Assembly (NCBI GenBank): GCA_964544495.1
Contig: CAZJBY010000005.1
Span: forward strand, 11,081 to 75,080
Length of the DNA: 64,000 nt
Direction of reading: 5' to 3'
DNA from: an uncultured Candidatus Bathyarchaeia archaeon
Lineage (GTDB): Archaea; Thermoproteota; Bathyarchaeia; Bathyarchaeales; Bathycorpusculaceae
Shown here: positions 1 through 64,000 of the stretch, piece after piece
Position numbering within the stretch: the first letter of the stretch is position 1
Layout: every line of letters starts with the position of its first letter
Program-made: the position numbers and the translations under genes
Notes under the pieces: model-generated
What the model saw: only the letters and a program-made list of their open reading frames with translations
Told to the model about the DNA's origin: nothing
Databases searched by the model: none

Positions 1-234
1 ACAGTATCCAGCTTGGCTTCTATTACAACAATTTCAATCGTAGCTTTTGACAGAATATACCTTAATGTCCACTGGTTCAGCGATGTTATTGGAGGCTTTC
101 TTTTGGGTTTATTCTGGCTCGCATTCACTTTATGGGTTTTTAGATACGCAGAACAAACCGTGAAATTTCAAGGGGTAAAATTCTGGAAAAACCCAACAGC
201 AGTACCAGCCCAACTCTTTCTTCTAGAACGCTAG
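1..234 (+). CDS. PAP2-family phosphatase, C-terminal fragment (5' end outside window)
   Basis: Frame 1 is open from base 1. FDRIYLNVHWFSDVIGG resembles the SRx5Hx3D C3 motif of PAP2 phosphatases and is followed by a TM helix. Confidence 0.6.
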   Translation, partial: TVSSLASITTISIVAFDRIYLNVHWFSDVIGGFLLGLFWLAFTLWVFRYAEQTVKFQGVKFWKNPTAVPAQLFLLER

Positions 235-1022
235 CTAAAAGACGACTCGTGCTTCGAATTCTTTCTTATAATCAAGAACACCGCCAGCACAGTAATGAAC
301 GCTACTGCAGCTGTTATGATCAAGTAATGTGCCACGCCGGCAACCTCGCGCCAACTGGCACCAACATACACGCCTAAGTAAATCAAAATGACGTCCCAGA
401 CAAGGCATCCAGCCGTAGTGTACGCAATAAACTTCGCCAGCGGCATCTTTACCGCCCCTGCTGGAAAAGATATTAAAGTTCTAAACCCAGGAACCATACG
501 GCTTAGAAACACAACAGGTGCACCATACTTATCGAACCATTTTTCCGCAGTGTCCATTCGTCCTTTATTATACAATAAATTCCTCAGAGTACTACGCTTG
601 GTAAGCACGCTCATCCCTTTTAATCCAATGAAATAATCAATCAGCGAACCTGCCACTCCCGCGAGAGTTGAAATTAAGACAGCAAACCAGAAGTTTATCA
701 AGCCCTGCGAAACCAAATAGCCGGCAAATGGCAATATAACTTCGCTGGGAATAGGCAGAGAAGATGACTCGAGCGCCATCGTGACAAAGAGGCCAACGTA
801 GCCCCATGACTGGACAGTAGCCGTAACGTTCTTCGTAAAAGTGACAATGGTGTTCAGTAAAAAGGCTATAGGTGTACCTGCAAACGTACTTCCCTCGATA
901 AGCATGTCTTCTAAAGTATCTAACACAATAATGGTTACAACAATCGTTGTAAGTGTTATAACTAGCAATTGCGGCAATCTTTCTTTAAATTTGAGGTTGC
1001 TACGCGACCACACGGGCATCAT
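231..1022 (-). CDS. DedA/SNARE-associated family membrane protein
   Basis: 263-aa polytopic ORF. VPGFRTLISFPAGAVKMP...TTAGCLVWD matches the conserved DedA core. Confidence 0.75.
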   Translation of the reverse strand: MMPVWSRSNLKFKERLPQLLVITLTTIVVTIIVLDTLEDMLIEGSTFAGTPIAFLLNTIVTFTKNVTATVQSWGYVGLFVTMALESSSLPIPSEVILPFAGYLVSQGLINFWFAVLISTLAGVAGSLIDYFIGLKGMSVLTKRSTLRNLLYNKGRMDTAEKWFDKYGAPVVFLSRMVPGFRTLISFPAGAVKMPLAKFIAYTTAGCLVWDVILIYLGVYVGASWREVAGVAHYLIITAAVAFITVLAVFLIIRKNSKHESSFS

Positions 1023-1220
1023 CTTAGAGAGAATTGTGACTAGAACCTTAATGTCAGAATTAACCTAAATGTACATCGCTTCAGACTTCGGCTTAAGATA
1101 CGACGTTAAATATCTGCGTTCAATTGTTTCCATTATTTTTAGTCCTTAGCATTACAGGGATAATGTTTTTAGGTTGTTTTAGTTTTTCTACAGCAATCAC
1201 AATAACGAGGAACAAGTAGC

Positions 1221-3683
1221 ATGCAGCCTCTGCCAAAGAAATATAATTTCAGCGAGATCGAGCGGAAGTGGCAGCAGAAATGGGAAGAGATGGGCATCTA
1301 CCGTTTCGACTGGAGCGACACCCAACGCACGCCGTTCACCATTGACACGCCGCCGCCGTATCCTTCTGGCGAGTTTCACATGGGCAACATCCTGAACTGG
1401 ACATACTTCGACATCGTTGCGCGGTATAAGTGCATGCGCGGTTTCAACGTGCTTTTCCCACAGGGCTGGGACTGCCACGGCTTAAGCATCGAAATTCAGG
1501 TGGAAAAAGAGCACAAGATCCGAAAGCGTGATGTGCCGCCTGACCAATTCCGCGGTTGGTGCGAGCAACTCATCGAAAGGTACATCGCCATAATGAAAGA
1601 CTCCATCCTGAAACTGGGCTGCAGCATTGACTGGACAACAGAGTACCGCACCATGGACCCTGACTACTGGCGCAGGACGCAGCTCAGCTTCATTCTCTTG
1701 CACAAGAAAGGCTTCATGTATCAGGGAACGCATCCCGTGAATTGGTGTCCACGTTGCGAAACCGCTATTGCCGATGCTGAGGTGGATTACGAAAAGCGGA
1801 AAGGCACGCTCCATTACATTCGGTTTCCGCTGGAAGGCACTGACGAGTATTTGCTTATTGCTACTTCGCGTCCCGAGTTTATTCCTGCGTGCGTGGCGGT
1901 TGAAGTAAGTCCCGAGGATGAACGGTGCAAGAGGTACATCGGCAAAAAAATAATCGTGCCCATAGCCAACCGTACAGTGACGATTATTGGTGATGAAGCG
2001 GTTGACCCCGAGTTCGGCACCGGTGTGGTTCAAATCTGCACGTACGGCGACAAGGAAGACGTGAAGACGGTTCTCAAGCACAAGCTTCCTATTATCAGGC
2101 TTTTAACTGACAACGGCAGGATTAACGCGAACGGAGGCAAATACGCTGGCTTAACCATAAACCAAGCCCGAAAAGCCATTGTGGAAGACCTTGAAGCTGC
2201 TGGTTTGTTGGAGAAGTCTGAGCCGCTCGCGCAGGAAGTCGGCGTTTGCGACCGCTGTAAAACGCACGTTGAGATTCTTGAGCATAAGCAGTGGTTCATG
2301 AAGACACGAGCGTTAACCGACAAAGTTGTAGAAACCGCCAACGAAGTCGTGTGGTATCCTGATTACATGAGAGCACGCCTCATCGACTGGGCAAGGTCTC
2401 TGGATTGGGACTGGGTGATCAGCCGCCAACGCGTGTTCGCCACACCCATACCTGTGTGGTACTGCACGAACTGCGGCGAACTAATCCTCGCCGAGGAAGA
2501 CTGGGTTCCGATAGACCCGAAGCTGCAAAACCCGCGCTTAGACAAGTGCCCGAAATGCGGCGGAACCGAGTTCACTCCCGAACGCGACGTTTTCGACACG
2601 TGGATGGACAGTTCAATCACATGTGCTGTGCATGCTGGATGGCCCGACCGTCCAGATTGGAAACGGTTTTTCCCCGCTGATGTGCATCCGTCAGGCATTG
2701 ATATTATTCGAACTTGGGCTTACTACTTGATGGTTAGACACTTGGCGCTGTTCGGCGAGACGCCTTACAAGAGCTGCCTCATAAACGGCATGGTCCTCGG
2801 CTCAGACGGCAGAAAAATGAGCAAGTCGCTCAAGAACTATGTGGCGGCGCCTGAAGTTTTAGGCAAGTACGGCTCAGACGCCACGCGCCAGTGGGCAGCA
2901 GGCGGCGGAGCTACAGGCTCAGACATTCCCTTCCGATGGCCAGACGTGGAGTATGGCAGGCGCTTCCTTGTGAAGCTGTGGAACGTGTCGAAATTTGCGA
3001 GTAAACTTTTGGAAGGCTACTCGCCTAGCGAAACGGGCGAGTTTGAGCTTCAACTCTTGGACAAGTGGATTTTAAGCAAGGCGGAAAAGCTGACGCAGAA
3101 AGTTACTGATGCCATGGAGAAGTGCCAATTCAACGTCGCTGTGGAGGAGATTCGCAATTTCACATGGCACCTGTTCTGTGACTATTACATAGAAGCCGTA
3201 AAGGACAAGCTGTACAATCCTGACGCCTATGGCTCAGCGAAGAAGCTTGCGGCTCAGCATACGCTTTACGAGGTCCTTCACCGTGTTCTGCAGTTGCTGG
3301 CGCCCATGACTCCGCATTTGACCGAGGAAATTTACCAAGCTATGTACGCAGAAGACAAGGGATTCAAGAGCCTGCAGATTTCGCCCTGGCCTGAGCATAA
3401 CCCTGAGCGTGAAGATGAGGCTGTGGAAAAGAACGGAGACCTCGTAATGGCAATCATGAGCGGAGTTCGACAATACAAAGCAGAGAACAAGTTGCCGCTT
3501 AACGCACCCGTCAAAACCTTAGATATCTACTCTGGAAACGCAGAAACCGCGAACGCAATAAACTCTGCAAAAGAAGACCTTGCTGGAACGCTCAAAATCG
3601 CTAACGTAAGAGTCCATCCAGAAAAGCGAAATGACGGCAAGCAAATCAGCCCGTACGACGTGTCCTTCCAAATTGAATACTAA
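1221..3683 (+). CDS. valS: valine--tRNA ligase (class I aaRS)
   Basis: 820 aa. HIGH-type motif PPPYPSGEFHMGN, FPQGWDCHGL, editing-domain TSRPEF...FGTGVVQICTYGDKEDV, and KMSKS. Confidence 0.8.
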   Translation: MQPLPKKYNFSEIERKWQQKWEEMGIYRFDWSDTQRTPFTIDTPPPYPSGEFHMGNILNWTYFDIVARYKCMRGFNVLFPQGWDCHGLSIEIQVEKEHKIRKRDVPPDQFRGWCEQLIERYIAIMKDSILKLGCSIDWTTEYRTMDPDYWRRTQLSFILLHKKGFMYQGTHPVNWCPRCETAIADAEVDYEKRKGTLHYIRFPLEGTDEYLLIATSRPEFIPACVAVEVSPEDERCKRYIGKKIIVPIANRTVTIIGDEAVDPEFGTGVVQICTYGDKEDVKTVLKHKLPIIRLLTDNGRINANGGKYAGLTINQARKAIVEDLEAAGLLEKSEPLAQEVGVCDRCKTHVEILEHKQWFMKTRALTDKVVETANEVVWYPDYMRARLIDWARSLDWDWVISRQRVFATPIPVWYCTNCGELILAEEDWVPIDPKLQNPRLDKCPKCGGTEFTPERDVFDTWMDSSITCAVHAGWPDRPDWKRFFPADVHPSGIDIIRTWAYYLMVRHLALFGETPYKSCLINGMVLGSDGRKMSKSLKNYVAAPEVLGKYGSDATRQWAAGGGATGSDIPFRWPDVEYGRRFLVKLWNVSKFASKLLEGYSPSETGEFELQLLDKWILSKAEKLTQKVTDAMEKCQFNVAVEEIRNFTWHLFCDYYIEAVKDKLYNPDAYGSAKKLAAQHTLYEVLHRVLQLLAPMTPHLTEEIYQAMYAEDKGFKSLQISPWPEHNPEREDEAVEKNGDLVMAIMSGVRQYKAENKLPLNAPVKTLDIYSGNAETANAINSAKEDLAGTLKIANVRVHPEKRNDGKQISPYDVSFQIEY

Positions 3684-3700
3684 AAAAAGAGGCAAGAGAC

Positions 3701-4453
3701 ATGAGAGAAAATCCTGAGTCAAAAAAAGTTGGCATAATAGGCTGCGGCGCCATCGGCACACTAATAGCGGAAGCAGCAGAACGAAAACTGGTCATGTGCG
3801 ACGAGGTGATTCTCTACGATTACGCGGCGGAAAAGACGGAAAAGCTCAGAAGCTCCCTGCGTTTTCCTGTGACTGTCGTGGCAAGTTTGGATGAGATGCT
3901 CAGGCTCAAGCCCAAGGTTATAGTGGAAGCAGCGTCACAGCAAGCTGCCCGAGAATATGTGGAGCGCATAGCCTCCGCGGGCATCGATTTGATTGTGATG
4001 AGCACAGGCGCACTTCTGGACTTGAACGTGCAGAGCAGCAAGGTTCACGTGCCATCTGGGGCTATTGGCGGATTGGACGCGCTTTCAAGTGCGGCTTTAG
4101 CTGGAATAGACGAGGTTGTATTGACTTCGCGGAAAAATCCACGCGCGTTCGAACTGAATAACAAGGAACCAAAAGTCGTGTACGAGGGCAGTGCTGAAGA
4201 GGCGGCGCGGCTTTATCCGCGGGAAATGAACGTTGCCGCCACTCTGGCTTTAACCGTTAAACCCGCAAAAGTGAAGGTGCAAGTGGTTTCCGACCCAGCG
4301 GTGCAACGCAACACACACGAGTTCACGGTGAAATGGCGGTTTGGCGAGATGTTCCTGCGGTTTGCGAATGACCCGCATCCCGAGAATCCGCGAACCAGCG
4401 CGTTGGCTGCTTGGTCGGCGATCAGGCTGCTTCAAAAGCTTTTGGAAACGTGA
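3701..4453 (+). CDS. nadX: L-aspartate dehydrogenase
   Basis: 250 aa. Rossmann N-terminus VGIIGCGAIG and PSGAIGGLDAL motif typical of NadX. Confidence 0.75.
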   Translation: MRENPESKKVGIIGCGAIGTLIAEAAERKLVMCDEVILYDYAAEKTEKLRSSLRFPVTVVASLDEMLRLKPKVIVEAASQQAAREYVERIASAGIDLIVMSTGALLDLNVQSSKVHVPSGAIGGLDALSSAALAGIDEVVLTSRKNPRAFELNNKEPKVVYEGSAEEAARLYPREMNVAATLALTVKPAKVKVQVVSDPAVQRNTHEFTVKWRFGEMFLRFANDPHPENPRTSALAAWSAIRLLQKLLET

Positions 4454-4479
4454 AGTTCATTTACGCTAAGAAAAAGCGG

Positions 4480-4875
4480 CTATTTCCACTCCCAGATTTT
4501 TCCCGTCCAGTTATCTTGCATGTCTGTCTCGTACTCGTGCATGCCCACGACTTTGTTTAGCCTAGCCAGTTTTTGTGATTGGGTTGTGTGAATGGACGCT
4601 GCCCTGGTGGCTCCGCCGTTTCCCGAAGGAAAACCCACTGCAATTCCTTTCGACACTATTGTCTCGCCCTCCATCGTTGTGAAAACGCTGTTCACTTCTC
4701 CCATGAAAATCCCGTTTGCCATAGTTCCAACAGAAGTGGAAACCAAAAAAGCATTTACGCCCAGAATCTTTCCTGTTCCCTGAGCCGTTGTCTCGATTTT
4801 TCCGTCAGGAAGCACTCTCCACCCCGTGTTCTTGCCCTTAAACTCACCAATAAGCTCTCCAAGCATCATGTTCAC
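4480..4875 (-). CDS. hypothetical protein
   Basis: 131-aa ORF with coding-like composition and no recognised motif. Confidence 0.45.
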   Translation of the reverse strand: MNMMLGELIGEFKGKNTGWRVLPDGKIETTAQGTGKILGVNAFLVSTSVGTMANGIFMGEVNSVFTTMEGETIVSKGIAVGFPSGNGGATRAASIHTTQSQKLARLNKVVGMHEYETDMQDNWTGKIWEWK

Positions 4876-5000
4876 CTCAGGAGATACAACACTTGATTTT
4901 TCTTATTAGCGTTTGTGACTGGGCAACGTCAATCACAGCGGAGCATAGCACTTGCCACATAGTCAGCTATTTCAGAAAGCAGTGAGTTGTTAGTTGACTC

Positions 5001-5032
5001 TTTATATAAGGGGGGTATAGACTGTTCCGAGC
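5001..5032 (-). repeat. G6-TATAGAC intergenic cassette, copy 1 (subtype B)
   Basis: The + strand reads TTTATATAAGGGGGGTATAGACTGTTCCGAGC. Read on the - strand it starts 15 nt after the stop of the radical SAM gene. Confidence 0.8.
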
Positions 5033-5046
5033 ATACCAGTTCAGCG

Positions 5047-6351
5047 TTAAGCGCCGTTAAAGAACTCCCAAGAAATGTTGAAACGCCATGGATCGCCCTT
5101 CTCAGTCAACTGTATTTTCCCGTTTCTCACTTCAATGAGCCCTTTACTTTTCATCCTGCTTATCTCATCAGGAAAAACTTCCTCGGGAAACCTGCCGAAA
5201 TCAGCTCTGAATTTCTCGCGGTCAACAGGAACACGGATGTAAATAAGCATCATAGCTTTTCTCATTTCGTCTTCCTCAGAAGTCTTGTGCAACCGCGCTA
5301 CAGGAAACTCGCCTTCCCTAACCTTCGAAATATAGCTTTGGATATCATCGATGTCCGAATAGAGAAAACGACCAATATGCCCCATGAAAAAACCAGCACC
5401 CGTACCCACCACTTCAGAAGAAGGCTTCGTGAAATCCTCTTTAACCCTTGAGAACCTGTTATGACAAGCAGGCTTGTACCCGTTTTCCTCAAAAACTCGG
5501 TAAGCTTCAAGATACATATCCAGCTCAACAGAGTCATCCCCCACAGGCGGCAATTCACCCGCCGCAATTTTTTTCGCAAGAGGAGTTTCAGGATACAAAT
5601 CCAAAGGATAACAATCCACACTTTCAACCTCAAGCTCCAACGCCTGTCTCAAATCCTCCTTCCACTGCTCCAGCGTCTGACCAGGAAGATTATAAAGCAG
5701 GTCAATGCTAACCCGCAAACCCCGCTTCCTCACCAGCCGCAACTTATCTTTCACATCTCGGCTACCATCACGAATCATCAAAGTATTACGCAAAGAATCA
5801 TCAAAAGTCTGAATCCCAATGTCCAACTGATCAACACCATTCGAGCAAAGCACACCGATCTTGTCTTCAGACAAACTGTTGGTGCACGCCGTGAACTTCG
5901 TCAAGTGATCCGCACTCAAATTGAAAGTTTCCCGACAAAAACCCAAAACATCCGCAATCTGCTCGGCGGAAATAACCGAAGGACTTCCACCACCCACGTA
6001 CAACTCGTTGAAAACACTCGATTTAACATAGTTATTCTCCGCATAAAGACTCAACGCCTTCTTAAGCGCAGCAACATACGAAGCCACGTTCTGCTTGTCA
6101 CAACTCACCGCAAAATAGCAAAAAGCACACTTACACTCACAAAAAGGAAGCCACGGCTGCAACTCCCTATTCTGACCACCCGAACCTTCCTTTCCTAGAA
6201 AATCAACAAACTCAGACAAAACCTGAGAAGTTGGAACCGACCTATCCCTGTAAGTCATTGGAGGCCAATGTTCAACATGATCATACGGCCATCCATTGTT
6301 AATTTTATGGTTCACTTGGAAACCTCTTCGAATAGCATGCGCCCTTGCCAC
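5047..6351 (-). CDS. radical SAM protein, HemN/HemW-like (coproporphyrinogen III oxidase family)
   Basis: 434 aa. CECKCAFC contains CxxxCxxC. GGGSPS motif and HemN-like C-terminal domain. Confidence 0.7.
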   Translation of the reverse strand: MARAHAIRRGFQVNHKINNGWPYDHVEHWPPMTYRDRSVPTSQVLSEFVDFLGKEGSGGQNRELQPWLPFCECKCAFCYFAVSCDKQNVASYVAALKKALSLYAENNYVKSSVFNELYVGGGSPSVISAEQIADVLGFCRETFNLSADHLTKFTACTNSLSEDKIGVLCSNGVDQLDIGIQTFDDSLRNTLMIRDGSRDVKDKLRLVRKRGLRVSIDLLYNLPGQTLEQWKEDLRQALELEVESVDCYPLDLYPETPLAKKIAAGELPPVGDDSVELDMYLEAYRVFEENGYKPACHNRFSRVKEDFTKPSSEVVGTGAGFFMGHIGRFLYSDIDDIQSYISKVREGEFPVARLHKTSEEDEMRKAMMLIYIRVPVDREKFRADFGRFPEEVFPDEISRMKSKGLIEVRNGKIQLTEKGDPWRFNISWEFFNGA

Positions 6352-6520
6352 TTTTAAAGTTAACTACCTTGCCCAAATGAAAAGAACCTCATCATAACCC
6401 GACCAACTCTCAAATCAACTATGCAAAGCGAACCCAGCATCTGCTGAACAGACGTAAAAATCGATGTTACGCTGATAGGCAACTGCTTGAAGGAACATGA
6501 TACAAGTAACGCGAAGCCAG

Positions 6521-6721
6521 TCAAGCTTGGATGTCCTGGAACCTGGCCGAATGCAACTGTCCGCCAGACGCCCAATCGGCTTTCGGCACTTCGTAAATAA
6601 TGATGGTGACGGCTTCCCGGGGAACACCTATCTCCTCTATCACTTTTGTTATTCCTTCAACAATTTTTTTCTTGTTTTCTTCACTTATGCCCGCCCAAAC
6701 AGTAACTTGTACTACTGGCAT
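6521..6721 (-). CDS. 4-oxalocrotonate tautomerase family protein
   Basis: 66 aa starting MPVVQVTVW (catalytic Pro1), with the typical beta-alpha-beta size. Confidence 0.75.
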   Translation of the reverse strand: MPVVQVTVWAGISEENKKKIVEGITKVIEEIGVPREAVTIIIYEVPKADWASGGQLHSARFQDIQA

Positions 6722-6836
6722 TTTCGTTTTTCACCATGCTAATGTAGCAGTTTCGGTTTATTTTACGGTTTCGGAAATGACAGGTGGGAAAGAAAAATCA
6801 GAAAAACCCGGCTTTTTCTCTTCGTCAGGCGTTGGA

Positions 6837-7292
6837 TCATGGCTGGGTGAATGGACTGGTCATTCCGACCATCAATTTTGAAAATTTGTCCAGGTTTTTC
6901 TCTTCTGTGATGAGAATGTCTTCAAGCAGTCGTTTAGTGCCGAAATCGCCTTCTTTCCCGGCAACTTGTATTGCTTGTTTATACAAGCGTACGGCTTCTT
7001 CCTCAGCTTGCTCATCCTCTTTCAGCATTTCTATAAAGGTAACACCCACGTGCACCGGCTCAATGTTGTTGGGTGGCACGCCGTTTAGATACGCAAGGCG
7101 TTCTGCAAGGGCTTCGGCGTGTTTCATTTTTGTGGCGGCTATGTCCCTGAACAGGTTTTCTACAACGGTGCCTTCCACGCCTTTGACGAGGATTCGTTGC
7201 CACATGTATTTTATGGAAAGGTTGAGTTCAAGCGCTACTGCCTTGCTTAACATTTCTCTTAGTTGCTTAGACTCCACATGATTCACCTTCAC
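6837..7292 (-). CDS. ferritin-like / bacterioferritin-like domain protein
   Basis: 151 aa. Helical, with E/H-containing pairs (ELNLSIKY, MKHAEALAERL, EEEAVRLY) typical of ferritin-like di-iron folds. Confidence 0.55.
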   Translation of the reverse strand: MKVNHVESKQLREMLSKAVALELNLSIKYMWQRILVKGVEGTVVENLFRDIAATKMKHAEALAERLAYLNGVPPNNIEPVHVGVTFIEMLKEDEQAEEEAVRLYKQAIQVAGKEGDFGTKRLLEDILITEEKNLDKFSKLMVGMTSPFTQP

Positions 7293-7364
7293 TGTATGAA
7301 ACAGTTTTTGGGCTCGTTTATAAGATTTTCACTTTGACTTTTCTGATTTCGTGGGGATGTGTGT

Positions 7365-7442
7365 TGGCGGGCCCGACGGGAATTGAACCCGCGACCCCCG
7401 GATTAAAAGTCCGGTGCTCTAGCCTTGCTGAGCTACGGGCCC
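7365..7442 (-). tRNA. tRNA-Lys (anticodon UUU), CCA encoded
   Basis: The reverse complement GGGCCCGTAGCTCAGCAAGGCTAGAGCACCGGACTTTTAATCCGGGGGTCGCGGGTTCAATTCCCGTCGGGCCCGCCA folds into a full cloverleaf with a 7-bp acceptor stem and anticodon loop CTTTTAA. Confidence 0.93.
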
Positions 7443-7588
7443 TCCTGCTGGATTGGTTGCTCATAGGAGAAACAAGAAAGAGGTTTTTTAGCGTTTCGAT
7501 TCTGCACTCGAGGAAACGGGTACCGCGTGCCTGTTTTGTTAGCACCGAAACTAAAAGTTGTCGCGTTTCTACGGTTTAGTCTTTGTGT

Positions 7589-7626
7589 GGGGGGGTATAG
7601 GTAAAAATTTGCACAACAGATTACGG
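7589..7626 (-). repeat. G6-TATAGAC cassette, degenerate copy (subtype A, no clear TATA)
   Basis: GGGGGGGTATAGGTAAAAATTTGCACAACAGATTACGG. On the - strand it starts 17 nt after the PadR stop and lies 147 nt upstream of tRNA-Lys. Confidence 0.6.
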
Positions 7627-7643
7627 GTGATTTGGAAAAAAGG

Positions 7644-8015
7644 TTAGGGAGTTGGTGGAGTCTTCAGGATGTTTGTCATGAAACCTCTGATTTTCTCGCT
7701 GGCTTCAAGTAGCGTGTTTATTGTTTTGCTGCCTTTCTGCGTGAGTTTGTAGACTCTTTTTCTTTCTTCCCATACTCCTTCGACGAGACCGTTTCTTTCA
7801 AGAGAGTATAGTAGCGAGTATACGGTGCCTGAGCTGACGAGCAGGTTAAATTTGTTGTGGATGTATGAGATGACATCGTAGCCGCTGAGAGCGCAGTTTC
7901 TTAACTCGGTCATTATTATTATATCCATGAAGTTTTTGATTATGCGCTCATGCATTTTCTTCAGGACTTTGCTTTCTAATCGTCCATTGCTAAGTATTGC
8001 TGTTGACGTTGCCAT
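7644..8015 (-). CDS. PadR-family transcriptional regulator
   Basis: 123 aa. YDVISYI...SSGTVYSLLYSLERNGLVEG...RKRVYKLTQKG is the classic PadR winged helix. Confidence 0.8.
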   Translation of the reverse strand: MATSTAILSNGRLESKVLKKMHERIIKNFMDIIIMTELRNCALSGYDVISYIHNKFNLLVSSGTVYSLLYSLERNGLVEGVWEERKRVYKLTQKGSKTINTLLEASEKIRGFMTNILKTPPTP

Positions 8016-8191
8016 GTTTATTCACGTTATAATAGTTTTATTCGTGTTTAGATATTTAAGATTTATTCGAATTTAGAATTAGAAGTTAAAACAAAATCTG
8101 AATCATATATACTGCTGTGACGTGCAGGCAAAACATAGCCAAGCAAAATTTCACGCCTGACCTCTCCCTTTTCATTTCACCCTTCCATAAG

Positions 8192-8214
8192 GCATGTTGA
8201 AAACATGCTTTTTC
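8192..8214 (+). terminator. perfect hairpin plus T-run (possible terminator of an unannotated transcript)
   Basis: GCATGTT-GAA-AACATGC followed by TTTTTC, inside a 415-bp AT-rich intergenic region. Confidence 0.25.
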
Positions 8215-8430
8215 TTGGAAAAGAACCAGAGTTTACGGTCTGCATTGAAAACAACGCGTAAAGTGTACGCAAGTGTTTTTCTTTGGAAAAAGGTTTTCAG
8301 TTGTAAGTTTTGTTGAAAAAAGTTTCAATTTTTAGTTATATAAATAACGTGGAGTCAACGAAATTTTAAATGCATAATTTTCATTTTAATTGCAAACAGT
8401 GCTGTTTTTACTAGTTAGCGATATACATGC

Positions 8431-9636
8431 ATGTTAACAAACGTTATTTTCTCTTTAAGGCTTAGAAAAGGCAAGGTGTTAAAATTGATTTCGTGGAAAC
8501 ACTCCTTTAAGAGATTAAACGAAGAATATGAAATAGCGAAGAAAAAGAAGCAAGCTTTAGACAATTTATTTGAAAACGGCAGAATTTCTCAGGCCACACG
8601 CGACTCGTTCGACAACGACATAAACTCGGTCATAACTGAAATCGAAAAACAGCAGAAAGACCTACTCATGAAAATGCAAGGTAAAGCACAGGAACTGGAG
8701 AGTCAGATAAAAACGTTGGAAACGCTTCTCGCCAACTACGAGATACAGCATGTGGTTGGCGAAATCGAAGAGGAAGTTTACCAGCGCGAAATAAATCTCC
8801 TTTCAACAGGGCTTGAAAGCGCCAAACGCGAACTAAACATAATAAAAGAAGCTACAATCCAGCTTTGTCCACCTGTCGAAGAAACAACAACGGAAGCGGT
8901 CTTGCCAGCAGAGGAAAACATGGTCGAAGCCGAACCTGTCCAAAATGAACTCGTAGAGAACATCCCAGCCGCTCCGGAAGAAGTGGAAGTTACAGCAGAG
9001 CAGTGTCCTCAGGAACCAGCCATAGCGATGGAAGCAGTTCCAGAACAGCCTGAAATTGAGACCGCAAACATTATTTCAGCGGAGACGCCGCAAACCATGG
9101 AAGATGTGCCGCAGGAAACTGAGTGCACGCCACAAGTTGCTGAATACACTCCACAAGACACGTATGAAACGACTGAAGCAACAGATGACAACGCAGAAAT
9201 CACAGAAGAAATGGTGCAGTCTGAAGAGGAAATGCCTCAAGTCGCAGAGGAACTCTCAGAGGAAACATACGAGCAGCCAGAAGTTATCCAAGAGACGCTG
9301 CCAAGCATGGATGAAACGTCAGAGCTGACAGAGGAAACCACAGAAGTTACAGAAGAGTTTTCTCCAAGCATGGAAGAAATAGCGGATGAGCCGGAAATCA
9401 TAGAAGAGATGCCGCAGCCCCTAGAGGAAACGTCACAGGACATTGAGGTCGAGGATGAACTGCAAGAGGTAGATGAAACGCCGCAAATTATGGAGGACAT
9501 GCCGGAGGAAATCCACCCTTCAGAAGCGCCCGAAATGGCGCATCAGGAAGTAAGCGTCGAGGACGTGGCGGAAGGGGATCAAGTGGTCGAAGAGGAGTCG
9601 GCGAGCGCAGAGGCAGACGAAGACGCTGAGGATTGA
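8431..9636 (+). CDS. coiled-coil protein with an extremely acidic E/T/P-rich repetitive C-terminal half
   Basis: 401 aa. The N-terminal ~130 aa has heptad-like helices. The remainder is a low-complexity acidic region with degenerate PSM(D/E)E repeats. Confidence 0.6.
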   Translation: MLTNVIFSLRLRKGKVLKLISWKHSFKRLNEEYEIAKKKKQALDNLFENGRISQATRDSFDNDINSVITEIEKQQKDLLMKMQGKAQELESQIKTLETLLANYEIQHVVGEIEEEVYQREINLLSTGLESAKRELNIIKEATIQLCPPVEETTTEAVLPAEENMVEAEPVQNELVENIPAAPEEVEVTAEQCPQEPAIAMEAVPEQPEIETANIISAETPQTMEDVPQETECTPQVAEYTPQDTYETTEATDDNAEITEEMVQSEEEMPQVAEELSEETYEQPEVIQETLPSMDETSELTEETTEVTEEFSPSMEEIADEPEIIEEMPQPLEETSQDIEVEDELQEVDETPQIMEDMPEEIHPSEAPEMAHQEVSVEDVAEGDQVVEEESASAEADEDAED

Positions 9637-9659
9637 GTTGTTTAGTCTTTGAGAGTTTT

Positions 9660-9690
9660 AGTTTCTCTTTTTTCTTTTTGTTTTTTGGAA
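9660..9690 (+). terminator. oligo-T archaeal-type terminator
   Basis: TCTCTTTTTTCTTTTTGTTTTTTGG about 25 nt after the stop of the acidic-protein gene. Confidence 0.45.
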
Positions 9691-9778
9691 TGTGCGTTAG
9701 TTGGTGGCGGAGTGGGCCTGCTGGTTCGGTGGGTACGTGTGTGTTTAAAGAAGATATTTATACGTTGAGCGCTGATAC

Positions 9779-10495
9779 GTGTGCTGTTTCAGCATGAAGC
9801 CTGATGTTAGTATTATAATTCCGACGTTGAATGAGGAAGTGGGTATTGTTGAGACTTTAAGGCAGATCAGTGAGTTGGGTGTTGGCTGGGAGGTTTTGGT
9901 TGTTGATGGGTTGTCGGAGGATGGCACTGTGAGAAACGCTGAGTTGTGTAGAGCTAGGGTTGTGTTTGAAAAGAGAAAGGGTAAAGGTGTTGCTATGGCT
10001 ACTGGGGTGAGAAATGCGAGGTCGGATGTTGTTTGTTTTATGGATGGTGATGGGACTTATCCTGCGAGGTTTATTCCGAAGATGTTGCGGTTGATAAGGA
10101 ACTGTGATGTTGTGGTTGCTTCTAGGTTGCTGAGGAAGGAGGGTGTTTACGGTTCTGTGAACACTTTTGTTCATTTTCGTTTTTTTCCTTTTGTTTTTAG
10201 GGGTTATTTGAGTAAATTTAAGACTTCTGAGCCGATAACGGGTATGAGGTTGATGCGGAAGGAGACGTGGGAAAAACTGGGTTTGAGGTCTCATGACTTT
10301 TTGATTGAGACAGAGATGGAGGTTGAGATGGCGAAGAACAAGATGCGGGTTATTGAAATTCCGATTCCCTGCATCAAAAGGTTGGGTCGTAGCAAGTGGG
10401 ATTCGAGTTTGGGGACTATGCTGAAAATCTGGAAGTACGTGAAGATGAATGAGCGGTACTTGCAGGATTTGCGGGTTATCCGGTATCTTGCTTAA
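9779..10495 (+). CDS. family 2 glycosyltransferase (dolichyl-phosphate sugar synthase-like)
   Basis: VSIIIPTLNEE...VVDGLSEDGT...DGDGTYP. The first ATG is at 9794. Confidence 0.75.
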   Translation: MCCFSMKPDVSIIIPTLNEEVGIVETLRQISELGVGWEVLVVDGLSEDGTVRNAELCRARVVFEKRKGKGVAMATGVRNARSDVVCFMDGDGTYPARFIPKMLRLIRNCDVVVASRLLRKEGVYGSVNTFVHFRFFPFVFRGYLSKFKTSEPITGMRLMRKETWEKLGLRSHDFLIETEMEVEMAKNKMRVIEIPIPCIKRLGRSKWDSSLGTMLKIWKYVKMNERYLQDLRVIRYLA

Positions 10496-10510
10496 AGGAT
10501 TGCTTGTTCC

Positions 10511-10556
10511 CGCTTAGAACTGTTGCGATTTTTTGTCTATACCCCCCTTATTTAAA
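10511..10556 (+). repeat. G6-TATAGAC cassette, copy 2 (subtype A with T6 run)
   Basis: CGCTTAGAACTGTTGCGATTTTTTGTCTATACCCCCCTTATTTAAA, starting 16 nt after the GT2 stop. Confidence 0.8.
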
Positions 10557-10650
10557 GGCGGAAGCACAGGTTGAATTTCTGCGCCGATACGGACCTATCC
10601 CTTATAGGTTTCTGCAACGAATCTCTATTAGACGGCAAATATGTTGGTCT
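10557..10650 (+). ncRNA. conserved non-coding module, short copy (candidate sRNA or leader)
   Basis: GATACGGACCTATCCCTTATAGGTTTCTGCA...CTATTAGACGGCAAATATGTTGGT aligns with the modules at 34.2 kb, 60.6 kb and 57.9 kb. It lies between convergent genes. Confidence 0.3.
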
Positions 10651-10688
10651 GGGCGCTTGCTGCTTTGCGGCGGGCAAGCCGTCTTTCT

Positions 10689-11036
10689 TTATGTTGGTGT
10701 TTTGGCGCAGTTGCCTGTTTCTTTGGAGTTTTCGACTGCGCGCTTCAGGTTTCTGCGGAACTGCTTCAGGTCAACTGAGCCGTTGATGATTTTGAGGAGT
10801 TTAAGCAGAACCAGTGTTTTTTCGTTTTCGTAATTCAGGCTGATGATTCGGTTGTGGCCAGCGTGTTGCTGCGTGACGACGCCTTCCTGTTCCAGAACGT
10901 GCAGGTTGCGGTTGACTTCGTTGTAGTTGCTGTTGGCGGCGCGCACCAGCTTCATCATGGTGACGTGCTTTTTCTCCGATAGTGCTGTCAGGATTTTTCG
11001 GCGGCACGCTGACGCCAGGATTTTGCTTTGCTTCAT
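10689..11036 (-). CDS. winged-helix (ArsR-like) transcriptional regulator
   Basis: 115 aa. RRKILTAL...MKLVRAANSNYNEVNRNLHVLEQEGVV matches the HTH plus wing pattern. Confidence 0.65.
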   Translation of the reverse strand: MKQSKILASACRRKILTALSEKKHVTMMKLVRAANSNYNEVNRNLHVLEQEGVVTQQHAGHNRIISLNYENEKTLVLLKLLKIINGSVDLKQFRRNLKRAVENSKETGNCAKTPT

Positions 11037-11286
11037 TGCGTGGTTGCCCCTGAATGGACAATTCAGTTATCCTTATTTGAATGGGACTAAGTTTGCGAAG
11101 TGAACTGGCTCCATGTTCATTGCACTCACCAGTTACTTCGTAAGACACCAGAAAGTTCTCTCTTATAAACAGTCTTATTAAACCGTTCAACACAAAAACA
11201 GACCGACGGGCGCGTTATGCTACTTAAATGGCAACCTTATTTTCTTGGCAGCTTCAAACTACCTTGTCTTTAGAGCTACCTTGTAA

Positions 11287-11647
11287 TTTTTTATTGTGTG
11301 GTCTTCTTTTTCTTGCGTTTTGTGAAGTACACTATGAGTGCGAGGCATATGGCTGTGGCTGATGCCACGGCGGAGGCGGCGATCAGTTGGCTTGTCGGGA
11401 GCTGCTCTGGCTCGGTTATGGTGAAGGTTGTGGTTTCTGAGTTGCCTGGGTTTCCGAACTGGTCCCAGCCGTAAACGGTCACGTTGTGGCTTCCCGCTGT
11501 CAACCCACTGAGCGTCGCGTTTCCGTTGATGGTGATGTTGTCTTGCGCGTCCAGGCTGTATTGCAGCTGTGAGGTTTTCTCGTTTGTTGTGAGCGTCAGC
11601 GCCACGTCCGACGTGGAGTACGCTTGTGGGTACGGCGCCAGGATTCC
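11287..11647. repeat. 361-bp perfect inverted repeat, partner of 45715-46075
   Basis: Base-by-base comparison shows it is the identical reverse complement. It covers the C-terminal Ig-like domain, TM anchor, stop codon and 4 nt beyond. Confidence 0.9.
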
Positions 11648-12181
11648 TATACGGAGAGGTTTTAGGTCTACCGCGAAATTGGCTGTTGAAGAACCATTTA
11701 TCATGAACCTTGCTCCTGTGTAAGGCTTTGTGTTAAGAACGTATTCGCCGTAATAGACCGCGGTGACCGTGAGAGAGAATGGACCCTGAGGTATCTCTTT
11801 CAGCTCAAACGTGCCAGAGAATTCTTCCCACACGAGCCCGTGAGGTAGGTCTTGGAAAACGTACACTTCGTCTTGCAGCCAGCTTGCCGAATAATAAACC
11901 TCGATAAGATTGCTAAGAACAATGTCCGGACCGTGTATTGGTGTGACAGTGTAGGTTATCTTGATTGGTGGCGAGGCATATTTGGTGCCATTCTGCAGGT
12001 TCAATATGGAGACCCTGGGCGGAGTGGTTGTTGATTCCGGAGCCACCCACCCCGAGTCTATCCACGGATTGGCTTTTGCAACGTTTACAAGCAGAGCCCC
12101 TGCCAAAGCCAAGATCAACAACACCGCTAGTAGTGTTGCTGTGATTTTTTTTATGTTGCCTGTGTTATTGGAGCTGAACAT
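11291..12181 (-). CDS. surface-protein family paralog (signal peptide, Ig-like domains, C-terminal TM plus basic tail)
   Basis: The ORF is open to 12199 (GTG). ATG 12181 gives MFSSNNTGNIKKITATLL..., which aligns with the paralog at 45176. YSLDAQDN..LSGLTAGSHNVTVYGWD motif. Ends ...IVYFTKRKKKKTTQ. Confidence 0.8.
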   Translation of the reverse strand: MFSSNNTGNIKKITATLLAVLLILALAGALLVNVAKANPWIDSGWVAPESTTTPPRVSILNLQNGTKYASPPIKITYTVTPIHGPDIVLSNLIEVYYSASWLQDEVYVFQDLPHGLVWEEFSGTFELKEIPQGPFSLTVTAVYYGEYVLNTKPYTGARFMINGSSTANFAVDLKPLRIGILAPYPQAYSTSDVALTLTTNEKTSQLQYSLDAQDNITINGNATLSGLTAGSHNVTVYGWDQFGNPGNSETTTFTITEPEQLPTSQLIAASAVASATAICLALIVYFTKRKKKKTTQ

Positions 12182-12245
12182 GTGACATTGCCCCTGCACT
12201 GGTTCTCCATTCAGAATTAAAGTGGGGGTTGTGTTTAAGGGGTTC

Positions 12246-12286
12246 TGTCAAGGTTTCTTGACCTGGCTTAGTCAACATTTCTTGAC
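12246..12286 (-). promoter_or_regulatory. dual-palindrome operator, copy 1
   Basis: TGTCAAGGTTTCTTGACCTGGCTTAGTCAACATTTCTTGAC, 64 nt upstream of ATG 12181. Confidence 0.7.
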
Positions 12287-12420
12287 CCATGGCTACTATT
12301 TGCTTTTATGGAAGCTTAAACTCTGTTTAGCTTCAGCTTTTTGGAAGCCAAGCTTGTTTTTCCTGCTATTCTGCGAAAACATGATAAGTCTGATGTTGGC
12401 AACATTGTGACCGATGCAAG

Positions 12421-13125
12421 GTGGTTTCGCCAACGAGAAGATTTGACTTCGGAAGAGAACTGCTGAAGATAATAGCAATCGCCACCATGGCAGTAGACCA
12501 CGTCGGCACCATTCTTTACCCTGACCTACTGTACCTCCGAATGATCGGCAGACTCGCCTTCCCCATATTCGCTTACCTCATAGTGTTAGGCGTGGAAAGC
12601 ACCAAGAAACCTCTAAAGTACATGGCAACGCTTCTCGTCTTCGCCATAATCTCCCAGCTTCCCTACTACCTCGCCTTCAACATCCAACCCTTTGAACGGC
12701 TGAACATACTCTTCTCGCTGCTGCTAAGCGCCGTAACAATATACTACTACAACAAAAGAAGCATGCTCGCGTTCCTCCCCCTCCTGCTCTCACTCATCCT
12801 CCCAACCGAAGGCAGCTACTACGTCGTGGTGACCGCGGTAGGCATGAAACTCCTAATGGACGCCCCAAAACTCGGCGCCCTCACCCTGTTCGCCCTCAAC
12901 ATCCAATTCCCCTCTCCCTTCCTCTACCCCGCCATCGAAGACCAAATCCAAATACTCGCGCTTCTCGCGGTGCCGCTGATTTTTCTCCACATAAAAGGCT
13001 CGATAAAAAAGGAAATCCTCATCCCCGAAAACTCCCTCGCCTACACAGCCAGAAAATACTTTTTCTACGTGTTCTATCCGCTACACCTGACGCTGCTGTT
13101 TCTGATAAGCACGTTTCTCTTTTAA
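12421..13125 (+). CDS. TraX-family membrane protein
   Basis: LKIIAIATMAVDHVG...GRLAFPIFAYLIVLG is the TraX signature. Polytopic. Confidence 0.7.
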   Translation: MVSPTRRFDFGRELLKIIAIATMAVDHVGTILYPDLLYLRMIGRLAFPIFAYLIVLGVESTKKPLKYMATLLVFAIISQLPYYLAFNIQPFERLNILFSLLLSAVTIYYYNKRSMLAFLPLLLSLILPTEGSYYVVVTAVGMKLLMDAPKLGALTLFALNIQFPSPFLYPAIEDQIQILALLAVPLIFLHIKGSIKKEILIPENSLAYTARKYFFYVFYPLHLTLLFLISTFLF

Positions 13126-13145
13126 ACAGCCGCCGCCTTCGATAA

Positions 13146-14840
13146 GTGTTATTACCCTTACTTCATGATTTACTGGTAAGGTTCGTGTATCCCGTGCAAA
13201 CTGAGAATAAGCCTTGGTTTAGCTCATATCCAAAGGAGGTGCCCAGAAACCTCCGTAACCCAGAGGCGCCATTACATGCAATTCTCGAAAAAACAGCGAA
13301 AGAACACCCTGAAAAAACCGCCCTAACCTACTCCGAAACAAGCATCACTTACGCCGAGCTAGATTCGCTCTCCAACCAGTTCGCCGCGGCGCTCGCCTCC
13401 TTAGGCGTCAAAAAAGCCGACAAGGTCGCCCTGTTCCTGCCTAACATCCCCCAGTTCATAATCGCATACTTCGGCATCCTCAAAGCAGGCGCGGTCGTAA
13501 CCGCCATAAGCCCCCTGCACAAGGAACGCGAAGTCGCCTACCAGCTCTGCGATTCGGAAGCCGAAACCATAGTCGCCTTAGACGCGCTTTACCCAATCGT
13601 GGAGGCGGTTCGGCGGAAAACCCCGCTGAAGAACGTCATAGTCACAAGTCTGGCGGAGTACGCCTCCAAAAACCCCGCCTCCAACAAAACCCCGCAGGCT
13701 CAAAACGCTTATTCATTCCAAGAACTGATGAACGAAACCGCAGAGCCTCCCCACGTACCTGTCAACGCCAGAGAAGACCTGGCGGCACTACAGTACACGG
13801 GCGGCACCACAGGCACAGCCAAAGGCGCCATGCTAACCCACCTGAACCTGGTCTCAAACGCCCTCGCCTTCGCGGCTTGGATACGCGGAACCTCGGCGGA
13901 CACGTTTCTCACCGCGCTGCCCCTGTTCCACATCTACGGCATGACCACCAGCATGAACGTGCCCATCAGCCTCGCCGCCACAATGGTGCTGCTTCCCAAA
14001 TTCGACCCGCCCACAGCCTTAGAAACAATCCAGCGGCGCAAAATCACGATTTTCTGCGGCGTCCCAACCATGTACTCGGTACTGCTGACAAGCCCCGCCC
14101 TTAGCACGTTCAACCTCACAAGCATCCGCGTCTGCATCTCAGGCGCCTCGCCGCTTCCGCCGCAAGTCCAGAAAAAATTCATGCAAGTCACAGGCGGCTT
14201 CCTCGCGGAAGGCTACGGCTTAACCGAAGCGTCACCCGTCACGCACTGCAACCCCGTGGACAAAACCATGCGCACCGTACGCGTAGGCTCCATAGGATTG
14301 CCCCTGCCCGACATCGACGCCCGCATAGTCGACGTGGAAACAGGCACAAAAACGCTTGCGCCAAACGAAACGGGCGAGCTTGCAGTCAAAGGACCACAGG
14401 TGATGCGTGGCTACTGGCGGAGTCCAGAAGAAACCGCGCTTGTCTTCCGCGACGGCTGGTTGCTCACGGGCGACATCGCACGCATGGACACGGACGGCTA
14501 CTTCTACATAACCGACCGCAAAAAAGACCTCATCAAATACAAGGACTACAGCGTCTACCCGCGTGAACTGGAAGACGTGCTTTATGAGCATCCGGCGGTG
14601 AAGCTCTGCGCCGTAGTCGGCAAACCCACTCCGGTTGTGGGCGAGGTTCCGAAAGCCTTCATCGTGCTGAAAGACGGTGCCCAAGCCACGGAAGCGGAAC
14701 TAATGGCGTTCGTCAAGGAAAAAGTTGCCCCGTACAAGGCTGTGCGCGAAGTAGAGTTCAGGCAGCAGCTGCCCATAAGCGCCGCAGGCAAAGTCCTCAG
14801 GCGCGTGCTGCAGGAAGAGGAGAAAAGAAAAACCCTGTAG
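13146..14840 (+). CDS. AMP-dependent acyl-CoA synthetase/ligase (FadD-like)
   Basis: LQYTGGTTGTAKGAMLTH AMP-binding motif, GYGLTE, TGDIARMDTDGYFYITDRKKD. An alternative GTG start is at 13194. Confidence 0.8.
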   Translation: MLLPLLHDLLVRFVYPVQTENKPWFSSYPKEVPRNLRNPEAPLHAILEKTAKEHPEKTALTYSETSITYAELDSLSNQFAAALASLGVKKADKVALFLPNIPQFIIAYFGILKAGAVVTAISPLHKEREVAYQLCDSEAETIVALDALYPIVEAVRRKTPLKNVIVTSLAEYASKNPASNKTPQAQNAYSFQELMNETAEPPHVPVNAREDLAALQYTGGTTGTAKGAMLTHLNLVSNALAFAAWIRGTSADTFLTALPLFHIYGMTTSMNVPISLAATMVLLPKFDPPTALETIQRRKITIFCGVPTMYSVLLTSPALSTFNLTSIRVCISGASPLPPQVQKKFMQVTGGFLAEGYGLTEASPVTHCNPVDKTMRTVRVGSIGLPLPDIDARIVDVETGTKTLAPNETGELAVKGPQVMRGYWRSPEETALVFRDGWLLTGDIARMDTDGYFYITDRKKDLIKYKDYSVYPRELEDVLYEHPAVKLCAVVGKPTPVVGEVPKAFIVLKDGAQATEAELMAFVKEKVAPYKAVREVEFRQQLPISAAGKVLRRVLQEEEKRKTL

Positions 14841-14898
14841 CTCGGTCGAAACTTATAAGAGAATTCCGTGTTCTCTGTTTTAGAGATGGCGCTTACCC

Positions 14899-17178
14899 TT
14901 GCGAGTTAGAATCAACGTTACAGGCATCGTTCAGGGCGTCGGTTTCCGCCCCTTTGTCTACAGGACAGCGGTGCGGAACGGCTTGGCGGGCTACGTGCGC
15001 AACAGGGGCGACGCAGGCGTAGAAATCTTGCTGGAAGGCGAAGAAAAAGGCATCCAGAATTTTCTGCGTGACCTGAAAGAGAAGAAGCCGCCCCTAGCCC
15101 AAATCCACGAAGTAATCACGACAAGGCTCAAGGGCAAGAACCAGCACGCAAACTTCACGATTTATAAAAGCTCCCAGGAAACCGAGCTTTCAGGCTCAGT
15201 CATACCGCCCGACATCGCCATCTGCGACGACTGCCTGCGAGAACTGCGCGACCCCAAAGACCACAGGTACGAGTACTTCTTCATCACCTGCACCAACTGT
15301 GGACCACGGTTCACCATTATTGAGCGTTTGCCGTACGACCGCGAAAACACCACTATGCGCGAGTTCCCAATGTGCAGCTTCTGCCAGAAAGAGTACAGTG
15401 ACCAGTTGAACAGGCGTTTTCACGCGCAAACCGTAGCGTGCCCCGCGTGCGGACCCAAAGCCTACTTGACAACAAGCCGCGGCGAACCCGTAAAGCACGA
15501 GGACCCCGTGCGTGAAGCTGGACGTTTGCTCAGCGAAGGAGCAATCTTGGCCGTGAAAGGCTACGGCGGCTTCCACGTTGCCGCTTCCGCAACCCGAGAC
15601 GAGCCGTTGCAGGCGCTTCGAAGAGCGAAGCACCGAAGAGCCAAACCCTTCGCTATCATGTCACGCAGCTTGGACGCCGCAAGAGGCTTCGCCGAAGTAA
15701 CTTCGAAGGAGCAAGAGCTGCTCACGTCTTACGCGCGTCCGATAGTGCTGCTCAACAAGGGCGATGGCTACGCGCTTTCGCCGCTGGTGGCGCCTGACCT
15801 GCACAACGTCGGCGTGATGCTACCCTACACCGCCCTGCATTACATGCTCTTCGACCGCGTGCCTGACGCGGCGTTCGTGATTACCAGCGCCAACCCGCCG
15901 AACCAGCCCATCGTCAAAGACAACGACGAAGCACTAAAAACGCTGGGCGGCACCGTGGATTATTTCCTGTTTCACAACCGCCGCATTGCGTACCGCTGCG
16001 ACGACTCCGTCCTACGGGTCCACGGCACCCACCAATCGTTTATCCGCCGAAGCAGAGGCTACGCGCCCGCACCCATAATGCTCAAGGAAAAAGCACGGTG
16101 CTGTGTCGTGGGCTTAGGCGGCGAACTCAACAACACCGCCTGCGTCCTGCAAGCGAACAAGGCGTTCATCAGCCAGCACATCGGCGACGTAGAAAACGTT
16201 GAAACCCGCGCGTTCCTCCAAGAAGCTACGAAACACTTGATTCGCCTCACCAACAGCCATGTGAACGCCGTAGCCTGCGACCTGCATCCGAAATTCACCA
16301 CCACGCGCTTAGCGCGGGAGCTGGCAGAACAGAACGGCTGGAATCTCATCCAAGTGCAGCACCACCACGCGCACGTTGCAGCGTTGATGATGGAGCATGC
16401 CGTGGACGAGGTGGTGGGCGTAACCTGCGACGGCTACGGCTACGGAGTTGACGGCGGCGCATGGGGCGGCGAAATCCTCTTCTGCACCCGCGAATCCGCT
16501 GGGTTCAAGCGGCTGGCGCATCTGGAACCGCAACCCCTGCTCGGCGGAGACACCGCTACCCGTTACCCACTGCGCATAGCGGCGGGAATGCTCAGCAAGA
16601 ACGTGGATGTGGAACCTTGGCTCATCAAGTACAGCAGGCATATGCTTCACGGCGAAACCGAGGCAAACCTGATTCTTCAGCAGCTTCGGAAGGGCGTCGG
16701 CGTCACCAGCACCACCAGCTGCGGCAGAGTCTTGGACGCGGTCTCCGCGGTTCTCGGCGTGTGCTACGAGCGCACTTACGAAGGCGAACCAGCCATCAAG
16801 CTGGAATCCGCAGCAGTGAACGGAAAAGACGCGTTGAGCATGGAGCCCATAATCAAGGAAAACATGCTGGATACGACGCAGATGCTCAGCGCGGTCTTCG
16901 AGAACGTCGGCAAAGCCTCAACCCCAGACTTGGCTTATTCCGCTCACGCCTACTTAGCCCGAGGCTTGGCAACGCTTGCGGTGGAGAAGGCGCTGGAGCA
17001 CGGCATCCACGCGGTGGGTTTTTCGGGCGGCGCCGCCAACAACCAGATACTGGCAAAGCTCATGCGGGAGACGGTGGAGGCGGCTGGCTTGCGTTTTCTG
17101 GTGCATGAGGCTGTTCCGCCAGGCGACGGCGGAGTCTCCTTCGGTCAGGCGGTTGTAGGTGGATTTTTCAAAGTTTAG
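14899..17178 (+). CDS. hypF: [NiFe]-hydrogenase maturation carbamoyltransferase HypF
   Basis: 759 aa. Acylphosphatase N-terminus VTGIVQGVGFRPFVYR, two CxxC...CxxC zinc fingers, YrdC-like and Kae1-like domains. Confidence 0.9.
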   Translation: MRVRINVTGIVQGVGFRPFVYRTAVRNGLAGYVRNRGDAGVEILLEGEEKGIQNFLRDLKEKKPPLAQIHEVITTRLKGKNQHANFTIYKSSQETELSGSVIPPDIAICDDCLRELRDPKDHRYEYFFITCTNCGPRFTIIERLPYDRENTTMREFPMCSFCQKEYSDQLNRRFHAQTVACPACGPKAYLTTSRGEPVKHEDPVREAGRLLSEGAILAVKGYGGFHVAASATRDEPLQALRRAKHRRAKPFAIMSRSLDAARGFAEVTSKEQELLTSYARPIVLLNKGDGYALSPLVAPDLHNVGVMLPYTALHYMLFDRVPDAAFVITSANPPNQPIVKDNDEALKTLGGTVDYFLFHNRRIAYRCDDSVLRVHGTHQSFIRRSRGYAPAPIMLKEKARCCVVGLGGELNNTACVLQANKAFISQHIGDVENVETRAFLQEATKHLIRLTNSHVNAVACDLHPKFTTTRLARELAEQNGWNLIQVQHHHAHVAALMMEHAVDEVVGVTCDGYGYGVDGGAWGGEILFCTRESAGFKRLAHLEPQPLLGGDTATRYPLRIAAGMLSKNVDVEPWLIKYSRHMLHGETEANLILQQLRKGVGVTSTTSCGRVLDAVSAVLGVCYERTYEGEPAIKLESAAVNGKDALSMEPIIKENMLDTTQMLSAVFENVGKASTPDLAYSAHAYLARGLATLAVEKALEHGIHAVGFSGGAANNQILAKLMRETVEAAGLRFLVHEAVPPGDGGVSFGQAVVGGFFKV

Positions 17179-17227
17179 ACCATACTGTTTTTATCGGCGT
17201 TCTTGCCCGTGTCTATGTTGATACAGC

Positions 17228-17461
17228 ATGTGTTTGGCGATTCCAGCGCGTGTCATGCGCGTAGACGGCGGCAAAGCCCAAGTGGACTTCGGCGAAGGCG
17301 TCCTAAGAGACGTTAACGTGACACTTGTAGACGCCAAAGTAGGCGACTACGTTCTGGTGCACGCAGGCTACGCCATCCAAACCGTGGATGAAAAGGACGC
17401 ACTCGAAACGTTAGCCTTGTGGAAGGAAATTCTCGCTTATGAACAAAACCAAGGCAGCTGA
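17228..17461 (+). CDS. hypC: hydrogenase maturation protein HypC
   Basis: 77 aa starting MCLAIPARV, the conserved HypC N-terminus. Confidence 0.9.
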   Translation: MCLAIPARVMRVDGGKAQVDFGEGVLRDVNVTLVDAKVGDYVLVHAGYAIQTVDEKDALETLALWKEILAYEQNQGS

Positions 17462-17467
17462 CAAAGG

Positions 17468-18562
17468 ATGGCGGAGAAACTCAGGTACCGAGACCCAGCG
17501 CTGGCAAAGCACATCGCAAAGAAGATTGGAGAAGTAGCGCCGAAAGACGAGACCGTGAAGTTCTGCCACGTCTGCGGCACCCACGAATGGACAATTACGC
17601 ACTACGGTTTGCGCAGCCTCCTGCCAGCTAACGTTGAGGTCATCGCGGGACCAGGCTGCCCAGTCTGCATAGTGCCCGCCGCCGAAATCGACGAGGCAGT
17701 GCAGCTGGCAAAGAAAGGCGTGGTCATAACGTGCTTCGGCGATGTCTTACGAGTGCCCGGCAGCCACATGAGCCTTCTGGAGGCTAAAGCGGAAGGCGCG
17801 GACGTCCGCATCGTTTACGGCGTTTCTGACGCGGTTGAAATGGCAAAGCAAGGACCGGACAAAGAGTTCGTGTTTTCAGCGGTGGGTTTCGAAACCACGG
17901 CGCCATCCACCGCGGTTGAAGCGCTTGGAAATCCGCCGAAAAACTTCAGTTTTCTGGTTTCGCACCGGTTGATTCCGCCCGCCATGGAGCTTCTGCTGGG
18001 CGTCGGCGACTTGAACATCAGCGGCTTCATCGCGCCGGGGCACGTGAGCGCCATCATCGGCATGAAGCCCTACGAGCTTTTCCCGCGGGTTTACCGCATG
18101 CCCACGGTGGTGGCGGGCTTCGAGCCCATAGACGTTCTGATGAGCATCTACATGCTTCTGAAGCAGCTATCTGAAGGCGCGGCGCGGCTGGAGAACGAGT
18201 ACCCGCGCGTAGTGAAGTGGGAGGGAAACCCGAAAGCGCTGGAAGTGATGGAGCGGGCGTTTGCGGTTACGGGCGGCAACTGGCGCGGCATAGGCAGGCT
18301 GCCCGACTCAGCGTTGAAGCTGCGTGATGAGCTTGTGGCTTATGACGCCCGAGAAAAGTACGGTGTGCACGTTGAGCAGGGCAAGGACATTCTGCTCGGG
18401 TGCGAGTGCCACTTGGTGATTATAGGCAAAATCAAGCCAAACGAGTGTCCCATGTTCATGAAGGCTTGCACGCCTGCGAAGCCCGTGGGCGCCTGCATGG
18501 TAAGCAGCGAAGGCACGTGCAGAGTGTGGGCGAAAACCGCTGCAGCTCAAAAAGTTAGCTGA
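17468..18562 (+). CDS. hypD: hydrogenase maturation protein HypD
   Basis: 364 aa. GPGCPVC and GFETT motifs. Confidence 0.9.
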   Translation: MAEKLRYRDPALAKHIAKKIGEVAPKDETVKFCHVCGTHEWTITHYGLRSLLPANVEVIAGPGCPVCIVPAAEIDEAVQLAKKGVVITCFGDVLRVPGSHMSLLEAKAEGADVRIVYGVSDAVEMAKQGPDKEFVFSAVGFETTAPSTAVEALGNPPKNFSFLVSHRLIPPAMELLLGVGDLNISGFIAPGHVSAIIGMKPYELFPRVYRMPTVVAGFEPIDVLMSIYMLLKQLSEGAARLENEYPRVVKWEGNPKALEVMERAFAVTGGNWRGIGRLPDSALKLRDELVAYDAREKYGVHVEQGKDILLGCECHLVIIGKIKPNECPMFMKACTPAKPVGACMVSSEGTCRVWAKTAAAQKVS

Positions 18563-19157
18563 TTATTTCTGCTTTAATTAGAACTACGTCAGTCACTGGT
18601 TGTTCGCCGTTTACTGCCACGTTTGATATTGCATCGACCACATCCATGCCTGAAATCACCGTGCCGAAGACTGTGTATCCAGAGTCTAGGTCGTTGTTGT
18701 CCTTGATGTTGATGTAGAATTGGCTGGTGGCTGAGTTGGGCTGACTGGTTTTTGCCATTGCTACGGTGCCTCTGTCATTGTGGTTGTTGCTGCCTACCTC
18801 GTCAGGTATGGTTGCAACTGATGCGCTTGTGTTCATTCCGCCTTGAATCACGAAATCAGCAACGACTCGGTGGAAGATTGTGCCGTCGTAAATGCCTTGC
18901 TGGACTAGGTTCCTGAAGTTGCCTGTGGTTATGGGTCTGTCATCTCGCAGTTGAATGGTTATATTTCCCATGCTGGTTTGCAGCCGAACCTTTCCAGCAG
19001 GGGTATTTGACGCACTTGAGTTGTTTGTGCTGAACATGTAGACCGCCACAGCAACTACCACTATGATGGTCAATAAACCTATCGCAAGCGGCAGCTTCCG
19101 GCTTTTGTGCGCCTTGACTTTGCGCTTGCCTGATTTGCGGGGACTCATACGCAACAA
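18555..19157 (-). CDS. membrane-anchored cyclophilin-type peptidyl-prolyl isomerase
   Basis: N-terminal TM followed by FHRVVADFVIQGG...GTVAMA...SQFYIN. Confidence 0.8.
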   Translation of the reverse strand: MLRMSPRKSGKRKVKAHKSRKLPLAIGLLTIIVVVAVAVYMFSTNNSSASNTPAGKVRLQTSMGNITIQLRDDRPITTGNFRNLVQQGIYDGTIFHRVVADFVIQGGMNTSASVATIPDEVGSNNHNDRGTVAMAKTSQPNSATSQFYINIKDNNDLDSGYTVFGTVISGMDVVDAISNVAVNGEQPVTDVVLIKAEIIS

Positions 19158-19218
19158 ATTTGGGTATTTTTATTTAAGCTTTTCAAAAATCAAGGAAAGC
19201 ATGGGAACTTTCGCGTCG

Positions 19219-20340
19219 TCAGCAGATTCTTGGAACAGGGTCGCCCACTGGACGCGCGATTATACGTTTGCCACCTACCGCCGTCTGCATGGCAACGCCC
19301 TTGAACTCGCCTGTGACTTCGCCGATTATCTCCGCGTCTTTGCCTTCAACGGTCTGCTTCAGCCAGTTCAGTAGCTGCTCCGCCTTAGCTGGCACCACGC
19401 CGATTATGATTTTTCCTTCGTTGCCAATTTCAAGCGGATCCAAACCCAGCATCTCAGACGCCACACGCACATCTTCTCTGATTGGAATTTTGTCCTCGTG
19501 GATTAGTATGCCGACTTCTGATTTTTCGCTGAACTCATTCAGGGCGTCAGCCAACCCGCCCCGCGTGGGGTCTTTTATGGCTACTGCGCCGCCGACTTCG
19601 CCGAGCATGCGCTGAATAAGCTTGTTCAGGGGTTTCACGTCGCTTTTTATTTCGCTTCCAAAGGTCAATCCCTGCTGCGCCGAGAGCACCGCTAAGCCGT
19701 GGTCGCCTAACGTGCCCAACACGATTACCTTGTCGCCCACACTCAGGTTAGAGTCCAGAAGCCAACGCGCCGCGAAACTGCTCCGATACTGCCTAACTAC
19801 TTTTAAGTTGTTTTCCAGCGCAGGGGTTCTTCTGCCGATTCCCGACACGTTCATCACACAACCGCCAAGGCTGCCCTTCTCAACCACTTTGGTGTCGCCC
19901 GTGACTATGCCCACACCCGCTTCAATGCAGGTTTGCCGCATGCTCACCAAAATCCGTTCAAAGTCAGAAAGCAGCAAGCCTTCCTCCAAAACCAGCCCGC
20001 ACGCCAAAGCGTACGGTTCCGCGCCTAGGCATGCGATGTCGTTTACGGTGCCTGAGATGGCTATGCGCCCGATGTCTCCGCCTGGGAAAAATATGGGCTT
20101 GACCGCGTGGGAGTCGCTCTTAAGCACTATGTTGCCTACGACAGCCGCGTCATCCATGGCTTCAAGCGGAACCTCCGCGTTGCCTATGCCCCCGAAATAC
20201 TTCACCACGTAATTCTTGACCAAATCGTGCATGACGGTGCCGCCAGCGCCGTGCAGCATGGTTATTGCGTCTTTTTTCTCTGTCACTTCAGTCCCTTCTC
20301 GGTTGGGATAAGTAACTTTAAGGGTGAAACATAAACACAT
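19219..20340 (-). CDS. hypE: hydrogenase maturation protein HypE
   Basis: PurM-like fold. C-terminal ...PVPRIC motif. The N-terminus is probably shorter (GTG at 20286, before ITMLHGAGG). Confidence 0.88.
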   Translation of the reverse strand: MCLCFTLKVTYPNREGTEVTEKKDAITMLHGAGGTVMHDLVKNYVVKYFGGIGNAEVPLEAMDDAAVVGNIVLKSDSHAVKPIFFPGGDIGRIAISGTVNDIACLGAEPYALACGLVLEEGLLLSDFERILVSMRQTCIEAGVGIVTGDTKVVEKGSLGGCVMNVSGIGRRTPALENNLKVVRQYRSSFAARWLLDSNLSVGDKVIVLGTLGDHGLAVLSAQQGLTFGSEIKSDVKPLNKLIQRMLGEVGGAVAIKDPTRGGLADALNEFSEKSEVGILIHEDKIPIREDVRVASEMLGLDPLEIGNEGKIIIGVVPAKAEQLLNWLKQTVEGKDAEIIGEVTGEFKGVAMQTAVGGKRIIARPVGDPVPRIC

Positions 20341-20501
20341 CGTAGACGCAGTCGAAAATCGCTCATGTCAACCCGTGTTTTTCGCAAAACTAATAAAAGG
20401 CAACGCGCTTTTTAAAACCGTACACCTCACGTTCCGAACAGTCCTACACGCAGGACTTACCCACATTCAGCGTAGCTCAAACTAGTTTTGATACGGAAAG
20501 C

Positions 20502-20510
20502 CATATAAAT
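20502..20510 (+). promoter_or_regulatory. TATA-like box for the ribosomal-protein operon
   Basis: CATATAAAT lies ~20-25 nt upstream of ATG 20529 and ~50 nt upstream of ATG 20559. Confidence 0.35.
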
Positions 20511-20558
20511 CGCCATTACGCTGTTGAAATGCGCACTAAACAATCGGAGAAACGTAAA

Positions 20559-21047
20559 ATGCCAAAATGGGGATATTCCATAATCGAAGAAGAACTGGAT
20601 CCTGAAAAAACAGCGAAAGCCAGCGGCAGAGAGATCAGAGTATCCCACAAGCACGCCCGAGAAGTGTGCAAAACAATCAAAGGCATGACGCTCTCCAAAG
20701 CTAAAACTTACCTTAGAGACGTAATGGAAAAGAGGAAAGCGGTTCCCTTCCGCAGGTACAATAAGAAACTGGGGCACCGTGGCGGACTGGAAAAAGGTTT
20801 TGCGGGAAGATACCCGGTGAAAGCAGCGTATCAAATCCTGCGCGTGGTTGAAGGAGCAGAAGCCAACGCGGAAAACAAAGGCTTAGATTTAGACAAACTC
20901 CGCATACTCCACGCCGCCGCCTACCCAGGAATGAAAATCAAACGATTCATGCCCAGAGCTCACGGAAGATCCTCGCCGAGATACGAGACCACAACGCACA
21001 TCGAGATTGTTTTAGACGAAAAGTCTGGGCAAGGGGAAGTATTTTAA
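20559..21047 (+). CDS. rpl22: 50S ribosomal protein uL22
   Basis: MPKWGYSIIEEELDPEKTAKASGREIRVSHKHA matches the archaeal L22 N-terminus. An in-frame upstream ATG at 20529 is also possible (leaderless). Confidence 0.88.
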   Translation: MPKWGYSIIEEELDPEKTAKASGREIRVSHKHAREVCKTIKGMTLSKAKTYLRDVMEKRKAVPFRRYNKKLGHRGGLEKGFAGRYPVKAAYQILRVVEGAEANAENKGLDLDKLRILHAAAYPGMKIKRFMPRAHGRSSPRYETTTHIEIVLDEKSGQGEVF

Positions 21048-21952
21048 TGTCCATCGTAAAACGTTTTATAACCGAAGCCATCAAAAAAACCGAAATAGAC
21101 GAGTTTCTGCAAAAAAAGCTTGAACGTGCCGGATACGGCGGAGTTGACATTTCCAAGACCCCGCTGGGAACACACGTGGTCATCTACGCCATGCGACCTG
21201 GCATAGTTATAGGACGTGGCGGAGAAACAATAAAAGACCTCGCCACCACTTTAGAAGAAAACTTTAAACTTTCAAACCCACAGATTTCTGTCTCAGAAAT
21301 CGAGGTTCCTGAATTCAACGCTTTTGTTGTCGCGTCCCGCGTGTCCTCCGCCCTGCAAAGAGGTGTGCACTTCAGACGCGCTGGTTTTTGGGCTCTGAAC
21401 CAAGTTATGGACGCAGGCGCGTTAGGCGCAGAAATCGTGATAAGCGGCAAACTACGGACCGAAAGAGCACGTTTCGAAAAGTTTCGAGCAGGATATTTCC
21501 CGCGATGTGGCGAACCCGCATTGAAATACATGAAAAAAGCCGAAGCTCAAGTTCAGCTCAAACCCGGCATCATCGGTGTAAGAGTCAAGATAATGCCTCC
21601 AGACGCGCAGTTTCCAGACAAAATCAAAATTACCGAGGAGCTGCCGCCTGAGGAAACTGAGGAGACAGTAGCAGAAAAAGAGGAAACGCCTGAGGTAATT
21701 TCAGAGCAGGAAGTGAACGTGGAAGAACTGCCTGAAGAGCCCGCTGAAGCAGTTGAAGAAAAAGCGGTTGAAGAAGCTGAAGCGGAAGAAAAAGCGCCCG
21801 TTGAAGAGACAGCGCCAGCGAAAGCGGAAGAGGTAGTTGAAACCTCAGAGGAAGTAGAAGAGAAAGCTGAAGAGACTGCTAACGAACCGGCTGAAGAAAC
21901 ACCACCAGAAACCGCGAAAGAACCGGCTGAAGAAAAGGAGGCAAAAGAGTAA
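21047..21952 (+). CDS. rps3: 30S ribosomal protein uS3 with a ~100-aa acidic C-terminal tail
   Basis: KH-domain core (GIVIGRGGETIKDL) and operon position. The tail is E/A/P-rich. Confidence 0.9.
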   Translation: MSIVKRFITEAIKKTEIDEFLQKKLERAGYGGVDISKTPLGTHVVIYAMRPGIVIGRGGETIKDLATTLEENFKLSNPQISVSEIEVPEFNAFVVASRVSSALQRGVHFRRAGFWALNQVMDAGALGAEIVISGKLRTERARFEKFRAGYFPRCGEPALKYMKKAEAQVQLKPGIIGVRVKIMPPDAQFPDKIKITEELPPEETEETVAEKEETPEVISEQEVNVEELPEEPAEAVEEKAVEEAEAEEKAPVEETAPAKAEEVVETSEEVEEKAEETANEPAEETPPETAKEPAEEKEAKE

Positions 21953-22216
21953 GTGCCCATCATTCGACTGAAAGACATCAAAGACATGTCTGCTGAAGAA
22001 CGCGCTAAGAAAGTCTCTGAACTCAGAACGGAGTTGGCTAGGCTAAAAACCATGGTCAGAGCGGGTGGTGCCGTTGAAAACCCCGCTCGGATACGAGAGC
22101 TGCGTAAGGCAATCGCTCAGATTCTCACAATAGCGCATGAAGACAAGCTGGGGCTTAGAAAAAAGGAAGAAAAAACCGCTAAGAAAAAAGGTAAAAAGGA
22201 GAAGAAAACCAAGTGA
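21953..22216 (+). CDS. rpl29: 50S ribosomal protein uL29 with a K-rich tail
   Basis: SAEERAKKVSELRTELARLK, plus operon position. Confidence 0.85.
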   Translation: MPIIRLKDIKDMSAEERAKKVSELRTELARLKTMVRAGGAVENPARIRELRKAIAQILTIAHEDKLGLRKKEEKTAKKKGKKEKKTK

Positions 22217-22494
22217 AAGTAACCTCAGACATCATACGTCACGAGTTCATCGGAACTGAAGGAAAAATCGCCAGAAGCCCGCATGCGGGTTACGTTGGCA
22301 TACGCGGCGAGGTAATTGACGAAACAAAAAACACTTTCACGATTCTGCAGAAAGGGAAAGCCAAAAGTGTAGTTAAAAACTTGGCGGTTTTCAACTTTAA
22401 GTTTTCCGACGGAACCATCGTAGAAATCGACGGCAAACTTTTGGTTGGGCGACCTGAAGACCGTCTCAAAAAAACCGTGAAGAGGTTATGGTAA
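22213..22494 (+). CDS. rnp1: RNase P protein component 1 (Rpp29/Pop4)
   Basis: FIGTEGKIARS...GIRGEVIDETKNTF...GRPEDRLKK, in the canonical position between L29 and S17. Confidence 0.85.
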   Translation: MKVTSDIIRHEFIGTEGKIARSPHAGYVGIRGEVIDETKNTFTILQKGKAKSVVKNLAVFNFKFSDGTIVEIDGKLLVGRPEDRLKKTVKRLW

Positions 22495-22811
22495 TGTCTC
22501 TAACTTTTAAGAAACCAAAGAAATCCTGCGACGACCCAAACTGCCCGTTCCACGGAACGCTGTCTGTGAGAGGCCGCGTTTTAGACGGCGTCGTTGCCAC
22601 CGCGAAAATGGATAAAACAGTTGTAGTGGAACGTGAGTACCTTCAATTCTCACCTAAATTCGTGAGGTACGAGAGAAGGCGCGGTCACATTCCTTCGCAT
22701 AATCCGCCGTGCATAGACGCAAAAGAAGGCGACCACGTAAGAATCGCGGAATGCCGTCCCATCAGCAAAACCGTAGCCTTCGTTGTCGTGGAGAAACTGG
22801 AGGAGAAGTAA
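22488..22811 (+). CDS. rps17: 30S ribosomal protein uS17
   Basis: [16 protein letters not shown]...[10 protein letters not shown], plus operon position. Confidence 0.9.
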
Positions 22812-22812
22812 C

Positions 22813-23253
22813 ATGGCGGCGAAAGCAAAACAACGTGCGCTCATCGCAAAAGGCATGCTTTCCCACGGACAGAAAGTTACGCGAGGACTTTTAGCGGGCT
22901 CTAAACTGAGGTGCACAGATAACACTGGAGCCCGAGTGCTGCGTTTAATCCAAGTCATGGGCTATAAAGGTCGATTAAGACGCTATCCTTCCGCCACAGT
23001 AGGCGACAAAGTAACCGTTTCGGTTAGGCAAGGGTCACCCGACATGCGAAAGAAGATTTTCCAAGCGGTGATTGTGAGGCAGAGGAAGCCTTACAAAAGA
23101 ATTGATGGCGTTTGGGTTCAGTTTGAAGATAACGCTGCGGTGATAATCACTCCTGATGGTGAAATGAAAGGCTCGGAAATTCGCGGTCCCGTGGCAAGAG
23201 AGGCTGCTGAAAGATGGCCGCGAATAGCAAGTGCCTCAAGTATAATAGTGTAG
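22813..23253 (+). CDS. rpl14: 50S ribosomal protein uL14
   Basis: ATG 22813 directly follows the S17 stop. [12 protein letters not shown]...[13 protein letters not shown]. Confidence 0.9.
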
Positions 23254-23262
23254 GGGAATGGC

Positions 23263-23961
23263 ATGCAAAAAACAAAACGAGTAAAAGACCCGCGAAAACA
23301 GCGAAAACGGCTCTATAATGCACCTGCGCACCTGCGTCACAAGATGATGGCGGCTCCTCTCGCGCCCGAACTCATCTCAAAAGGCGCCAAGACCCTTCCA
23401 GTCAGGAAAGGCGACACCGTTCGCGTGGTGCGCGGAGACCACATCGGGTTCGAAGGAAAAGTGAACCGCGTAGACTTGAAGAGGTACCGCATAACCCTAG
23501 AGGGCTTGACACGCGAGAAGGTTGACGGAACCAATATCTTTGTTTCAATACATCCATCAAAAGTCATGATAAAAAGCCTGAAGCTAGACGACAAATGGCG
23601 AAAAGCAATTCTCGAAAACAAGAAGCAAATAGCGGCAAAGAAAGAAACAAAAGTAGAGAAAGTCGTGGAGAAGCCTCCGAAGAAAACGAAAGCCGTGAAA
23701 ACTATAAAGAAAGCGGAACCCGTTAAGGAAAAGACGGCGGCTAAAGAGAAACCTGCAGAAAAAGCGCCAGCAGCAGCAAAGAAAAGAGTGCAGAAAAAGC
23801 CCGTTGCAAAAAAGGAAAAAGAAGAAAAACCAGTCGTAAAAAAGAAAGCGCCCTCTGCGGCTAAAAAGGCTCCTCTTGAAAAAGAAAAGAAATCTAAGAC
23901 AGTGAAGAAAACACCAGCTAAACGAAAGACCGCAGCTTCGAAAAAGAAAGGAGAAACGTAA
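23263..23961 (+). CDS. rpl24: 50S ribosomal protein uL24 with a ~115-aa lysine-rich C-terminal extension
   Basis: KOW motif VRKGDTVRVVRGDHIGFEGKV. The tail is K/A/E/P low complexity. Confidence 0.88.
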   Translation: MQKTKRVKDPRKQRKRLYNAPAHLRHKMMAAPLAPELISKGAKTLPVRKGDTVRVVRGDHIGFEGKVNRVDLKRYRITLEGLTREKVDGTNIFVSIHPSKVMIKSLKLDDKWRKAILENKKQIAAKKETKVEKVVEKPPKKTKAVKTIKKAEPVKEKTAAKEKPAEKAPAAAKKRVQKKPVAKKEKEEKPVVKKKAPSAAKKAPLEKEKKSKTVKKTPAKRKTAASKKKGET

Positions 23962-23962
23962 T

Positions 23963-24730
23963 TTGGGCAAGAAAGGAAAAGTAGGAAGATTAAAACGGAA
24001 GCCAGCTCCAAGGTTCTGGCCGATTCACAGAAAAGAAGCAGTTTGGATAGTGCGTCCTTCACCTGGACCTCACTCTCTTGAGAAGTGTTTACCTCTTTCA
24101 CTTGTTCTCCGTGACATTCTAGGATTAGCGGAGACGAGGAAAGAAGCCAAAAAGATAATCGGGCAGGGTAAAGTTTACGTTGACGGAAAAGTCAGGCGCA
24201 AAGACGATTTTCCCGTAGGTTTGATGGATGTTATCTCGATGCCTGACTTGAACAAGTTTTACAGGATACTGCCTTCACATAAGGGTCTATTTCTTAGTCC
24301 AATCGGTAAAGAAGAAGCCGATTTCAAGCTGCTCAGAGTTGAAGATAAAACCATAGCCAAGAATGGAAATTTGCAGATTGCTTTCCATGATGGATCGAAC
24401 CTGCTTGTGAAAATGGAAGACTCTGAAAGCCCGGAGAAAGTCGTTTACGAAACTTTTGACACGTTGAAACTTGGTCTTCCAGAAAAACAAGTGCTTGATA
24501 AACTGAAAACCAAGAAAGGCAACATCGCCGTTATAACGGGCGGAAAGAACATTGGAAAACAGGGCAAAATCGTCGAGGTCGAAAAAACTGAAGCGAAGAA
24601 ACGCAGAAACGCTCTTGTGGTGATTGAGGACGAAAAAGGTAATCGTTACCAAACAATTTTAGATTTTGTCTTTTCAGTAGGTGGAGCCAAATCTCTCATA
24701 TCTTTACCGGAGGCGACTGCCGTTGTCTGA
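23963..24730 (+). CDS. rps4e: 30S ribosomal protein eS4
   Basis: GRLKRKPAPRFWPIHRKE...VYVDGKVRRKDDFPVGLMDVI. Confidence 0.9.
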   Translation: MGKKGKVGRLKRKPAPRFWPIHRKEAVWIVRPSPGPHSLEKCLPLSLVLRDILGLAETRKEAKKIIGQGKVYVDGKVRRKDDFPVGLMDVISMPDLNKFYRILPSHKGLFLSPIGKEEADFKLLRVEDKTIAKNGNLQIAFHDGSNLLVKMEDSESPEKVVYETFDTLKLGLPEKQVLDKLKTKKGNIAVITGGKNIGKQGKIVEVEKTEAKKRRNALVVIEDEKGNRYQTILDFVFSVGGAKSLISLPEATAVV

Positions 24731-24737
24731 GGAGGAA

Positions 24738-25262
24738 GTGCTTAAGAGATGGGAGAAGCAGCCGATGCTTAACCCCCGCATCGACAAAGTTGTCGTTAAT
24801 CTCAACATTGGGAAATCAGGTGAGCCACTGGAGAAAGCCTCCCGAGTGTTGAAGGAGTTGACGAATCAGAACCCCGTTAAGAGGCAAGCCAAGAAAACAA
24901 TAAGAGACTTTGGTTTAAGGAAAGGCGAGTCAATTGCTTGTGTCGTGACGCTGAGAAAGCAGGCGGCTATTGACTTCCTCAAGAAGGTTCTGCCAGTTGT
25001 CGATAACAGAATTTCTCGCTCGTCTTTTGACAGGCAAGGCAACTTTGCTTTCGGCATAAAAGAGCACATTGAAATAGCCGGTGTAAAGTATGAGCCTGAT
25101 GTGGGCATCTTCGGCATGGATGTCTGTGTTTCCGTGAATCGCCCGGGGCACCGCGTGAAAACCAGAAGAAAACAGAAAACTCACATTGGTTCCAAGCACT
25201 TGTTAACGCCTGACGAGTCAATTGTCTTCGTCAAGCAGATTCTGGGCGTTGAAATCGTATAG
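24738..25262 (+). CDS. rpl5: 50S ribosomal protein uL5
   Basis: [14 protein letters not shown]...[12 protein letters not shown] 24738 is preceded by GGAGGA. The ORF is open from 24681. Confidence 0.88.
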
Positions 25263-25275
25263 AGGAGAGGGATGT

Positions 25276-25440
25276 ATGGCTAAACAAAAAATGAAGAAAG
25301 AAAGGAAATACGGCAAAGGAGCAAGACCATGCGTTAGATGTGGCTCTTATGGGCCCGTTATCCGACGTTACAATTTATATTTATGTAGGCACTGTTTTAG
25401 GGAGGCAGCGCCTAAGCTTGGTTTCAAAAAATATGAGTGA
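25276..25440 (+). CDS. rps14: 30S ribosomal protein uS14 (zinc type)
   Basis: MAKQK...[25 protein letters not shown]. Confidence 0.9.
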
Positions 25441-25452
25441 TGAGGCAGCAAG

Positions 25453-25836
25453 ATGGACACTTTGACGAATGGCTTGATAACGGTCATAAACAACGAGATG
25501 CGCAACAAACGCGAGTGCATAATTAGTCCTGCCTCTAAGCTTTTAGGTCGCGTGTTAAGAATAATGCAGCTTAACGGTTACATAGGCGAGTTCGAGTTCA
25601 TCGATGATGGTCGCTCTGGAAAGTTCAAGGTGCAGCTTTTAGGCAGAATAAACAAGTGCGGTGCTATTAAGCCGCGTTTCTCCGTTAAAGTCGGTGAGTT
25701 CGAGAACTGGGAGAAGAAGTTCTTGCCGTCAAGAGACGTTGGAATAATGGTTGTTTCAACTTCGAAAGGCGTGATAGCTCACAGGGAAGCTGAAGAAAAG
25801 AACATGGGAGGAAGGTTGCTAGCTTTCGTTTACTAG
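25453..25836 (+). CDS. rps8: 30S ribosomal protein uS8
   Basis: [18 protein letters not shown]...[17 protein letters not shown]. Confidence 0.9.
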
Positions 25837-25842
25837 GCGAGG

Positions 25843-26400
25843 TTGTTTTTGATGAGGCTGCCAGAAATCTCCAAAACCATTCAAGTTCCAGATGGCGTAG
25901 AAGTGAAAATCGACAAGCGGAAAGTCACGGTTAACGGCACCAAAGGAACTTTGCAACGTGACTTTTCTTACGTTCCAATATCAATTGAGGCTGAAGACGG
26001 CAAAAAAGTTCGCGTTTGGGCTGAGTGGCCTCGCAAGAAGGAAGCCTCTCTTGTGGGCACTATATACTCTCACATTCAAAACATGATCACTGGAGTTGAA
26101 AAGGGCTTTTCGTACAAGCTTAAAATCGTGTTCTCTCACTTTCCAATCTCAGTCAAGGTTCAAGACAAAACGGTTTCGATTGAAAACTTCACGGGTGAAA
26201 GGCGGGCGCGGAGATCAAAAATTATTGGTGATGTTCAGGTTAAAGTCGAAGGTGAAGACATAATTGTTGAAGGCATGAACTTGGAGGATGTCAGCCAAAC
26301 CGCCGCGAACATCGAGCAAGCCACGAAAGTGAAGAATAAGGACCCGCGCGTTTTCTTGGACGGCATATATGTGTATGAACGAAATGAGGGGATGCCATAA
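25843..26400 (+). CDS. rpl6: 50S ribosomal protein uL6
   Basis: Two-domain L6 pattern (VKIDKRKVTVNGTKG...YKLKIVFSHFPI) and operon position. Confidence 0.9.
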   Translation: MFLMRLPEISKTIQVPDGVEVKIDKRKVTVNGTKGTLQRDFSYVPISIEAEDGKKVRVWAEWPRKKEASLVGTIYSHIQNMITGVEKGFSYKLKIVFSHFPISVKVQDKTVSIENFTGERRARRSKIIGDVQVKVEGEDIIVEGMNLEDVSQTAANIEQATKVKNKDPRVFLDGIYVYERNEGMP

Positions 26401-27017
26401 TGGTAGAAAGAAAAGCTGCGCTCTCGCAAAAGGCGTTGAAAGCTAGAAAACGCGCTAAAAAGAAAAAGCCCGATTTCGTCAGGCCTGAAAGCTGGCGATA
26501 TGTGAAATTGAAGGAAAGCTGGCGTAGGCCTCGCGGGTTAGATAACAAGGTGCGCCGGAAGATTAAGGGGTGGCCGCCAGGTGTCAGCGTTGGCTATAAA
26601 GGACCAAAAAGCGCCCGAGGTCTTCACCCGTCTGGATTCAAGGAAGTTTTGGTGCATAAAGCGCAAGAAATTTCTAATATTGATCCGAAAACCGAGGCTG
26701 CCCGAATCGCGCACAGGGTTGGCAAAAGAAAACGGACGCAGATTATAGCTGAAGCCAAAAAACGCAAGGTCTCTATCCTGAACGTTACTTTGGCTCAGGA
26801 ACCGATTGCGAAAGAAGAGGCGCCGCCTGAAGAAGCAGAGGAGAAACCGGCAGAGAAAAAGAAGAAACCCGCAAAGAAAGAGGAGAAACCGAAGCGCAGA
26901 CTGCTCGGTAGAGGGAAAGCTCCCAAAAAGGAGCAGAAATCGCCAGCCAAGAAATCTGAGGAACCGAAGAAAGCACGAAAGAAAACTAAGGCTGAAAAAG
27001 GAGCTGAAAAACAATGA
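26400..27017 (+). CDS. rpl32e: 50S ribosomal protein eL32 with a ~70-aa K/E/P-rich tail
   Basis: KKPDFVRPESWRYVKLKESWRRPRGLDNKVRRK core, then a low-complexity basic tail. Confidence 0.88.
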   Translation: MVERKAALSQKALKARKRAKKKKPDFVRPESWRYVKLKESWRRPRGLDNKVRRKIKGWPPGVSVGYKGPKSARGLHPSGFKEVLVHKAQEISNIDPKTEAARIAHRVGKRKRTQIIAEAKKRKVSILNVTLAQEPIAKEEAPPEEAEEKPAEKKKKPAKKEEKPKRRLLGRGKAPKKEQKSPAKKSEEPKKARKKTKAEKGAEKQ

Positions 27018-27469
27018 CGAATCTAAGTAGTCAAAGGCGTTTGGCAGCGCAAATATTGAAAATCGGGCAGAACAGGGTGTGGATTGACCCTGAAAGAATG
27101 GATGATGTTGAATCGGCTATAACGCGGGAAGAGGTTAAAAAACTGATACATGAACGCGTCATTGTGTCTTTGCCTGAAAAAGGCGTGAGCAGGTCTCGAG
27201 CAAAAGCGGTTCGGGAAAAGAAGCGGATGGGTCGGCGTAAAGGCGCTGGCAGCCGCACTGGATCTCCACGCGCAAAGGTTTCCAAGAAAGAGGCGTGGAT
27301 GAGCAAGATTCGTTCTTTGAGGAAGAAGCTTCGAGAGTTGAAGGCAAGCAGGATTATCACGGAATCCACTTACAGAAAGGTGTACGCAATTGCTGGCAGC
27401 GGAAAATTCGAGTCGGTTGCAGAGTTAGAGCGGTACTTGAAGGCTAATGATTTTTGGAGGAAACGTTGA
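27014..27469 (+). CDS. rpl19e: 50S ribosomal protein eL19
   Basis: LSSQRRLAAQILKIGQNRVWIDP. Confidence 0.9.
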   Translation: MTNLSSQRRLAAQILKIGQNRVWIDPERMDDVESAITREEVKKLIHERVIVSLPEKGVSRSRAKAVREKKRMGRRKGAGSRTGSPRAKVSKKEAWMSKIRSLRKKLRELKASRIITESTYRKVYAIAGSGKFESVAELERYLKANDFWRKR

Positions 27470-28086
27470 TGGCGCGTGGTTCCACTTATCGGGTTCCGCC
27501 TAGGCGGCGAAGGGAAGGAAAGACTGATTATCAGGCGCGGAAAGCTCTGATTCTTTCTGGTAAGCCTAGGCTTGTTCCCCGAGGCACTGCTAAGAACTTT
27601 ACTGTTCAGATAATTGTTGCCAAGCCACAGGGTGATGAGGTTTTGGCCGCGGCTCACAGCAGGGAGTTGAAGAAGTACGGTTGGAAGACTCCCACCGGTA
27701 ATATTCCAGCAGCCTATCTTACGGGTTTGCTTTGCGGGTTGAAAGCTAAAAACAAAGAGGTCGCAGAGGCTATTCTGGACATTGGGTTGGTTGCGCCGAC
27801 GAAAGGTGCAAAGGTTTTTGCCGCGTTAAGCGGCGTTTTGGATGCTGGTGTAGATGTGCCTCACGATGAGAAGAAAATTGTTAAGGAACGTTCGGAAGGG
27901 AAACACGTAGCCGAGTACGGCAAGAACTTAGGCAGTGACTCTGAGGTTTACTCTGCCAAGTTTTCGAAATATTTGGGGCAGAAGCTTGCTCCTGAGAAGC
28001 TTCCTGAGCATATTGCAAAAGTTAAAGCTGACATCATAAAATCATTCGAAAAGAAAACTGAAAAGAAGAGTGGAAAGAAAGCATGA
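27469..28086 (+). CDS. rpl18: 50S ribosomal protein uL18
   Basis: MARGSTYRVPPRRRREGKTDY. The start overlaps the L19e stop (TGATG). Confidence 0.9.
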   Translation: MARGSTYRVPPRRRREGKTDYQARKALILSGKPRLVPRGTAKNFTVQIIVAKPQGDEVLAAAHSRELKKYGWKTPTGNIPAAYLTGLLCGLKAKNKEVAEAILDIGLVAPTKGAKVFAALSGVLDAGVDVPHDEKKIVKERSEGKHVAEYGKNLGSDSEVYSAKFSKYLGQKLAPEKLPEHIAKVKADIIKSFEKKTEKKSGKKA

Positions 28087-28730
28087 GTCGTAGGGACAGG
28101 GATAGAGGATCAGACAGTTTAGAGGAATGGGTTCCTAAAACACGTTTAGGCAAGATGATTCAAGAGGGCAAAGTCACGTCTATTGAAGAGGTTTTCCTGA
28201 GTGGCTTGAAGATTTCTGAGCCTCAGATTGTTGACTCGCTTCTTCCTGACCTGCAGGAGGAAGTGATCAACGTGAACTTGGTTCAGAAGCAGACGGACGC
28301 CGGTGAAAAATCCAGGTTCAAAGCTATTGTGGCTGTTGGAAACAGAGACGGCTACATAGGCTTGGGCTCGGGTAAAGCCAGCCAAGTGCGGAACGCAATT
28401 GAGAAAGCCTCAGCTAATGCGCGCTTGAACATCATCCCAGTTAAGCGTGGATGCGGAAGCTGGGAGTGCGGCTGCGGAAAACCTCACTCGGTGCCTTTCC
28501 AAGTTGAGGGCAAATGCGGCGGCGTGCGAGTGATCATTGTTCCAGGTCCCAGAGGCTTAGGGCTTGTGGCTAGCGAAGTGGCGAAGGTGATTTTAGGCTT
28601 GGCAGGCGTTAAGGACCTGTGGGTTAGAAGCCGCGGCTCCACACGGACGGTGCCGTCGTATGCCTGCGCGATTTTTGACGGGTTAAGAAAGACTTATGGC
28701 TTGGTTACTCAGGCGGACTGGGTGAGATAG
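28083..28730 (+). CDS. rps5: 30S ribosomal protein uS5
   Basis: EWVPKTRLGKMIQEGK...VAVGNRDGYIGLGSGKA. Confidence 0.9.
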   Translation: MSRRDRDRGSDSLEEWVPKTRLGKMIQEGKVTSIEEVFLSGLKISEPQIVDSLLPDLQEEVINVNLVQKQTDAGEKSRFKAIVAVGNRDGYIGLGSGKASQVRNAIEKASANARLNIIPVKRGCGSWECGCGKPHSVPFQVEGKCGGVRVIIVPGPRGLGLVASEVAKVILGLAGVKDLWVRSRGSTRTVPSYACAIFDGLRKTYGLVTQADWVR

Positions 28731-29219
28731 TTGACTGGAAAAGCTGACGAACGCAAGTGCTTCGCTGTGGTGAAAGTTCGAGGAACAATCAGCGCTCAGC
28801 GTGAAGCCAGAGAAACCCTAGAGATGCTTCGTTTAGCCAAGACTAACAATGCAGTGCTCATTGACGACCGCCCTTCGTACATAGGCATGCTGTACCGCGT
28901 GCAGAACTACGTCACATGGGGAGAAGCGTCAAAAGAGATCGTGGCGTTGATGCTGCAGAAACGCGGAAGGCTTGCCGGCGGCAAGAAGTTAACAGATGAA
29001 GCGTTGGAGACGCTGGGTTACAAGTCGATAGACGCGCTCGCCGAAGCCATCGCAAGCTGCAAAGTGGAGTTCCAGAAGCTTCCGAACGTGCAGCCAGTGT
29101 TCAAGCTGCATCCCCCAAAGAAAGGCTTCAAAGGAAAAACCAAGAAAAGCTTTGCCGCAGGCGGCGAAGCAGGCTACCGCGGCGAAAAAATCAGCGAACT
29201 CATAAAACGCATGGCATAG
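28731..29219 (+). CDS. rpl30: 50S ribosomal protein uL30
   Basis: AVVKVRGTISAQREARETLEMLRL, plus operon position. TTG start. Confidence 0.85.
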   Translation: MTGKADERKCFAVVKVRGTISAQREARETLEMLRLAKTNNAVLIDDRPSYIGMLYRVQNYVTWGEASKEIVALMLQKRGRLAGGKKLTDEALETLGYKSIDALAEAIASCKVEFQKLPNVQPVFKLHPPKKGFKGKTKKSFAAGGEAGYRGEKISELIKRMA

Positions 29220-29371
29220 TTTCAAAGATTTAAGTGTGAAAGTCAGCTTGCCAAAACAGGATTAGATTTTAATCTTTTTCTCTGCTGTTCTGTTATCTTG
29301 TCTTTTATGTCCTTGCTCTCCGCTTACGTATGTACGTAGTAAAACTAAGGGTGAAAAAAAGCACGTTCAGA

Positions 29372-31327
29372 TTAACGCCTGCGTTTCTTGAAGTAGAATA
29401 GTATACCCGTAGTGACAGCAACTGCCGAAACTGCAACGGCGACCACGATGAAAGTTATTGGGAAAGGCTCTGACTCTGCTACTGTGAACGTGATTGTTTC
29501 GGAGGCTTCTACGTTGCCTGCCCCGTCCCAAGCGTACACTGTCAAAGTATGCTCGCCACTAGTCAGCCCAATCAGCGTTGTGTTCCCAGCCACTGTTACG
29601 TTGTCTTGTCCGTCTAAGCTGTACGCGACTTTCGAAAGAGTCTCGTTCACGTTGAAAACTAGTGACACATCAGGCGCGTCGTACGCTTTGGATTCTGGAG
29701 ACAAAATCAGAACACGCAGCGCCGTTTCTTCTGTGGGTTCTCCTGCTTCGTCGTCTATGTTTTCTGGGGTTTCTTCACGTGGCGGGGGAGTGCTTAGAGT
29801 GATGGCATCTGAGTACGTGATGGATTCTACACCTGCGTTGTCCCTGAATTGAACATAAACGGTTTTGGAGCCGTCGCCTGATGTAAGCGTCCAAACCTTA
29901 GTATCTGCGTAATCTTCCCAACCTGTCCAATTTATGCCGTCGTTGCTGAAGTGCATCTGAGCTACACCAGAAACGTCCTCTGCTGAGAGAGTTAAAACCA
30001 CTGAGCGTTGTCTGGTTGAGGCTGCGCCGCCATTAACCGTTATTGAACCTGTTGGAGGAGTTGTGTCAACGATGAAGTGTCTTGCGTGTGAAGCTTCTAT
30101 GTTGCCTAAGGTGTCGTTCGCATAAATAACCACGTAATGCCATCCGTCAGGCAAGTCGGGTAAAGTTGTGTTACCCGTGATTGTTGCATTTGGCTGCCCA
30201 TTTAAGCTGTAGCCAATCCAGCTGTCAAATCCATCAACCGTGAACGTTAAGGGAATCCTGGCGCTTACGTTGTATATCTTGTTTTGTTCTGGAGAAACAA
30301 CATTAACAGCAGGCGGCACGGGAACGTACCCAAAAGGCGTGTACCGTTCATTTGCGTCAGATAGACGCAACACGTTTTTGTCTTCTCCTCCTATCGCGTA
30401 TAAAAGGTCATCCACAACTGCAACACTCAAAAAGTGTCTTGGTGTAGGCATTTCTGCACCAACGCTCCATGTTTCCGTTTCAGTGTCAAAGACCTGAGTT
30501 AGCGGTCCACGTTTTATGAGCCCAGTTTCGGGGTCCACTTCATCGGAGTAAACGTTCCCTCCTATGAGGTAGATTTTTTTCGCCGCATAAACACCTGTTG
30601 TTGCCACTCCCGCCTCATAGGATACATGGTAAGACATGGAAGGCCCATAGCGCCACGTGTCTGTTTGGGGGTCGTAAATCTGGGTCTCATTGTTACCACT
30701 GCCTGTGTTTCCGAAAACGTAAATTTTGTTGTCTACAACAGCTGATATACAGTAAGCAACAGCAGTTGGGAGCGGGGCCATCGTGGTCCACGAATCATTA
30801 ACGGGATCATACATTTCATTTACATTTGAACGAAACGGGGTTCCAAGGAAAAAGGTGTCGAATCCACCTATGAGGTAGATTTTGCCGTTAACTGTGCATG
30901 CTGTTGCAGTGGTTCTCGGTGTAGGGCTTGGAGTTTTTGTTGCCCAAGAATCGGTCGCGGTGTTATAAACTTGGTTTAATTCCCATCCGAAACAATAAAT
31001 TTTGTTTTGGTAAACAGCTGCACCAGAACCACCGTCTACCGTGGCGCCATTAGGTTGTGGTATGGGGGTTTTGGTTGTCCAAGTGTTAGTTATGGGATCA
31101 TACATTTCGTTAACATCGGTGGCTCCTGACATTACTTGTCCTCCGATAGCGTATGTTCTTCCTCCAACTACGCCGATGCCGATTCCAGTTCTGGCCGTGG
31201 GCATAGAAGCCATAATTGCCCAAGAATTCTCTGCTTGATCTGCTAAGGCTGGCTTCACTGAAAGCGTGCCAGCCATGGCCGAAGTCAGCAACACCAACAC
31301 GATGACTGTAGCCAGCACCCTTTTCAT
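29372..31327 (-). CDS. Kelch-repeat surface protein of the paralog family
   Basis: Signal peptide, at least 5 Kelch-like blades (YAIGG, IYCFGW, IYLIGG, IYVFGN, LYAIGG), three Ig-like modules (YSLNGQPN..., YSLDGQDN...GEHTLTVYAWD), and EPFP-TM-FYFKKRRR. Confidence 0.8.
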   Translation of the reverse strand: MKRVLATVIVLVLLTSAMAGTLSVKPALADQAENSWAIMASMPTARTGIGIGVVGGRTYAIGGQVMSGATDVNEMYDPITNTWTTKTPIPQPNGATVDGGSGAAVYQNKIYCFGWELNQVYNTATDSWATKTPSPTPRTTATACTVNGKIYLIGGFDTFFLGTPFRSNVNEMYDPVNDSWTTMAPLPTAVAYCISAVVDNKIYVFGNTGSGNNETQIYDPQTDTWRYGPSMSYHVSYEAGVATTGVYAAKKIYLIGGNVYSDEVDPETGLIKRGPLTQVFDTETETWSVGAEMPTPRHFLSVAVVDDLLYAIGGEDKNVLRLSDANERYTPFGYVPVPPAVNVVSPEQNKIYNVSARIPLTFTVDGFDSWIGYSLNGQPNATITGNTTLPDLPDGWHYVVIYANDTLGNIEASHARHFIVDTTPPTGSITVNGGAASTRQRSVVLTLSAEDVSGVAQMHFSNDGINWTGWEDYADTKVWTLTSGDGSKTVYVQFRDNAGVESITYSDAITLSTPPPREETPENIDDEAGEPTEETALRVLILSPESKAYDAPDVSLVFNVNETLSKVAYSLDGQDNVTVAGNTTLIGLTSGEHTLTVYAWDGAGNVEASETITFTVAESEPFPITFIVVAVAVSAVAVTTGILFYFKKRRR

Positions 31328-32490
31328 GTGTCACTCCTTTTCCCTTTGCGCTTTAAGAAGTAGGTTACCAACCCGAGGGTGACCAAAGCGGCTGAAGCGA
31401 TTATGGCTGTGGAGATCCATTTTGGGAAAGGTGCTAAAGCTTGCTGAACAGGCGGAGTGGTCGTTTTCTGCGTGGGCGATTCGCTTGGTGAGGGAGTAGA
31501 AGACGAGGGTGATGGTGCCTTTGGTTCAGCGGGAGGCGTACTTATTGAAGGTAAAGACTTTTCGTTTGGAGCTAAAGTTACCTCCTGCAGTGCATCTCCA
31601 ACATCAAAAATTATCGTTTCTGATGCGCTGATGATTCCAGTTTCATACCAAACGTAAACCGTCACATTGTGGTGTCCAAAGGCTAATCCTGTAAGCAGTT
31701 CGCTCCCTGTAAAAACCTCTCTGGTGAACAGGTCTCTGCCAAGGACCTCTTCAATGTGGACAGCATTTATTGGAACAGTAACGTTTTCCTTCCCGTCCAG
31801 ACTGTAGGTGGCGTTTGAAACTGGGTAATCCATCGAAAACTCTAATTCCACATCAGTTACATTGTAACTTCGGTTTCTAGGAGAAACAACGTTGATTTCA
31901 GAGCCGTCGGTGACCATGAAGGTTATAGTACAAAGAGCCTGATAGAGAGTGTGTGCGTAAGCTATGTTTTCTTCGAGTGAGGGACCACAATAAATAGTTA
32001 GGTAATGCTGTCCTGCAGACAAAGCAGGCAAGATTGCTGTGCCTCTGATAAAATATATCGCGTATGTGCCGCCTTTCAGATAATTTGAAGGCACGGGCAC
32101 ATCCTCCTTTCTCAGGAGCGTTAAGTTAACTTCTCGCATGTCACTTCTCGGTTCAGTGATGATACTGCCGACCCGACCATCTGGCGCATAGGCTTGTTCT
32201 TCTCTCCACCCATCGCCAAACTTCAGGGTTGCCCGGTCGCTGATTGTAAGTTCGTCCAAAGTGAAGCAGTAACTTCCCCCATCAGGGGGAGGTCCATACG
32301 TGTTTTGCACTATAAACGACAAATAAACTGGGTTTTTTGTTGTTTCTTGTGGGAACTCCACTGAAATTGTAATGCAGCCTGGTGCCGCATAACCTGTGTC
32401 TCCCGCTACAAAAGGCTTTACCGAAAGTTCTCCAGCCAACGCTGAAAAAATCAACACCGCAAGCGCAGCTAAAGCGCAGGCTCTTCTCAT
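31324..32490 (-). CDS. surface-protein family paralog with an S/T/P-rich stalk
   Basis: Signal peptide, YSLDGKENVTV...GHHNVTVYVW, P/S/T linker, APFP-TM-YFLKRKGKR. ATGA overlap with the next gene. Confidence 0.75.
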   Translation of the reverse strand: MRRACALAALAVLIFSALAGELSVKPFVAGDTGYAAPGCITISVEFPQETTKNPVYLSFIVQNTYGPPPDGGSYCFTLDELTISDRATLKFGDGWREEQAYAPDGRVGSIITEPRSDMREVNLTLLRKEDVPVPSNYLKGGTYAIYFIRGTAILPALSAGQHYLTIYCGPSLEENIAYAHTLYQALCTITFMVTDGSEINVVSPRNRSYNVTDVELEFSMDYPVSNATYSLDGKENVTVPINAVHIEEVLGRDLFTREVFTGSELLTGLAFGHHNVTVYVWYETGIISASETIIFDVGDALQEVTLAPNEKSLPSISTPPAEPKAPSPSSSTPSPSESPTQKTTTPPVQQALAPFPKWISTAIIASAALVTLGLVTYFLKRKGKRSDT

Positions 32491-33278
32491 GTTTTATTCT
32501 TCCTCCTCTTGACTCTGGCAAAATAAGCTACAAACCCGAGAGTGACTATGGCAACTGAAGCGACTACGACTGTGGCGGAAAATACTGGGGAAGTTTCTGC
32601 TTGAGGTTCTGTTGGCTGGGTCGCCTGTTGCGTTTCTACTTTGAACGTGATTGGTTTGGATGTTCCTGTGGAGCCTGTGGTGTCTTCCGCGTGGACTGTT
32701 ATGGTGTGTGTTCCGTCTGGGATGCCGTAGAGGGTGGTGTTTCTGGTGATGGTGACGGGTGCTTGGTCGTCTAGGCTGTAGCTTAGCCAGTTGGTGGGTT
32801 CGGAGACGGAGAAGTTTAACTGGATCTTGGTTGTGTGGTAGGTTTCTGCTGGTTTGGGCTCCAGAACTGAGACGCGTGGCGCGGCGGCATTAACGGTGAA
32901 AACCACCTCGTTAGAGATACCCGAGGTCTCTACGATGCCCCATAGGGGGCCTAAATTGTAAGTAAGGTGAACACCTATGCGCAACCTATGAGTGCCTTCG
33001 GATAACTGTGTTGGCCAAGACTGCAATCTTCTGTCGTCCAGGATGTAAGTGCAATACTGGTTAGACAGCCATTTTGAGTAATCTGGCTCCGTCTCTACTG
33101 TGAAAGCCACGGGAACCTTGCTGCTACTGTACATTTTGCTTTCTGGAAGCTGAATTGTGACCGATGCTGGAGGTAGGTATGGCGTTGCATTCGCTGCTGC
33201 AAAATTAACGAGTAAGGCTCCAGCTAATGCTAAAAACAGTAGCGTTAACACAAAAACAACGGCGTAGACTCTTTTCAT
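32487..33278 (-). CDS. surface-protein family paralog
   Basis: Signal peptide LALAGALLVN, YSLDDQAPVTI...GTHTITVHAED, TM-AYFARVKRRKNKT. ATGA overlaps on both sides. Confidence 0.75.
   Translation of the reverse strand: MKRVYAVVFVLTLLFLALAGALLVNFAAANATPYLPPASVTIQLPESKMYSSSKVPVAFTVETEPDYSKWLSNQYCTYILDDRRLQSWPTQLSEGTHRLRIGVHLTYNLGPLWGIVETSGISNEVVFTVNAAAPRVSVLEPKPAETYHTTKIQLNFSVSEPTNWLSYSLDDQAPVTITRNTTLYGIPDGTHTITVHAEDTTGSTGTSKPITFKVETQQATQPTEPQAETSPVFSATVVVASVAIVTLGFVAYFARVKRRKNKT
32607..32912. repeat. 306-bp perfect direct repeat, partner of 59764-60069
   Basis: Identical sequence in both paralogs. It covers the C-terminal Ig-like domain only. Confidence 0.9.
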
Positions 33279-34081
33279 GATGCGCTCCTCTTTTTATTGC
33301 GCCGAACAAAGTACGCTACCAGCCCAAAAGAAATTACTACAGTTGAAATGACTATGGCAATAGCAATCAAGGTTGTTGCTAAAGGGGTGGGGATGTTCAC
33401 GTCAAAGGTCGCCTTCTCGGATGCGCCTGTGTTTCCAGCCTCATCACTGGCGTACAAGACAAGCGTGTGCCTGCCACTCGACAAGCTAGCCAAAGTAGCG
33501 TTGCTAGTTATTGACACGTTCTTCATGTCATCAAGACAGTAGACCATTTGAGAAGCAGGCTCACTCAACGTAAACGTCAACGTCACGTCAGATGCGATGT
33601 ACAATGATGGCTCAGGGGACAAAATCTTGACTCTCGGTCGAATAGCGTCAATTGTGAAGGTTACAGCACTGGAATACCCCTCGTAACTGGGGATTTTCCA
33701 TTCACCGATTTCTTGCCAAGTTGTCACTCGGATAGTCAGATTGTGGACGCCATTGGACAATCCTGATAACGTTGTACTGTACGCTGAGCCGTTGAATTCT
33801 AGAGAGAAAGCCACAACTTCCTTTTTATCCAACACGTAGCTGTATTCTGGCGACTGCAACTCAATGGAGCTGCCAGTTGATGACGTGTACATGAAGGCTA
33901 CTGAAACGGTTTGAGGGTATGTCCTGTTATTTTGTGGTGACACCACGTTGACATTCAACTGGAAGTCGTCTCCCATTGCCAAATCAGTAAAAAAATTTCC
34001 AGCTAATGCTGAAATCAGAAAAGCAGAGAGTAGAGTTACCATCAGGATTTTACTTTTACCGCGTAAACTCTTGCCAAGCAT
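33275..34081 (-). CDS. surface-protein family paralog (first gene of the four-gene operon)
   Basis: ATG at 34081 (TTG at 34084). Signal peptide, VYCLDDMKNVSI...GRHTLVLYASDEAGN, TM-AYFVRRNKKRSAS. Confidence 0.75.
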   Translation of the reverse strand: MLGKSLRGKSKILMVTLLSAFLISALAGNFFTDLAMGDDFQLNVNVVSPQNNRTYPQTVSVAFMYTSSTGSSIELQSPEYSYVLDKKEVVAFSLEFNGSAYSTTLSGLSNGVHNLTIRVTTWQEIGEWKIPSYEGYSSAVTFTIDAIRPRVKILSPEPSLYIASDVTLTFTLSEPASQMVYCLDDMKNVSITSNATLASLSSGRHTLVLYASDEAGNTGASEKATFDVNIPTPLATTLIAIAIVISTVVISFGLVAYFVRRNKKRSAS

Positions 34082-34148
34082 CAATCGTAATGCCCCTTTG
34101 TTTATTCTCCGTGGTAATTCTAGGTTTTCTGTGTGTTATAGCCTTTTT

Positions 34149-34189
34149 TGTCAAGGTTTCTTGACCCAGCTTAGTCAACATTTCTTGAC
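34149..34189 (-). promoter_or_regulatory. dual-palindrome operator, copy 2
   Basis: TGTCAAGGTTTCTTGACCCAGCTTAGTCAACATTTCTTGAC, 67 nt upstream of ATG 34081. CTATAACACACAG lies between the two. Confidence 0.7.
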
Positions 34190-34195
34190 TAAACC

Positions 34196-34333
34196 AAAAA
34201 CCATCATATCTGCCGTCTACTAAGAGCCTATTAGCCAATTAATGCAGAAACTATAGAGGGGTAGGTCCCTATTGGCGTGGAAACAGCCCAATACATGCAA
34301 AAAACAGTGCTTCGCAGAAACCATGCAGTTTAG
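34196..34333 (-). ncRNA. conserved non-coding module (candidate sRNA or leader), full copy
   Basis: Bracketed by a TATA box (34334-34342) and a T5 run (34196-34200, - strand). About 75% identical by eye to 60619-60744. Confidence 0.35.
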
Positions 34334-34378
34334 TTTATATAAGGGGGGTATAGACAAAAAAACGCAACAGTTCTAGCG
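34334..34378 (-). repeat. G6-TATAGAC cassette, copy 4 (subtype A with T7 run)
   Basis: The + strand reads TTTATATAAGGGGGGTATAGACAAAAAAACGCAACAGTTCTAGCG, in the divergent region between the surface operon and hsp20-rpl15-secY. Confidence 0.8.
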
Positions 34379-34466
34379 CAATCAAACCAACAGAAAAAAT
34401 CTTGGCGGCTTTGCGATACATTTTAAAGTTACGTTGGAAATGCCATTGTATCTAGGAGACGCAAAG

Positions 34467-34904
34467 ATGAGTGCGAAATGGAGGAGATGCAAAAAGCGCC
34501 TGAAGTGGCTAGACACGGCTAGTCCAGAAAGGATCGACGCCAACAACCGCTGCAGGATACTCCGCATCGAAACCACGCGAACCGCAAGGTCAGCTCCTCC
34601 ATACTACAGATCATCAAAAAACTACGCGAAACGAAAATGGAAAGCGCCAAAACCACTCATCGACATTTTCCAAGAAAAAAACTGGATAACCATCGTCGCC
34701 GAAATCGCAGGCTTTAATAGGGAAACCCTAAAGATAAATGTGAAAGACCAGAAACTAACACTATCTGCAAAAGCAAAAGACCGCAGATACTACAAAAGCT
34801 TAAATCTACCCAAAGTAGTGGTTCCAAACGCCGTCCACACCACCTACAAAAACGGCGTCCTCGAAATCAAACTTAAAAAAGCACCAAAAGAAAAAGGAAT
34901 CTAA
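34467..34904 (+). CDS. Hsp20/alpha-crystallin-domain protein with a basic N-terminal region
   Basis: DIFQEKNWITIVAEIAGFNRETLKINVKDQKLTLSAKA...TYKNGVLEIKLKK. The ORF is open from 34434. ATG 34467 follows GGAGA. The stop lies 6 nt before rpl15. Confidence 0.7.
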   Translation: MSAKWRRCKKRLKWLDTASPERIDANNRCRILRIETTRTARSAPPYYRSSKNYAKRKWKAPKPLIDIFQEKNWITIVAEIAGFNRETLKINVKDQKLTLSAKAKDRRYYKSLNLPKVVVPNAVHTTYKNGVLEIKLKKAPKEKGI

Positions 34905-34910
34905 AAGAAC

Positions 34911-35333
34911 ATGCCACACAAACTAAGAAAAACCAGAAAAATGCGCGGCAGCCGAACACACGGCTACGGCAGAATAGGCCAACACAGAGACGCAGGTTCA
35001 AAAGGACATCGAAAAGTCGGACGCCACAAGCATTTGTGGAGCTACGTTGTGACACATGAACCCGACTACTTCGGCAAAAAAGGCTTCACGTCACCCCAAA
35101 GCCTAAAACGCAAAGAAAACACCATCAACCTCAAACAACTCAACAACTTAGCCGTTGAAAAGGACACCGCAAACGTAAACCTGACAAGCCTAGGCTACAC
35201 CAAACTCCTCGGCACAGGCAAAATCGCAAAACCCCTGACCATAACCGTACCTTCATGCTCCAAATCCGCAGCAGAAAAAATAAAAAAAGCTGGCGGAAAA
35301 ATCCTAACCCAGTCCAAGGAAAACGGAGAGTAG
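34911..35333 (+). CDS. rpl15: 50S ribosomal protein uL15
   Basis: KLRKTRKMRGSRTHGYGRIGQHR...KLLGTGKI. Confidence 0.9.
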   Translation: MPHKLRKTRKMRGSRTHGYGRIGQHRDAGSKGHRKVGRHKHLWSYVVTHEPDYFGKKGFTSPQSLKRKENTINLKQLNNLAVEKDTANVNLTSLGYTKLLGTGKIAKPLTITVPSCSKSAAEKIKKAGGKILTQSKENGE

Positions 35334-35342
35334 CATTAATCA

Positions 35343-36758
35343 ATGGCTGGAAGATTCCTAAGCCTCTTCAAACCGCTCGGAAGAGTACTGCCTGAAATCA
35401 AAGTCCCCGAACGCAAAGTCGGCTTCAACGAAAAAATCTTCTGGACCGCCATAGTCCTCATCGTCTACCTCGTCATGTCCGAAATCACACTCTACGGAAT
35501 CTCCAGCACAGTAACAGACCGATTCAGCCAACTAAGAGTAATCTTCGCCTCAAACCGCGGCACCCTCATGGAACTCGGCATAGGCCCCATAGTCACCGCA
35601 GGCTTAATCCTGCAACTGCTATCCGGCTCCGCCATCATACAATGCGACATGTCCGATCCTCAAGACAGAGGCTTGTTCACCGTCGCAAGCAAATTCTTCT
35701 CTATACTTCTCACGGGAATCCAAGCGTCAGCTTACATAATAAGCGGCATGTACGGCAGCCTAGCAGGACCCACGACAATAGTCATCTTCATACAGCTTTT
35801 AGGCGCTGGAATAATCGTGATGCTCATGGATGAGCTTGTGCAGAAAGGCTGGGGACTAGGCAGCGGAATCAGCCTCTTTATCATGGCTGGGGTTGCGCAG
35901 AACATTCTCTGGCAAGCGTTTAATCCTGGCACTGGCTTGTTTGTGGGTTCGCTTTCTACGCTTTTGCGGGGTCAACAATCGTATGGATTAACGGAGTGGA
36001 TACTTGGCGCAGGGTCTTATCCGTCTTTGCTTGGGTTCATAGCGACGATCGGCACGTTCCTGATAATTATTTACTTGGAAGGTGTCAGGGTTGAGTTGCC
36101 GATGACCTACGCTGGGTACAAGGGGTTCCGCAGTCGCTATCCAATCAAGCTCTTGTACGTGTCAAACCTTCCAGTTATTTTCGCGTCTGCGCTTTTCGCT
36201 AATGTTTACTTCTTTTCTCAGCTTCTGTGGAGCCAGATGGGTGCACCTGCTCCTGGGACGAACATTTTCTTCCAGTTTTTAGGCGATTATAGTCAAAACG
36301 CTACGACAGGGACTGTGACGCCTGTTGGCGGTTTAGCTTATTATGTAACTCCACCTCAAAATATTATCAGCGTAGCGGCTGAGCCTATACGGGCTTCGGT
36401 TTATTTGGTTATTCTTGTGGCTTTCTGCGCGGTGTTTTCGCTTATTTGGCTTGAGGTTGGCGGTCTTGGACCTGATAAAGTTGCTAAACAGCTTATGGAT
36501 TCAGGTATGCAGATTCCTGGTCACAGGCGTTCTGGAAGGCCTATTCAGGCGATTCTTAAACGGTATATTCCTGTGGTTACGGTTCTCGGCGGATTAATCG
36601 TAGGTTTGATTGCTGGACTTGCGGATTTCCTAGGGGTTTTCGGTACAGGAACAGGAATCCTGCTTTCGGTGGGCATAATTTACCAGTACTACGAGTTGCT
36701 GATGCGTGAAAGAGCAGCGGAGATGTTCCCAGCTTTCAGAAGAATCCTAGGCGAATAG
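35343..36758 (+). CDS. secY: preprotein translocase subunit SecY
   Basis: 471 aa with 10 TM helices. IFASNRGTLMELGIGPIVTAGLILQLL. Follows L15. Confidence 0.93.
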   Translation: MAGRFLSLFKPLGRVLPEIKVPERKVGFNEKIFWTAIVLIVYLVMSEITLYGISSTVTDRFSQLRVIFASNRGTLMELGIGPIVTAGLILQLLSGSAIIQCDMSDPQDRGLFTVASKFFSILLTGIQASAYIISGMYGSLAGPTTIVIFIQLLGAGIIVMLMDELVQKGWGLGSGISLFIMAGVAQNILWQAFNPGTGLFVGSLSTLLRGQQSYGLTEWILGAGSYPSLLGFIATIGTFLIIIYLEGVRVELPMTYAGYKGFRSRYPIKLLYVSNLPVIFASALFANVYFFSQLLWSQMGAPAPGTNIFFQFLGDYSQNATTGTVTPVGGLAYYVTPPQNIISVAAEPIRASVYLVILVAFCAVFSLIWLEVGGLGPDKVAKQLMDSGMQIPGHRRSGRPIQAILKRYIPVVTVLGGLIVGLIAGLADFLGVFGTGTGILLSVGIIYQYYELLMRERAAEMFPAFRRILGE

Positions 36759-36773
36759 CCGTAAGACTATAGC

Positions 36774-36806
36774 GCTCGGAACAGTCTATACCCCCCTTAT
36801 TTATAG
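36774..36806 (+). repeat. G6-TATAGAC cassette, copy 5 (subtype B)
   Basis: GCTCGGAACAGTCTATACCCCCCTTATTTATAG starts 16 nt after the secY stop. A partial inverted copy GGGGTATAGAA lies at 36824-36834. Confidence 0.8.
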
Positions 36807-36896
36807 AGTTAACTTGGTTTTGCGGGGTATAGAATAGTTGCCTGGAAATATTAGCAAAGCTTTTGAGCCTAACTGCCTGTACTAGCACGGTTACTA

Positions 36897-37247
36897 ATGA
36901 AATACTATCATGTATTCATTCAAAGCTTGGAAAAACAGGGTCTCTGGAGGCAAGGCATCAGTTTTGACCATTCCAAAGAAAACATGATGGCAAGTATTAT
37001 CTCACCTTTTAATGAACAGAAACCCTTCCGTTTCGGTGAAAGACTGGTGGATTTAAAGAAAATTGACTGCGTCATCGTCTTTGAATCTGACAAGCCAATC
37101 AGTGAGATAGTTCTCCCCAATGGAGAGGACCCTCATGAGGCAGATATGGCTTTTCTTATTCACAGTTTCTGTGACGGCACGGTTAGGGGTATCCGTGACT
37201 GCACATCTGAATTCGTTTTGCCAACCACGCATGCTGGAAAATCATAG
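36897..37247 (+). CDS. hypothetical protein
   Basis: 116-aa ORF with no recognised motif. Confidence 0.4.
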   Translation: MKYYHVFIQSLEKQGLWRQGISFDHSKENMMASIISPFNEQKPFRFGERLVDLKKIDCVIVFESDKPISEIVLPNGEDPHEADMAFLIHSFCDGTVRGIRDCTSEFVLPTTHAGKS

Positions 37248-37273
37248 GTAGCTAGATGAAATCCTCGGGTAGT

Positions 37274-37660
37274 TTACCAAGGAGGAGTTCCCGTTTGGAT
37301 CAGGCGTCGATTGTATTCATTGCAGAGGTTGTATGCGTCAAATATGTTCCAAATCCAGAAAGCTACCGGCAGAAACAGCGGCAGTATTAGCCAGAAGAAG
37401 AACAAGGCGATTATCGCTGTCAAGGGAATTCCTATGAAAAGAAACAGCAAACCTCTGCCTATTTGTCCAGCGTACATCTGACCTAAGCCTGGAAGTATAA
37501 GTGAAAGAATCGCGGCTAAACCTGAACTCTTAGTTCCCACGGTCACCCTTGAAACAGGCACTTCCCTTTGCGTCGGCATGACCTTCAATGGATTACCGCA
37601 ATAAGGGCACACATTCATCTCTTCAGTTACTTCTTTCCCACATTTAGGACAAAAAGGCAC
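37274..37660 (-). CDS. zinc-ribbon plus TM2-domain membrane protein
   Basis: MPFCPKCGKEV...CPYCGNPL followed by GLAAILSLILPGLGQMYAGQ (TM2-like). Confidence 0.65.
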   Translation of the reverse strand: MPFCPKCGKEVTEEMNVCPYCGNPLKVMPTQREVPVSRVTVGTKSSGLAAILSLILPGLGQMYAGQIGRGLLFLFIGIPLTAIIALFFFWLILPLFLPVAFWIWNIFDAYNLCNEYNRRLIQTGTPPW

Positions 37661-37860
37661 CTTTCCTCTCTCCTCAAAGCCTCATATTGCGGCTATGCAA
37701 ATAAAAAATTTGTGAAATTATTGAGAATTTTGGAAACTTTTACGGTTTGAGTAGCAATTTAAAACAGCAACATACTTTGCAAGAAGGAATGAACTCAAGA
37801 AACAAGGCAAGGTCATAAATAGAAGCTGAAAATCTAAATGGTGAAAGGTGCCGCACTCAG

Positions 37861-38304
37861 ATGACTGTACTGTCAGATAATGAAATTCTTTCTTTAATTA
37901 ATGAAAGAAGTATAATCATAGAGCCATTCTTGAAAGATAGACTGACATCCGCGGGATACGATTTCTCGTCTGGAACCACTTTTGACCTGCAGCCAAAGCA
38001 GCAGAAGCTGGTAGCCACAGCGGAACGTATTGGGCTGCCCGCTGACATTTTGGGGACGATCCATCTGAGGTCCTCTCTGTGCAGAGAAGGGCTTATTGGA
38101 AGTTTCGCGGTAATCGACCCAGGATTTAAGGGAAAGTTAACTTTGTCCTTATTTAACTCAGGTGAGTCACCTGTTCATATAGAAAAAAATGAGCCTTTTG
38201 CTCAAGTGTTATTCCATAAAACAGGAAAACCGTCCAGCAGCCCTTACCACGGCAGATATCAGGATAGCTTAGGATTAGTGAAGAGCAGAAGGAAACCTAA
38301 ATAG
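37861..38304 (+). CDS. dCTP deaminase/dUTPase-family protein
   Basis: LSDNEI...GYDFS...IHLRSSLCREGL...VIDPGFKGKLTLSLFN is the trimeric dUTPase-fold signature. Confidence 0.7.
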   Translation: MTVLSDNEILSLINERSIIIEPFLKDRLTSAGYDFSSGTTFDLQPKQQKLVATAERIGLPADILGTIHLRSSLCREGLIGSFAVIDPGFKGKLTLSLFNSGESPVHIEKNEPFAQVLFHKTGKPSSSPYHGRYQDSLGLVKSRRKPK

Positions 38305-38316
38305 CTCGTTGCTGCT

Positions 38317-38574
38317 TTACCAACGTCTTCTTCTTTCACTAGTCTTCTCTTTCAATTCCTTCAACCGTTCTTCCGAGAGATAGTATTTGCCATCAACTTC
38401 CACAAAAACACCCAACTGCCCCAAACGTCTCTTCATCCTCCCCTTGAATTCGGCTGGAAGACCAAGCTCCTCTGCGGTCAGAGGAGCTTGGTCTGGGCTT
38501 AAAGCGCCCTTCTTTCGGAACTTCTCTATGGTCTCTATCAGATGCTCCCTTATCTCGGCGCGCCTTCTAAACAT
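38317..38574 (-). CDS. hypothetical small basic protein
   Basis: 85-aa ORF with charged helical composition. Confidence 0.4.
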   Translation of the reverse strand: MFRRRAEIREHLIETIEKFRKKGALSPDQAPLTAEELGLPAEFKGRMKRRLGQLGVFVEVDGKYYLSEERLKELKEKTSERRRRW

Positions 38575-38649
38575 GCAACTTCACCAGCTAAGGCTTAACT
38601 GATCGGTTCACTATAACATTTTCCAACTCATAAACTCCTCAGGGCTGCA

Positions 38650-39243
38650 TTGTATAATGGGATGAGAATATATTGTTGCGAACTCTTAACTCCACTTATG
38701 CTGATTCGCCAATTGGCTAGCGTCGTAACTCTTCCGGTCGCAGTGCTCGTCATTCTGCCCGCTGCGCTGGTCTGTTTATTCTCGTATGTTCCTTTTTGGG
38801 GCATCCCATATCTTGCCGCAATGTTCCTTCTTGTTGCGGGTTTAGTTTTGACTGGTTTAGGCTTTATCCTGCTTTATTCAACAATTTCGCTTTTCATCAA
38901 AAAAGGAAACGGCACAATCGCTCCTTGGGATCCCCCGAAAAGGCTCATAGTAACTGGGGTTTATGCTCATGTTCGTAATCCAATGCATGTTGGAGTGTTC
39001 TTTATTTTGGCTGGAGAAAGTATTCTCATTGGCTCTGTTGCGGTAGCGCTTTGGACGTTGCTGTTTATTTTAGGTAACTTGTTCTACGTTCCAATGGTGG
39101 AGGAGCAGAAGCTGGCGAAAAGGTTTCGCGATGAGTATCTGATTTACAAACAAAACGTTCCCAGATGGATTCCACGCTTATCTTCTTGGAAACCAAGAGC
39201 AGAACCGCTTGATGCACATGTAGTCTCCGTACATAATTCTTAA
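38650..39243 (+). CDS. isoprenylcysteine carboxyl / phospholipid methyltransferase-family membrane protein
   Basis: LIVTGVYAHVRNPMHVG...EEQKLAKRFRDEYLIYKQNVPRWIPR. Confidence 0.7.
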   Translation: MYNGMRIYCCELLTPLMLIRQLASVVTLPVAVLVILPAALVCLFSYVPFWGIPYLAAMFLLVAGLVLTGLGFILLYSTISLFIKKGNGTIAPWDPPKRLIVTGVYAHVRNPMHVGVFFILAGESILIGSVAVALWTLLFILGNLFYVPMVEEQKLAKRFRDEYLIYKQNVPRWIPRLSSWKPRAEPLDAHVVSVHNS

Positions 39244-39853
39244 ATATTTTCGTAGGCTATTTACTAGTGAGGGAAAGAGTCAAGTCTATCCCGAAAATTT
39301 CAAAGCTTCAGCGATACAGAAATTACTTGAACACGAAGCTGAGTGACAAGGGTTCAAATTTACGCAAATAGCAATGAGTGCGTTGCTATCAATCACGTTA
39401 TTTCCCGCATGAACACATGCAACTTCGAAATACTCTTTCCCTCTCCCGTTTTTTCTTCAAAATTCGTTTTTCAAAATGGGTGCTTTCACTTTTCCTTTAT
39501 CCATCGTGCAATAATAATTAAATATTGCAATTTTGGCTTAGTAAAACGCCAAAAATTAAGTTTATCTGTTAATTTTTTCTAGGGAAACAACTTTGTTACT
39601 TCGAAGTTCGAAGCTTGCGCGACAAGAACTGCTATAACCTTAATCGTCTATGGATTTATCATGCGAAAACAATCTCCGCTTATGGACATAGAGCAAAACC
39701 AGAAGTCTGATGATGCTTTATTGAAGCAGTTGGCCAAGGTTATCGAAGTTTTGCCGGATTTAGAGGATTAACTCTCAACCTATCAACCTGTTTTTGGATA
39801 GCTTACCCGTTTCAAAGAGCAAAAATGGTTATTAACGAGAAAACAAATAGGCA

Positions 39854-40330
39854 GTGCAAGGAGAAACAAAGATGATAGATATTGCAGTTATTCCGTTTGC
39901 AACATTTATAGTAATGCTTGTCGCGGTTGCTGTTTCCTTTCTTAACATGGTAATAAACCGCCTTTTGATCACCCGCATTTGCGGATGGGAAGAATACAAA
40001 ATAATGCGCAAGGAAACATCTGAATACCAGTCTCAGCTGATGGCGGCCATGCGCGCTAACGACACAAAGCGCGTCGAGAAACTGAAAAAGAAAGAAACAC
40101 AAATAAGAAACATGCAAAGCAAGATGATGAAGCCACAAGCAATACTGCTCCCTATTTCCTTCAGTTACATATTAATTTGGGTCTTCTTATTAACACCAAC
40201 TAATTTTCCAAATCCTGTGGCATTCGTTCCCGGATTAGGCGCTATACCTGTGTTATATTGGTATATGCTCTGTTCTTTCTTCTTTGGCACTCTTGCTTCT
40301 CGCATAATAGGTGTAACGCCTATAGCGTAA
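39854..40330 (+). CDS. DUF106-family membrane protein (archaeal YidC/EMC3-like)
   Basis: TM, then coiled region (EYQSQLMAAMRANDTKRVEKLKKKE...MMKPQ), then TMs. Canonical position before cmk. Confidence 0.7.
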   Translation: MQGETKMIDIAVIPFATFIVMLVAVAVSFLNMVINRLLITRICGWEEYKIMRKETSEYQSQLMAAMRANDTKRVEKLKKKETQIRNMQSKMMKPQAILLPISFSYILIWVFLLTPTNFPNPVAFVPGLGAIPVLYWYMLCSFFFGTLASRIIGVTPIA

Positions 40331-40339
40331 AACGCATGG

Positions 40340-40963
40340 TTGAGCGCTATGACCAGAAACGAAAAGGCGAAAAGCGCTCCCGAGAAAAAAACAGTGGTAT
40401 GCATTTCTGGAATGGCTGGAACCGGAAAGAGCACGTTATCTAAGAGGCTCGCCAAAAAATACGAGTTAAGGTACTACTCAGGCGGAGACGCATTAAAGGT
40501 TTTAGCAGCAGAGGAAGGATACGATTCAGTCAGTCGCGGATGGTGGGAAAGCCCCGAGGGCCTCAACTTTTTGAAAAAAAGAGAAGAAAACCTTGAATTT
40601 GACAAAGCCGTCGATGATAAACTCTTGGAATACGCGCAGCAAGGGCGTGTTCTTTTAGATAGTTGGACAATGCCGTGGTTGCTTAAAACGGGTTTCAAAA
40701 TATGGTTAGCGGCTTCAGTGGAAAAGCGAGCGGAAAGGATAGCCAAGAGAGACAAAATCCCCCTAAAAGAAGCCTTGCAAGTGTTGAAAGAAAAAGAAGC
40801 AAGAACAAAAGCCATCTACAAGAAACTTTACGGCTTTACGTTAGGCGAAGATTTCGAGCCGTTCCATATGGTTTTGGATACTGACAACTTGAACGCAGGA
40901 GACGTTTTTCAAGTTCTCTGCATGGTAATGGATAATGTTGTCCTCAAAAGTGGGAATCGATAG
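40340..40963 (+). CDS. cmk: cytidylate kinase, archaeal type
   Basis: P-loop ISGMAGTGKSTLSKRLA. Size and operon position fit. The first ATG is at 40349. Confidence 0.7.
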   Translation: MSAMTRNEKAKSAPEKKTVVCISGMAGTGKSTLSKRLAKKYELRYYSGGDALKVLAAEEGYDSVSRGWWESPEGLNFLKKREENLEFDKAVDDKLLEYAQQGRVLLDSWTMPWLLKTGFKIWLAASVEKRAERIAKRDKIPLKEALQVLKEKEARTKAIYKKLYGFTLGEDFEPFHMVLDTDNLNAGDVFQVLCMVMDNVVLKSGNR

Positions 40964-41084
40964 TACTCTAGTGATTTGCTTAAAAGTAAAATAATAAGAT
41001 ACCACAAGTTTTAAAACCAAAATTCAACTTTATACGATATTTCTCCGCAGAACAATTCTTTGGAACGGGGAGGGGATCAAGTCG

Positions 41085-41474
41085 ATGAAATTCCAAAGCA
41101 GTCGCTTAGTTACAGGACTCTTCTTGGAAGCAATAACGCTATGCCTGATAGCCTCCTTCCGTTTCATCAACATCGCCGCCACAGCCACACTCTCAATCTT
41201 TAACCTGCTCTTTCTCTCCCTCACCATTCACTTGAACGGAACCCTCAACAAAAAACTGGGCATCCTAGCCTTAGGCAACATTATAGGTCTATTTTGGAAC
41301 TTCGTTCTCCAATACTTCGCCGTCGCTGGAGTCGCTTTCTTTGGGGAATCATTTAACGCTTTCTACGCAGTTTCTTATCCTTTTCTAAATTTCACGTGGG
41401 TCGTGTCCTTCTGGTCCATGAGCCTAGCGTTTCTTCCTAAGCCCAAAAGCACTCAAGCAGAGGTGAAACCTTGA
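41085..41474 (+). CDS. small polytopic membrane protein (4-nt overlap with the downstream synthase)
   Basis: 129 aa, about 4 TM helices. Overlaps the GT2 start. Confidence 0.55.
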   Translation: MKFQSSRLVTGLFLEAITLCLIASFRFINIAATATLSIFNLLFLSLTIHLNGTLNKKLGILALGNIIGLFWNFVLQYFAVAGVAFFGESFNAFYAVSYPFLNFTWVVSFWSMSLAFLPKPKSTQAEVKP

Positions 41475-42751
41475 TTACCGAAGTGATGCAAGCCATATTC
41501 CTGTTTTCAACTGTGCTGATGGCAGCTTACCTCGTCAGACACTACATTTTCACATTAACCGTTCTGAGAAGAACCAAAAAAACCAGAAGCAACCCTGCTT
41601 TAGACGCGAAGTACAAACCCGAAGTCTCCATCCTGATCCCAGCACGCGATGAGGAGCACGTAATTGGACGACTGCTACAGCGGATGACTCAGCTCACCTA
41701 TCCACACGATAAACTCCAAGTCATAACCATTGACGACGCTTCATCTGACATAACAGGACAGATCGCCGAAGAATTTTCAAAGCGCTATTCATTCATCGAA
41801 ATGCTGCACCGCGATAAAAACACCGGCGGCAAAGGCAAAGCCTCAGCCATGAACGCTGGATTAAAACGTTCAACAGGCGAAGTCGTGCTTTGCTTCGATG
41901 CGCACTACTACCCGCAGAGAGACATTGTCGAGAAACTTGTAAAGGAATTTATTGACCCCACGGTTGGCGCGGTGCAGGGACGCCCTGTGGTCTTGAACGA
42001 AGCGCAAAACATCGTAACGCGATTAGTAACACTGGAGAGAATCGGCGGCTACCGAGTTGACCAAGAAGCGCGTGATAACCTAGGCCTTATACCTCAGTTC
42101 GGCGGCACAGTCGGCGGCTTCAGGCGAAGCATCTTGGAAGAACTGGGCGGTTTTGACGAGTCAGCGTTGACTGAAGATACGGACCTGACGTTTCAAATTT
42201 ACCTCGCCGGCTTCAAGGTTCGCTACGTAGGCGACGCTGAATGCTATGAAGAAGCCGTGGACAACTGGAAAGCGTACTGGCGGCAGAGGCACAGGTGGGC
42301 GAGAGGACACATGCAAGTATGCTTAAAGCACGCGCCGCGCGTCTTACGAAGCAAAAAACTGAATGCGAAAAAGAAAATTGACGGTCTGCTTCTTCTGCAC
42401 GTGTATTTCGTACCTGTTCTAACTCTGCTCGCGTTGTTTGCGGGCGTTTTCCTTGTTATCTCTCAGGCTTCACAATTTGCTAACATCCTTTGGCTTTTTG
42501 TGCCCGTGTCCTTTTACAGTGTCGTAGGCAACTTTGCGCCGTTTTTTGAAATCGGTATTGGTGCCTATTTGGATGGTAGAACAAGACTCCAGTGGCTGGT
42601 TCCTCTTTTGCTTTTCGCGTATCTGTATAACATCCTAATCTGGACAAAGGCTTTTTTGGATCTTTTTGCTGCGAAAGTGTTTAGGAAAAGTCAGGGTGAT
42701 TGGGCGAAGACTCGTCATCTGGGCAATGGAAAATGTTATGTTGAGAATTAA
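41471..42751 (+). CDS. membrane-embedded processive family 2 glycosyltransferase (polysaccharide synthase-like)
   Basis: N-terminal TM, SILIPARDEE, DDASSD, CFDAHYY, QRHRWARG (QxxRW), C-terminal TM bundle. Confidence 0.75.
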   Translation: MITEVMQAIFLFSTVLMAAYLVRHYIFTLTVLRRTKKTRSNPALDAKYKPEVSILIPARDEEHVIGRLLQRMTQLTYPHDKLQVITIDDASSDITGQIAEEFSKRYSFIEMLHRDKNTGGKGKASAMNAGLKRSTGEVVLCFDAHYYPQRDIVEKLVKEFIDPTVGAVQGRPVVLNEAQNIVTRLVTLERIGGYRVDQEARDNLGLIPQFGGTVGGFRRSILEELGGFDESALTEDTDLTFQIYLAGFKVRYVGDAECYEEAVDNWKAYWRQRHRWARGHMQVCLKHAPRVLRSKKLNAKKKIDGLLLLHVYFVPVLTLLALFAGVFLVISQASQFANILWLFVPVSFYSVVGNFAPFFEIGIGAYLDGRTRLQWLVPLLLFAYLYNILIWTKAFLDLFAAKVFRKSQGDWAKTRHLGNGKCYVEN

Positions 42752-42775
42752 CCCATAATGGTCGAAAGACCCTGA

Positions 42776-43039
42776 ATGATTCCGAACCTGACTGCAATTA
42801 TCATAATAATTATAACAACCCCCCTTCTCATAATTATCACGTTCTTACCTGCTTTTATTGAACTAAAAAAGCCAAAAGACGGAGGTCCACGAATGATAAC
42901 AGCGGAAATTCCTGAAGTGAACAGGCACATAAAGCATTTCATTCCCATCGCTAATATTGAAGATGAACAAAAATTCGACAGTTCGCTGATACAAGCATTG
43001 GCAAAGACCATCGCAGTTTTACCGAGCTTGGAAGTTTAG
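42776..43039 (+). CDS. small membrane protein
   Basis: 87 aa. N-terminal Ile-rich TM plus a soluble tail. Starts 25 nt after the synthase stop. Confidence 0.4.
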   Translation: MIPNLTAIIIIIITTPLLIIITFLPAFIELKKPKDGGPRMITAEIPEVNRHIKHFIPIANIEDEQKFDSSLIQALAKTIAVLPSLEV

Positions 43040-43047
43040 GGGCTTCT

Positions 43048-44079
43048 CTATATGAAAAGCTTGGCGTTTTTCCACTGATCTTTAGCCAGCGCCAGATTTC
43101 CGTAAGGGCTTCCGTAAAGCGAATAAAAAATGTAGCACAGATAGGCGCACTGTGTACATTCATTGTAAGTTTGGCGTAGCAACTCGAATTTTTTGCTGTT
43201 CCATATTTTGGGTAAATCAAACACTGAACCTGCGAAATTATGACTATGGCAACCCGCGATTCTGCCCAGATGGTCTATGACGAGAAAGTTCTGAAGCGCA
43301 CGGCAGTTCCACGTTCTTTTGCCCTCTTGAAAATATGTTCTAAGCACCTTCAACAACTTGGTCGTCATTAGAATTCTCCTGTTCTTCTTTTTCATCTCGA
43401 GTAGAGTATCGCAAAGCTTAACCATAGCCTGCCTGTCCTTTATGATGAACTCGTCATTTGCTTTTCCGATTCTAAAAAGCTGGTTTACGTCGCTAGTTTG
43501 GTCGTAAGAATAGAGGCAGTACCAAACTGGGATTCCTTTCTGAGTGAAGTAGTTTGTGATGTCCACGATTTCGTAAAGGTTCAGCTGCGAGATTGTGGGT
43601 GTTACGCTTACGTTTATTCCTTCGTTGTGCAGTGTTTCCACGGCTTCCATGGCTTTTCTCCAGGCGCCTGGAACAGCTTTTATGTAATCATTTTTGGCTT
43701 CGTCTAAGCTGTCTATTGAAATTGCCACAAAATCCACGTTTCGCAAAGCCTCAAGGTTTTTCTTGGCCATGCTGCCGTTGTCGTACACGGTGGTTATGAA
43801 AAGATTTGAAGCGTACTCGATTATTTCGGGAGCATCCTTTCTTAAAAGCGGGTCTCCCCCAGAGATCACAAGCTCTACAATGCCCAGGTCCTTCAAAATG
43901 TCCAGTCCCCGCTTTATCTCTTCGGTGGATAATTCTCTCTGGTCTTGTTCTTTCCAGACGTTGCAGCCCCTGCAGCGGTAATTGCATTTCCTCGTGATCA
44001 TCCACTGGGCATGATGGGGTCTGTTAGGCGTTAGCGCGCTTATGGCTATTCTGGAGGCTTTTCGCAATTTTATAGTCAA
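43048..44079 (-). CDS. radical SAM protein with a SPASM/twitch-like C-terminal Cys cluster
   Basis: CNYRCRGC (CxxxCxxC), GGDPLL. C-terminal C-x19-C ... CTQCAYLC. Confidence 0.7.
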   Translation of the reverse strand: MTIKLRKASRIAISALTPNRPHHAQWMITRKCNYRCRGCNVWKEQDQRELSTEEIKRGLDILKDLGIVELVISGGDPLLRKDAPEIIEYASNLFITTVYDNGSMAKKNLEALRNVDFVAISIDSLDEAKNDYIKAVPGAWRKAMEAVETLHNEGINVSVTPTISQLNLYEIVDITNYFTQKGIPVWYCLYSYDQTSDVNQLFRIGKANDEFIIKDRQAMVKLCDTLLEMKKKNRRILMTTKLLKVLRTYFQEGKRTWNCRALQNFLVIDHLGRIAGCHSHNFAGSVFDLPKIWNSKKFELLRQTYNECTQCAYLCYIFYSLYGSPYGNLALAKDQWKNAKLFI

Positions 44080-44286
44080 ATGTTAAGCACCATGTACGTC
44101 GATTGCGGCTGTTTTAATAGACTTAGCCCACACTTATATAAGTCATGAGGCAAAAAAGGGCGAAACTTTCGGGAATTGCTAAAAATGCAGATTTTTGTTG
44201 CCTGAAGAATTAGCTGATGTCTTGTAGTTTTATATAATGTGTTATTAAGAATCTTAATTAAGAAAATGGGTGGTTCAATAGTGAAT

Positions 44287-45027
44287 ATGCGCGTGGACGT
44301 TGTCTTAATTACAAAAAACAGTGAACGCCTGCTCAACGAATGCCTCAAGTCTGTGTATGAAAACGTTCCAGTCAACCGCCTAATAGTTGTCGATGGGTAT
44401 TCAACCGACAGGACATTGGAAATAGTGCGTCAGTTTCAGAAGAAACATGGAAACGTTTTGGTGATACAAGACAAAGGGACTCGTGCCACTGCGAGACAAA
44501 AAGGCATAAACCAGGTGAAAACCGAATGGTTCATGTTCGTTGATAGTGACGCGGTTCTTTGTAAGGACTGGTTCAAGAGAGCCGAGACACACTTGGGTGA
44601 GAACGTGGGCGCTGTCTGGGGAATCGAAGTTTGGTCTACAATAAAAAACCCTGTGGTTCTTAAACTGTTTTTGTTGGTAACGCGTAAAATCTTTGACCTT
44701 CGCGGTGGAACTCATGACACTCTTATCCGCACAGAACTTGTTAAAGACATAGAAATCCCGAAGGTCCTCCATGTTTTTGAGGACGCTTATATCAAGGATT
44801 GGATAATGCGAAAAGGGTACAAGCTGATTGCATGCTACAATCCATACTGCGTTCATCACAGGCCTGACAGCGTCTGGACTATTAGGGGTAGCTTAAACAT
44901 AATAGCCGATGCGATAAGGGCGGGCAGACTAACCTTGCTCATTAAATTGGCACTTGCCTACGGCTTCTACACGGCGTACTCGCTGTATCGATTTATCGGG
45001 GCTAATATAAGACGCGGAGGGACTTAG
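44287..45027 (+). CDS. family 2 glycosyltransferase, paralog of 49115-49891
   Basis: MRVDVVLITKNSERLLNECLKSVYENVPVNRLIVVDGYSTDRT...FVDSD. The ORF is open from 44239. Confidence 0.75.
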   Translation: MRVDVVLITKNSERLLNECLKSVYENVPVNRLIVVDGYSTDRTLEIVRQFQKKHGNVLVIQDKGTRATARQKGINQVKTEWFMFVDSDAVLCKDWFKRAETHLGENVGAVWGIEVWSTIKNPVVLKLFLLVTRKIFDLRGGTHDTLIRTELVKDIEIPKVLHVFEDAYIKDWIMRKGYKLIACYNPYCVHHRPDSVWTIRGSLNIIADAIRAGRLTLLIKLALAYGFYTAYSLYRFIGANIRRGGT

Positions 45028-45069
45028 TTTTAACGCTGTTTTTATCGCTCAATCCTGCTGGAACTGTTA

Positions 45070-45110
45070 GTCAAGAAACCTTGACTAAGCCAGGTCAAGA
45101 AACCTTGACA
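45070..45110 (+). promoter_or_regulatory. dual-palindrome operator, copy 3
   Basis: GTCAAGAAACCTTGACTAAGCCAGGTCAAGAAACCTTGACA, the reverse complement of the other copies, 65 nt upstream of ATG 45176. Confidence 0.7.
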
Positions 45111-45234
45111 AAAACTCTTAAATCGAACGCGAGTCTTTAATTTTATAAGAGGAATGAGCACAGAGGCAACATAAGATGTTCCTCTCCCAAAAGCCAGACA
45201 ACACAAAAAAACCTTCACAGCAACACTAGTCACA

Positions 45235-46071
45235 GTGCTGTTGACCTTGGTCTTAGCGTGGAGTCTGCTTGTAAACATAACAGAAGCCGACCCTATTTTA
45301 GACATGGGAGAAGTGCCTCCGAAATCGACAGCGGTCCCGCCAACAGTACTCATCCTGGACCCTCAAAACAACACTACAACCAGCACATCCAACATCTGGC
45401 TCGCTCTCAAAATTACCCCTGCGCGAGACCCTATCGCCAGGAGGCGGTGTAATCTTGTTGAAGTTTATTATTCGGCAAGCTGGCAACCGAACAAAGTGAC
45501 TGTTTTCAACGATGACGCTGGCGGATATGTGGTAGACGTTTGGCAAAATGAAATTGAACTGAAAAAGATACCGCAAGGCGTAAACTCCGTGACAGTTACA
45601 GCGGTTTATTATGGAGAATATTATCCTTACAAGTATCCCTACGCAGAAGCCTATTTCACGATAAGCGGTTCTTCAACCGTTACTTTTGCCGTAGACCTCA
45701 CCCCGCTCCACATCGGAATCCTGGCGCCGTACCCACAAGCGTACTCCACGTCGGACGTGGCGCTGACGCTCACAACAAACGAGAAAACCTCACAGCTGCA
45801 ATACAGCCTGGACGCGCAAGACAACATCACCATCAACGGAAACGCGACGCTCAGTGGGTTGACAGCGGGAAGCCACAACGTGACCGTTTACGGCTGGGAC
45901 CAGTTCGGAAACCCAGGCAACTCAGAAACCACAACCTTCACCATAACCGAGCCAGAGCAGCTCCCGACAAGCCAACTGATCGCCGCCTCCGCCGTGGCAT
46001 CAGCCACAGCCATATGCCTCGCACTCATAGTGTACTTCACAAAACGCAAGAAAAAGAAGACCACACAATAA
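45235..46071 (+). CDS. surface-protein family paralog, with the N-terminus out of frame with its ATG (A7 tract)
   Basis: The ORF from GTG 45235 aligns with 11291-12181. The homologous ATG 45176 is in the +2 frame and would join if the A7 run (45205-45211) were A8. Confidence 0.7.
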   Translation: MLLTLVLAWSLLVNITEADPILDMGEVPPKSTAVPPTVLILDPQNNTTTSTSNIWLALKITPARDPIARRRCNLVEVYYSASWQPNKVTVFNDDAGGYVVDVWQNEIELKKIPQGVNSVTVTAVYYGEYYPYKYPYAEAYFTISGSSTVTFAVDLTPLHIGILAPYPQAYSTSDVALTLTTNEKTSQLQYSLDAQDNITINGNATLSGLTAGSHNVTVYGWDQFGNPGNSETTTFTITEPEQLPTSQLIAASAVASATAICLALIVYFTKRKKKKTTQ

Positions 46072-46075
46072 AAAA
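45715..46075. repeat. 361-bp perfect inverted repeat, partner of 11287-11647
   Basis: Identical reverse complement, verified by eye across the tract. Confidence 0.9.
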
Positions 46076-46122
46076 GCACCCTGTTTTTACCCGGAAAAAG
46101 AAGGGTTTGTTTTCGTTTTCGC

Positions 46123-47430
46123 TTAGTAGTAGTCTGTGTAGTACCACGCTATTATCGTTTCGTCATCAGTTATCGACAGGGTCACCGGATTGTCATAATA
46201 GGTGGGCCCGTAGAAAACTTCGTAATAGCAGAAGACGTGGATATACGGATAATCATAGAGAGGCGTGTCCACTTCTATCTTGTGGTTTCCGTCCGACACC
46301 GTAATGGAGTAGCCGTCTGTGAGCCCCATGTACTCGTCGTCAACATAATACGGCACTGCGCCTTGCTGGTACTGATCATAGGCGAGCACCGTCAAAGAGT
46401 GCTGCTTGTCCCTGAAAACCGCTCGCAACGTGTAATCCTCGTCCATGTAAACCCCTATGGTTGGGTTCGTGCCGGCGGGGTCGCCGTCCAAGAGCCAGTG
46501 GTCAAAGATGTGGTCGCCGTCTGCTGTGGCGGTGACGTACGCGGTTTCTGTAGGCGCGTAATAATAGGTGCCTGAAGCGTTGGTGGTGCCTCCTGCTCCA
46601 GCTGAAACAGACAGGCTTAGCTCATCATAATAGTAAGCCATAACATCTGTCTCCCAGTTTGAACTACAGTACACGGTTATGGGGTTTTCATACAGCGGAT
46701 AATCATCGAAATGCCTGAAACCGGAGCCGCTGGTGGTCCATAAATCTACTTCAACGGTGTGGTTACCAGGCGCTACATCCTTGACTACGTACATGTAGCC
46801 TGTGTTGCCTGCGTACGCGCCGTCTATCCAAACGTCTGCGTCGGCAATATCCCAAGTTCCAGTCCATTCCGCTGCTAAAACCTTCAAGGAGCAAATTGTC
46901 AAACGGAGGTTACCGTTACCGTAGACACGCATATGACCAGAATACCAGCCTTTACCCATTCCCGGACCAAAATTGACAGGCCACCACGTTTCATATCCAG
47001 TGTAAAGTGGGCTTTCGTCATAGCTCTTTGAAAAAACATCTGATGAAGCCAAGTTTAAGGCTTCGCGTATGGTGTAGCCTTCGTTCAGTGTGTAATTATA
47101 GAATTGTATGATGAAGTCCATACCAAGCCCTGTGTAGTTCTTGAAGTTCCCTCCAGTTGTATTGCCTAAGGTTGGGGAGGCACCAGAGAAGCCTATATAG
47201 CAATGACTGCCATAAGCGTCAGGGTCTGCATAGCCGTCATCGCTCATGCCTGCAGTGTCAGTCCAAGCTGAAGGCATCCCAGTGGTGTACGGCCAGTTTT
47301 GTGCGCTCTTACATGTCCATATCCACGCAAAGAAAGTCTCGCCATCCGTCCGCGATGCAATATCAGGATAATCGACATAGTCCCCATTTATGCCTCCGTT
47401 ATTGCCCTGATAACAATTACTGCCATTCAT
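46123..47430 (-). CDS. C-terminal part of a split secreted protein: putative Cys-peptidase-like region plus beta-rich repeat domains
   Basis: No signal peptide. FFAWIWTCKSAQ and MRVYGNGNLRL resemble the caspase/gingipain-fold layout. DHWLLDGDPAG...YTLRAVF is an InlB-B-repeat-like module. Homology continues upstream of the ATG in the same frame (DYVTVFHFGH). Confidence 0.5.
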   Translation of the reverse strand: MNGSNCYQGNNGGINGDYVDYPDIASRTDGETFFAWIWTCKSAQNWPYTTGMPSAWTDTAGMSDDGYADPDAYGSHCYIGFSGASPTLGNTTGGNFKNYTGLGMDFIIQFYNYTLNEGYTIREALNLASSDVFSKSYDESPLYTGYETWWPVNFGPGMGKGWYSGHMRVYGNGNLRLTICSLKVLAAEWTGTWDIADADVWIDGAYAGNTGYMYVVKDVAPGNHTVEVDLWTTSGSGFRHFDDYPLYENPITVYCSSNWETDVMAYYYDELSLSVSAGAGGTTNASGTYYYAPTETAYVTATADGDHIFDHWLLDGDPAGTNPTIGVYMDEDYTLRAVFRDKQHSLTVLAYDQYQQGAVPYYVDDEYMGLTDGYSITVSDGNHKIEVDTPLYDYPYIHVFCYYEVFYGPTYYDNPVTLSITDDETIIAWYYTDYY

Positions 47431-47461
47431 GTGTCCGAAGTGAAATACAGTAACGTAATCT

Positions 47462-48871
47462 TTAGTTGCTTCGTCGCTTCCAGTATTGGTTCAGTATCGT
47501 ATTCCTAGTTGTTTGGCTGCCATAATGGTTTGCAGTGTTGTAACCTGCGTTGTTGAAGAAGTCTTCAAGGGTATCGCAGACTATCAAGGATGCATTGTTT
47601 TCATTGTCAATCTGACCGTACGTCGAGGCGTAAATTCTGGATTTTTCTAAATGAGTAAAAGGAATAGCTTTGGCGTTTGGAACCAATGTTATAGCTGTGC
47701 TTAGAGCTAGTATGCAAAAGAGTATTGTGCAAAATTTCAGAAGCCGTTTCGATGCGGCTCTGAAACTTAGATATTTTCGTTTGTGACTGAAGCAGATGAA
47801 TGCTAAGGTGACTGCAAATATTACGCCGACCAGAAACGTTAGAATCAAGGCCTGCTCTTGAACCTGAACAGCAGGTTCAGACACAGGAAGCGACGCTTCA
47901 TCGCCAACCACCATATATCCGATTCCGCTCACTCCTCCAGTGTCCGCCCACACCCTCACCGTCACGCCGCTCACGCCGCCAGCATAAACCTTGTCAAAGC
48001 CCAACGGAACGTACCACGAAGGATAAAGCACGAAGGGGTCGCCCCCGCGAGCAGAACTCGAATCACGATAGTTAAGGTAGCAGAGAGAAGCGTTGCCAAC
48101 CTCCACGATTTTGAAGTCTGAAACCGTCACCGTGCCGTTCTCAGTGTTCTCAACAGTCCAAGAATAGTCCTCAGCCGTCCCTAAGGCGATGGCCACGGCA
48201 TGCCCGCTTGAAAGCACTGGTTCAGCAGCTATCGTGTAGAGATCCCAGTTGTCCAAGAACGTCTCCAACATGCCTTCACGGTAGTTGAAAACCACGTTCT
48301 TCGACACCGCTAGAACACCGTTCTCATCCACGTACGTCCACGTAAAATCCACTAACGACTGGTTTAAATTCGAGATTTCAAGCTTTACGTTGCCCTCGGT
48401 TTTGGTAACGTTCTTGTCCGCATCGACCGCGTCCAGCATCGAATTCAGGTTTCCATAGAGCGAAGCGCCAGTGTAGCTTTGGTAGTTCTGCATGAAGTCT
48501 TTAGCCATCGACACGGCGTCCGTAGAAGGCTGTTTTAGCGAGACCAAACCGGAGTAGTCGCTTATGAAGATTCGGTGCAGCTTGCCGTGGATGAACGAGC
48601 AGGCTGCTCTGAGGCTGCCTTGGCCGGACGTGAGCCTGAAATCCGCCTCCTCCCGCGTCGCGCTTAGAAACTGGCTGGTCGCCTCAGCCTGCAGAAACGG
48701 CGCGTAGGCTGTCATGTTGAAGCCTGCCACTTCCTCGAGAATCGACAGGGACTTTTCCTGGGTGGTCATCTCAGCCGCGTGCGCGTTAGGCGCCTGAGAC
48801 GCGTATGCGCTTAAACTCAATAAGGTTGTCAGGAAAATCGTGGTCAACAGCAATCGTTTAGAATTTTTCAT
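47462..48871 (-). CDS. N-terminal part of a split secreted protein: signal peptide, PepSY-like ectodomain, TM hairpin, start of a peptidase-like domain
   Basis: Signal peptide ...SAYASQA. VRVWADTGGVSG is a PepSY-like ending. Two TM helices flank a basic loop. The ORF stops 31 nt before the next ORF. Confidence 0.5.
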   Translation of the reverse strand: MKNSKRLLLTTIFLTTLLSLSAYASQAPNAHAAEMTTQEKSLSILEEVAGFNMTAYAPFLQAEATSQFLSATREEADFRLTSGQGSLRAACSFIHGKLHRIFISDYSGLVSLKQPSTDAVSMAKDFMQNYQSYTGASLYGNLNSMLDAVDADKNVTKTEGNVKLEISNLNQSLVDFTWTYVDENGVLAVSKNVVFNYREGMLETFLDNWDLYTIAAEPVLSSGHAVAIALGTAEDYSWTVENTENGTVTVSDFKIVEVGNASLCYLNYRDSSSARGGDPFVLYPSWYVPLGFDKVYAGGVSGVTVRVWADTGGVSGIGYMVVGDEASLPVSEPAVQVQEQALILTFLVGVIFAVTLAFICFSHKRKYLSFRAASKRLLKFCTILFCILALSTAITLVPNAKAIPFTHLEKSRIYASTYGQIDNENNASLIVCDTLEDFFNNAGYNTANHYGSQTTRNTILNQYWKRRSN

Positions 48872-49114
48872 TTTCGTTTTTCACCTCCTGTTAAATTAGG
48901 GAAAGAAGTTTTCTCCCTGGTTCTTCTTTTAGGTGTTCCAAGTATATAAGCAAGACGAAATATTTCGGAAGTAGGAAACTCAAAGCGAAAACACACTTTA
49001 TCATAACCTCCGCTGTTCTCTTTTGGAAACGGATAAATTCTTATTTTCAATCTGTCCATTACATTAAAGTCTATTGAGGCGCAACACTTTGTCAAAACTG
49101 AAAGGAGCACAATT

Positions 49115-49891
49115 ATGCAGCCGATAGATGTCGTAGTTCTTACAAAGAACAGTGAACACTTACTTGACAGGTGCTTAGCCTCAGTCTACGAAAACGTGCC
49201 CGTTAAAAACCTGATAATAGTTGACGGCTTTTCAACCGACCGCACCCTGAAAATCATAAACGACGTCAGTGAAGCACACGGCAACGTGGAAATCCTGAAG
49301 GTCAACGGTTCAAGAGCTAAAGCACGAGAGAAAGGCATACGACATGTGAGCACGGACTGGTTCATGTTCGTGGACAGCGATGTGGTGCTCAGCCGAGACT
49401 GGCTTAGAAAAGCCGAAAAAAACGTGAAGAGCGATGTTGGCGCGGTCTGGGGAGTAAACATCGACCTCATCCCTAACGTGAGAGACAAGCGGGTTCTAAA
49501 GTTGCAGAGCATAATTGCTCGGCAATGCTTTGGTCTCCGAGGCGGAATGCACGACACGCTTATCCGCCGCGAGGCTGTGGCGGGAATAAGAATCCCTGAA
49601 GAGCTGCATGCGTATGAAGACGCGTACATAATCAACTGGATCAAAGCGAAAGGCTACAAGACGGTAATCGGTGACGAAGTTTACTGCCTACATTTCAAGC
49701 CGCCGGCGAATTGGAGCTTGCAGAACGGGGTTTCGCAGGCTATTGTCGAATTCAAATGCGGAATTGTTTACTCTCACCTGTATGAGTATATGTTCTTTTA
49801 CCCAGTTTTCATGTTTCAATGGTTCATCCAGCTGTCCCTTCACGGCACCAAAGCATTATTCTCGCCTCAGCGCGGTCCAAAGATGATCTGA
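49115..49891 (+). CDS. family 2 glycosyltransferase, paralog of 44287-45027
   Basis: MQPIDVVVLTKNSEHLLDRCLASVYENVPVKNLIIVDGFSTDRT...FVDSD. Confidence 0.75.
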   Translation: MQPIDVVVLTKNSEHLLDRCLASVYENVPVKNLIIVDGFSTDRTLKIINDVSEAHGNVEILKVNGSRAKAREKGIRHVSTDWFMFVDSDVVLSRDWLRKAEKNVKSDVGAVWGVNIDLIPNVRDKRVLKLQSIIARQCFGLRGGMHDTLIRREAVAGIRIPEELHAYEDAYIINWIKAKGYKTVIGDEVYCLHFKPPANWSLQNGVSQAIVEFKCGIVYSHLYEYMFFYPVFMFQWFIQLSLHGTKALFSPQRGPKMI

Positions 49892-50866
49892 CAGTGGTCT
49901 GGGCAGAGCTTTTTCACCGCCGCCTTTCAGCATTAAAACTCGTTGTTTCGCGTTTTCCGTGAACTCGCCGATAACCGAAGCTTGAACCTGCTCGCGTTTT
50001 AGGTTGCTAACAATTTGGCTTGCGCTTTTTGCTTCTGCAGAGATGAGCAGGGCGCCTGAGCCGATTAGCTGCAGCGGGTCGATTCGGAAGTGGCTGCATA
50101 TCTTGGCGGTTTCAGGCTGCACCGTGATTGCTTCCTCGGTGACTTTTACGCCCACGTTTGAGGCGTCTGCCATTTCGTGGATTCCACCCGCCACGCCGCC
50201 TTCAGTAGGGTCATGCATGGCGTGAACACCGCCCGTTTTGCACGCGGTCAACGCGTCTTTCACGACGCTTATCCTGTTCCAGAAGGTTTTGGCTTCCTCC
50301 AACACCGCGGCGCTCAAGGTTTTGCCGAGTTCTTTCTCTCGGTCAGTCGCCAATATGGCGGTGCCTTCTATCCCCGCGCTCTTGGTCAGGATTAGCTTGT
50401 CTCCGGGTTTTGCCCCGCCCGCAGTGACGTAGCGCCCCTTTTCGGTTAAGCCCAAGATGCAGCCTACCACTATCGGGTTGGCTAAGCCCGGCGTGGATTC
50501 GCAGTGTCCGCCGACTATGGCTACGCCCAGCTCCTTTGCTGCCGCGCTCATCTGAGTGCTTATGGTCTCAACGAGTTTTCTCTCCGCTTTTTCAGGAAGC
50601 ATGATGCACGAGAACAGGAAGGCTGGCGCCACGCCGAAAGTGGCTACGTCATTAGCGTTCACGTTAACGGCGAGCCAGCCAATCCGCTCAACCGCGCCCG
50701 TGATGGGGTCCATGGAGACGATTAGTGACTTGTCGCCTAAGTCTAAAACTGCCCCGTCGATTCCCGCCGAAGGACCGACAACGACTTCTTTGCGTTGGGC
50801 GCCTAAGTTTTTGAAAACAACTTCTTTCAGTATGTCAACAGGGATTTTTCCAGGCGGCAGTTTCAT
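49856..50866 (-). CDS. AIR synthase-related protein (PurM/ThiL/HypE superfamily)
   Basis: 336 aa. SMDPITG...NDVATFG N-domain and a GG-rich C-domain typical of the PurM-like fold. Confidence 0.6.
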   Translation of the reverse strand: MKLPPGKIPVDILKEVVFKNLGAQRKEVVVGPSAGIDGAVLDLGDKSLIVSMDPITGAVERIGWLAVNVNANDVATFGVAPAFLFSCIMLPEKAERKLVETISTQMSAAAKELGVAIVGGHCESTPGLANPIVVGCILGLTEKGRYVTAGGAKPGDKLILTKSAGIEGTAILATDREKELGKTLSAAVLEEAKTFWNRISVVKDALTACKTGGVHAMHDPTEGGVAGGIHEMADASNVGVKVTEEAITVQPETAKICSHFRIDPLQLIGSGALLISAEAKSASQIVSNLKREQVQASVIGEFTENAKQRVLMLKGGGEKALPRPLSDHLWTALRRE

Positions 50867-50895
50867 TTTGAACCACGGATTAAAATGTTGTAAGT

Positions 50896-51444
50896 CTAGC
50901 TTTTAAGTTGTGGGAAAACACGCAACACCGCATGCATGATTGGCACGGCGATTATTAGGCCTACGAACATCTGAACTGCGTTGAAGGGAGCCTCTGCCAG
51001 AGCAACGTTAAAGGATAAGCCAAGCGCTAATTGCTCATAAAGGAAATAGCCTGCCACCATCTCCGACCCTCCAACTATAACTGAGATAACAGCGCATAAA
51101 GTGACGTTTTGAATGTATTTTTTCAGTTTCAGGTTCAGAAAACCAACGATTGCGCCTTCTATGCCTTTAATGACCAGTGTGCCTGGAGCGAACAGACTGA
51201 AGCCCAAGTAAACATCCGCGAGCATTGCACCTATTCCTCCTGAAAGAGCGCCAACTGAGGACCCAAAAAGTAACGCTGCAACGTAGATGACGGTTTCTCC
51301 AACGTTGAAGTAGCCAGATGTTGCAGGTATGGGTATGGGCGGAATCTGTGAAGTGACTATGAACACGAGCGCAGCGAACACTGCTGCAAGAGTTAACTTA
51401 ACTGTGACTCCGGGTCTACTGTATTCTTTCTTCATTGACTTCAC
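50896..51444 (-). CDS. polytopic membrane protein, ECF S-component-like
   Basis: 182 aa, about 5-6 TM helices. GGIGAMLADV pattern as in vitamin-transport S components. Confidence 0.45.
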   Translation of the reverse strand: MKSMKKEYSRPGVTVKLTLAAVFAALVFIVTSQIPPIPIPATSGYFNVGETVIYVAALLFGSSVGALSGGIGAMLADVYLGFSLFAPGTLVIKGIEGAIVGFLNLKLKKYIQNVTLCAVISVIVGGSEMVAGYFLYEQLALGLSFNVALAEAPFNAVQMFVGLIIAVPIMHAVLRVFPQLKS

Positions 51445-51611
51445 AGCCTAACAGTTGCACGGCGTAGTTAATTTGATTACCCAATATAAAAGCCTAATCA
51501 CTATCAAATTTTACCCTCCAAATAGTAGAGTGGTTCGCTTCTTTGAGCAGTTGGTGTTTGGAAGGGGAAAATCTAAATGGGAGTGCACTGCTTGATATAG
51601 CAAGTTAAGAG

Positions 51612-51995
51612 TTGACGGTTATGAGTGAAAGAGAAGACCCGATTAAAATGCACAAAGACGCGAACAACCTCATGGACTCGGGAAAGCTTGAGGAGGCACG
51701 TGAGCTTTTCCTGCGAACGGCTGAGCTTTACAGGAAAAAGCAGGACTATTTCGACTCCACAACCATGCTCTACAAGGCTGGCGAGTGCAGCTTCGCTTTG
51801 AAGGAGTACGAAAAAGCTATTGAGCAGTTCATGCAGTCCGCGGAGCTTTCCTTCAACAAGGGATACGACCGCTTCGGCGTCAGCGCCTTAGACTACGCGA
51901 AAGACTGCCAAAAAGCCTTAGGAAACACCAAGGAAGTCGAGGAGCTGGCGAAGAAAATCAAAGAAGTCAAAACAAAGCTCGAAAGCACCTTCTAA
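51612..51995 (+). CDS. hypothetical helical (TPR/SNAP-like) protein
   Basis: 127 aa of helical repeats. The first ATG is at 51621. Confidence 0.45.
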   Translation: MTVMSEREDPIKMHKDANNLMDSGKLEEARELFLRTAELYRKKQDYFDSTTMLYKAGECSFALKEYEKAIEQFMQSAELSFNKGYDRFGVSALDYAKDCQKALGNTKEVEELAKKIKEVKTKLESTF

Positions 51996-52101
51996 ACACC
52001 GCGCGGTTCAGAAAAACCAACCTTTTCAGCTCTTTTTCGTGAGAAACCCATTAATAAGAAGCGAAGCAACTTCTAGCAGCAGAGTTTTAAGGGTTAAAGC
52101 C

Positions 52102-53796
52102 ATGCCCACGCTCTTCAAGTCTCTGGCGGAACTCCTCGAAAAAGTGGAAGCCACCAAAAAGCGACTGGAAATAATCGGTATGACCGCCGACTTCTTGAAG
52201 AGCTTAAACGCGGAGGAAGTGGAGCCTGCCGTGTCCATGATTGTTGGTCGGGCTTTCCCGAAGTGGAGCCCGAAAACCTTAGACGTAAGCTGGGCGACTC
52301 TCAGCGGCATTCTGCAACGGGTAACAGGCGCTGACTGGGACGTTTTCCATGATGCATTCACAGGAACTGGCGATGTGGGTGCGGCTGCCAAGGCGGTTTT
52401 TGAAAAAACCAACGTGAAAAAACAAGCGTTGCTGCTTGAGAGGACGCTGACGATAGCTGAAGTTAGACGCCTGCTGGAGTCCATAGCTGAGACGACGGGT
52501 TCAGGCTCAAGAGAAAAGAAAGAACGCTTGATAACCGCCTTGCTAAGCCAAGCCTCGCCTGTCGAAGCAAAGTACATGGTGAAAATCTTTTTGGGCGAAA
52601 TGCGAACGGGCTTGCATGAAGGCTTGATGGAGCAGGCGGTGGCGAAGGCTTTTGATGTCCCGTTGCCAACGGTGCAGAAAGCCAGCATGGCTCTGGGAGA
52701 CATTGGCGAAGTAGCCGCCATAGCCAAGACAGAAGGCGCAGCGCGTTTGGCGCAGGTCGGCTTCCAAGTTTTCAGGCCCGTTAATTTGATGTTGGCTCAG
52801 GTGGCAAGTGATGTCGGTGAGGCGTTGGCGGAGCACGGCGGCAAAACGGCTTTCGAGTATAAGTATGACGGCGCTCGGGTTCAAATCCACAAGCGGGGCA
52901 GCGAGTTGCAGGTTTTCAGCCGAAGGCTCACGGATGTGACGCAGAGCCTGCCCGAGGTGGTTGAAGCCGTGAAAGCCAACGTCAAAGCAGGCGAAGCCAT
53001 AGTGGAGGGCGAAGTCATAGCCGTGGATGACCGTGGGCACCCGATTCCCTTCCAGCACTTGATGCGCCGATTCAAGCGCGTACACGAGGTGCGGGACATG
53101 GCTGAGAAAATCCCTGTCAGGCTCTACTTATTCGACATTCTCTTCCTCGACGGCGAAAGCCTAATCGCGCTTCCTTACGTGCAACGCAGGAAGGTTCTGG
53201 CTGAGAACGCTGGGGAAATAGCCTTGACCACGCAGATTGTCGCCGATGAGGAGGCGCGGGCGGAGGCGTTCCTGAGCGAAGCCATGGATGCTGGGCATGA
53301 GGGGTTGATGGCGAAGAAGCTTGACAGCCCCTACACGCCTGGGACCCGTGGGAAACGGTGGTTCAAGATAAAGCCTGTTCTGGACCCGCTGGACTTGGTT
53401 ATCACGGCAGCCGAGTACGGGTACGGGCGGAGGCACGGTTGGCTTTCGGACTATTACTTGGCTGCGCGGGACCCTGCGACAGGTGGGTTTCTGAACATAG
53501 GCAAGACGTTTAAGGGTTTGACGGATGCGGAAATCATCGAAATGACCCGGCGGCTTAACGAGTTAGTCGTGTGGGAGGAGCGCAACCGCGTTGTGGTTGT
53601 GCCGAAAATTGTGGTTGAAGTTGCGTATAACGAGATTCAGGAGAGCCCCAAGTACAAGAGCGGGATGGCGTTGCGGTTTGCCCGCATAACCCGCATAAGA
53701 GACGACAAAAGCGCGGAAGACGCGGACACCATTGAAAAAGTGCAAGAAATTTATGAGAGCCAGTTTGCGAAAAAAAGCAGATACCAGACTGAATAA
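52102..53796 (+). CDS. lig: ATP-dependent DNA ligase
   Basis: EYKYDGARVQIHK (KxDG adenylation motif), EGLMAK, KWFKIKP. The ORF is open from 52039. Confidence 0.92.
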   Translation: MPTLFKSLAELLEKVEATKKRLEIIGMTADFLKSLNAEEVEPAVSMIVGRAFPKWSPKTLDVSWATLSGILQRVTGADWDVFHDAFTGTGDVGAAAKAVFEKTNVKKQALLLERTLTIAEVRRLLESIAETTGSGSREKKERLITALLSQASPVEAKYMVKIFLGEMRTGLHEGLMEQAVAKAFDVPLPTVQKASMALGDIGEVAAIAKTEGAARLAQVGFQVFRPVNLMLAQVASDVGEALAEHGGKTAFEYKYDGARVQIHKRGSELQVFSRRLTDVTQSLPEVVEAVKANVKAGEAIVEGEVIAVDDRGHPIPFQHLMRRFKRVHEVRDMAEKIPVRLYLFDILFLDGESLIALPYVQRRKVLAENAGEIALTTQIVADEEARAEAFLSEAMDAGHEGLMAKKLDSPYTPGTRGKRWFKIKPVLDPLDLVITAAEYGYGRRHGWLSDYYLAARDPATGGFLNIGKTFKGLTDAEIIEMTRRLNELVVWEERNRVVVVPKIVVEVAYNEIQESPKYKSGMALRFARITRIRDDKSAEDADTIEKVQEIYESQFAKKSRYQTE

Positions 53797-54010
53797 GAAA
53801 GTTGCTTATCAGTTGTTTTGGGATGCACTGAAACGCAAGTTTTCTCTGCTTAGTGTTGCGTTTCTTAAAGTAACCAGCAGACCAGGCACCAACCAATGCA
53901 GCCACAACGCTTCATGTATCTTGTATTAAGATGAAGGAAGTAGCGTATGTTTGTTGATGGCAATAGATATAGGTTAAAGGAAATATAACTTTGAGAATGA
54001 GGGAGTTGAG

Positions 54011-55213
54011 GTGAAAAAACTACTTTTTATCAGCGGCTCTCTGGGTTTAGGGCACGTTGGGAGAGACCTTGAGATTGCTAAAATGCTGCGAAAATCCAAC
54101 TCAGGTTTTCGGATATCGTGGTTGGCTGATAGCCCTGCAACTACTGTTTTGAAACAAGCAGGAGAGGAACTTCTTCCTGAAGCAGAGTTGCTTACCCACG
54201 GCAGCAAAGAGTTGGATAGCGCCGCAAAGAACCATGGAGCCAACCTCACAAGGTGGGTTATGAACATGAGAAAGGATTGGTCCAAAAACGCCAAGATCGT
54301 CACCGAACTAATTCGCAGGGAGAATTTTGATTTAGTGATAGGCGACGAAACTTACGACCTAATAATCGAACTCCTCCGAGACCCAAGCCTAAAACAATTT
54401 CCGTTCATAATAATTTACGATTTTCTCGGAATGGACCGAGTAACCAACAATCCGATAGATGCGCTTATAACCTATTTAACCAACAGAATTTGGGTTAAGA
54501 CATTAACTCACGAACCGCCACTTTGTGAAAAATGTATTTTTGTAGGTGAAATCGAAGATATTCAGGATAAGAAATTTGGATTCCTACTTCCTAATAGACG
54601 CGTTCTGGCTGAGAAATACTTAGATTTTGTTGGCTACATGCTCAATTTCGATCCCAAAGACTTTATTGACAAGATGAAAATTTCGCAAAACTTTAGGTTA
54701 TGGCAAAGCACCTTTAGCCGTATGCTCTATTGGTGGAACATCCGCAGGAAAGGCGCTCATAGACTTATCAATGCAAGCAGTTCCGATAATTCAAAAAGAA
54801 ATTCCTGATTTTGAGATGGTAATCGTTCTAGGACCCGAAGTTCCGATAGCCTCTGTTAAACCTGTCAAGGGAGTAACGGTCGTAGGGTATTTGCCAGAAC
54901 TCTTCAAGCATCTGGCGGCAGCTGATCTCGCTATCGTAACTGGAGGAGGAACCGTAACATTAGAACTAACAGCTCTGAAAAAACCATTCCTATATTTTCC
55001 GTTGGAGAACCACTTTGAACAAGAAATTGCTGTGGCAAGTAGGTGTGAACGTCATACGCGGGAATCAAAATGAACTATTCGAAAACTACTCCAGAAACAC
55101 TTGCTAAAGAAGTTGTAAACAATATTGGCAGAGAAGTCCACTATGCAAGTATACCAACAGATGGAGCGCAAAAAGCAGCAAAAATAATTAGCGAATTTCT
55201 TGCTCAGGTATAA
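54011..55213 (+). pseudogene. GT-B glycosyltransferase (MurG/GT28-like C-terminal domain) disrupted by two frameshifts
   Basis: N-terminus KKLLFISGSLGLGHVGR. Homology moves to a second frame near 54690 (…RKTLGYGKAPLAVCSIGGTSAGK…VTGGGTVTLE) and a third near 55055 (…YAGIKMNYSKTTPETLAKEV…), ending at TAA 55211-55213. Confidence 0.65.
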
Positions 55214-55300
55214 ACGCATCCAAAATACAAGAACCGTGTTTCGCTAATCAAAAATGATTTAACAGTCCAAACAAAACACATAGAAGCGAAGCGAACAAAG

Positions 55301-56344
55301 ATGGATGCGGCGGACAAGAAAGCGTTTGCTCAGGAATTCTACAGTCGCCAAGTAATCCTCAAAGAGCTAGGCGCGAAAGGCCAGCGGAAACTGGCAAAAT
55401 CGAAAGTCGTCGTGGTCGGCGTAGGCGGACTAGGCACCGTTTCCTCGCTGTATCTGGCTCTGGCAGGCGTCGGGTACCTGCGTTTGGTAGATCAGGACAC
55501 GGTGGAAACCCCTAATCTTCACCGCCAAATCCTCTACAGTCTTGATGATTTGCATTACCCGAAGGTTGAGGTGGCGGCGGAACGGCTGCAGAAGGTTAAT
55601 CCACTCGTAGAGGCTGAGCCTGTTTCGGAGAACCTGAACGCAGGCAACGTTGAGAGGCTCCTGACTGGAGTGGACATCGTGGTTGACGGCTTGGACAACA
55701 TGATGTCGCGCTACCTGCTGAACCGCACCTGCATCAAACTGGGCATTCCCTACGTTTTCGGCGCCGCCATCGGCATAGAGGGAAATCTTTCAGTCTTCGC
55801 GCCTCCTGAAACTGGCTGCTTAGAATGCCTGCTGCCGAACATGTCAGACGAAGATTTGCTGACGTGCGACACCCGCGGCGTCTTGGGTGCCACGCCTGGA
55901 ATAATCGGCGCCATGCAAGCCATAGAAGCCATCAAAGTTTTGACGGGCATGGGTTCGCCGTTGAAGGGCAAGCTTATGGTTTGCGACTTCAACGATATGT
56001 ACTTCACCACTGTGGACACCTCGAAAGCCGCGAACTGCCCCGCCTGCCATGGCGCTTTGGCTTCGTTGAAGCGGCAAGAGAGGCTTGTTTGGCTTTGTGG
56101 TCAAGACACGGCCAACATCAACCCTGAAAAACCTTTGAAACTAAACCTTAACGAGGTTTACGAAACTGTGAGGCAACGCTTCCCGGTCCGTTTGAAGTCG
56201 CACCTAGCCATAATCTTCGACTACAAAGGCATGGAAGTCAGCTTTTTCAACGGCGGACGCATGCTCATAAAAAACGTCGAGAACGAAGCAGCCGCCTTGA
56301 AAGCGTATAAAGCGATTCTCAAGAAACTAAACCTAACTCAATAA
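55301..56344 (+). CDS. ThiF/MoeB/HesA-family E1-like adenylyltransferase with an extra ~100-aa C-terminal domain
   Basis: RQVILKELGAKGQRKL...VVVGVGGLGT...LVDQDTVETPNLHRQ. CLEC...CPAC zinc site. Confidence 0.8.
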   Translation: MDAADKKAFAQEFYSRQVILKELGAKGQRKLAKSKVVVVGVGGLGTVSSLYLALAGVGYLRLVDQDTVETPNLHRQILYSLDDLHYPKVEVAAERLQKVNPLVEAEPVSENLNAGNVERLLTGVDIVVDGLDNMMSRYLLNRTCIKLGIPYVFGAAIGIEGNLSVFAPPETGCLECLLPNMSDEDLLTCDTRGVLGATPGIIGAMQAIEAIKVLTGMGSPLKGKLMVCDFNDMYFTTVDTSKAANCPACHGALASLKRQERLVWLCGQDTANINPEKPLKLNLNEVYETVRQRFPVRLKSHLAIIFDYKGMEVSFFNGGRMLIKNVENEAAALKAYKAILKKLNLTQ

Positions 56345-56416
56345 TTTTTGTAATCAAAAGCTGAATGCCGAAAAAGAAAGAGATAATATTAGGGTATTGC
56401 TTCCGCCTTCGCCTGC

Positions 56417-57682
56417 TCAGTCTAGCTGGTATGCTTCTTCTCCGTGCTCGCTGAGGTCCAGACCCGCATCTTCTGCTTGAGGGCTCACTCTGAGAGGCGA
56501 GAACACGTTGACCAGCTTCAACAGCAGGTATGAACCAAAGAACGCGAAAGGCGCTACCACTGCAACCGCCAACAACTGCGAGACCAGTTGACCCGCGTTT
56601 CCGAAGAACAAACCGTTCACGCCGTTAACAGTTGCTGTTGCAAATAAGCCCGTTGCTATGGAGCCCCAGATTCCGCCGACGCCGTGGCATGCAAAGACAT
56701 CCAGCGAATCGTCTACTCTCCATCTGCCTGCTCTCCAGTTGGCAACCAAGTTCGAGATTACTCCTGCGGCTAAACCTATGATTAACGCTGAAGTCACGGT
56801 GACGTAGCCTGCGGCGGGGGTTATGGCGACCAGCCCCACGACTGCACCGACCGATATGCCGACTGCCGACGGCTTGCCCTTTATCGCCCAGTCTAGAAGC
56901 ATCCAGCTTACTGCGGCGGCAGCGGCGGCTAAGTTCGTGGTGACCAGAGCTGAGACTGCGAGGTCGTTTGCTGCGAGAGCGCTTCCTCCGTTGAATCCGA
57001 ACCATCCGAACCAAAGTAAGCCTGCGCCGAGTATTACGTAGGGTATGTTGGTGGGCTTGAACTGGCTGGCGCTTTCTTTCTTGGCTGCTTGCATGTGCTC
57101 TTTCCATGGGATACCGCAGCCTTTTCTTCTGCCCACGACGAGAGCTGCTGCGAGGGCGGATAAACCTGCTGAGATGTGGACGACGATGCCTCCTGCAAAG
57201 TCGATTGCGCCCAAGTCGTGTAGCCACCCGTCGGGGTTCCAGACCCAGTGAGCTATAGGCGCGTAGATAAGCACAGACCAGAGAACGATAAAGATGAGGA
57301 GCGAGCGGAACTTGACTCTTTCTGCGCATGCGCCTATGATTAAAGCTGGGGTGATGGCTGCGAATTTCAGTTGGAACGCGAAGAACAGCAGTTCAGGAAT
57401 TTCAGGTGCGAGGGCTTGGTTGACGCTGTGTATGCCGATGTTGTTCAATCCAACATACGACAGGTCGCCTATTACTCCGTTTACGCTTGGTCCAAAAACG
57501 AGGCTGTAGCCGAGGATTGCCCATATTATGCTTACGACGGCGAATATGATTAGGCACTGAACTATGGTGGATACGAGGTTTTTCTTTCGCACCAAGCCTC
57601 CGTAGAAGAAGCCCAGTGCAGGGGTCATCAACATTACCAACGCGGTTGCGGTCATTAACCATGATAAGTCTCCTGAAGCCAT
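56417..57682 (-). CDS. amt: ammonium transporter (Amt family)
   Basis: SWLMTATALVMLMTPALGFFYGGLVRKKN...DFAGGIVVHISAG...DDSLDVFACHGVGGIWG. The ORF is open to 57787. Confidence 0.9.
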   Translation of the reverse strand: MASGDLSWLMTATALVMLMTPALGFFYGGLVRKKNLVSTIVQCLIIFAVVSIIWAILGYSLVFGPSVNGVIGDLSYVGLNNIGIHSVNQALAPEIPELLFFAFQLKFAAITPALIIGACAERVKFRSLLIFIVLWSVLIYAPIAHWVWNPDGWLHDLGAIDFAGGIVVHISAGLSALAAALVVGRRKGCGIPWKEHMQAAKKESASQFKPTNIPYVILGAGLLWFGWFGFNGGSALAANDLAVSALVTTNLAAAAAAVSWMLLDWAIKGKPSAVGISVGAVVGLVAITPAAGYVTVTSALIIGLAAGVISNLVANWRAGRWRVDDSLDVFACHGVGGIWGSIATGLFATATVNGVNGLFFGNAGQLVSQLLAVAVVAPFAFFGSYLLLKLVNVFSPLRVSPQAEDAGLDLSEHGEEAYQLD

Positions 57683-57935
57683 GTTTCCAATCCTCTTTTG
57701 ACACGTGTATTGAATGTTTCTCTTTTTCTGTGCATTTATTACAAACAAGTATTTAAAACTATCCGTTTGGAGATCAAAACCATTCAAAACTAAACAACAG
57801 CATAAGAAACAAACCGAAAAGAAACAATTCCTTCAATTTTCCTCCCCCAAACAACATTTTACTGAAAAAACGTTCAAAACAGAACCGCCAAGCTTACAAT
57901 AGACACGCACTACACGCGAGAATTAACCAACCATA

Positions 57936-58002
57936 TTTGCCGTCAATTAGGCTCCTAATAGAAATACGATGCAGAAGCCCATAGGGAATCTACCCAATGG
58001 CG
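57936..58002 (-). repeat. partial copy of the conserved non-coding module, between the surface operon and amt
   Basis: TTTGCCGTCAATTAGGCTCCTAATAG...ATGCAGAAGCCCATAGGGAATCTACCCAATGGCG aligns with 34210-34277 and 60634-60699. Confidence 0.5.
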
Positions 58003-58055
58003 CCTCTTTCAGAACCTAAACCCTTCACAGAAACAAAATCACGACCAAGCTCTTT

Positions 58056-58967
58056 TCATGTTAGGCTTCTCTTTTTCCTGGCTCTCACAAAATAAGCTGC
58101 CAGACCAAAGAAAACCAAGGCGGTTGAGGTGATTACGGCGACAGCGACCGTTGAAGTTGGGAAAAGTGTTGAAGCCTGCTTCGTCTCAGATGACGCTTCC
58201 TGGGCTATGGTGAAGCTGAAGGGTTCGGACGCGCCTCTGTTTCCAACCGCGTCTTCCGCGTAAACGGTTAAGCTGTGCTCGCCAGCAGGCAAGCCGTTCA
58301 GCACCAGTTGGTAGTTGACTGCGCCAAACCGTTCGGTTGACGCAACTTGGTCGGTGGCGGTGACTATGTTGTTTCCGTCTAGGCTGTAACCCAGCCACGC
58401 AACAGGCTCGTTCACCGTGAAGTTCAAAGGCACATCCGACGCCTCAAACGTTTCTTGGCTTGTTAGAACACGAATGCTTGGAAGGCTAGTGTCAACAGTG
58501 AAAGAGGCAGTCTCAGAACCACTCAAGTATTCGTCAAGTCTGTACATTTCACGGTAACCCCCGTTTCCGTCTCCCATTCTGAAGATTTGGAAACAATGAA
58601 CACTCATCCATATCTTGATGCTGTGCTCTCCATCTGATAGCCCGGTTAAAGCAACCGAGTAGCTTTTGGGCAGGTCTTCCCCAGCATGCTGCCCCACCAG
58701 CTTTCCGTCTAACCAGTACTGAACCGACAACACCTTACCGCAAAACCATGGATTAATGGGTTGGGCATTAGAATACCCTATGGTAGCGTAAAACTGTAGG
58801 GGAATTTCGCCCGTGTTGTACACCATATTTTTTATGGGGGACTGCACCTTGATAACAACCGTTTCGGGGTCAGGCATTATCGGATTTGCAGACACACTGT
58901 CGATAAATGTTACCGCCAATACTGAAATCAGCAACGCCAAGCTCAAAGCTACGAGGGCTCGTTTCAT
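58056..58967 (-). CDS. surface-protein family paralog
   Basis: Signal peptide ...SVSANP, GYSLDGNNIV...GEHSLTVYAEDAVGN, LFPT-TM-AYFVRARKKRSLT. Confidence 0.75.
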   Translation of the reverse strand: MKRALVALSLALLISVLAVTFIDSVSANPIMPDPETVVIKVQSPIKNMVYNTGEIPLQFYATIGYSNAQPINPWFCGKVLSVQYWLDGKLVGQHAGEDLPKSYSVALTGLSDGEHSIKIWMSVHCFQIFRMGDGNGGYREMYRLDEYLSGSETASFTVDTSLPSIRVLTSQETFEASDVPLNFTVNEPVAWLGYSLDGNNIVTATDQVASTERFGAVNYQLVLNGLPAGEHSLTVYAEDAVGNRGASEPFSFTIAQEASSETKQASTLFPTSTVAVAVITSTALVFFGLAAYFVRARKKRSLT

Positions 58968-59647
58968 GCTGGGCTTCTCCTTTTGCGCCTTAGAAAGTAA
59001 GCCACCAAACCAAAAGAGACCACAGAGACCGAGGCGACTATGGTAGTATCGATCAACAGAGTCGGGAAATGCGTTATTGCTTGTGTTGCAGGCTGAGCTA
59101 AGGTCGTAAACGTGAATGTTGAACTGACAGAAACGTTATTCCAGAGATTGAGATGGCGACAATATAGAGTGTAGGCTTCAACGTTAACCGTCAGGGTGTG
59201 AGAGCCTGAAGGCAAGGAACCAACATTCTTGCTGTAGGTAAATACTCTGGAATAGGTGTCTTTAAGTACTTCCAACCCTTGGCGTCCGTACACAGTGCTA
59301 TTCCGTAGGATTTGGGTTTGGTCAAGAGTACAAGTGACCGATTTAATTTGGCCTACGAACACGGACCATTTGCTTGTAAATGAGTATACGTTGGCGGTGG
59401 AGGTCCATTTCCATGTTTCAGGCATGAACACTCTGAAACCTATGCTTGTTTCATTCTGGGTTGGTATTCCGTCCACAGGTGAAATCAAAGTTACGGTGGG
59501 CAGGTCGGTTACAGGCTGCGTCTCAAAACCATCGAAGAGATACGAGTACGCCACATTCGGATTTGCTTGCACCAGTTTTGCGAAGCTTAATCCAGCGATC
59601 AACGCTAAAAATAGCAGCACCAAAACAACCGCAAAAATTCTCTTCAT
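58964..59647 (-). CDS. surface-protein family paralog
   Basis: Signal peptide ...LVQANP, GSHTLTVNVE, HFPT-TM-AYFLRRKRRSPA. ATGA overlaps. Confidence 0.7.
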   Translation of the reverse strand: MKRIFAVVLVLLFLALIAGLSFAKLVQANPNVAYSYLFDGFETQPVTDLPTVTLISPVDGIPTQNETSIGFRVFMPETWKWTSTANVYSFTSKWSVFVGQIKSVTCTLDQTQILRNSTVYGRQGLEVLKDTYSRVFTYSKNVGSLPSGSHTLTVNVEAYTLYCRHLNLWNNVSVSSTFTFTTLAQPATQAITHFPTLLIDTTIVASVSVVSFGLVAYFLRRKRRSPA

Positions 59648-60474
59648 TTTGTCCTCCTCTTTTTTCGATTTTGGAAGTAAGCTACTAGTCCAAAGGAGAT
59701 GGCTGCAACTGAAGCTACAACGGAAGAGGCGATCAACGTGGCTGGGAAAGGTGCCGGTTGAGATTCTGTTGGCTGGGTCGCCTGTTGCGTTTCTACTTTG
59801 AACGTGATTGGTTTGGATGTTCCTGTGGAGCCTGTGGTGTCTTCCGCGTGGACTGTTATGGTGTGTGTTCCGTCTGGGATGCCGTAGAGGGTGGTGTTTC
59901 TGGTGATGGTGACGGGTGCTTGGTCGTCTAGGCTGTAGCTTAGCCAGTTGGTGGGTTCGGAGACGGAGAAGTTTAACTGGATCTTGGTTGTGTGGTAGGT
60001 TTCTGCTGGTTTGGGCTCCAGAACTGAGACGCGTGGCGCGGCGGCATTAACGGTGAAAACCACCTCGTTGGATCTGCCAGAGACCTCTATGGTATTGCTA
60101 TAACCCCAGAGGCGCAATACGTAAACAAGGTCAACTCTTATGCGCAACTTGTGAGTGCCCTCAGATAACTGCCTCGGCAAAGAAGCGAAGTACCTGCCAT
60201 CCAGAATGTAACTGCGATGTTCACTAACCAGCCATTTTGCATAAACTTGCGCCGTCTCGACTGTGATAAACACGGGAACCCTGCGGGTATTGTACATTTT
60301 GCTTTCTGGAAGCTGAATTGTGACTGATGGTGAAGGGATGTTTTGGTAGATGCCCATCGGATTCGCTGTTGCCAAATTAACGAGTAAGGCTCCAGCTAAC
60401 GCTGAGGCTAGTAGCGTTGAGATTAAAGTTGCCGTTACGGTTTTTCTCTTTATGCCTACACTTCCATAGAGCAT
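59644..60474 (-). CDS. surface-protein family paralog (first gene of the three-gene operon)
   Basis: The ORF is open to 60504. ATG 60474 follows AAGGAAG and restores the 66-nt operator spacing seen at the other loci. APFP-TM-AYFQNRKKRRTK. Confidence 0.75.
   Translation of the reverse strand: MLYGSVGIKRKTVTATLISTLLASALAGALLVNLATANPMGIYQNIPSPSVTIQLPESKMYNTRRVPVFITVETAQVYAKWLVSEHRSYILDGRYFASLPRQLSEGTHKLRIRVDLVYVLRLWGYSNTIEVSGRSNEVVFTVNAAAPRVSVLEPKPAETYHTTKIQLNFSVSEPTNWLSYSLDDQAPVTITRNTTLYGIPDGTHTITVHAEDTTGSTGTSKPITFKVETQQATQPTESQPAPFPATLIASSVVASVAAISFGLVAYFQNRKKRRTK
59764..60069. repeat. 306-bp perfect direct repeat, partner of 32607-32912
   Basis: Identical sequence, verified by eye. Confidence 0.9.
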
Positions 60475-60540
60475 CTTCCTTAATGCTCCTGCGCTTATGC
60501 GCATTTTAAACTAAGTTTTTCTGTGTGTTATAGGCTTTTT

Positions 60541-60581
60541 TGTCAAGGTTTCTTGACCTGGCTTAGTCAAGGTTTCTTGAC
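60541..60581 (-). promoter_or_regulatory. dual-palindrome operator, copy 4
   Basis: TGTCAAGGTTTCTTGACCTGGCTTAGTCAAGGTTTCTTGAC. CCTATAACACACAG lies between it and the gene. Confidence 0.7.
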
Positions 60582-60618
60582 TAACTTTTTCTGAACATGG
60601 AACAAGGCGTGAACACAT

Positions 60619-60744
60619 AAAAAACCATCCTGTTTGCCGCATACACTTCCTAATAGCAGTTTATTGCAGAAAATAGAGGGGAGAGGTCCCGTATTGGCTG
60701 TTTCCGCAACCAATAGCAGTGCTTCGCCGAAACCATGCAGTTCA
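60619..60744 (-). ncRNA. conserved non-coding module (candidate sRNA or leader), full copy
   Basis: Bracketed by the TATA-like GTATATATA (60745-60753) and a T6 run (60619-60624, - strand). Homologous to 34196-34333. Confidence 0.35.
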
Positions 60745-60777
60745 GTATATATACGGGGGGTATAGACTGCACCGAGC
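60745..60777 (-). repeat. G6-TATAGAC cassette, copy 6 (subtype B)
   Basis: The + strand reads GTATATATACGGGGGGTATAGACTGCACCGAGC. Confidence 0.75.
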
Positions 60778-60835
60778 AACAGAGAACACGAATACTTTTC
60801 TAAAACCTCCACCCTACTAGTTTCAGGCGAAAACT

Positions 60836-61381
60836 GTGACGCTGGATCACTACACTTACCCGAAAGAAATTGTGATAGACGAAGCTGGATGGAGCGAACT
60901 GCTGCTAGGCGTAGTAATCGGCGCCATCAAACCCCCAGACCCACGATACATGGAACGCAGAATCCCCATATCCTCCTTTCAACCGCCAAACTTCACCAAA
61001 AAAAGATACCTCGACGACGCCGTAAAAATCGCCGAAGAAATCATCGAAGTCATGCAGCCCGACGACGAAACCCACTTCAAAATCTCCTCCGCATACGTCC
61101 TCTCCAGCGTACGCAGATACCTCCAAAACCGAGGATTCAAAGTCGAAAAAGTCGACGCCACAGGCGAACTCCAACAGATGGCGGAAAGAGGCTACACAAG
61201 ATGGTGCACCGAAGTAGGCGTGCCAGCCGAGCTGCTTGAAAACAAAAGACGCTTCTGGGTACTGCTTAATTGGGTCGCTGAAAGACCCCACCTGAGGGAA
61301 AGCCTAGTGAAAACTGGATGGGCAAGCTGGCAGCGAAAATGGCGAGAAGAAATCTACAAACCTCAAAACCTGCAAGGCTAA
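60836..61381 (+). CDS. hypothetical protein
   Basis: 181-aa ORF with coding-like composition, a GTG start and no recognised motif. Confidence 0.5.
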   Translation: MTLDHYTYPKEIVIDEAGWSELLLGVVIGAIKPPDPRYMERRIPISSFQPPNFTKKRYLDDAVKIAEEIIEVMQPDDETHFKISSAYVLSSVRRYLQNRGFKVEKVDATGELQQMAERGYTRWCTEVGVPAELLENKRRFWVLLNWVAERPHLRESLVKTGWASWQRKWREEIYKPQNLQG

Positions 61382-61398
61382 ACCGATGCTTGCGCGTT

Positions 61399-62094
61399 TC
61401 ACTCAAGTATCATTCGCGCGTCCACTGTTTTTGCGCCCTTTTCGTAAGCCATCACTGGATTTAGGTCCAGCTCCTTAATTTCCGGGTAATCCATCACCAG
61501 TTTCGAAGTGCTCAAAAGAACACTCACAATAGCGTCTATGTCTGCCGCTGGCGTGTTCCTGTAGCCCTTCAAAAGCGGATAAGCCTTAACTCCCCTTATC
61601 ATCTCTTCAGCATCTTCATGAGTTATCGGCGCAACCCTGAAAGCCACATCTTTCAGAAGCTCAACGAAAATGCCACCTAGCCCAAACATCAAAGTCTGCC
61701 CAAACTGTGGATCTTTAATCGCGCCTACGATAACCTCGGTTGACTGAGGTGCCATCTCCTGCACCAAAACGCCCACGATTTGCGCTTTAGCATTGTATTT
61801 CTTGGCGTTCTCCAGGATTTTGCCGTAAGCGCTTCGAACTTCCGCAACGTTTTTTAGGTCTACCTTTACGCCTCCAGCATCAGATTTATGGATGATGTCG
61901 GGTGAAACGATTTTCAAAACTACGGGAAACCCTATCTGCTCAGCAAACCCAACGGCTTCCTTCTCGTTTTTCGCCAGCTTAAACATGGTAACTGGGATGG
62001 CATACTCCATGCAGATGGCTTTCGCTTCCGTTTCCAAAAGCGCTTTTCTGCCTTCACGGCGAACGTGGGAAATAATTTCTGAAGTTTTATTCAA
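61399..62094 (-). CDS. acdB: ADP-forming acetyl-CoA synthetase beta subunit (ATP-grasp)
   Basis: 231 aa. LLETEAKAI...GFPVVLKIVSPDIIHKSDAGGVKVDL. Confidence 0.75.
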   Translation of the reverse strand: MNKTSEIISHVRREGRKALLETEAKAICMEYAIPVTMFKLAKNEKEAVGFAEQIGFPVVLKIVSPDIIHKSDAGGVKVDLKNVAEVRSAYGKILENAKKYNAKAQIVGVLVQEMAPQSTEVIVGAIKDPQFGQTLMFGLGGIFVELLKDVAFRVAPITHEDAEEMIRGVKAYPLLKGYRNTPAADIDAIVSVLLSTSKLVMDYPEIKELDLNPVMAYEKGAKTVDARMILE

Positions 62095-62179
62095 GTCTCA
62101 ACAACTTCCAAGAATCATGTTGAGTAAGACACGCATCAGGTTTAAAATCGTTTTGCAACACTGAAACGTGCTGATGCTC

Positions 62180-63148
62180 CTAGCTCAGTTCCTGCAACGC
62201 CCGCAAGCGCTTAACAATGTTCGGATGAGTTGAAAGTGCTTCAACAAGCTTATCCGCGAAAGTCAGCTTCCGCGAGATTATCTCATCCACCATCTTCTGA
62301 TCACCCTGCAGGTTCACAGCAGCTAACTCTGCTGAATCAGCGCTTGCCCTGTCAGGATCAGAAATGAACAACGCCTTGAAAGCGCTCGAGTTTGGCTTTT
62401 TCTGGCGAGCTTTGTGAGCATCATTAACCTTCCGAGTCGCGTTAACAATCTTCGCCAACCCCGTAGAGAGCTTCTGCGCGCCATTATCCACCACAGAAAC
62501 GCTGTGCCTATCCGCATAATACTCCCGCAGCCTGCTCAAGTAAAGAGTAAACAAGTTCAGCACCCAAGAGAAAATCATAAAACCTATGCCAATAATCGCG
62601 GCTCCACCGCTATCGTCTCTGCGCCCACGGTACATGCCTGAAAGCATAAGCGAAAATCCAATGTAATAAAAGAGCGCTGGCAAGAAAGAAACCACCATCA
62701 TAACCTGCACGTCCCTGTGCCTTAAGTGACCAAGTTCATGCCCTAGGACAGCTTCAACCTCGCTTTCATCCAACGACTTCAAAAGTCCCTCAGTGACCGC
62801 CACGCAGTTACCCGTTAAGGGTGAGCCGTACGCGAACGCGTTCGGGATTGGAAGCTTGGATAGCATGAGTTTTGGCTTGGAGATTTGGCTTTTTTTGCTG
62901 AGATGGTTAACCATTTGGTGCAGTTGTGGGTTTTCGTTTTCTGGCAGTTCGCGAACCTTGTACATGGCACCAATGAGGTACGGCGATATGAGCCATTGGA
63001 TGATGTTGAAGGACACGACAACAATGGCCAGCGTTAATATGTCGAATACTCCTGCTAGGCTCATGATTACCGTGAACACTAACGTGGATAAGCCGAAGAT
63101 TAGGGCTAAGGTTCCAGCCATAGAAAGCCGAAGTTTCCATGCGTTCAT
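62180..63148 (-). CDS. htpX: M48-family zinc metalloprotease HtpX homolog
   Basis: HELGHLRH (HExxH), TM helices flanking the catalytic domain, THPNIVKRL. Confidence 0.85.
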   Translation of the reverse strand: MNAWKLRLSMAGTLALIFGLSTLVFTVIMSLAGVFDILTLAIVVVSFNIIQWLISPYLIGAMYKVRELPENENPQLHQMVNHLSKKSQISKPKLMLSKLPIPNAFAYGSPLTGNCVAVTEGLLKSLDESEVEAVLGHELGHLRHRDVQVMMVVSFLPALFYYIGFSLMLSGMYRGRRDDSGGAAIIGIGFMIFSWVLNLFTLYLSRLREYYADRHSVSVVDNGAQKLSTGLAKIVNATRKVNDAHKARQKKPNSSAFKALFISDPDRASADSAELAAVNLQGDQKMVDEIISRKLTFADKLVEALSTHPNIVKRLRALQELS

Positions 63149-63243
63149 TTTCTTTCTAAAGGTTGCATGATTCAGGGCGTCTTATAAATTTTGCGTTATA
63201 ACTTTCAATATAACAAAACATCGTTTTGACAGGAAACAAGGTC

Positions 63244-64000
63244 ATGTTTTGCACAAGCTTTTCTGTCTTCCACACCGCGAACCATCCTTTAGGCGCATCC
63301 ACATCGAATTCGAGCCGCTTAAATACCAACCTCACGCTATATCTCCTAGCTACAAACGGAGAACTATGGCTGTTGACTGACAAACACGAATGGCAGCACA
63401 TCCAGACGCTTCTTAAACTCGCGGAAATGGGTGCCCACAGGCGAACCACCAAAATCTCAACCGAATATTTAGCTGAGAAACTGGGAATTTCCCAGCAGAC
63501 CGCATCCCGACACTTAATAGAGCTGGAACGTAAACGGTGGATTCAGAGAACAATAACGCCTGAAGGCAGCCTGATAAAAATCGCTGATGCAGGCATGAAA
63601 GAGATTCAGAAGCTGCATTCGAAATTGCGGTTTTTGATCGAAGCAGCTTATCCGCCGTCAGTTACTCTTGAAGGAACGGTTTTTACAGGTTTAGGCGAAG
63701 GCGCTTATTACATCGCAAAAGAGGTTTATAGGAAACAGTTCATTGAGAAACTGGGCTTTGCCCCTTACCCTGGCACGCTCAACCTCAAGCTTACAACAGA
63801 CTATGACCTTAAAACGCGCACGGAACTGGAAACGTACCCAGCCATCGAGATTGAGGGCTTCAAAAACGAAGATCGAACTTTTGGGCTGGTTAAGTGTTAC
63901 CCTGCCACCATGGATAACAAGGTTAAAGGCGCTTTGATATTCGCTTTGCGTAGTCACTATGACGTCTCAGTCTTAGAGGTGATAGCTCCTGTTTGCCTGA
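63244..64000 (+). CDS. ribK: CTP-dependent riboflavin kinase with an N-terminal HTH domain (3' end outside window)
   Basis: Frame 1 is open to the window end. ISTEYLAEKLGISQQTASRHLIELE is the HTH. GTVFTGLGEGAYYI...GFAPYPGTLNLKL is the archaeal RibK core. The start is uncertain (ATG 63244 or TTG 63373). Confidence 0.75.
   Translation, partial: MFCTSFSVFHTANHPLGASTSNSSRLNTNLTLYLLATNGELWLLTDKHEWQHIQTLLKLAEMGAHRRTTKISTEYLAEKLGISQQTASRHLIELERKRWIQRTITPEGSLIKIADAGMKEIQKLHSKLRFLIEAAYPPSVTLEGTVFTGLGEGAYYIAKEVYRKQFIEKLGFAPYPGTLNLKLTTDYDLKTRTELETYPAIEIEGFKNEDRTFGLVKCYPATMDNKVKGALIFALRSHYDVSVLEVIAPVCL

Follow-up and report, generated by a model that had tools for sequence, protein, structure and literature searches.

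A polar intergenic cassette with promoter-like features borders conserved gene blocks in some Bathyarchaeia genomes

The DNA analysed here, a 64-kb stretch referred to below as the window, corresponds to C5:11081-75080 in the MAG to which it belongs (G000; 2.14 Mb in 90 contigs), a member of the Bathyarchaeia, and all relatives of its SecY protein were likewise found in Bathyarchaeia MAGs. A short cassette recurs in the window next to genes that were identified with Pfam as encoding radical-SAM, PadR, GT2 and SecY proteins (Table 1). Six copies had been listed in a preliminary description of this DNA. Five of them carry the 13-nt core GTCTATACCCCCC without mismatch and the sixth, copy 2, has a degenerate core (ACCTATACCCCCC), as listed; an extra partial core in inverted orientation (TTCTATACCCCGC) had been overlooked. 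At up to two mismatches the window holds seven core sites when 0.49 are expected, a number reached by none of 100 shuffled sequences.

The TATA-like tract that was said to follow the core directly is present after the five exact copies (TTATATAAA, TTATTTAAA, TTATTTATA or GTATATATA) and missing from copy 2. The two subtypes recognised upstream of the core are real, with GCTCGGAACA or GCTCGGTGCA in copies 1, 5 and 6, and CTGTTGCG followed by T6-7 in copies 3 and 4 and, in a degenerate form, in copy 2; the box of copy 6 reads TGCA instead of AACA. The distances of 14-17 nt that separate the cassette from the stop codons of the radical-SAM, PadR, GT2 and secY genes also agree with the earlier values. 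When the window was compared with Rfam, tRNA-Lys was the sole match at gathering score and the cassette remained unmatched.

Table 1. Cassette copies in the window, with their parts and surroundings.
Feature	Position	Strand	Upstream box, core and TATA	Modules after the TATA	Surroundings
Copy 1, short form	5001..5046	-	upstream box ..CTGGTATGCTCGGAACA; core GTCTATACCCCCC 5022-5010; TATA TTATATAAA 5009-5001		radical-SAM stop TAA 5047-5049, 14 nt to GCTCGG; orthologous copy in G007
Copy 2, decayed	7589..7626	-	T-run-type upstream box; core ACCTATACCCCCC 7602-7590; TATA lost (CACACAAAG)		PadR stop TAA 7644-7646, ca. 17 nt to cassette; ca. 150 nt ahead of tRNA-Lys
Copy 3, long form	10511..10642	+	T6 upstream box 10519-10534; core GTCTATACCCCCC 10535-10547; TATA TTATTTAAA 10548-10556	D2, H1 remnant, P2 (ACCTATCCCTTATAGGTTTCTGCA), H2 remnant (CTATTAGACGGCAAATA)	GT2 stop TAA 10493-10495, 15 nt to cassette; convergent gene on other flank
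Copy 4, long form	34207..34380	-	T7 upstream box 34371-34356 (TGC 34366-34364); core GTCTATACCCCCC 34355-34343; TATA 34342-34334	D1, H1 (palindrome TATTGG..CCAATA), P2, H2	separates divergent surface-protein cluster (own palindromic operator and promoter, 34144-34192) from hsp20-L15-secY operon; position kept in at least nine relatives, also in G010
Copy 5, short form	36759..36806	+	upstream box GACTATAGCGCTCGGAACA; core GTCTATACCCCCC 36784-36796; TATA TTATTTATA 36797-36805		begins a few nt past secY stop TAG 36756-36758, 15 nt from stop to cassette
Partial inverted core	36822..36834	-	TTCTATACCCCGC; no TATA of its own		25 nt from copy 5
Copy 6, long form	60631..60790	-	upstream box ..CTGTTGCTCGGTGCA; core GTCTATACCCCCC 60767-60755; TATA GTATATATA 60754-60746	D1, H1 with flipped centre (TTGCGGAAACAG), P2, H2	

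The window copies belong to a dispersed intergenic family that extends over the whole genome and of which the 13-mer is the near-invariant centre. G000 contains 50 exact cores and 35 with one mismatch, and a genome-wide profile of cassette positions -22 to +24 gave 108 matches at E<=0.01. Ca. 86-88% of the cassettes are intergenic, a figure that, like the orientation statistics given below for G000, is based on our own crude ORF calls. In searches with a 22-mer at no more than two mismatches, 59 copies were counted in G000 and 0 to 26 in ten congeners. Variants such as GACTATAGCCCCC are present in three other genera of the family, and the 22-mer is absent from 16 genomes of other families in the order. 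One congener estimated to be 98% complete (G001) has neither a cassette copy nor a module match, and the system is therefore dispensable. A further genome, contiguous and assembled from long reads, represents another lineage (G041; SecY 76% identical, 1.69-Mb contig) and has 86 copies, and no copy was found in five other large Bathyarchaeia genomes. Along the G041 contig the cassettes display no strand bias at the scale of replichores. A bias of cassettes relative to contig ends is weak (49 outward versus 31 inward). Carriage by viruses was considered and rejected, since the three exact 17-mer matches found in IMG/VR lack both the flanking boxes and a proper TATA and were taken as chance.

All-against-all BLAST comparisons indicate that similarity between copies spans ca. 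20 nt before the core to ca. 150 nt after it. The cassette is a mosaic composed of an upstream box, the core, TTATWTAAA, one of several D modules and the optional modules H1 (TATTGG-N12-CCAATA), P2 (ACCCCCTATAGGTTTCTGCA) and H2 (CTATTAGGATCCTAATAG). The upstream box occurs in two versions, CTGTTGCG-T6-7 or CTnnTGCTCGGWRCA, and tandem arrays of the core-TATA-core-TATA type occur. In the profile, each position of the TATA box (TTATWTAAA at +13 to +21 after the core, or TTTAWATAA on the opposite strand) carries 0.9-1.3 bits, and the strongest conservation outside core and TATA is found for a TGC at -11 to -9 (1.0-1.5 bits). The centres of the H1 and H2 palindromes were found in both orientations among long-form copies, for instance at 34264-34285 versus 60686-60717 (GCGGTTTCTGCG versus TTGCGGAAACAG, and AGGAGCCT versus AGGCTCCT), which gives the impression that the stretch enclosed by the arms was inverted. 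RNAalifold predicted no consensus structure for 19 full copies (mean z-score -1.1), which led to the rejection of a structured RNA in the modules; a small ORF was likewise discarded because its 20-codon frame is disrupted by indels among copies. The lack of a consensus RNA structure and the palindromes with flipped centres suggest that the modules on the far side of the TATA behave as double-stranded DNA sites, not as RNA.

In the preliminary description, the cassette was taken for a joint that ends one transcription unit, by means of the oligo-T run of one subtype, and starts the next. Mapping across G000 revealed no co-directional bias, which is the outcome that the same description had named as speaking against its own proposal. 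Among 69 cassettes, 25 lie between convergent genes, 17 between divergent genes, 14 in co-oriented and 13 in anti-oriented tandem contexts. Cassette strand is also unrelated to gene strand at larger distance, with co-oriented coding bases representing 43-55% in every 1-kb bin up to 10 kb on both sides, and adjacent genes are co-oriented in only ca. 42% or 44% of the cases, depending on the direction considered. The placement of the T-run is not the one expected of a terminator, since the subtype that carries it is found about as often after same-strand genes (17) as facing gene starts (15), the corresponding values for the other subtype being 23 and 15. It is no conserved part of the element either, because this subtype accounts for ca. 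45% of the copies in G000 and for only 3 of 40 in G041. The same-strand genes downstream of copies 1, 4, 5 and 6 have their own canonical A-rich BRE and TATA ca. 30 nt before the start codon. Canonical A-rich BRE and TATA elements are also used by the tRNA genes of G000; a 16S gene, sought for comparison with an rRNA promoter, is absent from this MAG. In the direction first proposed, the position of the BRE, which is expected to be A-rich, is occupied by a C6 tract. Mixed placement, the absence of strand correlation, the T-run statistics and the separate promoters of downstream genes together refute the terminator-promoter logic, and a reading backed by the 14-17 nt spacing of four window copies after stop codons and by the T6-7 of one subtype is hardly tenable. 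A promoter-like nature of the cassette is still plausible, and the proposal of a compact, reused and so far undescribed element with a good archaeal TATA was borne out. For annotation, the cassette should not be taken as an ordinary gene promoter or terminator, neither of which accounts for it because it is indifferent to gene strand.

Archaeal transcription starts at about 23-25 nt from the TATA. When the cassette is read on the opposite strand, as TTTAWATAA-G6-TATAGAC-(8 nt)-GCAACAG, the conserved TGC becomes a GCA that falls 23-25 nt after the TATA in both subtypes as well as in G041, and similarity between copies stops ca. 10 nt beyond this GCA. Because a conserved GCA occurs at the expected start and similarity ends shortly after it, the cassette looks like a complete promoter that fires in the direction opposite to the one first described. 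A properly placed initiator was found solely in this direction, in which the T-run becomes an A-run at about -8 to -2, just upstream of the predicted start. An A-rich BRE is missing on either side of the TATA, one side being C6 and the other subtype-specific and not A-rich (AGTTTAG or TTCCGCC), where tRNA and ORF promoters have AAAAC or AAACG. The TATA being nearly palindromic, direction is indicated only by the spacing and by the conservation boundary.

Read on the opposite strand, copies 1, 2, 3 and 5 are antisense and directed into gene 3' ends; copy 1, for instance, reads TTTATATAA-G6-TATAGAC-TGTTCCGA-GCA on the + strand, with the GCA at 5031-5033, and is aimed at the radical-SAM gene from its 3' end. 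On the + strand, copies 4 and 6 run in sense direction into the hsp20-L15-secY operon and into the ORF at 60836-61381, respectively, and in this reading they would supply the other half of divergent control regions that also serve surface-protein clusters.

The TATA reads well the other way too, and a promoter in the direction first proposed would produce either a short non-coding transcript over D, H1, P2 and H2 or outward read-through into flexible DNA and surface-protein loci. In the D1 subtype a CG/A occurs at the distance expected, the tandem core-TATA-core-TATA arrays resemble tandem promoters, and a very large family of paralogues, whose members have 24-58 BLAST partners each and which was taken as the surface-protein family, provides the first gene on the module side in 14/70 cases and on the other side in 0/72. 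We nevertheless consider such a promoter unlikely, since it would have C6 at the BRE position, no purine start at the right spacing in the D2 subtype and T4-6 runs within 15-30 nt, with no conserved RNA structure in modules whose flipped-centre palindromes resemble DNA sites, and since it leaves the sharp conservation edge on the other side unexplained.

The relative orientation of neighbouring cassettes follows a strict rule. Neighbours less than 8 kb apart form 26 bracketing, 10 tandem and no back-to-back pairs in G000, and 16, 5 and none, respectively, in G041; compared with the 1:2:1 proportions of random strands, this corresponds to chi-square p values of ca. 1e-10 and 1e-7 (own arithmetic). 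In bracketing pairs the upstream-box ends are turned toward the intervening DNA. Pairs in the opposite arrangement, with the module sides inward, are all at least 8.0 kb apart in G000 (16 pairs) and never closer than 9.8 kb in G041. The blocks, which are bracketed irrespective of gene orientation, measure 1.3-7.5 kb and have no protein family in common. Inspection of their sequences showed that they hold ordinary conserved genes such as those for aEF-2, AlaRS, SerRS with eS1, RIO kinase, aldolase and Hsp20-L15-SecY. A MITE or composite transposon was rejected on the grounds that the blocks between cassettes share no protein family and that no IS-like repeat occurs.

Conservation was assessed by tblastx against G000 for 2 kb on each side of 40 G041 cassettes, together with 20 control regions located at least 10 kb from any cassette. 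Coverage was not uniform (Wilcoxon p = 3e-7) and amounted to 0.87 for the bracketed side, 0.49 for the module side and 0.56 for the background. The bracketed side differs from the background (Mann-Whitney p = 7e-6) and the module side does not (p = 0.44), so that the idea of a hypervariable module side was abandoned in favour of an unusually conserved bracketed side. These data show that the gene blocks at whose edges the cassettes lie, and into which they are directed, are unusually conserved.

Many positions are old. A G000 cassette is present at the orthologous gene edge and on the same strand for 12 of 37 G041 cassettes, and both genomes have a bracketed block that consists of the single AlaRS gene. 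At least ten genomes share the cassette downstream of secY as an orthologous copy; its TATA is the best-kept part, even in copies with a decayed core, and every genome has different genes past this cassette. In G001 a 21-nt spacer takes the place of the cassette. In comparison with the congener G007, ca. 9 of 17 cassettes occupy the same site, with subtypes swapped between orthologous copies, and orthologous flanks were found in 17/18 cases on the upstream side versus only 7/18 on the far side. Two orthologous sites retain the upstream box only and break at the junction between box and core. Synteny breaks coincide with cassettes, and loci that have no cassette in relatives show wholly different spacers or broken synteny, with no clean empty sites.

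In G000, ca. 3 kb (36759-39850) lie between secY and its usual neighbours, an EMC3-like gene and cmk, and encode a 116-aa ORF, a Zn-ribbon protein, a dCTP deaminase/dUTPase, an 85-aa ORF and PEMT. No genes intervene in G041 or in more distant relatives, where the EMC3-like gene directly follows secY. Cassettes were also found within 400 nt of 5-6 of the 32 tRNA genes and no more than ca. 1 kb from three of the eight tyrosine-integrase matches (C31:13121-14023, C24:17346-19029 and C81:3092-3401), two of which lie beside tRNA genes while one is a fragment that directly adjoins a cassette.

A gene-capture system, in which the cassette is the recombination or landing site and new DNA is joined on the module side, would fit the changing gene content past the secY cassette (with the 3-kb insert of G000), the two sites broken at the box/core junction and the vicinity of some integrase matches and tRNA genes. 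We regard it as very unlikely, given that the module side is at background variability and that neither an adjacent recombinase nor a repeated cassette-array layout was found, and the few integrase links are explicable by elements that target tRNA genes. An integron-like platform finds no counterpart here, as neither arrays nor hairpins of that kind were detected.

Copy numbers from 0 to 59 among congeners, the modular mosaic in which orthologous sites have exchanged subtypes, the enrichment in convergent intergenic regions and the synteny breaks are what could be expected from a selfish mosaic repeat of the MITE, BIME or BOX kind, spread or homogenised by gene conversion, that serves as a substrate for ectopic recombination and has a chance TATA-like tract and no host function. 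This alternative is improbable in our opinion. No TIRs, target duplications or clean empty sites were seen (in a TSD search that was not exhaustive), no multi-copy element of at least 400 nt qualifies as autonomous partner, and many positions are ancient, which makes a recent cut-and-paste MITE unlikely. Furthermore, a third of the positions are kept across genera, 22-40 nt being nearly unchanged where silent sites should be saturated. A purely selfish repeat also gives no reason for one particular end always to face conserved DNA, and is inadequate on that account.

The reading that we favour, with a probability of roughly 40%, is that of a clade-specific, polar and dispersed cassette, present in ca. 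100 copies per genome in some Bathyarchaeia, that may be built as a promoter, controlled by a factor and aimed into conserved blocks; its function is inferred from sequence. The promoter parts would follow one another as the TATA (TTTAWATAA), G5-6 with (C/G)TATAG(A/T)C, eight variable bases (A6-7TC in the T-run subtype) and the GCA as putative initiator. The invariant G block would be placed where archaeal repressors or operators and the downstream contacts of TFB lie, and modules D, H1, P2 and H2, two of which are palindromic, might serve as upstream protein-binding sites. A dedicated factor bound to the G-CTATAG block would then control TBP/TFB-dependent initiation into the conserved block, and the predicted transcription would run in sense through ca. 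40% of the adjacent genes and enter the other ca. 60% at their 3' end, in antisense. Such an output would point to a regulon-like or boundary system, not to ordinary promoters or terminators of the neighbours. Against this promoter reading, ca. 58% of the copies would transcribe conserved genes in antisense from their 3' ends, which one would hardly expect of a beneficial promoter.

No trans-acting factor was found in the genomes compared, and TFB number does not track the cassette. A dedicated TFB was rejected because three full TFBs are present in both G000 and the cassette-free G001. A 137-aa TFB-like ORF with a single cyclin repeat was likewise rejected as a required factor, being present in only 5 of 11 cassette-bearing relatives. 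The corresponding protein of G000 (C36:18911-19321; locus L210:312-725) is made up of one TFIIB cyclin repeat, including the BRE-reading helix-turn-helix ..TQREIARSLNTNDVTVRVSYREW.., and has orthologues in G002, G007, G008 and G009. G005 has a pseudogene, and neither G001 nor several of the cassette-rich genomes have the gene.

At a larger scale, the cassettes could be orientation-dependent chromosome boundary elements, a proposal that we advance as rather doubtful. Facing pairs would fence housekeeping blocks (aEF-2, AlaRS, SerRS-eS1, Hsp20-L15-SecY and others) and long-range partners would delimit domains of 8-125 kb, either through inward sense and antisense transcription from the factor-controlled promoter or through a polar protein roadblock. 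If true, this would amount to a sequence-defined organiser, CTCF-like or resembling an antisense regulon, that is restricted to one Bathyarchaeia clade and lost in some congeners.

An architectural role might also be independent of transcription, a protein complex, possibly with TBP, acting as an orientation-dependent barrier, for example to SMC or to the diffusion of supercoils, with facing pairs that insulate blocks and long-range partners that delimit the same 8-125 kb domains. Cassettes are indeed oriented with respect to one another and to conserved blocks, independently of genes, there are ca. 100 sites per genome, and pairs with the module sides inward are never closer than 8-10 kb. For Thermococcus kodakarensis, ca. 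90 Smc peaks have been described together with a boundary that consists of two roadblock sites lying close to each other (PMC11840125). Being pure analogy, leaving the promoter-like spacing between TATA and GCA unexplained and having to accommodate a congener (G001) from which the family is missing, this non-transcriptional explanation has a low probability.

The favoured promoter reading can be compared with several known systems. The canonical archaeal core promoter (BRE, TATA, proximal element and initiator) is matched by the TTTAWATA box, by an A/T-rich stretch before the start and by a pyrimidine-purine step 23-25 nt after the TATA. Differences are the lack of an A-rich BRE, the invariant G5-6 and CTATAG between TATA and start, and the location of the copies, most of which have no co-oriented gene downstream. 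REP/BIME of enterobacteria, BOX of pneumococci and Correia elements of Neisseria are based on hairpins or TIRs and linked to mobilisers of the transposase type. With these the cassette shares a copy number of tens to hundreds, a modular mosaic structure, an intergenic location and a role as substrate of rearrangements, and some of them carry promoter activity; it differs in that no TIR, TSD, stable hairpin or mobiliser was found and in an orientation rule that has no counterpart there.

CTCF sites of animals also obey an orientation rule between neighbouring sites. In T. kodakarensis, paired TrmBL2 sites at the dif boundary are described as roadblocks for SMC complexes (PMC11840125). Tens of sites per genome and close pairs as boundary are features that such roadblock sites have in common with the cassette. 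The likeness to CTCF and TrmBL2 is one of layout only, with no sequence similarity, and the pair rule of a cassette known here from its sequence recalls them only by analogy.

In the literature, no described repeat family with such a sequence or layout was found, the sole analogue being the intergenic repeats of halovirus HF2 (class I of 58 bp and class II of 29 bp), which carry promoters and drive adjacent genes according to a reporter assay (Russ, Pfeiffer and Dyall-Smith 2021, PMC8707807). Both are short, dispersed and sequence-conserved intergenic repeats of an archaeal replicon, with AT-rich promoter motifs and positions conserved among relatives. HF2 repeats are however viral, few in number and of demonstrated promoter activity, whereas the cassette is chromosomal, occurs in ca. 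100 copies unrelated to gene direction and forms facing pairs on either side of conserved blocks. The layout of the cassette matches no repeat family known or found described.

Bathyarchaeia are abundant uncultured archaea of sediment and soil, and to our knowledge nothing is known about their transcription control and chromosome organisation. A consensus of ca. 45 nt that occurs ca. 100 times per genome, with many positions kept across genera and a strict pairing rule that ignores gene direction, provides a testable handle. It predicts a dedicated DNA-binding factor, ca. 100 start sites or roadblocks, and either programmed antisense transcription of housekeeping genes or a code for domain boundaries. 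The cassette also accounts for many synteny breaks and probably for some assembly breaks in Bathyarchaeia MAGs.

Finally, two further features of the window deserve mention. A double palindrome (TTAGTCAAGAAATGTTGACTAA and GGTCAAGAAACCTTGAC) is located directly ahead of the canonical BRE and TATA of every surface-protein cluster (34144-34192, 60536-60584, 12241-12289 and 45067-45115), and is independent of the G6 cassette because two of these four loci have no such cassette. The two long intervals between cassettes, 10535-34355 (23,808 bp) and 36784-60767 (23,971 bp), are nearly equal in length, which is probably a coincidence.

Follow-up and report, generated by a model that had tools for sequence, protein, structure and literature searches.

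How do two paralogous genes, lying 34 kb apart on opposite strands and diverged over most of their length, come to share a stretch of DNA without a single difference? The question is raised by the window analysed here (the whole stretch of 64,000 nucleotides, taken from the MAG of an uncultured Bathyarchaeia archaeon), for which the original prediction had announced an exact inverted match of 361 bp. Its description of the tract proved right in every detail that we checked.

The tract and the two genes that carry it

By comparing positions 11287-11647 with the reverse complement of positions 45715-46075, we found all 361 of the 361 nucleotides to be equal (zero mismatches), and the MAG (2.135 Mb in 90 contigs) holds no longer dispersed exact repeat. 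In arm 1 (R; 11287-11647, minus strand) lie the 3'-terminal 118 codons of gene A with its stop codon and the 4 nucleotides that follow, and in arm 2 (R'; 45715-46075, plus strand) the same parts of gene B. The content foreseen for the tract (last Ig-like module, transmembrane (TM) anchor, stop codon and 4 nt) agrees with the open reading frames and with an AlphaFold model. Gene-upstream of the tract the identity between A and B falls off in the way that had been claimed, from 100% to 85% over the next ~50 nt, then to 66%, to 59% and finally to the random level (about 62% overall); past the other end, which the tract reaches 4 nt after the TAA codon, the flanking sequences show no relationship (about 24% identity). 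The A-B alignment counts 894 sites, 203 of them different, and its longest uninterrupted identical stretch measures 360. When the differences were permuted 10,000 times, no permutation came up to this length, the maximum being 56.

Gene A (11291-12181, minus strand) encodes 296 aa from an ATG at 12181, and its product begins with a signal/N-terminal helix, continues with two tandem Ig/FN3-like beta-sandwich domains and ends in a TM anchor followed by a KRKKKK tail. The AlphaFold model (22 homologues, pLDDT 83) shows an N-terminal helix, beta-sandwich domains at residues 41-171 and 178-255, and a C-terminal TM helix at residues 263-294; residues 179-296, which are encoded by the tract, make up the whole of domain 2 and the anchor. 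This order of parts, in which a signal sequence and a C-terminal TM anchor enclose a pair of beta-sandwich domains, is that of tandem Ig/FN3-like surface adhesin-type proteins, and the top Foldseek matches were tandem FN3/BIg modules (3pdd at 1.7e-8; SiiE 2yn5) from adhesins and glycoside hydrolases. The Pfam matches to Ig_J and Big_13 were weak, neither NCBIfam nor a PDB sequence search returned a curated family for the A and B proteins, and the NCBIfam sorting-signal models (PGF-CTERM and similar) gave no CTERM match at E <= 0.1. The C-terminal module is present in 41 ORFs of the MAG and in dozens of ORFs per same-genus genome. A and B belong to a family of exported surface proteins of Bathyarchaeia with about 41 members, each composed of a signal peptide, Ig/FN3-like domains in tandem and, at the C terminus, a conserved TM anchor with a basic tail. 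No close orthologue of A or B was found among the GTDB species representatives, the best same-genus match reaching 39%.

Gene B (45176-46071, plus strand) has an open frame of 278 aa from a GTG at 45235. Its ATG at 45176 (MFLSQKPDNTKK) does not share the reading frame of the rest of the gene, owing to a run of seven adenines (A7) at 45205-45211, where gene A has eight (A8). The A7 run of gene B is also present in an independent JGI contig (L025, described below), and the A8 run of gene A in two other contigs (L021 and L022); since an independent contig repeats the A7, the frameshift is probably real. Gene B would then be one of three things: a pseudogene, a gene that uses the GTG start, or a gene in a slippage-off state.

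Both genes are preceded by the same dual-palindrome element (GTCAAGAAACCTTGAC in two boxes, the second starting 24 nt from the start of the first), located at 12234-12286 (minus strand) for gene A and at 45066-45122 (plus strand) for gene B. Upstream of surface-protein genes it also occurs at 34145-34192 and 60537-60585. Allowing for up to 2 mismatches, we counted 32 such boxes in the MAG versus 1 in a reversed-sequence control, and Logan contigs were seen to break inside the element.

Origin of the shared 3' module

The original prediction had read the sharp boundary between identical and diverged sequence as the hallmark of recent gene conversion, and this reading gained support from several sides. 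Within the tract, third-codon identity is 1.00 between A and B and 0.67 between either of them and a third paralog (gene C, on contig C18), and upstream of the tract it is 0.49 between A and B; the 4 non-coding nucleotides past the stop are identical too. Gene C reaches only 75% identity in the tract. The nearest relative shifts along the alignment columns (B and C about 80% at 230-430; A and C 90% at 430-480; A and B 100%, with C at 75%, at 675-1034), the three paralogs being mosaics of one another. The 5' end of the tract coincides with the domain 2 boundary of the structural model and sits in a hinge (SGSSTxxFAVDLxPLRIG) that is conserved across the paralogs; the hinge segment lies just upstream of the tract boundary (11648-11720, minus strand), the paralogs are locally similar there, and exchange breakpoints fall within it. 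Ectopic gene conversion is recognised by identity that exceeds the flanks far beyond chance, by homogenised synonymous and non-coding sites, and by phylogenetic incongruence with a third sequence, all of which were found here. We consider a recent event of this kind between A and B likely, and the best explanation of the tract; its mechanism (RadA-type homologous recombination) and the coexistence of both copies in one genome are what we infer.

The same data bear on the readings that purifying selection at the nucleotide level, or a very recent duplication of the whole gene, accounts for the identity. The C-terminal module is indeed the most conserved part of the family, but the contrast between third-codon positions (fully identical between A and B, two-thirds identical against C) rules out selection as the cause, and the identity takes in the non-coding nucleotides as well. 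The 5' two-thirds of the genes, at about 62% identity, indicate that the A/B duplication is old. On the third-codon pattern and the diverged 5' two-thirds both readings were rejected, and we hold either to be extremely improbable.

Under gene conversion, non-reciprocal homologous recombination would have overwritten the 3' module of one gene (domain 2, anchor and stop codon) with that of the other. One end of the event would lie in the locally conserved inter-domain segment, and the other where the homology between the paralogs gives out, 4 nt beyond the stop codon. As the tract stops where the homology stops, and textbook two-ended conversion needs homology beyond that point, a one-ended event completed by end joining may have been involved.

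A sister population suggests the direction of the transfer. Its contig L134 (JGI 3300057040) is a mosaic, in which the 5' two-thirds of the gene are 90-98% identical to paralog C, the distal 3' end is 92-93% identical to R, and the downstream flank (contiguous with the R-like 3' end) is 90-98% identical to flank X of the window. Flank X carries a gene for a 115-aa ArsR/HVO_A0114-like wHTH regulator (10689-11036, minus strand), which lies downstream of A in the MAG, in L021 and in L134, and downstream of B in L025 and L026. On this comparison the R-X junction is presumably ancestral, which makes A, at the X locus, the likely donor; the transfer thus probably ran from A to B, with gene B as the likely recipient. 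Mosaic boundaries in sister populations, proposed in the original prediction as a check, were found in L134 and in L135 (JGI 3300057004), which carry the same 3' half and wHTH flank behind unlike 5' halves (C18-type or other), the breakpoint falling in the same inter-domain hinge as the tract boundary. Module exchange at the hinge thus also takes place beyond this genome.

The pattern also recurs within the MAG, where about 21 dispersed exact tracts measure 100 nt or more. A second one in the window (306 nt, direct orientation) pairs 32607-32912 with 59764-60069, in the family genes 32487-33278 and 59644-60504; it spans the Ig-like domain only, and its flanks are diverged on both sides. An exact tract of 286 nt pairs 48682-48967 with C17:36617-36902, and corresponds to the 5' end and upstream region of a gene for a 469-aa secreted protein and of its 60%-identical paralog on contig C17, where a paralog of the neighbouring 435-aa gene is also found. 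Window positions 10523-10641 have a 119-nt exact copy on contig C10, and intergenic modules that combine a TATA-like box with a G6 run and TATAGAC recur at 10515-10556, 34334-34375, 4992-5032 and 36774-36814.

Linkage of the tract and the 34-kb segment between its copies

The contig ends of the MAG overlap by exactly 55 nt, which points to a short-read de Bruijn assembly with a final k of 55, and the 361 nt of the tract exceed both this k and the read length. An assembly artefact could have arisen either as a chimeric path through a shared graph node or by the collapse of similar 3' ends to one consensus; a bubble-popping assembler working at k=55 could raise an identity of about 98-99% to 100%.

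Public contigs from other assemblies bear on this point. The tract stands between the 5' part of A and flank X (A5'-R-X) in L021 (Logan SRR8556600; window 10774-12275, 100% identity) and in L022 (JGI 3300036936; window 11146-12451, 1 mismatch, outside R). Behind the 5' part of B, again followed by flank X (B5'-R-X), it was found in L025 (JGI 3300031364; 43012-46075 joined to the reverse complement of 10499-11286) and in L026 (JGI 3300031354; 45233-46075 joined to the reverse complement of 10137-11286), both with 0 mismatches. In the MAG, R' is followed by flank Y, which holds a 435-aa InlB B-repeat-like gene (46123-47430, minus strand). This flank is covered by L023 (Logan SRR9700626; window 46046-48138), in which it is joined to the last 30 nt of R' and which ends k-1 = 30 nt inside R, and by L024 (JGI 3300031371; window 46077-47542), which ends at the tract boundary. 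All four tract boundaries hence occur in independent public assemblies, which argues that the tract is no artefact of this one assembly.

In favour of an artefact, the contigs disagree about the sequence that follows R in gene B (L025 and L026 have X, and the MAG, the only place where the B5'-R-Y linkage was seen, has Y), others break at the R boundaries, and L021 passes unbranched through R, so that in run SRR8556600 the second copy is either absent or too thinly covered. Against it, the full R was recovered with zero differences behind A5' in two assemblies and behind B5' in two others (different pipelines and samples), k-mers of the R/Y junction are present in the Logan data, the bin contains no orphan alternative 3' end, and the closely spaced mismatches that adjoin the tract on its upstream side were left uncollapsed. 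L023 and L024 end as contigs do where a true repeat makes the graph branch. We regard an artefact as quite improbable, and at most a few SNPs could have been masked.

With gene conversion as the preferred origin of the tract, its two copies may also affect the chromosome between them. The 34-kb segment between the inverted arms (11648-45714) contains genes for TraX, an acyl-CoA synthetase, HypF, the ribosomal-protein (r-protein) operon, SecY, a surface-gene cluster, glycosyltransferases and a radical-SAM protein. The original prediction had placed the r-protein operon between the arms, and its genes are indeed located there (uS3, uS17, uL14, uL24, eS4, uL5, uL6, uL18 and uS5), together with SecY. 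The minus-strand surface-protein cluster (29372-34084; a Kelch protein and three Ig/TM genes) sits between the r-protein gene 28731-29219 on one side and the operon genes 34434-35333 and SecY (35343-36758) on the other; in several other Bathyarchaeia the distance between those operon genes is no more than about 0.5-1.5 kb. At the arm 2 side, gene B forms an island (45100-48900) with the 435-aa and 469-aa genes (its two neighbours, 46123-48871) between the paralogous glycosyltransferase genes 44239-45027 and 49115-49891, which are directly adjacent in every relative examined.

Inverted identical copies would provide a substrate for inversion of this segment, and crossing-over between them had been predicted to flip the intervening 34 kb. 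An active inversion, the isomers of which coexist or alternate among natural populations, appears possible to us, if somewhat doubtful. One half of the prediction found its counterpart in the public contigs, since L025 and L026 carry the expected junction (I2-B5'-R-X) with 0 mismatches to the window segments; L021, L022 and the MAG carry A5'-R-X, and no sample yielded conflicting contigs. The other half did not, as the reciprocal junction (A5'-R-Y) never appeared in the look-ups, and mis-resolution by the assembler could account for the first: metaSPAdes can pick an extension by coverage filtering alone, and two low-coverage JGI assemblies could have made the same wrong join. Neither protein would be altered by the inversion. 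The synteny of other genomes also sides with the MAG, for the gene order running from the r-proteins and SecY through 39854, 40340, 41471, 43048, 44239, 49115, 49856 and onward is kept from genus to class, in >30 Bathyarchaeia MAGs. Because this conserved order matches that of the MAG, the MAG orientation is ancestral, and the form found in L025 and L026, if real, would be derived. The arm 1 side is uninformative for synteny, its exterior (GT 9779) and interior genes (TraX, acyl-CoA synthetase and HypF) being on different contigs in 4/4 relatives.

A programmed, site-specific inversion switch (inverton or shufflon-like), with the repeats acting as recombinase sites, would also fit inverted repeats that lie in surface-protein genes and of which one recombinant junction is present in public contigs. 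However, contig C5 (which carries the window) gave no match to PF00589 (tyrosine recombinase) and the whole MAG none to PF00239 (serine recombinase), the repeats are 361 nt of coding sequence and not short sites, and neither the coding sequences nor the promoters of the two genes would be changed by inversion. For lack of a linked recombinase, and given the repeat length and the intact ORFs, such a switch was rejected; we deem it exceedingly unlikely. From the same two recombinase searches it follows that any inversion would proceed by general recombination.

Module exchange among known systems

Crenarchaeal chaperonin paralogs are one known instance of gene conversion. Ectopic conversion and concerted evolution of prokaryotic paralogs have been described for the duplicated mtrA genes of methanogens (PMC4632066), and concerted evolution is recurrent across prokaryotes (PMC6053082). 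The locus resembles such cases in that a segment of two paralogs is homogenised (synonymous sites included) between sharp boundaries, and in that the tree of the segment conflicts with the tree of the flanks. It differs from the mtrA-type cases in that the family is a large, uncharacterised one of surface proteins from an uncultured archaeon, in that the tract coincides with a single structural module (domain 2 and anchor) and extends to the limit of homology, and in that its copies, inverted at a distance of 34 kb, enclose the r-protein operon. Thus, while ectopic conversion among prokaryotic paralogs (archaea included) is well documented, what is new here is a very clean, module-precise case in an uncharacterised Bathyarchaeia surface-protein family.

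Inverted rRNA operons or IS copies, and long inverted repeats, are known to give rise to inversions through homologous recombination (PMC12199158, PMC5065196). In common with them, identical inverted repeats flank a chromosomal segment in the window and a recombinant junction occurs in some assemblies; in contrast to them, the repeat consists of only 361 nt of coding sequence, and one of the two recombinant junctions was found, in assembled contigs.

Surface variation by gene conversion from cassettes is carried out by Neisseria pilE/pilS and Borrelia vlsE. The Bathyarchaeia genes share with these systems a multigene surface family, variable and constant modules, and exchange at conserved junctions, and gene B (by its frameshift) may be silent. 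They differ in that neither a dedicated expression site nor high-frequency switching nor immune-type selection was in evidence, and in that the module copied is the constant anchor and not the variable one. A broader view would be that the Ig/TM family as a whole is shaped by recombination-driven module shuffling, in which variable N-terminal domains and a constant domain-2/anchor cassette are swapped at the hinge, yielding coexisting inversion isomers that flip the 34-kb r-protein segment; in this full form we think it unlikely, and put it forward as speculation.

In an uncultured lineage of archaea, the locus provides a clean and statistically well-founded case of gene conversion with domain precision, and it shows that a cell-surface gene family of the Bathyarchaeia evolves through the exchange of segments among its paralogs. 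Tracts of this kind cause short-read MAG assemblies to break or to be joined wrongly, and the public contigs already differ on the linkage at this site. If the inversion junction is real, a coding repeat of 361 nt would suffice to create structural polymorphism around the r-protein operon in wild archaea.

Follow-up and report, generated by a model that had tools for sequence, protein, structure and literature searches.

A putative regulator-site array at the promoters of genes for exported proteins in Bathyarchaeia

A two-box DNA element, TTAGTCAAGAAAnnTTGACTAAnnnnAGTCAAGAAAnnTTGAC, followed at a fixed spacing by a BRE/TATA sequence, nAAAAnnCTTTTAT, is present in at least 35 species of Bathyarchaeia. 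It is probable, given its placement and the genes behind it, that this element is a promoter-proximal array of regulator sites that marks the promoters of genes for exported and cell-surface proteins throughout the class. Most likely it would serve as the docking site of a putative regulator of the cell-envelope genes. Binding by a protein is a claim we hold with considerable confidence, judged from sequence conservation, and analogy with better-known archaeal systems tips the balance, less firmly, towards activation rather than repression. An earlier note on a single 64-kb stretch of DNA (the window in what follows, that is, the whole stretch that was analysed) had read four copies of the element as the sign of a dispersed regulon of surface proteins. 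The dispersed gene set holds up, but the element is class-wide and not special to the genome of the window.

Bathyarchaeia are abundant, mostly uncultured archaea of sediments and soils, and to our knowledge nothing is known of how they control their genes. The interest of the element lies in its class-wide breadth, in the fact that its targets are, unusually, those of the exported and surface proteome, and in the handle that it offers on an uncultured group. The motif of 40 nt can be used as a sequence-only marker for the envelope and exported proteome of Bathyarchaeia, much of which has no recognisable domains. It is also a concrete probe for fishing out the regulator, and it may provide a natural, strong and modular promoter architecture for future genetic tools.

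The element and its genes in the window

A degenerate 41-mer describing the element matches the window without mismatch at 12246-12286 (+), 34149-34189 (+), 45070-45110 (-) and 60541-60581 (+), and nowhere else in the 64 kb at up to three mismatches. In 100 dinucleotide-preserving shuffles there were 0 matches, and a search for the single box GTCAAG-N4-CTTGAC with up to two mismatches returned only the eight boxes of the element. The earlier statement that the window holds four copies of a 41-bp element, absent from the rest of it, is borne out by these searches. In Rfam the window matches tRNA-Lys only, with no match at the element. The features are listed here in the direction of their genes.

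12246-12286, minus strand: dual-box element, copy 1; distal box 12271-12286 (GTCAAGAAATGTTGAC in gene direction), proximal box 12247-12262 (GTCAAGAAACCTTGAC)
12232-12245, minus strand: BRE/TATA-like segment of locus 1, starting directly past the proximal box; GAACCC and CTTAAACA (12239-12232)
11291-12181, minus strand: surface-protein gene of locus 1; open reading frame to 12199, likely start ATG 12181
34149-34189, minus strand: dual-box element, copy 2; distal box 34174-34189, proximal box 34150-34165
34134-34148, minus strand: BRE/TATA-like segment of locus 2; AAAAAGG and CTATAACA (34141-34134)
29372-34081, minus strand: operon of four surface-protein genes, locus 2 (open reading frame to 34084); 33275-34081, 32487-33278, 31324-32490 and 29372-31327
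45070-45110, plus strand: dual-box element, copy 3; distal box 45070-45085, proximal box 45094-45109
45111-45124, plus strand: BRE/TATA-like segment of locus 3; AAAACT and CTTAAATC (45117-45124)
45176-46071, plus strand: surface-protein gene of locus 3; main open reading frame 45235-46071
60541-60581, minus strand: dual-box element, copy 4; distal box 60566-60581, proximal box 60542-60557
60526-60540, minus strand: BRE/TATA-like segment of locus 4; AAAAAGC and CTATAACA (60533-60526)
58056-60504, minus strand: operon of three surface-protein genes, locus 4; 59644-60474 (or 60504), 58964-59647 and 58056-58967

Read in gene direction the element is (TTA)GTCAAGAAAyyTTGACTAAGCyrGGTCAAGAAACCTTGACA, with 24 bp between the box centres and one mismatch (GTCAAC) in the distal box of loci 1 and 2. 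The orientation to the downstream gene is identical in all four copies, as the earlier note had it, and three of the four sit between divergent genes. An A-run and a TATA-like sequence (CTTAAACA, CTATAACA or CTTAAATC) do lie between element and gene as described, starting 7 nt past the proximal TTGAC; at locus 1 this spacing equals that of the class-wide consensus TTGAC-nAAAAnn-CTTTTAT. The TATA-like sequences of the window are weak (CTTAAAC or CTATAAC), weaker than the class-wide CTTTTAT. From the element to the ATG there are 64, 67, 65 and 66 nt (12181, 34081, 45176 and 60474), and each of the four ATGs has a GGGG/GGAG-like Shine-Dalgarno sequence 8-14 nt before it. Similarity among the four upstream regions is limited to 44-71 bp around the element, and the sequence 5' of the distal box is unrelated across all four loci.

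Proteins that combine a signal peptide with a C-terminal membrane anchor and K/R tail are encoded by exactly nine genes of the window, every one of them in the four loci. Since they are the only genes of their type in the window, it was right to say that the element stands upstream of all four surface-protein loci. The nine proteins show weak matches to Ig-like domains, and there is one Kelch propeller. As an example, the protein of locus 1 has a signal peptide, an Ig-like domain, a C-terminal membrane anchor and a KRKKKK tail. In locus 2 all four proteins have the signal peptide and the C-terminal anchor, and the Kelch propeller is encoded by 29372-31327. Most of the nine have C-termini in which a conserved (P)FP motif is followed by a hydrophobic segment, then by GLVAYF and finally by 4-6 K/R residues. 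No PGF/PEF-CTERM-type sorting-signal model in NCBIfam matches these C-terminal anchors, and the shared motif may be an undescribed anchoring or sorting signal.

Locus 3 is a special case. ATG 45176 yields MFLSQKPDNTKKPSQQH and then a stop (17 codons), while the main open reading frame (45235-46071) is in a different frame; compared with locus 1 there are two extra bases after an A7 run, past which the signal peptide resumes in another frame. Locus 3 is therefore frameshifted at A7. The distances of 64-67 nt given earlier are correct, but at this locus the ATG opens 17 codons only. The 5' frameshift (45176-45240) could mean that the gene is a pseudogene, that the homopolymer was misassembled, or that slipped-strand phase variation is at work.

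Longer stretches are shared between loci as well. Loci 1 and 3 have 96% identity over 421 bp at their 3' ends (11287-11707 vs 46075-45655), the second gene of locus 2 and the first of locus 4 have 86% over 666 bp (32585-33231 vs 59742-60403), and around copies 3 and 4 the segment 45066-45114 is 100% identical to 60585-60537. This mosaic of surface-protein paralogues suggests gene conversion among dispersed loci.

The window includes secY, ribosomal protein genes and cdvA, and it is partly identical to a JGI metagenome contig. Between 28083 and 36758 the four-gene surface operon (minus strand) and an Hsp20 gene are found between S5-L30 (28083-29219) and L15-SecY (34911-36758), where they break an otherwise conserved ribosomal gene cluster. 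A second repeat, TAWATAMGGGGGGTATAGAC, is a perfect TATA box followed by G6-TATAGAC. Five copies occur in the window, where none is expected by chance.

5003-5022, plus strand: first copy of TAWATAMGGGGGGTATAGAC
10535-10554, minus strand: second copy
34336-34355, plus strand: third copy
36784-36803, minus strand: fourth copy
60748-60767, plus strand: fifth copy

At loci 2 and 4 this repeat is about 150-190 nt from the GTCAA boxes and in the opposite direction, facing the Hsp20 gene (34434) and an open reading frame at 60836. Two copies are found just beyond the stop codons of convergent genes (GT2 and secY). The repeat is also present in contigs of near relatives (L109, L114, L116, L117, L125 and L129), and there is none in the class-wide motif loci. 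Possible readings are a promoter, a small-RNA gene and a lineage-specific repeat.

Spread, anatomy and target genes across the class

GTDB representatives, with one genome per species, were scanned with the pattern GTCAA-N6-TTGAC-N8-GTCAA-N6-TTGAC. Perfect half-sites were required and the counts are lower bounds, so that the size of the regulon and the apparent invariance of the half-sites are both biased. The scan gave at least 108 stretches, where chance at even base composition would give about 0.5 (own arithmetic from 596 Gb / 4^20, for 20 fixed bases). At least 54 stretches are in at least 35 assemblies labelled Bathyarchaeota, Bathyarchaeia or MCG, with 3-4 stretches each in several Bathyarchaeia genomes, and a few further ones come from archaeal bins with vaguer labels. 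A metagenome scan with a more specific pattern added 22 stretches, several of them from close relatives of the window organism.

Some matches carry bacterial labels. In three bins, L012 (Muribaculaceae), L045 (Chloroflexia) and L086 (Acidoferrum), the full bathyarchaeal consensus including BRE/TATA is followed by archaeal-type surface proteins, and judged by this content the contigs are probably mis-binned. Pattern matches in Acidobacteriota, Myxococcota and Actinomycetota were set aside, as their inner sequence and their context differ. Contigs of Acidobacteriota and Myxococcota share another dual palindrome, GTCAAGCGTGCTTGAC-N8-GTCAAGCnTGCTTGACTAnnnnCATG, which ends at the start codon (L016, L017, L019, L023, L035, L036, L056, L085, L088, L094 and others). 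This appears to be an unrelated bacterial operator, and it is clearly conserved.

The consensus over 83 unique copies is TTAGTCAAGAAAnnTTGACTAAnCTTAGTCAAGAAAccTTGACnAAAAnnCTTTTAT. Beyond the searched bases, TTA is found 5' of the distal box at 70-83% and G-A-A-A within the distal box at 87-99%. Directly past the proximal box there is a purine-rich, BRE-like nAAAA, as part of the nAAAAnnCTTTTAT that follows the box, and CTTTTAT begins exactly 7 nt past it, a spacing that the window copies share. With the TATA box as the sole guide to orientation, GAAA stands in the distal box of 33 out of 41 copies, so the unit is oriented and not a true palindrome. The inverted repeats are limited to arms of 5 bp around an asymmetric centre (GAAAnn) that points to the gene. 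The two 16-bp palindromes of the earlier description are thus replaced, class-wide, by 5-bp inverted arms around an oriented GAAA, while the 24-bp spacing stands. All boxes are upstream of the BRE/TATA, and the boxes of all 83 copies leave both the TATA box and the predicted start site free of overlap. In four cases (L001, L003, L024 and L083) there are three units at the same 24-bp period.

In the motif loci elsewhere, start codons are found 35-100 nt past the boxes. A gene was counted as a target if it starts 15-200 nt from the boxes and reads away from them, and the other genes of the same loci were used as background. Signal-peptide-like N-termini were found in 41 of 61 targets as against 89 of 363 background genes (odds ratio 6.3, p = 2e-10), and a signal peptide combined with a C-terminal anchor and basic tail in 28/61 as against 40/363 (p = 1e-9). 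The test is conservative because the background includes operon partners of the targets. The metagenome scan agrees on the class of gene downstream. The earlier note had proposed a search of relatives for the motif and a test for enrichment before family members, and the outcome is a clear enrichment before genes for proteins with signal peptides. The folds of the targets are mutually unrelated: NosD/beta-helix (5), PQQ propellers (3), Kelch, Ig-like and one periplasmic binding protein, and many of the proteins have no Pfam match.

It is worth noting that not all targets are surface proteins. Two recurrent exceptions are a DNA-binding protein of about 320 amino acids and hemA, the gene for glutamyl-tRNA reductase (GlutR). 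Boxes are found upstream of hemA in L063, L121 and L128, and in L142/L143 it is in an operon behind a regulator gene of clade (a), described below. This links tetrapyrrole synthesis, by gene placement and for no obvious reason, to the putative regulon of the element. The idea of a regulon of surface proteins therefore needs amendment: exported and surface genes are enriched, but in other genomes a regulator gene and hemA/GlutR are included.

Candidate binding proteins

For the regulator, the earlier note had suggested a neighbour of locus 1 in the window.

10689-11036: ArsR-like winged-helix (wHTH) gene, PF25212-like

The comparison of motif loci does not support this suggestion. A tblastn run against the 60 GTDB motif loci (the 22 metagenome loci lie outside this set) gave no homologue of the gene, and there are no boxes upstream of the gene itself. 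A PadR gene at 7644-8015 was rejected as it recurs in just 2 of the 60 GTDB motif loci, and no DNA-binding domain was found in ten further neighbouring open reading frames of the window. All-against-all clustering of the open reading frames in 82 motif loci gave one recurrent family recognised as DNA-binding, P0001, which is different from the ArsR-like gene. No Lrp/AsnC gene recurs beside the motif in this clustering.

P0001 proteins have about 320 amino acids, an invariant CxxC-x7-C-x3-C motif and two winged-helix domains. The latter score weakly as ArsR/SmtB, HxlR or HVO_A0261-like, all under the family cut-offs, and comparison with solved structures gives marginal matches to the ArsR family only (HlyU and NolR; E ~0.005). 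There are 899 relatives at E < 1e-5; the best 120 of the 899 are full-length sequences with 55% identity or more, and the named ones among these are from Bathyarchaeia.

The family has two clades that differ in their C-terminal recognition helix. In clade (a), the dual box and GAGAACGCTTTTAC are found 100-195 nt upstream of nine out of nine distinct genes (L033, L039, L046, L075, L115, L142, L144, L145 and L146). In clade (b), which has 57% identity, GTCAA boxes are found at none of three own promoters. Instead there is an operator, ATGACGCCTGTCAT-ATGTT-ATGACGCGTGTCAT (ATGAC-N4-GTCAT twice), directly downstream of the TATA sequence TATTTAAAC and about 100-130 nt upstream of the regulator gene (L132-L141; in L132 at about 3870-3905). 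The neighbours of clade (b) are genes for peroxiredoxin, flavodoxin, glutaredoxin and ferredoxin-thioredoxin reductase, which, with the operator, suggests a redox-linked autorepressor. The half-site core GTCA/TGAC is common to both clades, and this fits related proteins that read related sites.

One complication comes from the SPRUCE 632 and 602 genomes, which have a clade (b) gene yet carry GTCAA boxes at surface genes (L037 and L087). Either the clades are coexisting paralogues, or the P0001 gene is a target and not the binder. Both clades are found in ERZ25039489, but this is a metagenome and not a single genome. There is no P0001 homologue in the 64-kb window. It is thus a tentative proposal, resting on gene clustering and box placement, that this four-cysteine double-wHTH protein of about 320 amino acids, found across Bathyarchaeia, may be the binder. 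If it is, a redox or tetrapyrrole signal would be linked to remodelling of the cell surface, as the hemA, peroxiredoxin and flavodoxin neighbourhoods indicate.

Mode of action and comparison with known systems

The 24-bp unit, (TTA)GTCAAGAAAnnTTGAC(TAA), presents two inverted GTCAA half-sites one helical turn apart, an arrangement that would suit a winged-helix dimer. Two such units, or three in some other genomes, would be stacked head to tail, and the last one stops at the purine-rich start of the BRE, 7 nt before the TATA box. A protein on this last unit would contact TFB/TBP, which makes activation by recruitment the most likely mode. The basal factors would be recruited to a weak TATA box, CTTAAAC or CTATAAC in the window, as with Ptr2, LysM and Ss-LrpB, and the weakness of these sequences fits a dependence on an activator. 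That a site just upstream of the BRE/TATA fits the activator type had been said before on the basis of the window, and the class-wide comparison of spacings agrees with it.

The 24-bp period corresponds to about 2.3 helical turns, which offsets each site from the next by about 100 degrees around the helix. Such a spacing would be unusual for a simple cooperative tetramer. Taken together with the three-unit arrays and the oriented unit, it means that a head-to-tail array fits at least as well as the dimer of dimers proposed earlier. In its most complete form the model would be a class-wide envelope regulon, in which a four-cysteine double-wHTH regulator (redox-, metal- or tetrapyrrole-sensing) activates its own gene, hemA and dozens of secreted or anchored proteins of unrelated structure, by forming head-to-tail polymers along oriented 24-bp units whose end lies at the BRE. 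As a whole this is speculative, and we would not give it even odds by a good distance. If true, archaea would have their first described global regulator of the cell-surface proteome, with sites arranged in a way that is also new.

Several other explanations have to be weighed. In the first, the element is a repressor operator, whose occupancy would block TFB/TBP from the BRE/TATA and keep the surface genes off until a signal displaces the repressor. The proximal box ends exactly at the BRE start, which makes steric repression possible, the ArsR-like wHTH proteins to which the candidate is related are mostly repressors, and the clade (b) operator downstream of the TATA box is typical of autorepression. 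We nevertheless judge repression to be unlikely, as the boxes are upstream of the BRE/TATA throughout and overlap the TATA box or predicted start in 0/83 copies, and the weak TATA-like sequences of the window are as expected for activator-dependent promoters. Base-exact spacing to the TATA box is moreover a requirement of activators (PMC2995911).

Considerably less probable is an extended core-promoter element, read by a lineage-specific TFB/TBP paralogue and defining a class of envelope-gene promoters. Class-wide conservation, strict orientation and base-exact BRE/TATA spacing are closer to a promoter element than to a facultative operator, but TFB/TBP do not contact DNA through inverted GTCAA/TTGAC half-sites that are one turn apart, recur every 24 bp and extend to about 55 bp before the TATA box, and the arrays of 2-3 units point to an oligomerising, site-specific binder.

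Two further readings, both very improbable, start from the mosaic nature of the surface-protein loci. The copies could have no function and simply remain from recent events of duplication or gene conversion between paralogous loci, which do swap sequence (the shared stretches of 96%, 86% and 100%). Identity collapses right upstream of the element at 4/4 loci, however, and an almost identical island of about 45 nt within unrelated flanks is not duplication debris; the cross-species data contradict this reading too, with the same element before non-homologous genes in at least 35 species. Alternatively, the boxes could be a recombination or inversion site, or a mobile repeat, that shuffles surface-protein cassettes in phase or antigenic variation. 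The sites are palindromic, the protein family is variable and mosaic, and locus 3 has a homopolymer frameshift, but no recombinase gene adjoins the loci, whose neighbours are housekeeping genes, orientation to gene and TATA box is constant with no inverted pairs around a segment, and both the sequence and its fixed spacing to the promoter are kept throughout the class. A MITE-like mobile repeat in particular, which would be lineage-restricted and scattered without regard to genes, with terminal inverted repeats and target duplications, does not fit an element that stands close to promoters and in gene orientation throughout and is conserved in at least 35 species. Least probable of all is an RNA-level element, in which transcript hairpins act as a terminator or 5'-UTR structure: a short stem is possible in each box, but across the class pairing is limited to 5 bp, and conservation covers positions 6-9 (GAAA) but not their would-be partners 10-11, so that no stem is maintained, three of the four copies are between divergent genes with a conserved TATA box downstream of the boxes, Rfam has no match there, and an oriented unit with only 5-bp inverted arms argues for protein recognition instead.

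The reading as a promoter-proximal array for an activator can be compared with systems known from other archaea. The closest parallel is with the archaeal Lrp activators Ptr2, LysM and Ss-LrpB, where a dimer site is found a few bp upstream of the BRE in a highly constrained position, where Ptr2 uses two regularly spaced sites, and where activation works by aiding TBP/TFB recruitment (reviewed in PMC2995911). As in the sites of Ptr2 (Methanocaldococcus jannaschii) and of LysM and Ss-LrpB (Sulfolobus), the element places a putative palindromic dimer site just upstream of the BRE at a constrained distance, and as in Ptr2-type sites a second box follows, 24 bp upstream in all copies. There are also clear differences. 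Lrp boxes have 13-15 bp and a symmetric A/T centre, whereas the box of the element has 16 bp (GTCAA-N6-TTGAC) and an oriented GAAA core; because box length and asymmetric centre do not fit, the element is not a member of the Lrp boxes. Unlike Lrp sites it also has a period of 24 bp, which is not 2 or 3 full helical turns, no linked Lrp/AsnC gene, and targets that are exported proteins and not metabolic genes.

In Thermococcales, regulators of the TrmB family and SurR activate from sites upstream of the BRE/TATA and repress from sites downstream of it. The TGM motif of TrmB is TATCAC-N5-GTGATA and that of SurR is GTTn3AAC. The element resembles these systems in that the position of the site relative to the BRE/TATA would predict the sign of regulation and in that one motif marks a dispersed regulon. 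It differs from them in that its motif, GTCAAGAAAnnTTGAC, is unrelated and in that 83/83 copies are upstream; membership of a TrmB/TGM regulon was rejected, as this sequence does not match the TGM motif. ArsR/SmtB winged-helix regulators such as HlyU, NolR and BigR read inverted repeats as dimers, and ArsR proteins are classically repressors released by metal. P0001 is like them in that its two DNA-binding domains score weakly as ArsR/SmtB or HxlR-type wHTH, and unlike them in being three times longer, with two wHTH domains and the invariant CxxC-x7-C-x3-C. Full-text literature searches on Bathyarchaeia promoter motifs, the HVO_A0114/HVO_A0261 families and a regulon returned no description of the element. 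By analogy with the systems above, the element is to be seen as working like an archaeal upstream activating site, with a regulon and a motif that are new.

Follow-up and report, generated by a model that had tools for sequence, protein, structure and literature searches.

What joins nine genes spread over 64,000 nucleotides of DNA from an uncultivated Bathyarchaeia archaeon (the whole stretch analysed, hereafter the window), and do their products end in a dedicated sorting signal? The initial annotation had described a surface-protein family with a common C-terminal cassette. An HMM of this cassette, searched against the six-frame translation of the window, matched exactly nine ORFs (E 1e-14 to 7e-22) and no others, and all nine claimed genes are present where they had been placed. 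They form four transcription units, with the following features.

9779-10495, plus strand: GT2 glycosyltransferase gene, convergent with 11291-12181 (association only)
11291-12181, minus strand: family member, single-gene unit; 296 aa if begun at the ATG at 12181, while the ORF itself reaches a GTG at 12199; signal peptide followed by two beta-sandwich domains and the cassette
11294-11404, minus strand: C-terminal cassette QLPTSQLIAASAVASATAICLALIVYFTKRKKKKTTQ of 11291-12181
12247-12286, minus strand: putative double operator, two GTCAAG-N4-CTTGAC palindromes whose starts are 24 nt apart, immediately preceding a TATA-like CTTAAAC
29372-31327, minus strand: four-gene operon, gene 4; 651 aa; a Kelch beta-propeller and three Ig-like modules between signal peptide and cassette
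29375-29467, minus strand: cassette PFPITFIVVAVAVSAVAVTTGILFYFKKRRR of 29372-31327, nearest of the window copies to the class-wide consensus
31324-32490, minus strand: four-gene operon, gene 3; 388 aa; an S/T/P-rich stalk precedes the cassette
31327-31431, minus strand: cassette PFPKWISTAIIASAALVTLGLVTYFLKRKGKRSDT of 31324-32490
32487-33278, minus strand: four-gene operon, gene 2; 263 aa; ATGA overlap on both sides
32490-32594, minus strand: cassette TSPVFSATVVVASVAIVTLGFVAYFARVKRRKNKT of 32487-33278
33275-34081, minus strand: four-gene operon, gene 1; 268 aa if begun at the ATG at 34081; signal peptide followed by two Ig-like domains and the cassette
33278-33391, minus strand: cassette PTPLATTLIAIAIVISTVVISFGLVAYFVRRNKKRSAS of 33275-34081
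34150-34189, minus strand: putative double operator preceding the four-gene operon
44239-45027, plus strand: GT2 glycosyltransferase gene adjoining the 45235 locus (association only)
45070-45109, plus strand: putative double operator ahead of the 45235 copy, in the gap that separates it from the GT2 gene
45176-46071, plus strand: frame-broken family copy; remaining ORF 45235-46071, 278 aa, GTG start
45958-46068, plus strand: cassette of 45235-46071, identical to that of 11291-12181
58056-58967, minus strand: three-gene operon, gene 3; 303 aa; AlphaFold model
58059-58166, minus strand: cassette LFPTSTVAVAVITSTALVFFGLAAYFVRARKKRSLT of 58056-58967
58964-59647, minus strand: three-gene operon, gene 2; 227 aa; divergent ectodomain without the YSLD motif; cassette typical
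58967-59071, minus strand: cassette HFPTLLIDTTIVASVSVVSFGLVAYFLRRKRRSPA of 58964-59647
59644-60474, minus strand: three-gene operon, gene 1; 276 aa if begun at the ATG at 60474, with the ORF extending to 60504
59647-59751, minus strand: cassette PFPATLIASSVVASVAAISFGLVAYFQNRKKRRTK of 59644-60474
60542-60581, minus strand: putative double operator preceding the three-gene operon

The nine genes encode related exported surface proteins that share an antibody-like fold, a C-terminal anchor tag and one DNA control site, and that probably carry a sugar coat. The GT2 genes reported beside two of the loci are indeed there. Exact copies of 29372-31327 are also present in JGI sample 3300031364 and Logan run SRR9700626.

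Inspection of the gene junctions revealed the expected ATGA overlap at all five positions within the operons. Overlaps of −4 nt between two to four paralogs were seen repeatedly in other genomes, and ATGA-coupled paralog operons are the rule for this family. The sequence GTCAAGAAANNTTGAC occurs eight times in the window, two copies upstream of each of the four units and none elsewhere, against 0.03 expected, and each double palindrome abuts a TATA-like element. Both the shared operator and the coupled operons behind it, as originally proposed, are therefore borne out. In 1.07 Mb of related Bathyarchaeia loci the palindrome GTCAAG-N4-CTTGAC was found 81 times (about 0.06 expected), and 61 of these copies precede a cassette ORF by no more than 200 nt. 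Where the ORFs behind the remaining copies were checked, they proved to be other surface-protein genes with a signal peptide or neighbours in divergent orientation; many of the remaining copies adjoin family genes whose starts are mis-set. The presence of this palindrome ahead of surface-protein genes across Bathyarchaeia is a new point, as is the operon rule.

The cassette comprises about 35 residues: a (P)FP(T) signature, about 20 hydrophobic residues rich in small side chains, GL(V/L)xYF, and a K/R tail. The tripartite arrangement holds in all nine window copies, but the FP motif ascribed to the family does not, as it is found in only five; two copies have LP, one SP and one TPL, so that F is absent in four of nine. 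Of 291 proteins, 73% space FP and YF 22-23 aa apart. The information content of F-P-T (2.7-3.3 bits) and of G-L-L..Y-F-K-K-R-K (1.9-3.0 bits) equals or exceeds that of the last Ig strand, in a set picked by ectodomain similarity. The signature residues are conserved short of near-invariance (P 54%, F 76%, P 80%, T 66%), and the tail is rich in Lys (375 K versus 213 R).

The initial annotation had asked whether the C-terminal motif extends beyond these copies. With E<=1e-3, a profile search recovered 544 protein clusters (clustered at 50% identity), of which 30 passed E<=1e-10, always with a C-terminal match; of 142 cassette ORFs in related genomes, 137 had the match within 12 aa of the ORF end. 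Among GTDB species representatives, every one of the best 79 loci belongs to Bathyarchaeia, with many paralogs per MAG. The cassette also follows Ig-less ectodomains (Kelch, NosD-like beta-helix, 'WLVKTD'-repeat and other domains) in 21 of the 116 hits of at least 150 aa, and is therefore portable, besides being strictly C-terminal and conserved class-wide.

We then considered what the cassette is attached to. The N-termini resemble signal peptides, as claimed, with the motif ...ALAG.LLVN..A(N/D)P and a predicted cut at A-x-A|(N/D)P; among cassette ORFs of at least 200 aa, 125 of 130 have an N-terminal hydrophobic region. The AF2 model of the 58056 protein consists of a signal-peptide helix (residues 2-23), two beta-sandwiches (33-157 and 164-253), a disordered stalk (254-275) and a TM helix (276-301), and the best Foldseek matches of its ectodomain were tandem Ig/Fn3 adhesins (E 2e-8 to 1e-6). 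The products carry one to four Big_13-like beta-sandwich domains, often with a disordered S/T/P/Q stalk; matches of the Ig module to Big_13, OmpL47-type and Ig_J models were weak to marginal. An HMM of the YSLD(G) module matched eight of the nine proteins, so that this part of the family description stands except for the divergent 58964-59647, and the Kelch propeller of 29372-31327 was recovered with Kelch_1 at E 2.8e-40. The reported density of N-x-S/T sequons was also reproduced: 43 in 2967 aa, or 1.45 per 100 aa compared with 0.33 in 29 other window proteins, whereas residue shuffles gave 25.7 +/- 4.6 and reached 43 in 0 of 2000. N-x-T sequons are conserved in the beta-sandwich domains, and we infer that the family proteins are N-glycosylated. 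The description of exported, sequon-rich proteins with Ig-like folds is supported.

The family had been called diversifying, and sharp-edged gene-conversion tracts between dispersed paralogs agree with this. The last ~118 codons of 11291-12181 and 45235-46071 are identical in DNA except for one synonymous change, and a 300-nt tract (32585-32884, in 32487-33278) is 98% identical to part of 59644-60504. One member proved to be no intact gene: compared with its paralog, the 45235 copy has a 2-nt insertion behind an A7 run, which makes the frame of the ATG at 45176 end at a TAG, so that only an internal GTG start is left, inside the signal-peptide h-region. The cassette-bearing ORF 45235-46071 is a remnant.

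We give roughly even odds (about 0.5) to the view that these genes are a Bathyarchaeia-specific regulon of cell-surface glycoproteins with an orphan tripartite sorting/anchor cassette. The proteins would leave by Sec, lose their signal peptides to signal peptidase I and become N-glycosylated. The cassette would tether them at the membrane and be recognised by a dedicated partner, perhaps a processing enzyme that cuts off the helix or else a docking factor in the membrane or cytoplasm. Through coupled translation, the paralogs would furnish subunits for hetero-oligomeric surface assemblies, and one palindrome-binding transcription factor would turn the full gene set on or off. We name the cassette an orphan sorting/anchor domain; C-terminal cleavage may occur, and the proteins may have an S-layer or adhesin role. 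The earlier observation is confirmed as a whole, and its interpretation is partly supported.

The helix may instead be an ordinary retained stop-transfer anchor of plain type I membrane proteins, with no dedicated recognition or sorting; conservation would then come from inheritance of a single Ig+TM unit, from gene conversion that makes the copies evolve in concert, and from TM-TM packing of co-expressed paralogs. The Ig module stands directly ahead of the cassette in 95 of the 116 longer hits (82%), and much of the spread could therefore reflect descent of an Ig+TM unit, aided by the gene conversion seen between dispersed paralogs. A stripe of small residues along the helix (A-15, S-11, A-9, G-4) is also in its favour. 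Since the cytoplasmic helix end and tail are as conserved as the signature, a retained anchor fits as well, and such C-terminal TM anchors are common among S-layer proteins of other Thermoproteota. We nevertheless regard this explanation as possible but rather doubtful: the cassette also directly follows Kelch, beta-helix and other domains where no Ig module is present, the sequence conservation across 544 clusters, with a signature at the outer boundary and a fixed spacing of 22-23 aa, exceeds the needs of hydrophobic anchoring, and gene conversion within single genomes cannot account for conservation between species.

The lack of a sortase-like gene in the window and related loci would suit a plain anchor, and it bears on two further explanations. 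In line with what the initial annotation had remarked, no archaeosortase was found in the window; Exosortase_EpsH and archaeosortase models matched none of its multi-TM ORFs tested and none of the 86 in the 1.07 Mb surrounding related genes, and over this span the co-occurring sortase-like gene it suggested looking for did not appear. Nor did any neighbour recur strongly, the maximum being 8 of 79 loci. Archaeosortases, exosortase-family transpeptidases, would cut near FPT and attach a lipid, as in PGF-CTERM/ArtA; the tripartite layout, the S/T/P-rich stalks ahead of the motif as in PGF-CTERM substrates, and weak PEP-CTERM and PEF-CTERM matches agree with this. All curated CTERM models stayed below threshold, however, with no PGF-CTERM match, 10.4 bits for PEF-CTERM (cutoff 23) and at most 13.6 for PEP-CTERM (cutoff 16). 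With the empty gene search, and with archaeosortases described from halophiles and methanogens, this makes them very unlikely partners. An intramembrane protease (rhomboid, CPBP/Rce1-like or presenilin-like) might cut the helix in its outer half, where A, S, G and T abound, so that the ectodomain would be shed or re-anchored; rhombosortase and myxosortase are precedents for such sorting enzymes. Six of 79 loci have a rhomboid gene at 1.5-9.5 kb from family genes, where it shares a block with HtpX and RibK. This block is also present in the window, as HtpX (62180-63148) and RibK (from 63373), 91% identical to the copy at locus L030, and a rhomboid therefore probably lies just past the window end. 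Yet the six loci are one syntenic block and so count as a single observation, the rhomboid scored 26.9 bits against a rhombosortase cutoff of 84, and the cassette has neither a GlyGly motif nor an invariant Cys, which leaves cleavage of this kind unlikely.

The orphan sorting/anchor cassette can be placed among known systems. When Haft's eight in-silico criteria for tripartite sorting signals were applied to it, 1, 2, 4, 5 and 6 applied fully and 3, 7 and 8 partly, in keeping with the claim of an archaeosortase-like layout with another motif. With the PGF-CTERM/archaeosortase A and PEF-CTERM/archaeosortase C systems it shares this architecture and exported surface (glyco)protein substrates, often with a Thr/Ser/Pro stalk, but it differs in its model scores and in having no archaeosortase found nearby. 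The closest-scoring curated models were Loki-CTERM (NF033507) and Heimdall-CTERM (NF045529), which are likewise short extreme-C-terminal domains on many exported proteins of one archaeal lineage, with a signature, TM helix and basic tail, and are orphan and lineage-specific (NCBIfam). Scores stayed under their cutoffs of 19.9 and 24 bits (best Loki-CTERM 15.3 bits, model positions 4-26 of 27), and the cassette differs in its FPT signature, Lys-rich tail, strong G-L-L-x-Y-F at the inner boundary and taxon, Bathyarchaeia. The ectodomain has the fold of tandem Ig-like adhesins (SiiE, Bap, RbmA, CbhA Fn3 modules; Big_13/OmpL47-type/Fn3-like), at 9-16% sequence identity to solved structures, but unlike those giant repetitive adhesins the family proteins are small (227-388 aa), two-domain, membrane-tethered and encoded in coupled paralog operons. 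SlaB-type S-layer proteins of other Thermoproteota are exported glycoproteins with one C-terminal TM helix and partner subunits in the same operon. The family resembles them in layout, with its single C-terminal helix anchor and co-operonic partners, and stands apart in its many paralogs per genome and its portable, sequence-conserved cassette.

We searched the six-frame translation of the window with a hidden Markov model (HMM) of the C-terminal 42 residues of the surface-protein family, in which a cassette of about 35 residues joins (P)FP(T), a hydrophobic helix, GL(V/L)xYF and a Lys/Arg tail. Exactly nine ORFs were recovered (E 1e-14 to 7e-22), and these are the nine that the initial annotation had grouped. 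They form four transcription units, and four genes for GT2 glycosyltransferases lie within the same 64 kb:

11291-12181, family gene
28731-35333, region from the L30 gene onward that holds the four-gene family operon (29372-31327, 31324-32490, 32487-33278, 33275-34081), opposite strand, within the ribosomal-protein cluster
45235-46071, family gene with a broken frame
58056-58967, 58964-59647 and 59644-60474, family operon
9779-10495, GT2 glycosyltransferase gene
41471-42751, GT2 glycosyltransferase gene
44239-45027, GT2 glycosyltransferase gene
49115-49891, GT2 glycosyltransferase gene

Most pairs within the family share 23-47% identity; two close pairs reach 71-72%. The Ig-like module, which had been ascribed to all members, was matched by an Ig-module HMM in eight, and one copy stayed unmatched. 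Sequons, described earlier as dense, are 4.4-fold enriched over 29 other window proteins; the 43 observed exceed all 2000 residue shuffles (25.7 ± 4.6), and the proteins would be expected to carry N-glycans. The Kelch propeller attributed to 29372-31327 was borne out by above-cutoff repeats of Kelch_1 (PF01344), with 135.8 bits over four stretches. A signal peptide is present in eight of the nine copies, the exception being the frame-broken 45235, and is of the kind predicted to direct Sec export and cleavage by signal peptidase I. A class III (pilin-type) signal peptide was rejected on the lack of a consistent [KR][GA] site ahead of the hydrophobic stretch, and further by the conserved AxA followed by NP behind it. 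A lipobox was rejected as well, Cys being absent.

The Ig modules gave weak matches to Big_13, OmpL47-type and Ig_J models in Pfam and NCBIfam. With Big_13 (PF19077, cutoff 27 bits), 29372 and 59644 scored above the cutoff (35.7 and 28.8 bits), and the remaining copies fell under it at 15-25 bits. The AlphaFold2 model of the 58056-58967 protein, built from 50 aligned sequences (the query and 49 homologs), reached a mean pLDDT of 85.8 and placed a signal helix at residues 2-23, beta-sandwiches at 33-157 and 164-253, a disordered stalk at 254-275 and a transmembrane (TM) helix at 276-301. Foldseek comparison of this model with the PDB returned tandem Ig/Fn3 adhesins and cell-adhesion molecules (CbhA Fn3, SiiE, Bap, RbmA, JAM, CD147). 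The model and its Foldseek matches support the Ig-like fold; as modelled, the ectodomain is generic and indicates no particular function.

The window has archaeal gene content, including CdvA (8431-9636), hydrogenase-maturation genes, an spc-type ribosomal-protein cluster and an ammonium transporter, and the genomes closest to it are MAGs of Candidatus Bathyarchaeia. At the window end, the RibK-like gene encodes a protein 91% identical to the copy in Zodletone MAG JAFGNM01. The Kelch member has exact copies in one JGI metagenome (3300031364) and one Logan assembly (SRR9700626). The four-gene operon is bounded by the L30 gene (28731-29219) and an Hsp20 gene (34434-34904), the latter followed by apparent L15 and SecY genes; a JGI contig (L001) has the same L30 junction.

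Two family loci are flanked by GT2 genes, and the four GT2 genes together with the sequon-rich proteins suggest a glycan-rich envelope. A radical-SAM/SPASM gene (43048-44079, minus strand) adjoins a family gene with GT2 genes nearby, and an unrelated metagenome contig also has radical-SAM/SPASM beside a family gene and GT2 (L004 11320-12738; L005 2735-4093); the recurrence may point to a link with glycan or peptide modification. Two neighbouring ORFs at 46123-48871 (minus strand) are sequon-rich (1.33 per 100 aa) and lack the cassette. An InlB B-repeat-like domain marks one of them, which has no signal peptide; its partner does have one, as well as a TM segment in its interior. The pair may be a single disrupted surface-protein gene.

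The ATGA overlap said to couple the genes of each operon was read at all five intra-operon junctions. Other Bathyarchaeia likewise carry two to four family paralogs per unit with 4-nt overlaps, as in the four genes of locus L016 and within each of two three-gene units at locus L010. Such coupled operons suggest stoichiometric co-production of the paralogs and predict hetero-oligomeric surface assemblies. The 45235 copy, compared with its paralog 11291, has a 2-nt insertion (CC), at about 45,211, directly behind an A7 run; the frame from the ATG at 45176 stops at a TAG, leaving only an internal GTG ORF. A pseudogene, an error of assembly and slippage-prone phase variation are all conceivable for this copy. 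Identity between dispersed paralogs shifts abruptly along the sequence. Over their final ~118 codons, 11291 and 45235 are separated by a single synonymous change, against 33-60% identity in the N-terminal domains, and 32487 and 59644 share a 300-nt tract of 98% identity confined to the second Ig domain. Such abrupt changes show that the membrane-proximal module undergoes gene conversion and the distal domain diverges.

The cassette was then followed outside the window. A word-indexed homolog search with a 48-aa cassette profile, a method unsuited to domain diversity, gave only 12 short fragments, which place the motif beyond the window. When 1.84 billion cluster representatives were searched exhaustively with a profile, 544 proteins matched at E ≤ 1e-3 (30 at E ≤ 1e-10), and in nearly all of them the match forms the C-terminal end. 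The scan of related genomes that had been proposed as a check took one genome for each GTDB species and yielded 240 confirmed stretches. Bathyarchaeia account for every one of the 79 best loci, with many loci per MAG; the set is biased towards the GLLVYFKK subtype by the 7-sequence consensus alignment used as query. These 79 loci hold 142 cassette ORFs, up to 10 at a single locus, and in 137 no more than 12 aa separate the match from the end of the ORF. Across the class the consensus reads EPEPFPTTLVA-x12-GLLVYFKKRK(R/H), and the window copies are mostly of a subtype PFPT...SFGLVAYF(L)RRKKR. FP and YF stand 22-23 residues apart in 73% of 291 proteins, and the tail, KKRK(R/H) in consensus and thus Lys-rich and not Arg-rich, ends 5 aa past YF in 33%. 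In a less circular set of 86 homologs gathered by ectodomain similarity, F-P-T carries 2.7-3.3 bits and G-L-L-x-Y-F-K-K-R-K 1.9-3.0 bits. The same Ig module precedes the cassette in 95 of 116 carriers of at least 150 aa (82%). The other 21 have Kelch propellers, NosD-like beta-helices, 'WLVKTD'-repeat proteins or other domains instead, to which the cassette is joined directly or via a proline-rich linker.

Tripartite sorting signals have been characterized by eight attributes (Haft 2023), of which the cassette has attributes 1, 2, 4, 5 and 6 in full and 3, 7 and 8 in part. It sits at the extreme C-terminus in all nine window copies, and it is numerous, with nine copies in 64 kb and six to nine separate loci in several MAGs. 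The central hydrophobic TM segment (attribute 4) spans the residues from FP to YF and corresponds to the AlphaFold2 helix, and the tail supplies the terminal basic cluster (attribute 5). An N-terminal hydrophobic region, scored by a simple heuristic, is present in 125 of 130 related ORFs (attribute 6, a signal peptide in most carriers). The nearly invariant signature (attribute 3) is partial: F-P-T is the most informative element, yet its residues reach only 76%, 80% and 66%, and FP is present in five of the nine window copies. Carriers unrelated outside the signal (attribute 7) are represented by those without an Ig module, but the majority share that module. Homologs with other termini (attribute 8) are few and distant, with other TM/basic tails (database homologs P0055, P0096, P0098, P0101). 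On these attributes the cassette is an orphan candidate and not a member of a named family.

The shared operator noted earlier, GTCAAGAAANNTTGAC, was recovered 8 times in the window against 0.03 expected. Each family unit is preceded by two copies spaced 24 nt apart, and within a few bases past each pair come a run rich in A and a TATA-like element, CTTAAA or CTATAA. The related loci, 1.07 Mb in all, contain 81 copies of the palindrome GTCAAG-N4-CTTGAC, where about 0.06 would be expected from sequence length, and 61 of these copies have a cassette ORF within the next 200 nt downstream. Among the remainder, the assigned ORFs are six signal-peptide-bearing surface-protein genes and two divergent neighbours of family genes; many others adjoin family genes with mis-set starts. 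Judged by its distribution, the palindrome is a class-wide putative cis-element of surface-protein genes.

The commonest neighbour of family genes is an Lrp/AsnC-like HTH protein with a Cys-rich C-terminal extension (L032 9629-10198 and seven further loci). Its gene lies 3-7 kb from family genes in 8 of 79 loci, non-adjacent, and has no homolog in the window; it is a weak candidate for the operator-binding factor. A PadR-family regulator is encoded 3.3 kb from the 11291 locus (7644-8015, minus strand). A further promoter-like motif, YTTTATATAAGGGGGGTATAGAC, sought by blastn, has four window copies, at 34334-34355(+), 60746-60767(+), 5001-5022(+) and 10535-10556(-). It is also found in Bathyarchaeia loci L011, L027, L030, L037, L044, L059, L068, L073 and L079. 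Two window copies have the following ~25 nt in common (ACAAAAAAWCGCAACAGTTCTARGCG), and two lie about 150-180 nt beyond family operators. An Rfam search of conserved intergenic blocks, including YTTTATATAAGGGGGGTATAGAC, gave no match.

A processing partner was sought among the multi-TM ORFs of the neighbourhood, the resemblance to archaeosortase signals having raised that prospect. Pfam scans covered 86 and later 27 of these ORFs, and NCBIfam the 10 top candidates. No exosortase or archaeosortase stood among the matches listed, and the later scans took in most of the relevant ORFs from 41 singleton families outside the first listing. The multi-TM proteins of the window are VTT/DedA, TraX, a PEMT/ICMT-like methyltransferase, HtpX (M48), SecY, Amt and GT2, none exosortase-like. 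No conserved neighbour recurs in more than 8 of the 79 loci across the 1.07 Mb around related genes. One 8-TM ORF (L010:10628-11494), close behind a family operon, was discarded, with no family match and no homolog at other loci. Rhomboid, HtpX and RibK genes are near family genes in six loci, and their co-occurrence is one syntenic block common to the window:

62180-63999 (also at L021, L030, L047, L049, L061 and L083), block of family gene(s), HtpX (M48 protease), RibK-like gene, rhomboid protease and RibL

Since the window ends inside the RibK-like gene, the rhomboid gene is probably just beyond it. Sorting enzymes need not adjoin their substrates, and the lack of an enzyme in the neighbourhood therefore speaks neither for nor against processing.

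We favour, at a probability of about one half, a dedicated recognition role for the cassette, as an orphan sorting or anchoring domain. A plain anchor retained at the cassette helix is possible and less probable. Were there no processing, there would still be a well-delimited family of anchored Ig-fold predicted glycoproteins, ordinary in kind. Processing by an archaeosortase or by an intramembrane protease is a minor, specific variant in each case. A wider scheme, speculative and rather unlikely as a whole, would combine a sorting system specific to Bathyarchaeia, S-layer or sheath building blocks and one palindrome-binding factor. The cassette would be a sorting signal for an enzyme unrelated to archaeosortases or for a specialised intramembrane protease. 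The operon-encoded paralogs would form hetero-oligomeric glycoprotein units of the S-layer or sheath seen on cultivated Bathyarchaeum, and all units would be switched by one conserved transcription factor binding GTCAAG-N4-CTTGAC.

Bathyarchaeia are among the most abundant archaea of anoxic sediments, and their sole cultivated representative has a visible S-layer and outer sheath, neither with assigned proteins. A class-wide cassette provides a sequence handle for the exported surface proteome of any Bathyarchaeia MAG, and permits a search for sorting or docking partners by phylogenetic profiling. The conserved palindrome marks out a regulon that can be put to the test, and could serve as bait for its transcription factor.

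Among curated C-terminal sorting models, the cassette matches none. For PGF-CTERM, the signal of archaeosortase A substrates, the family gave no match with full proteins at E ≤ 1 or C-terminal peptides at E ≤ 10. The best family score for PEF-CTERM (archaeosortase C; TIGR03024, cutoff 23 bits) was 10.4 bits (E 0.59), and the cassette reached at most 13.6 for PEP-CTERM (cutoff 16 bits) and 11 for Heimdall-CTERM (cutoff 24 bits). Loki-CTERM (NF033507, cutoff 19.9 bits) came to 15.3 at best, with most copies at 10-13, a resemblance only. The LPXTG anchor model (TIGR01167, cutoff 15.9) was exceeded by two consensus-type peptides of database homologs, not window copies (17.2 and 16.7 bits), aligned at positions 10-34 only, that is, TM and tail, with the LPXTG motif absent. 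The cassette lacks the GlyGly motif of GlyGly-CTERM/rhombosortase, and the neighbouring rhomboid scores only 26.9 bits where rhombosortase (TIGR03902) requires at least 84. A literature search returned nothing on archaeosortases or C-terminal signals in Bathyarchaeia. This cassette and its regulon are absent from the curated libraries and the literature that were searched, and the kind to which the cassette belongs, lineage-specific tripartite C-terminal domains, is a known one.
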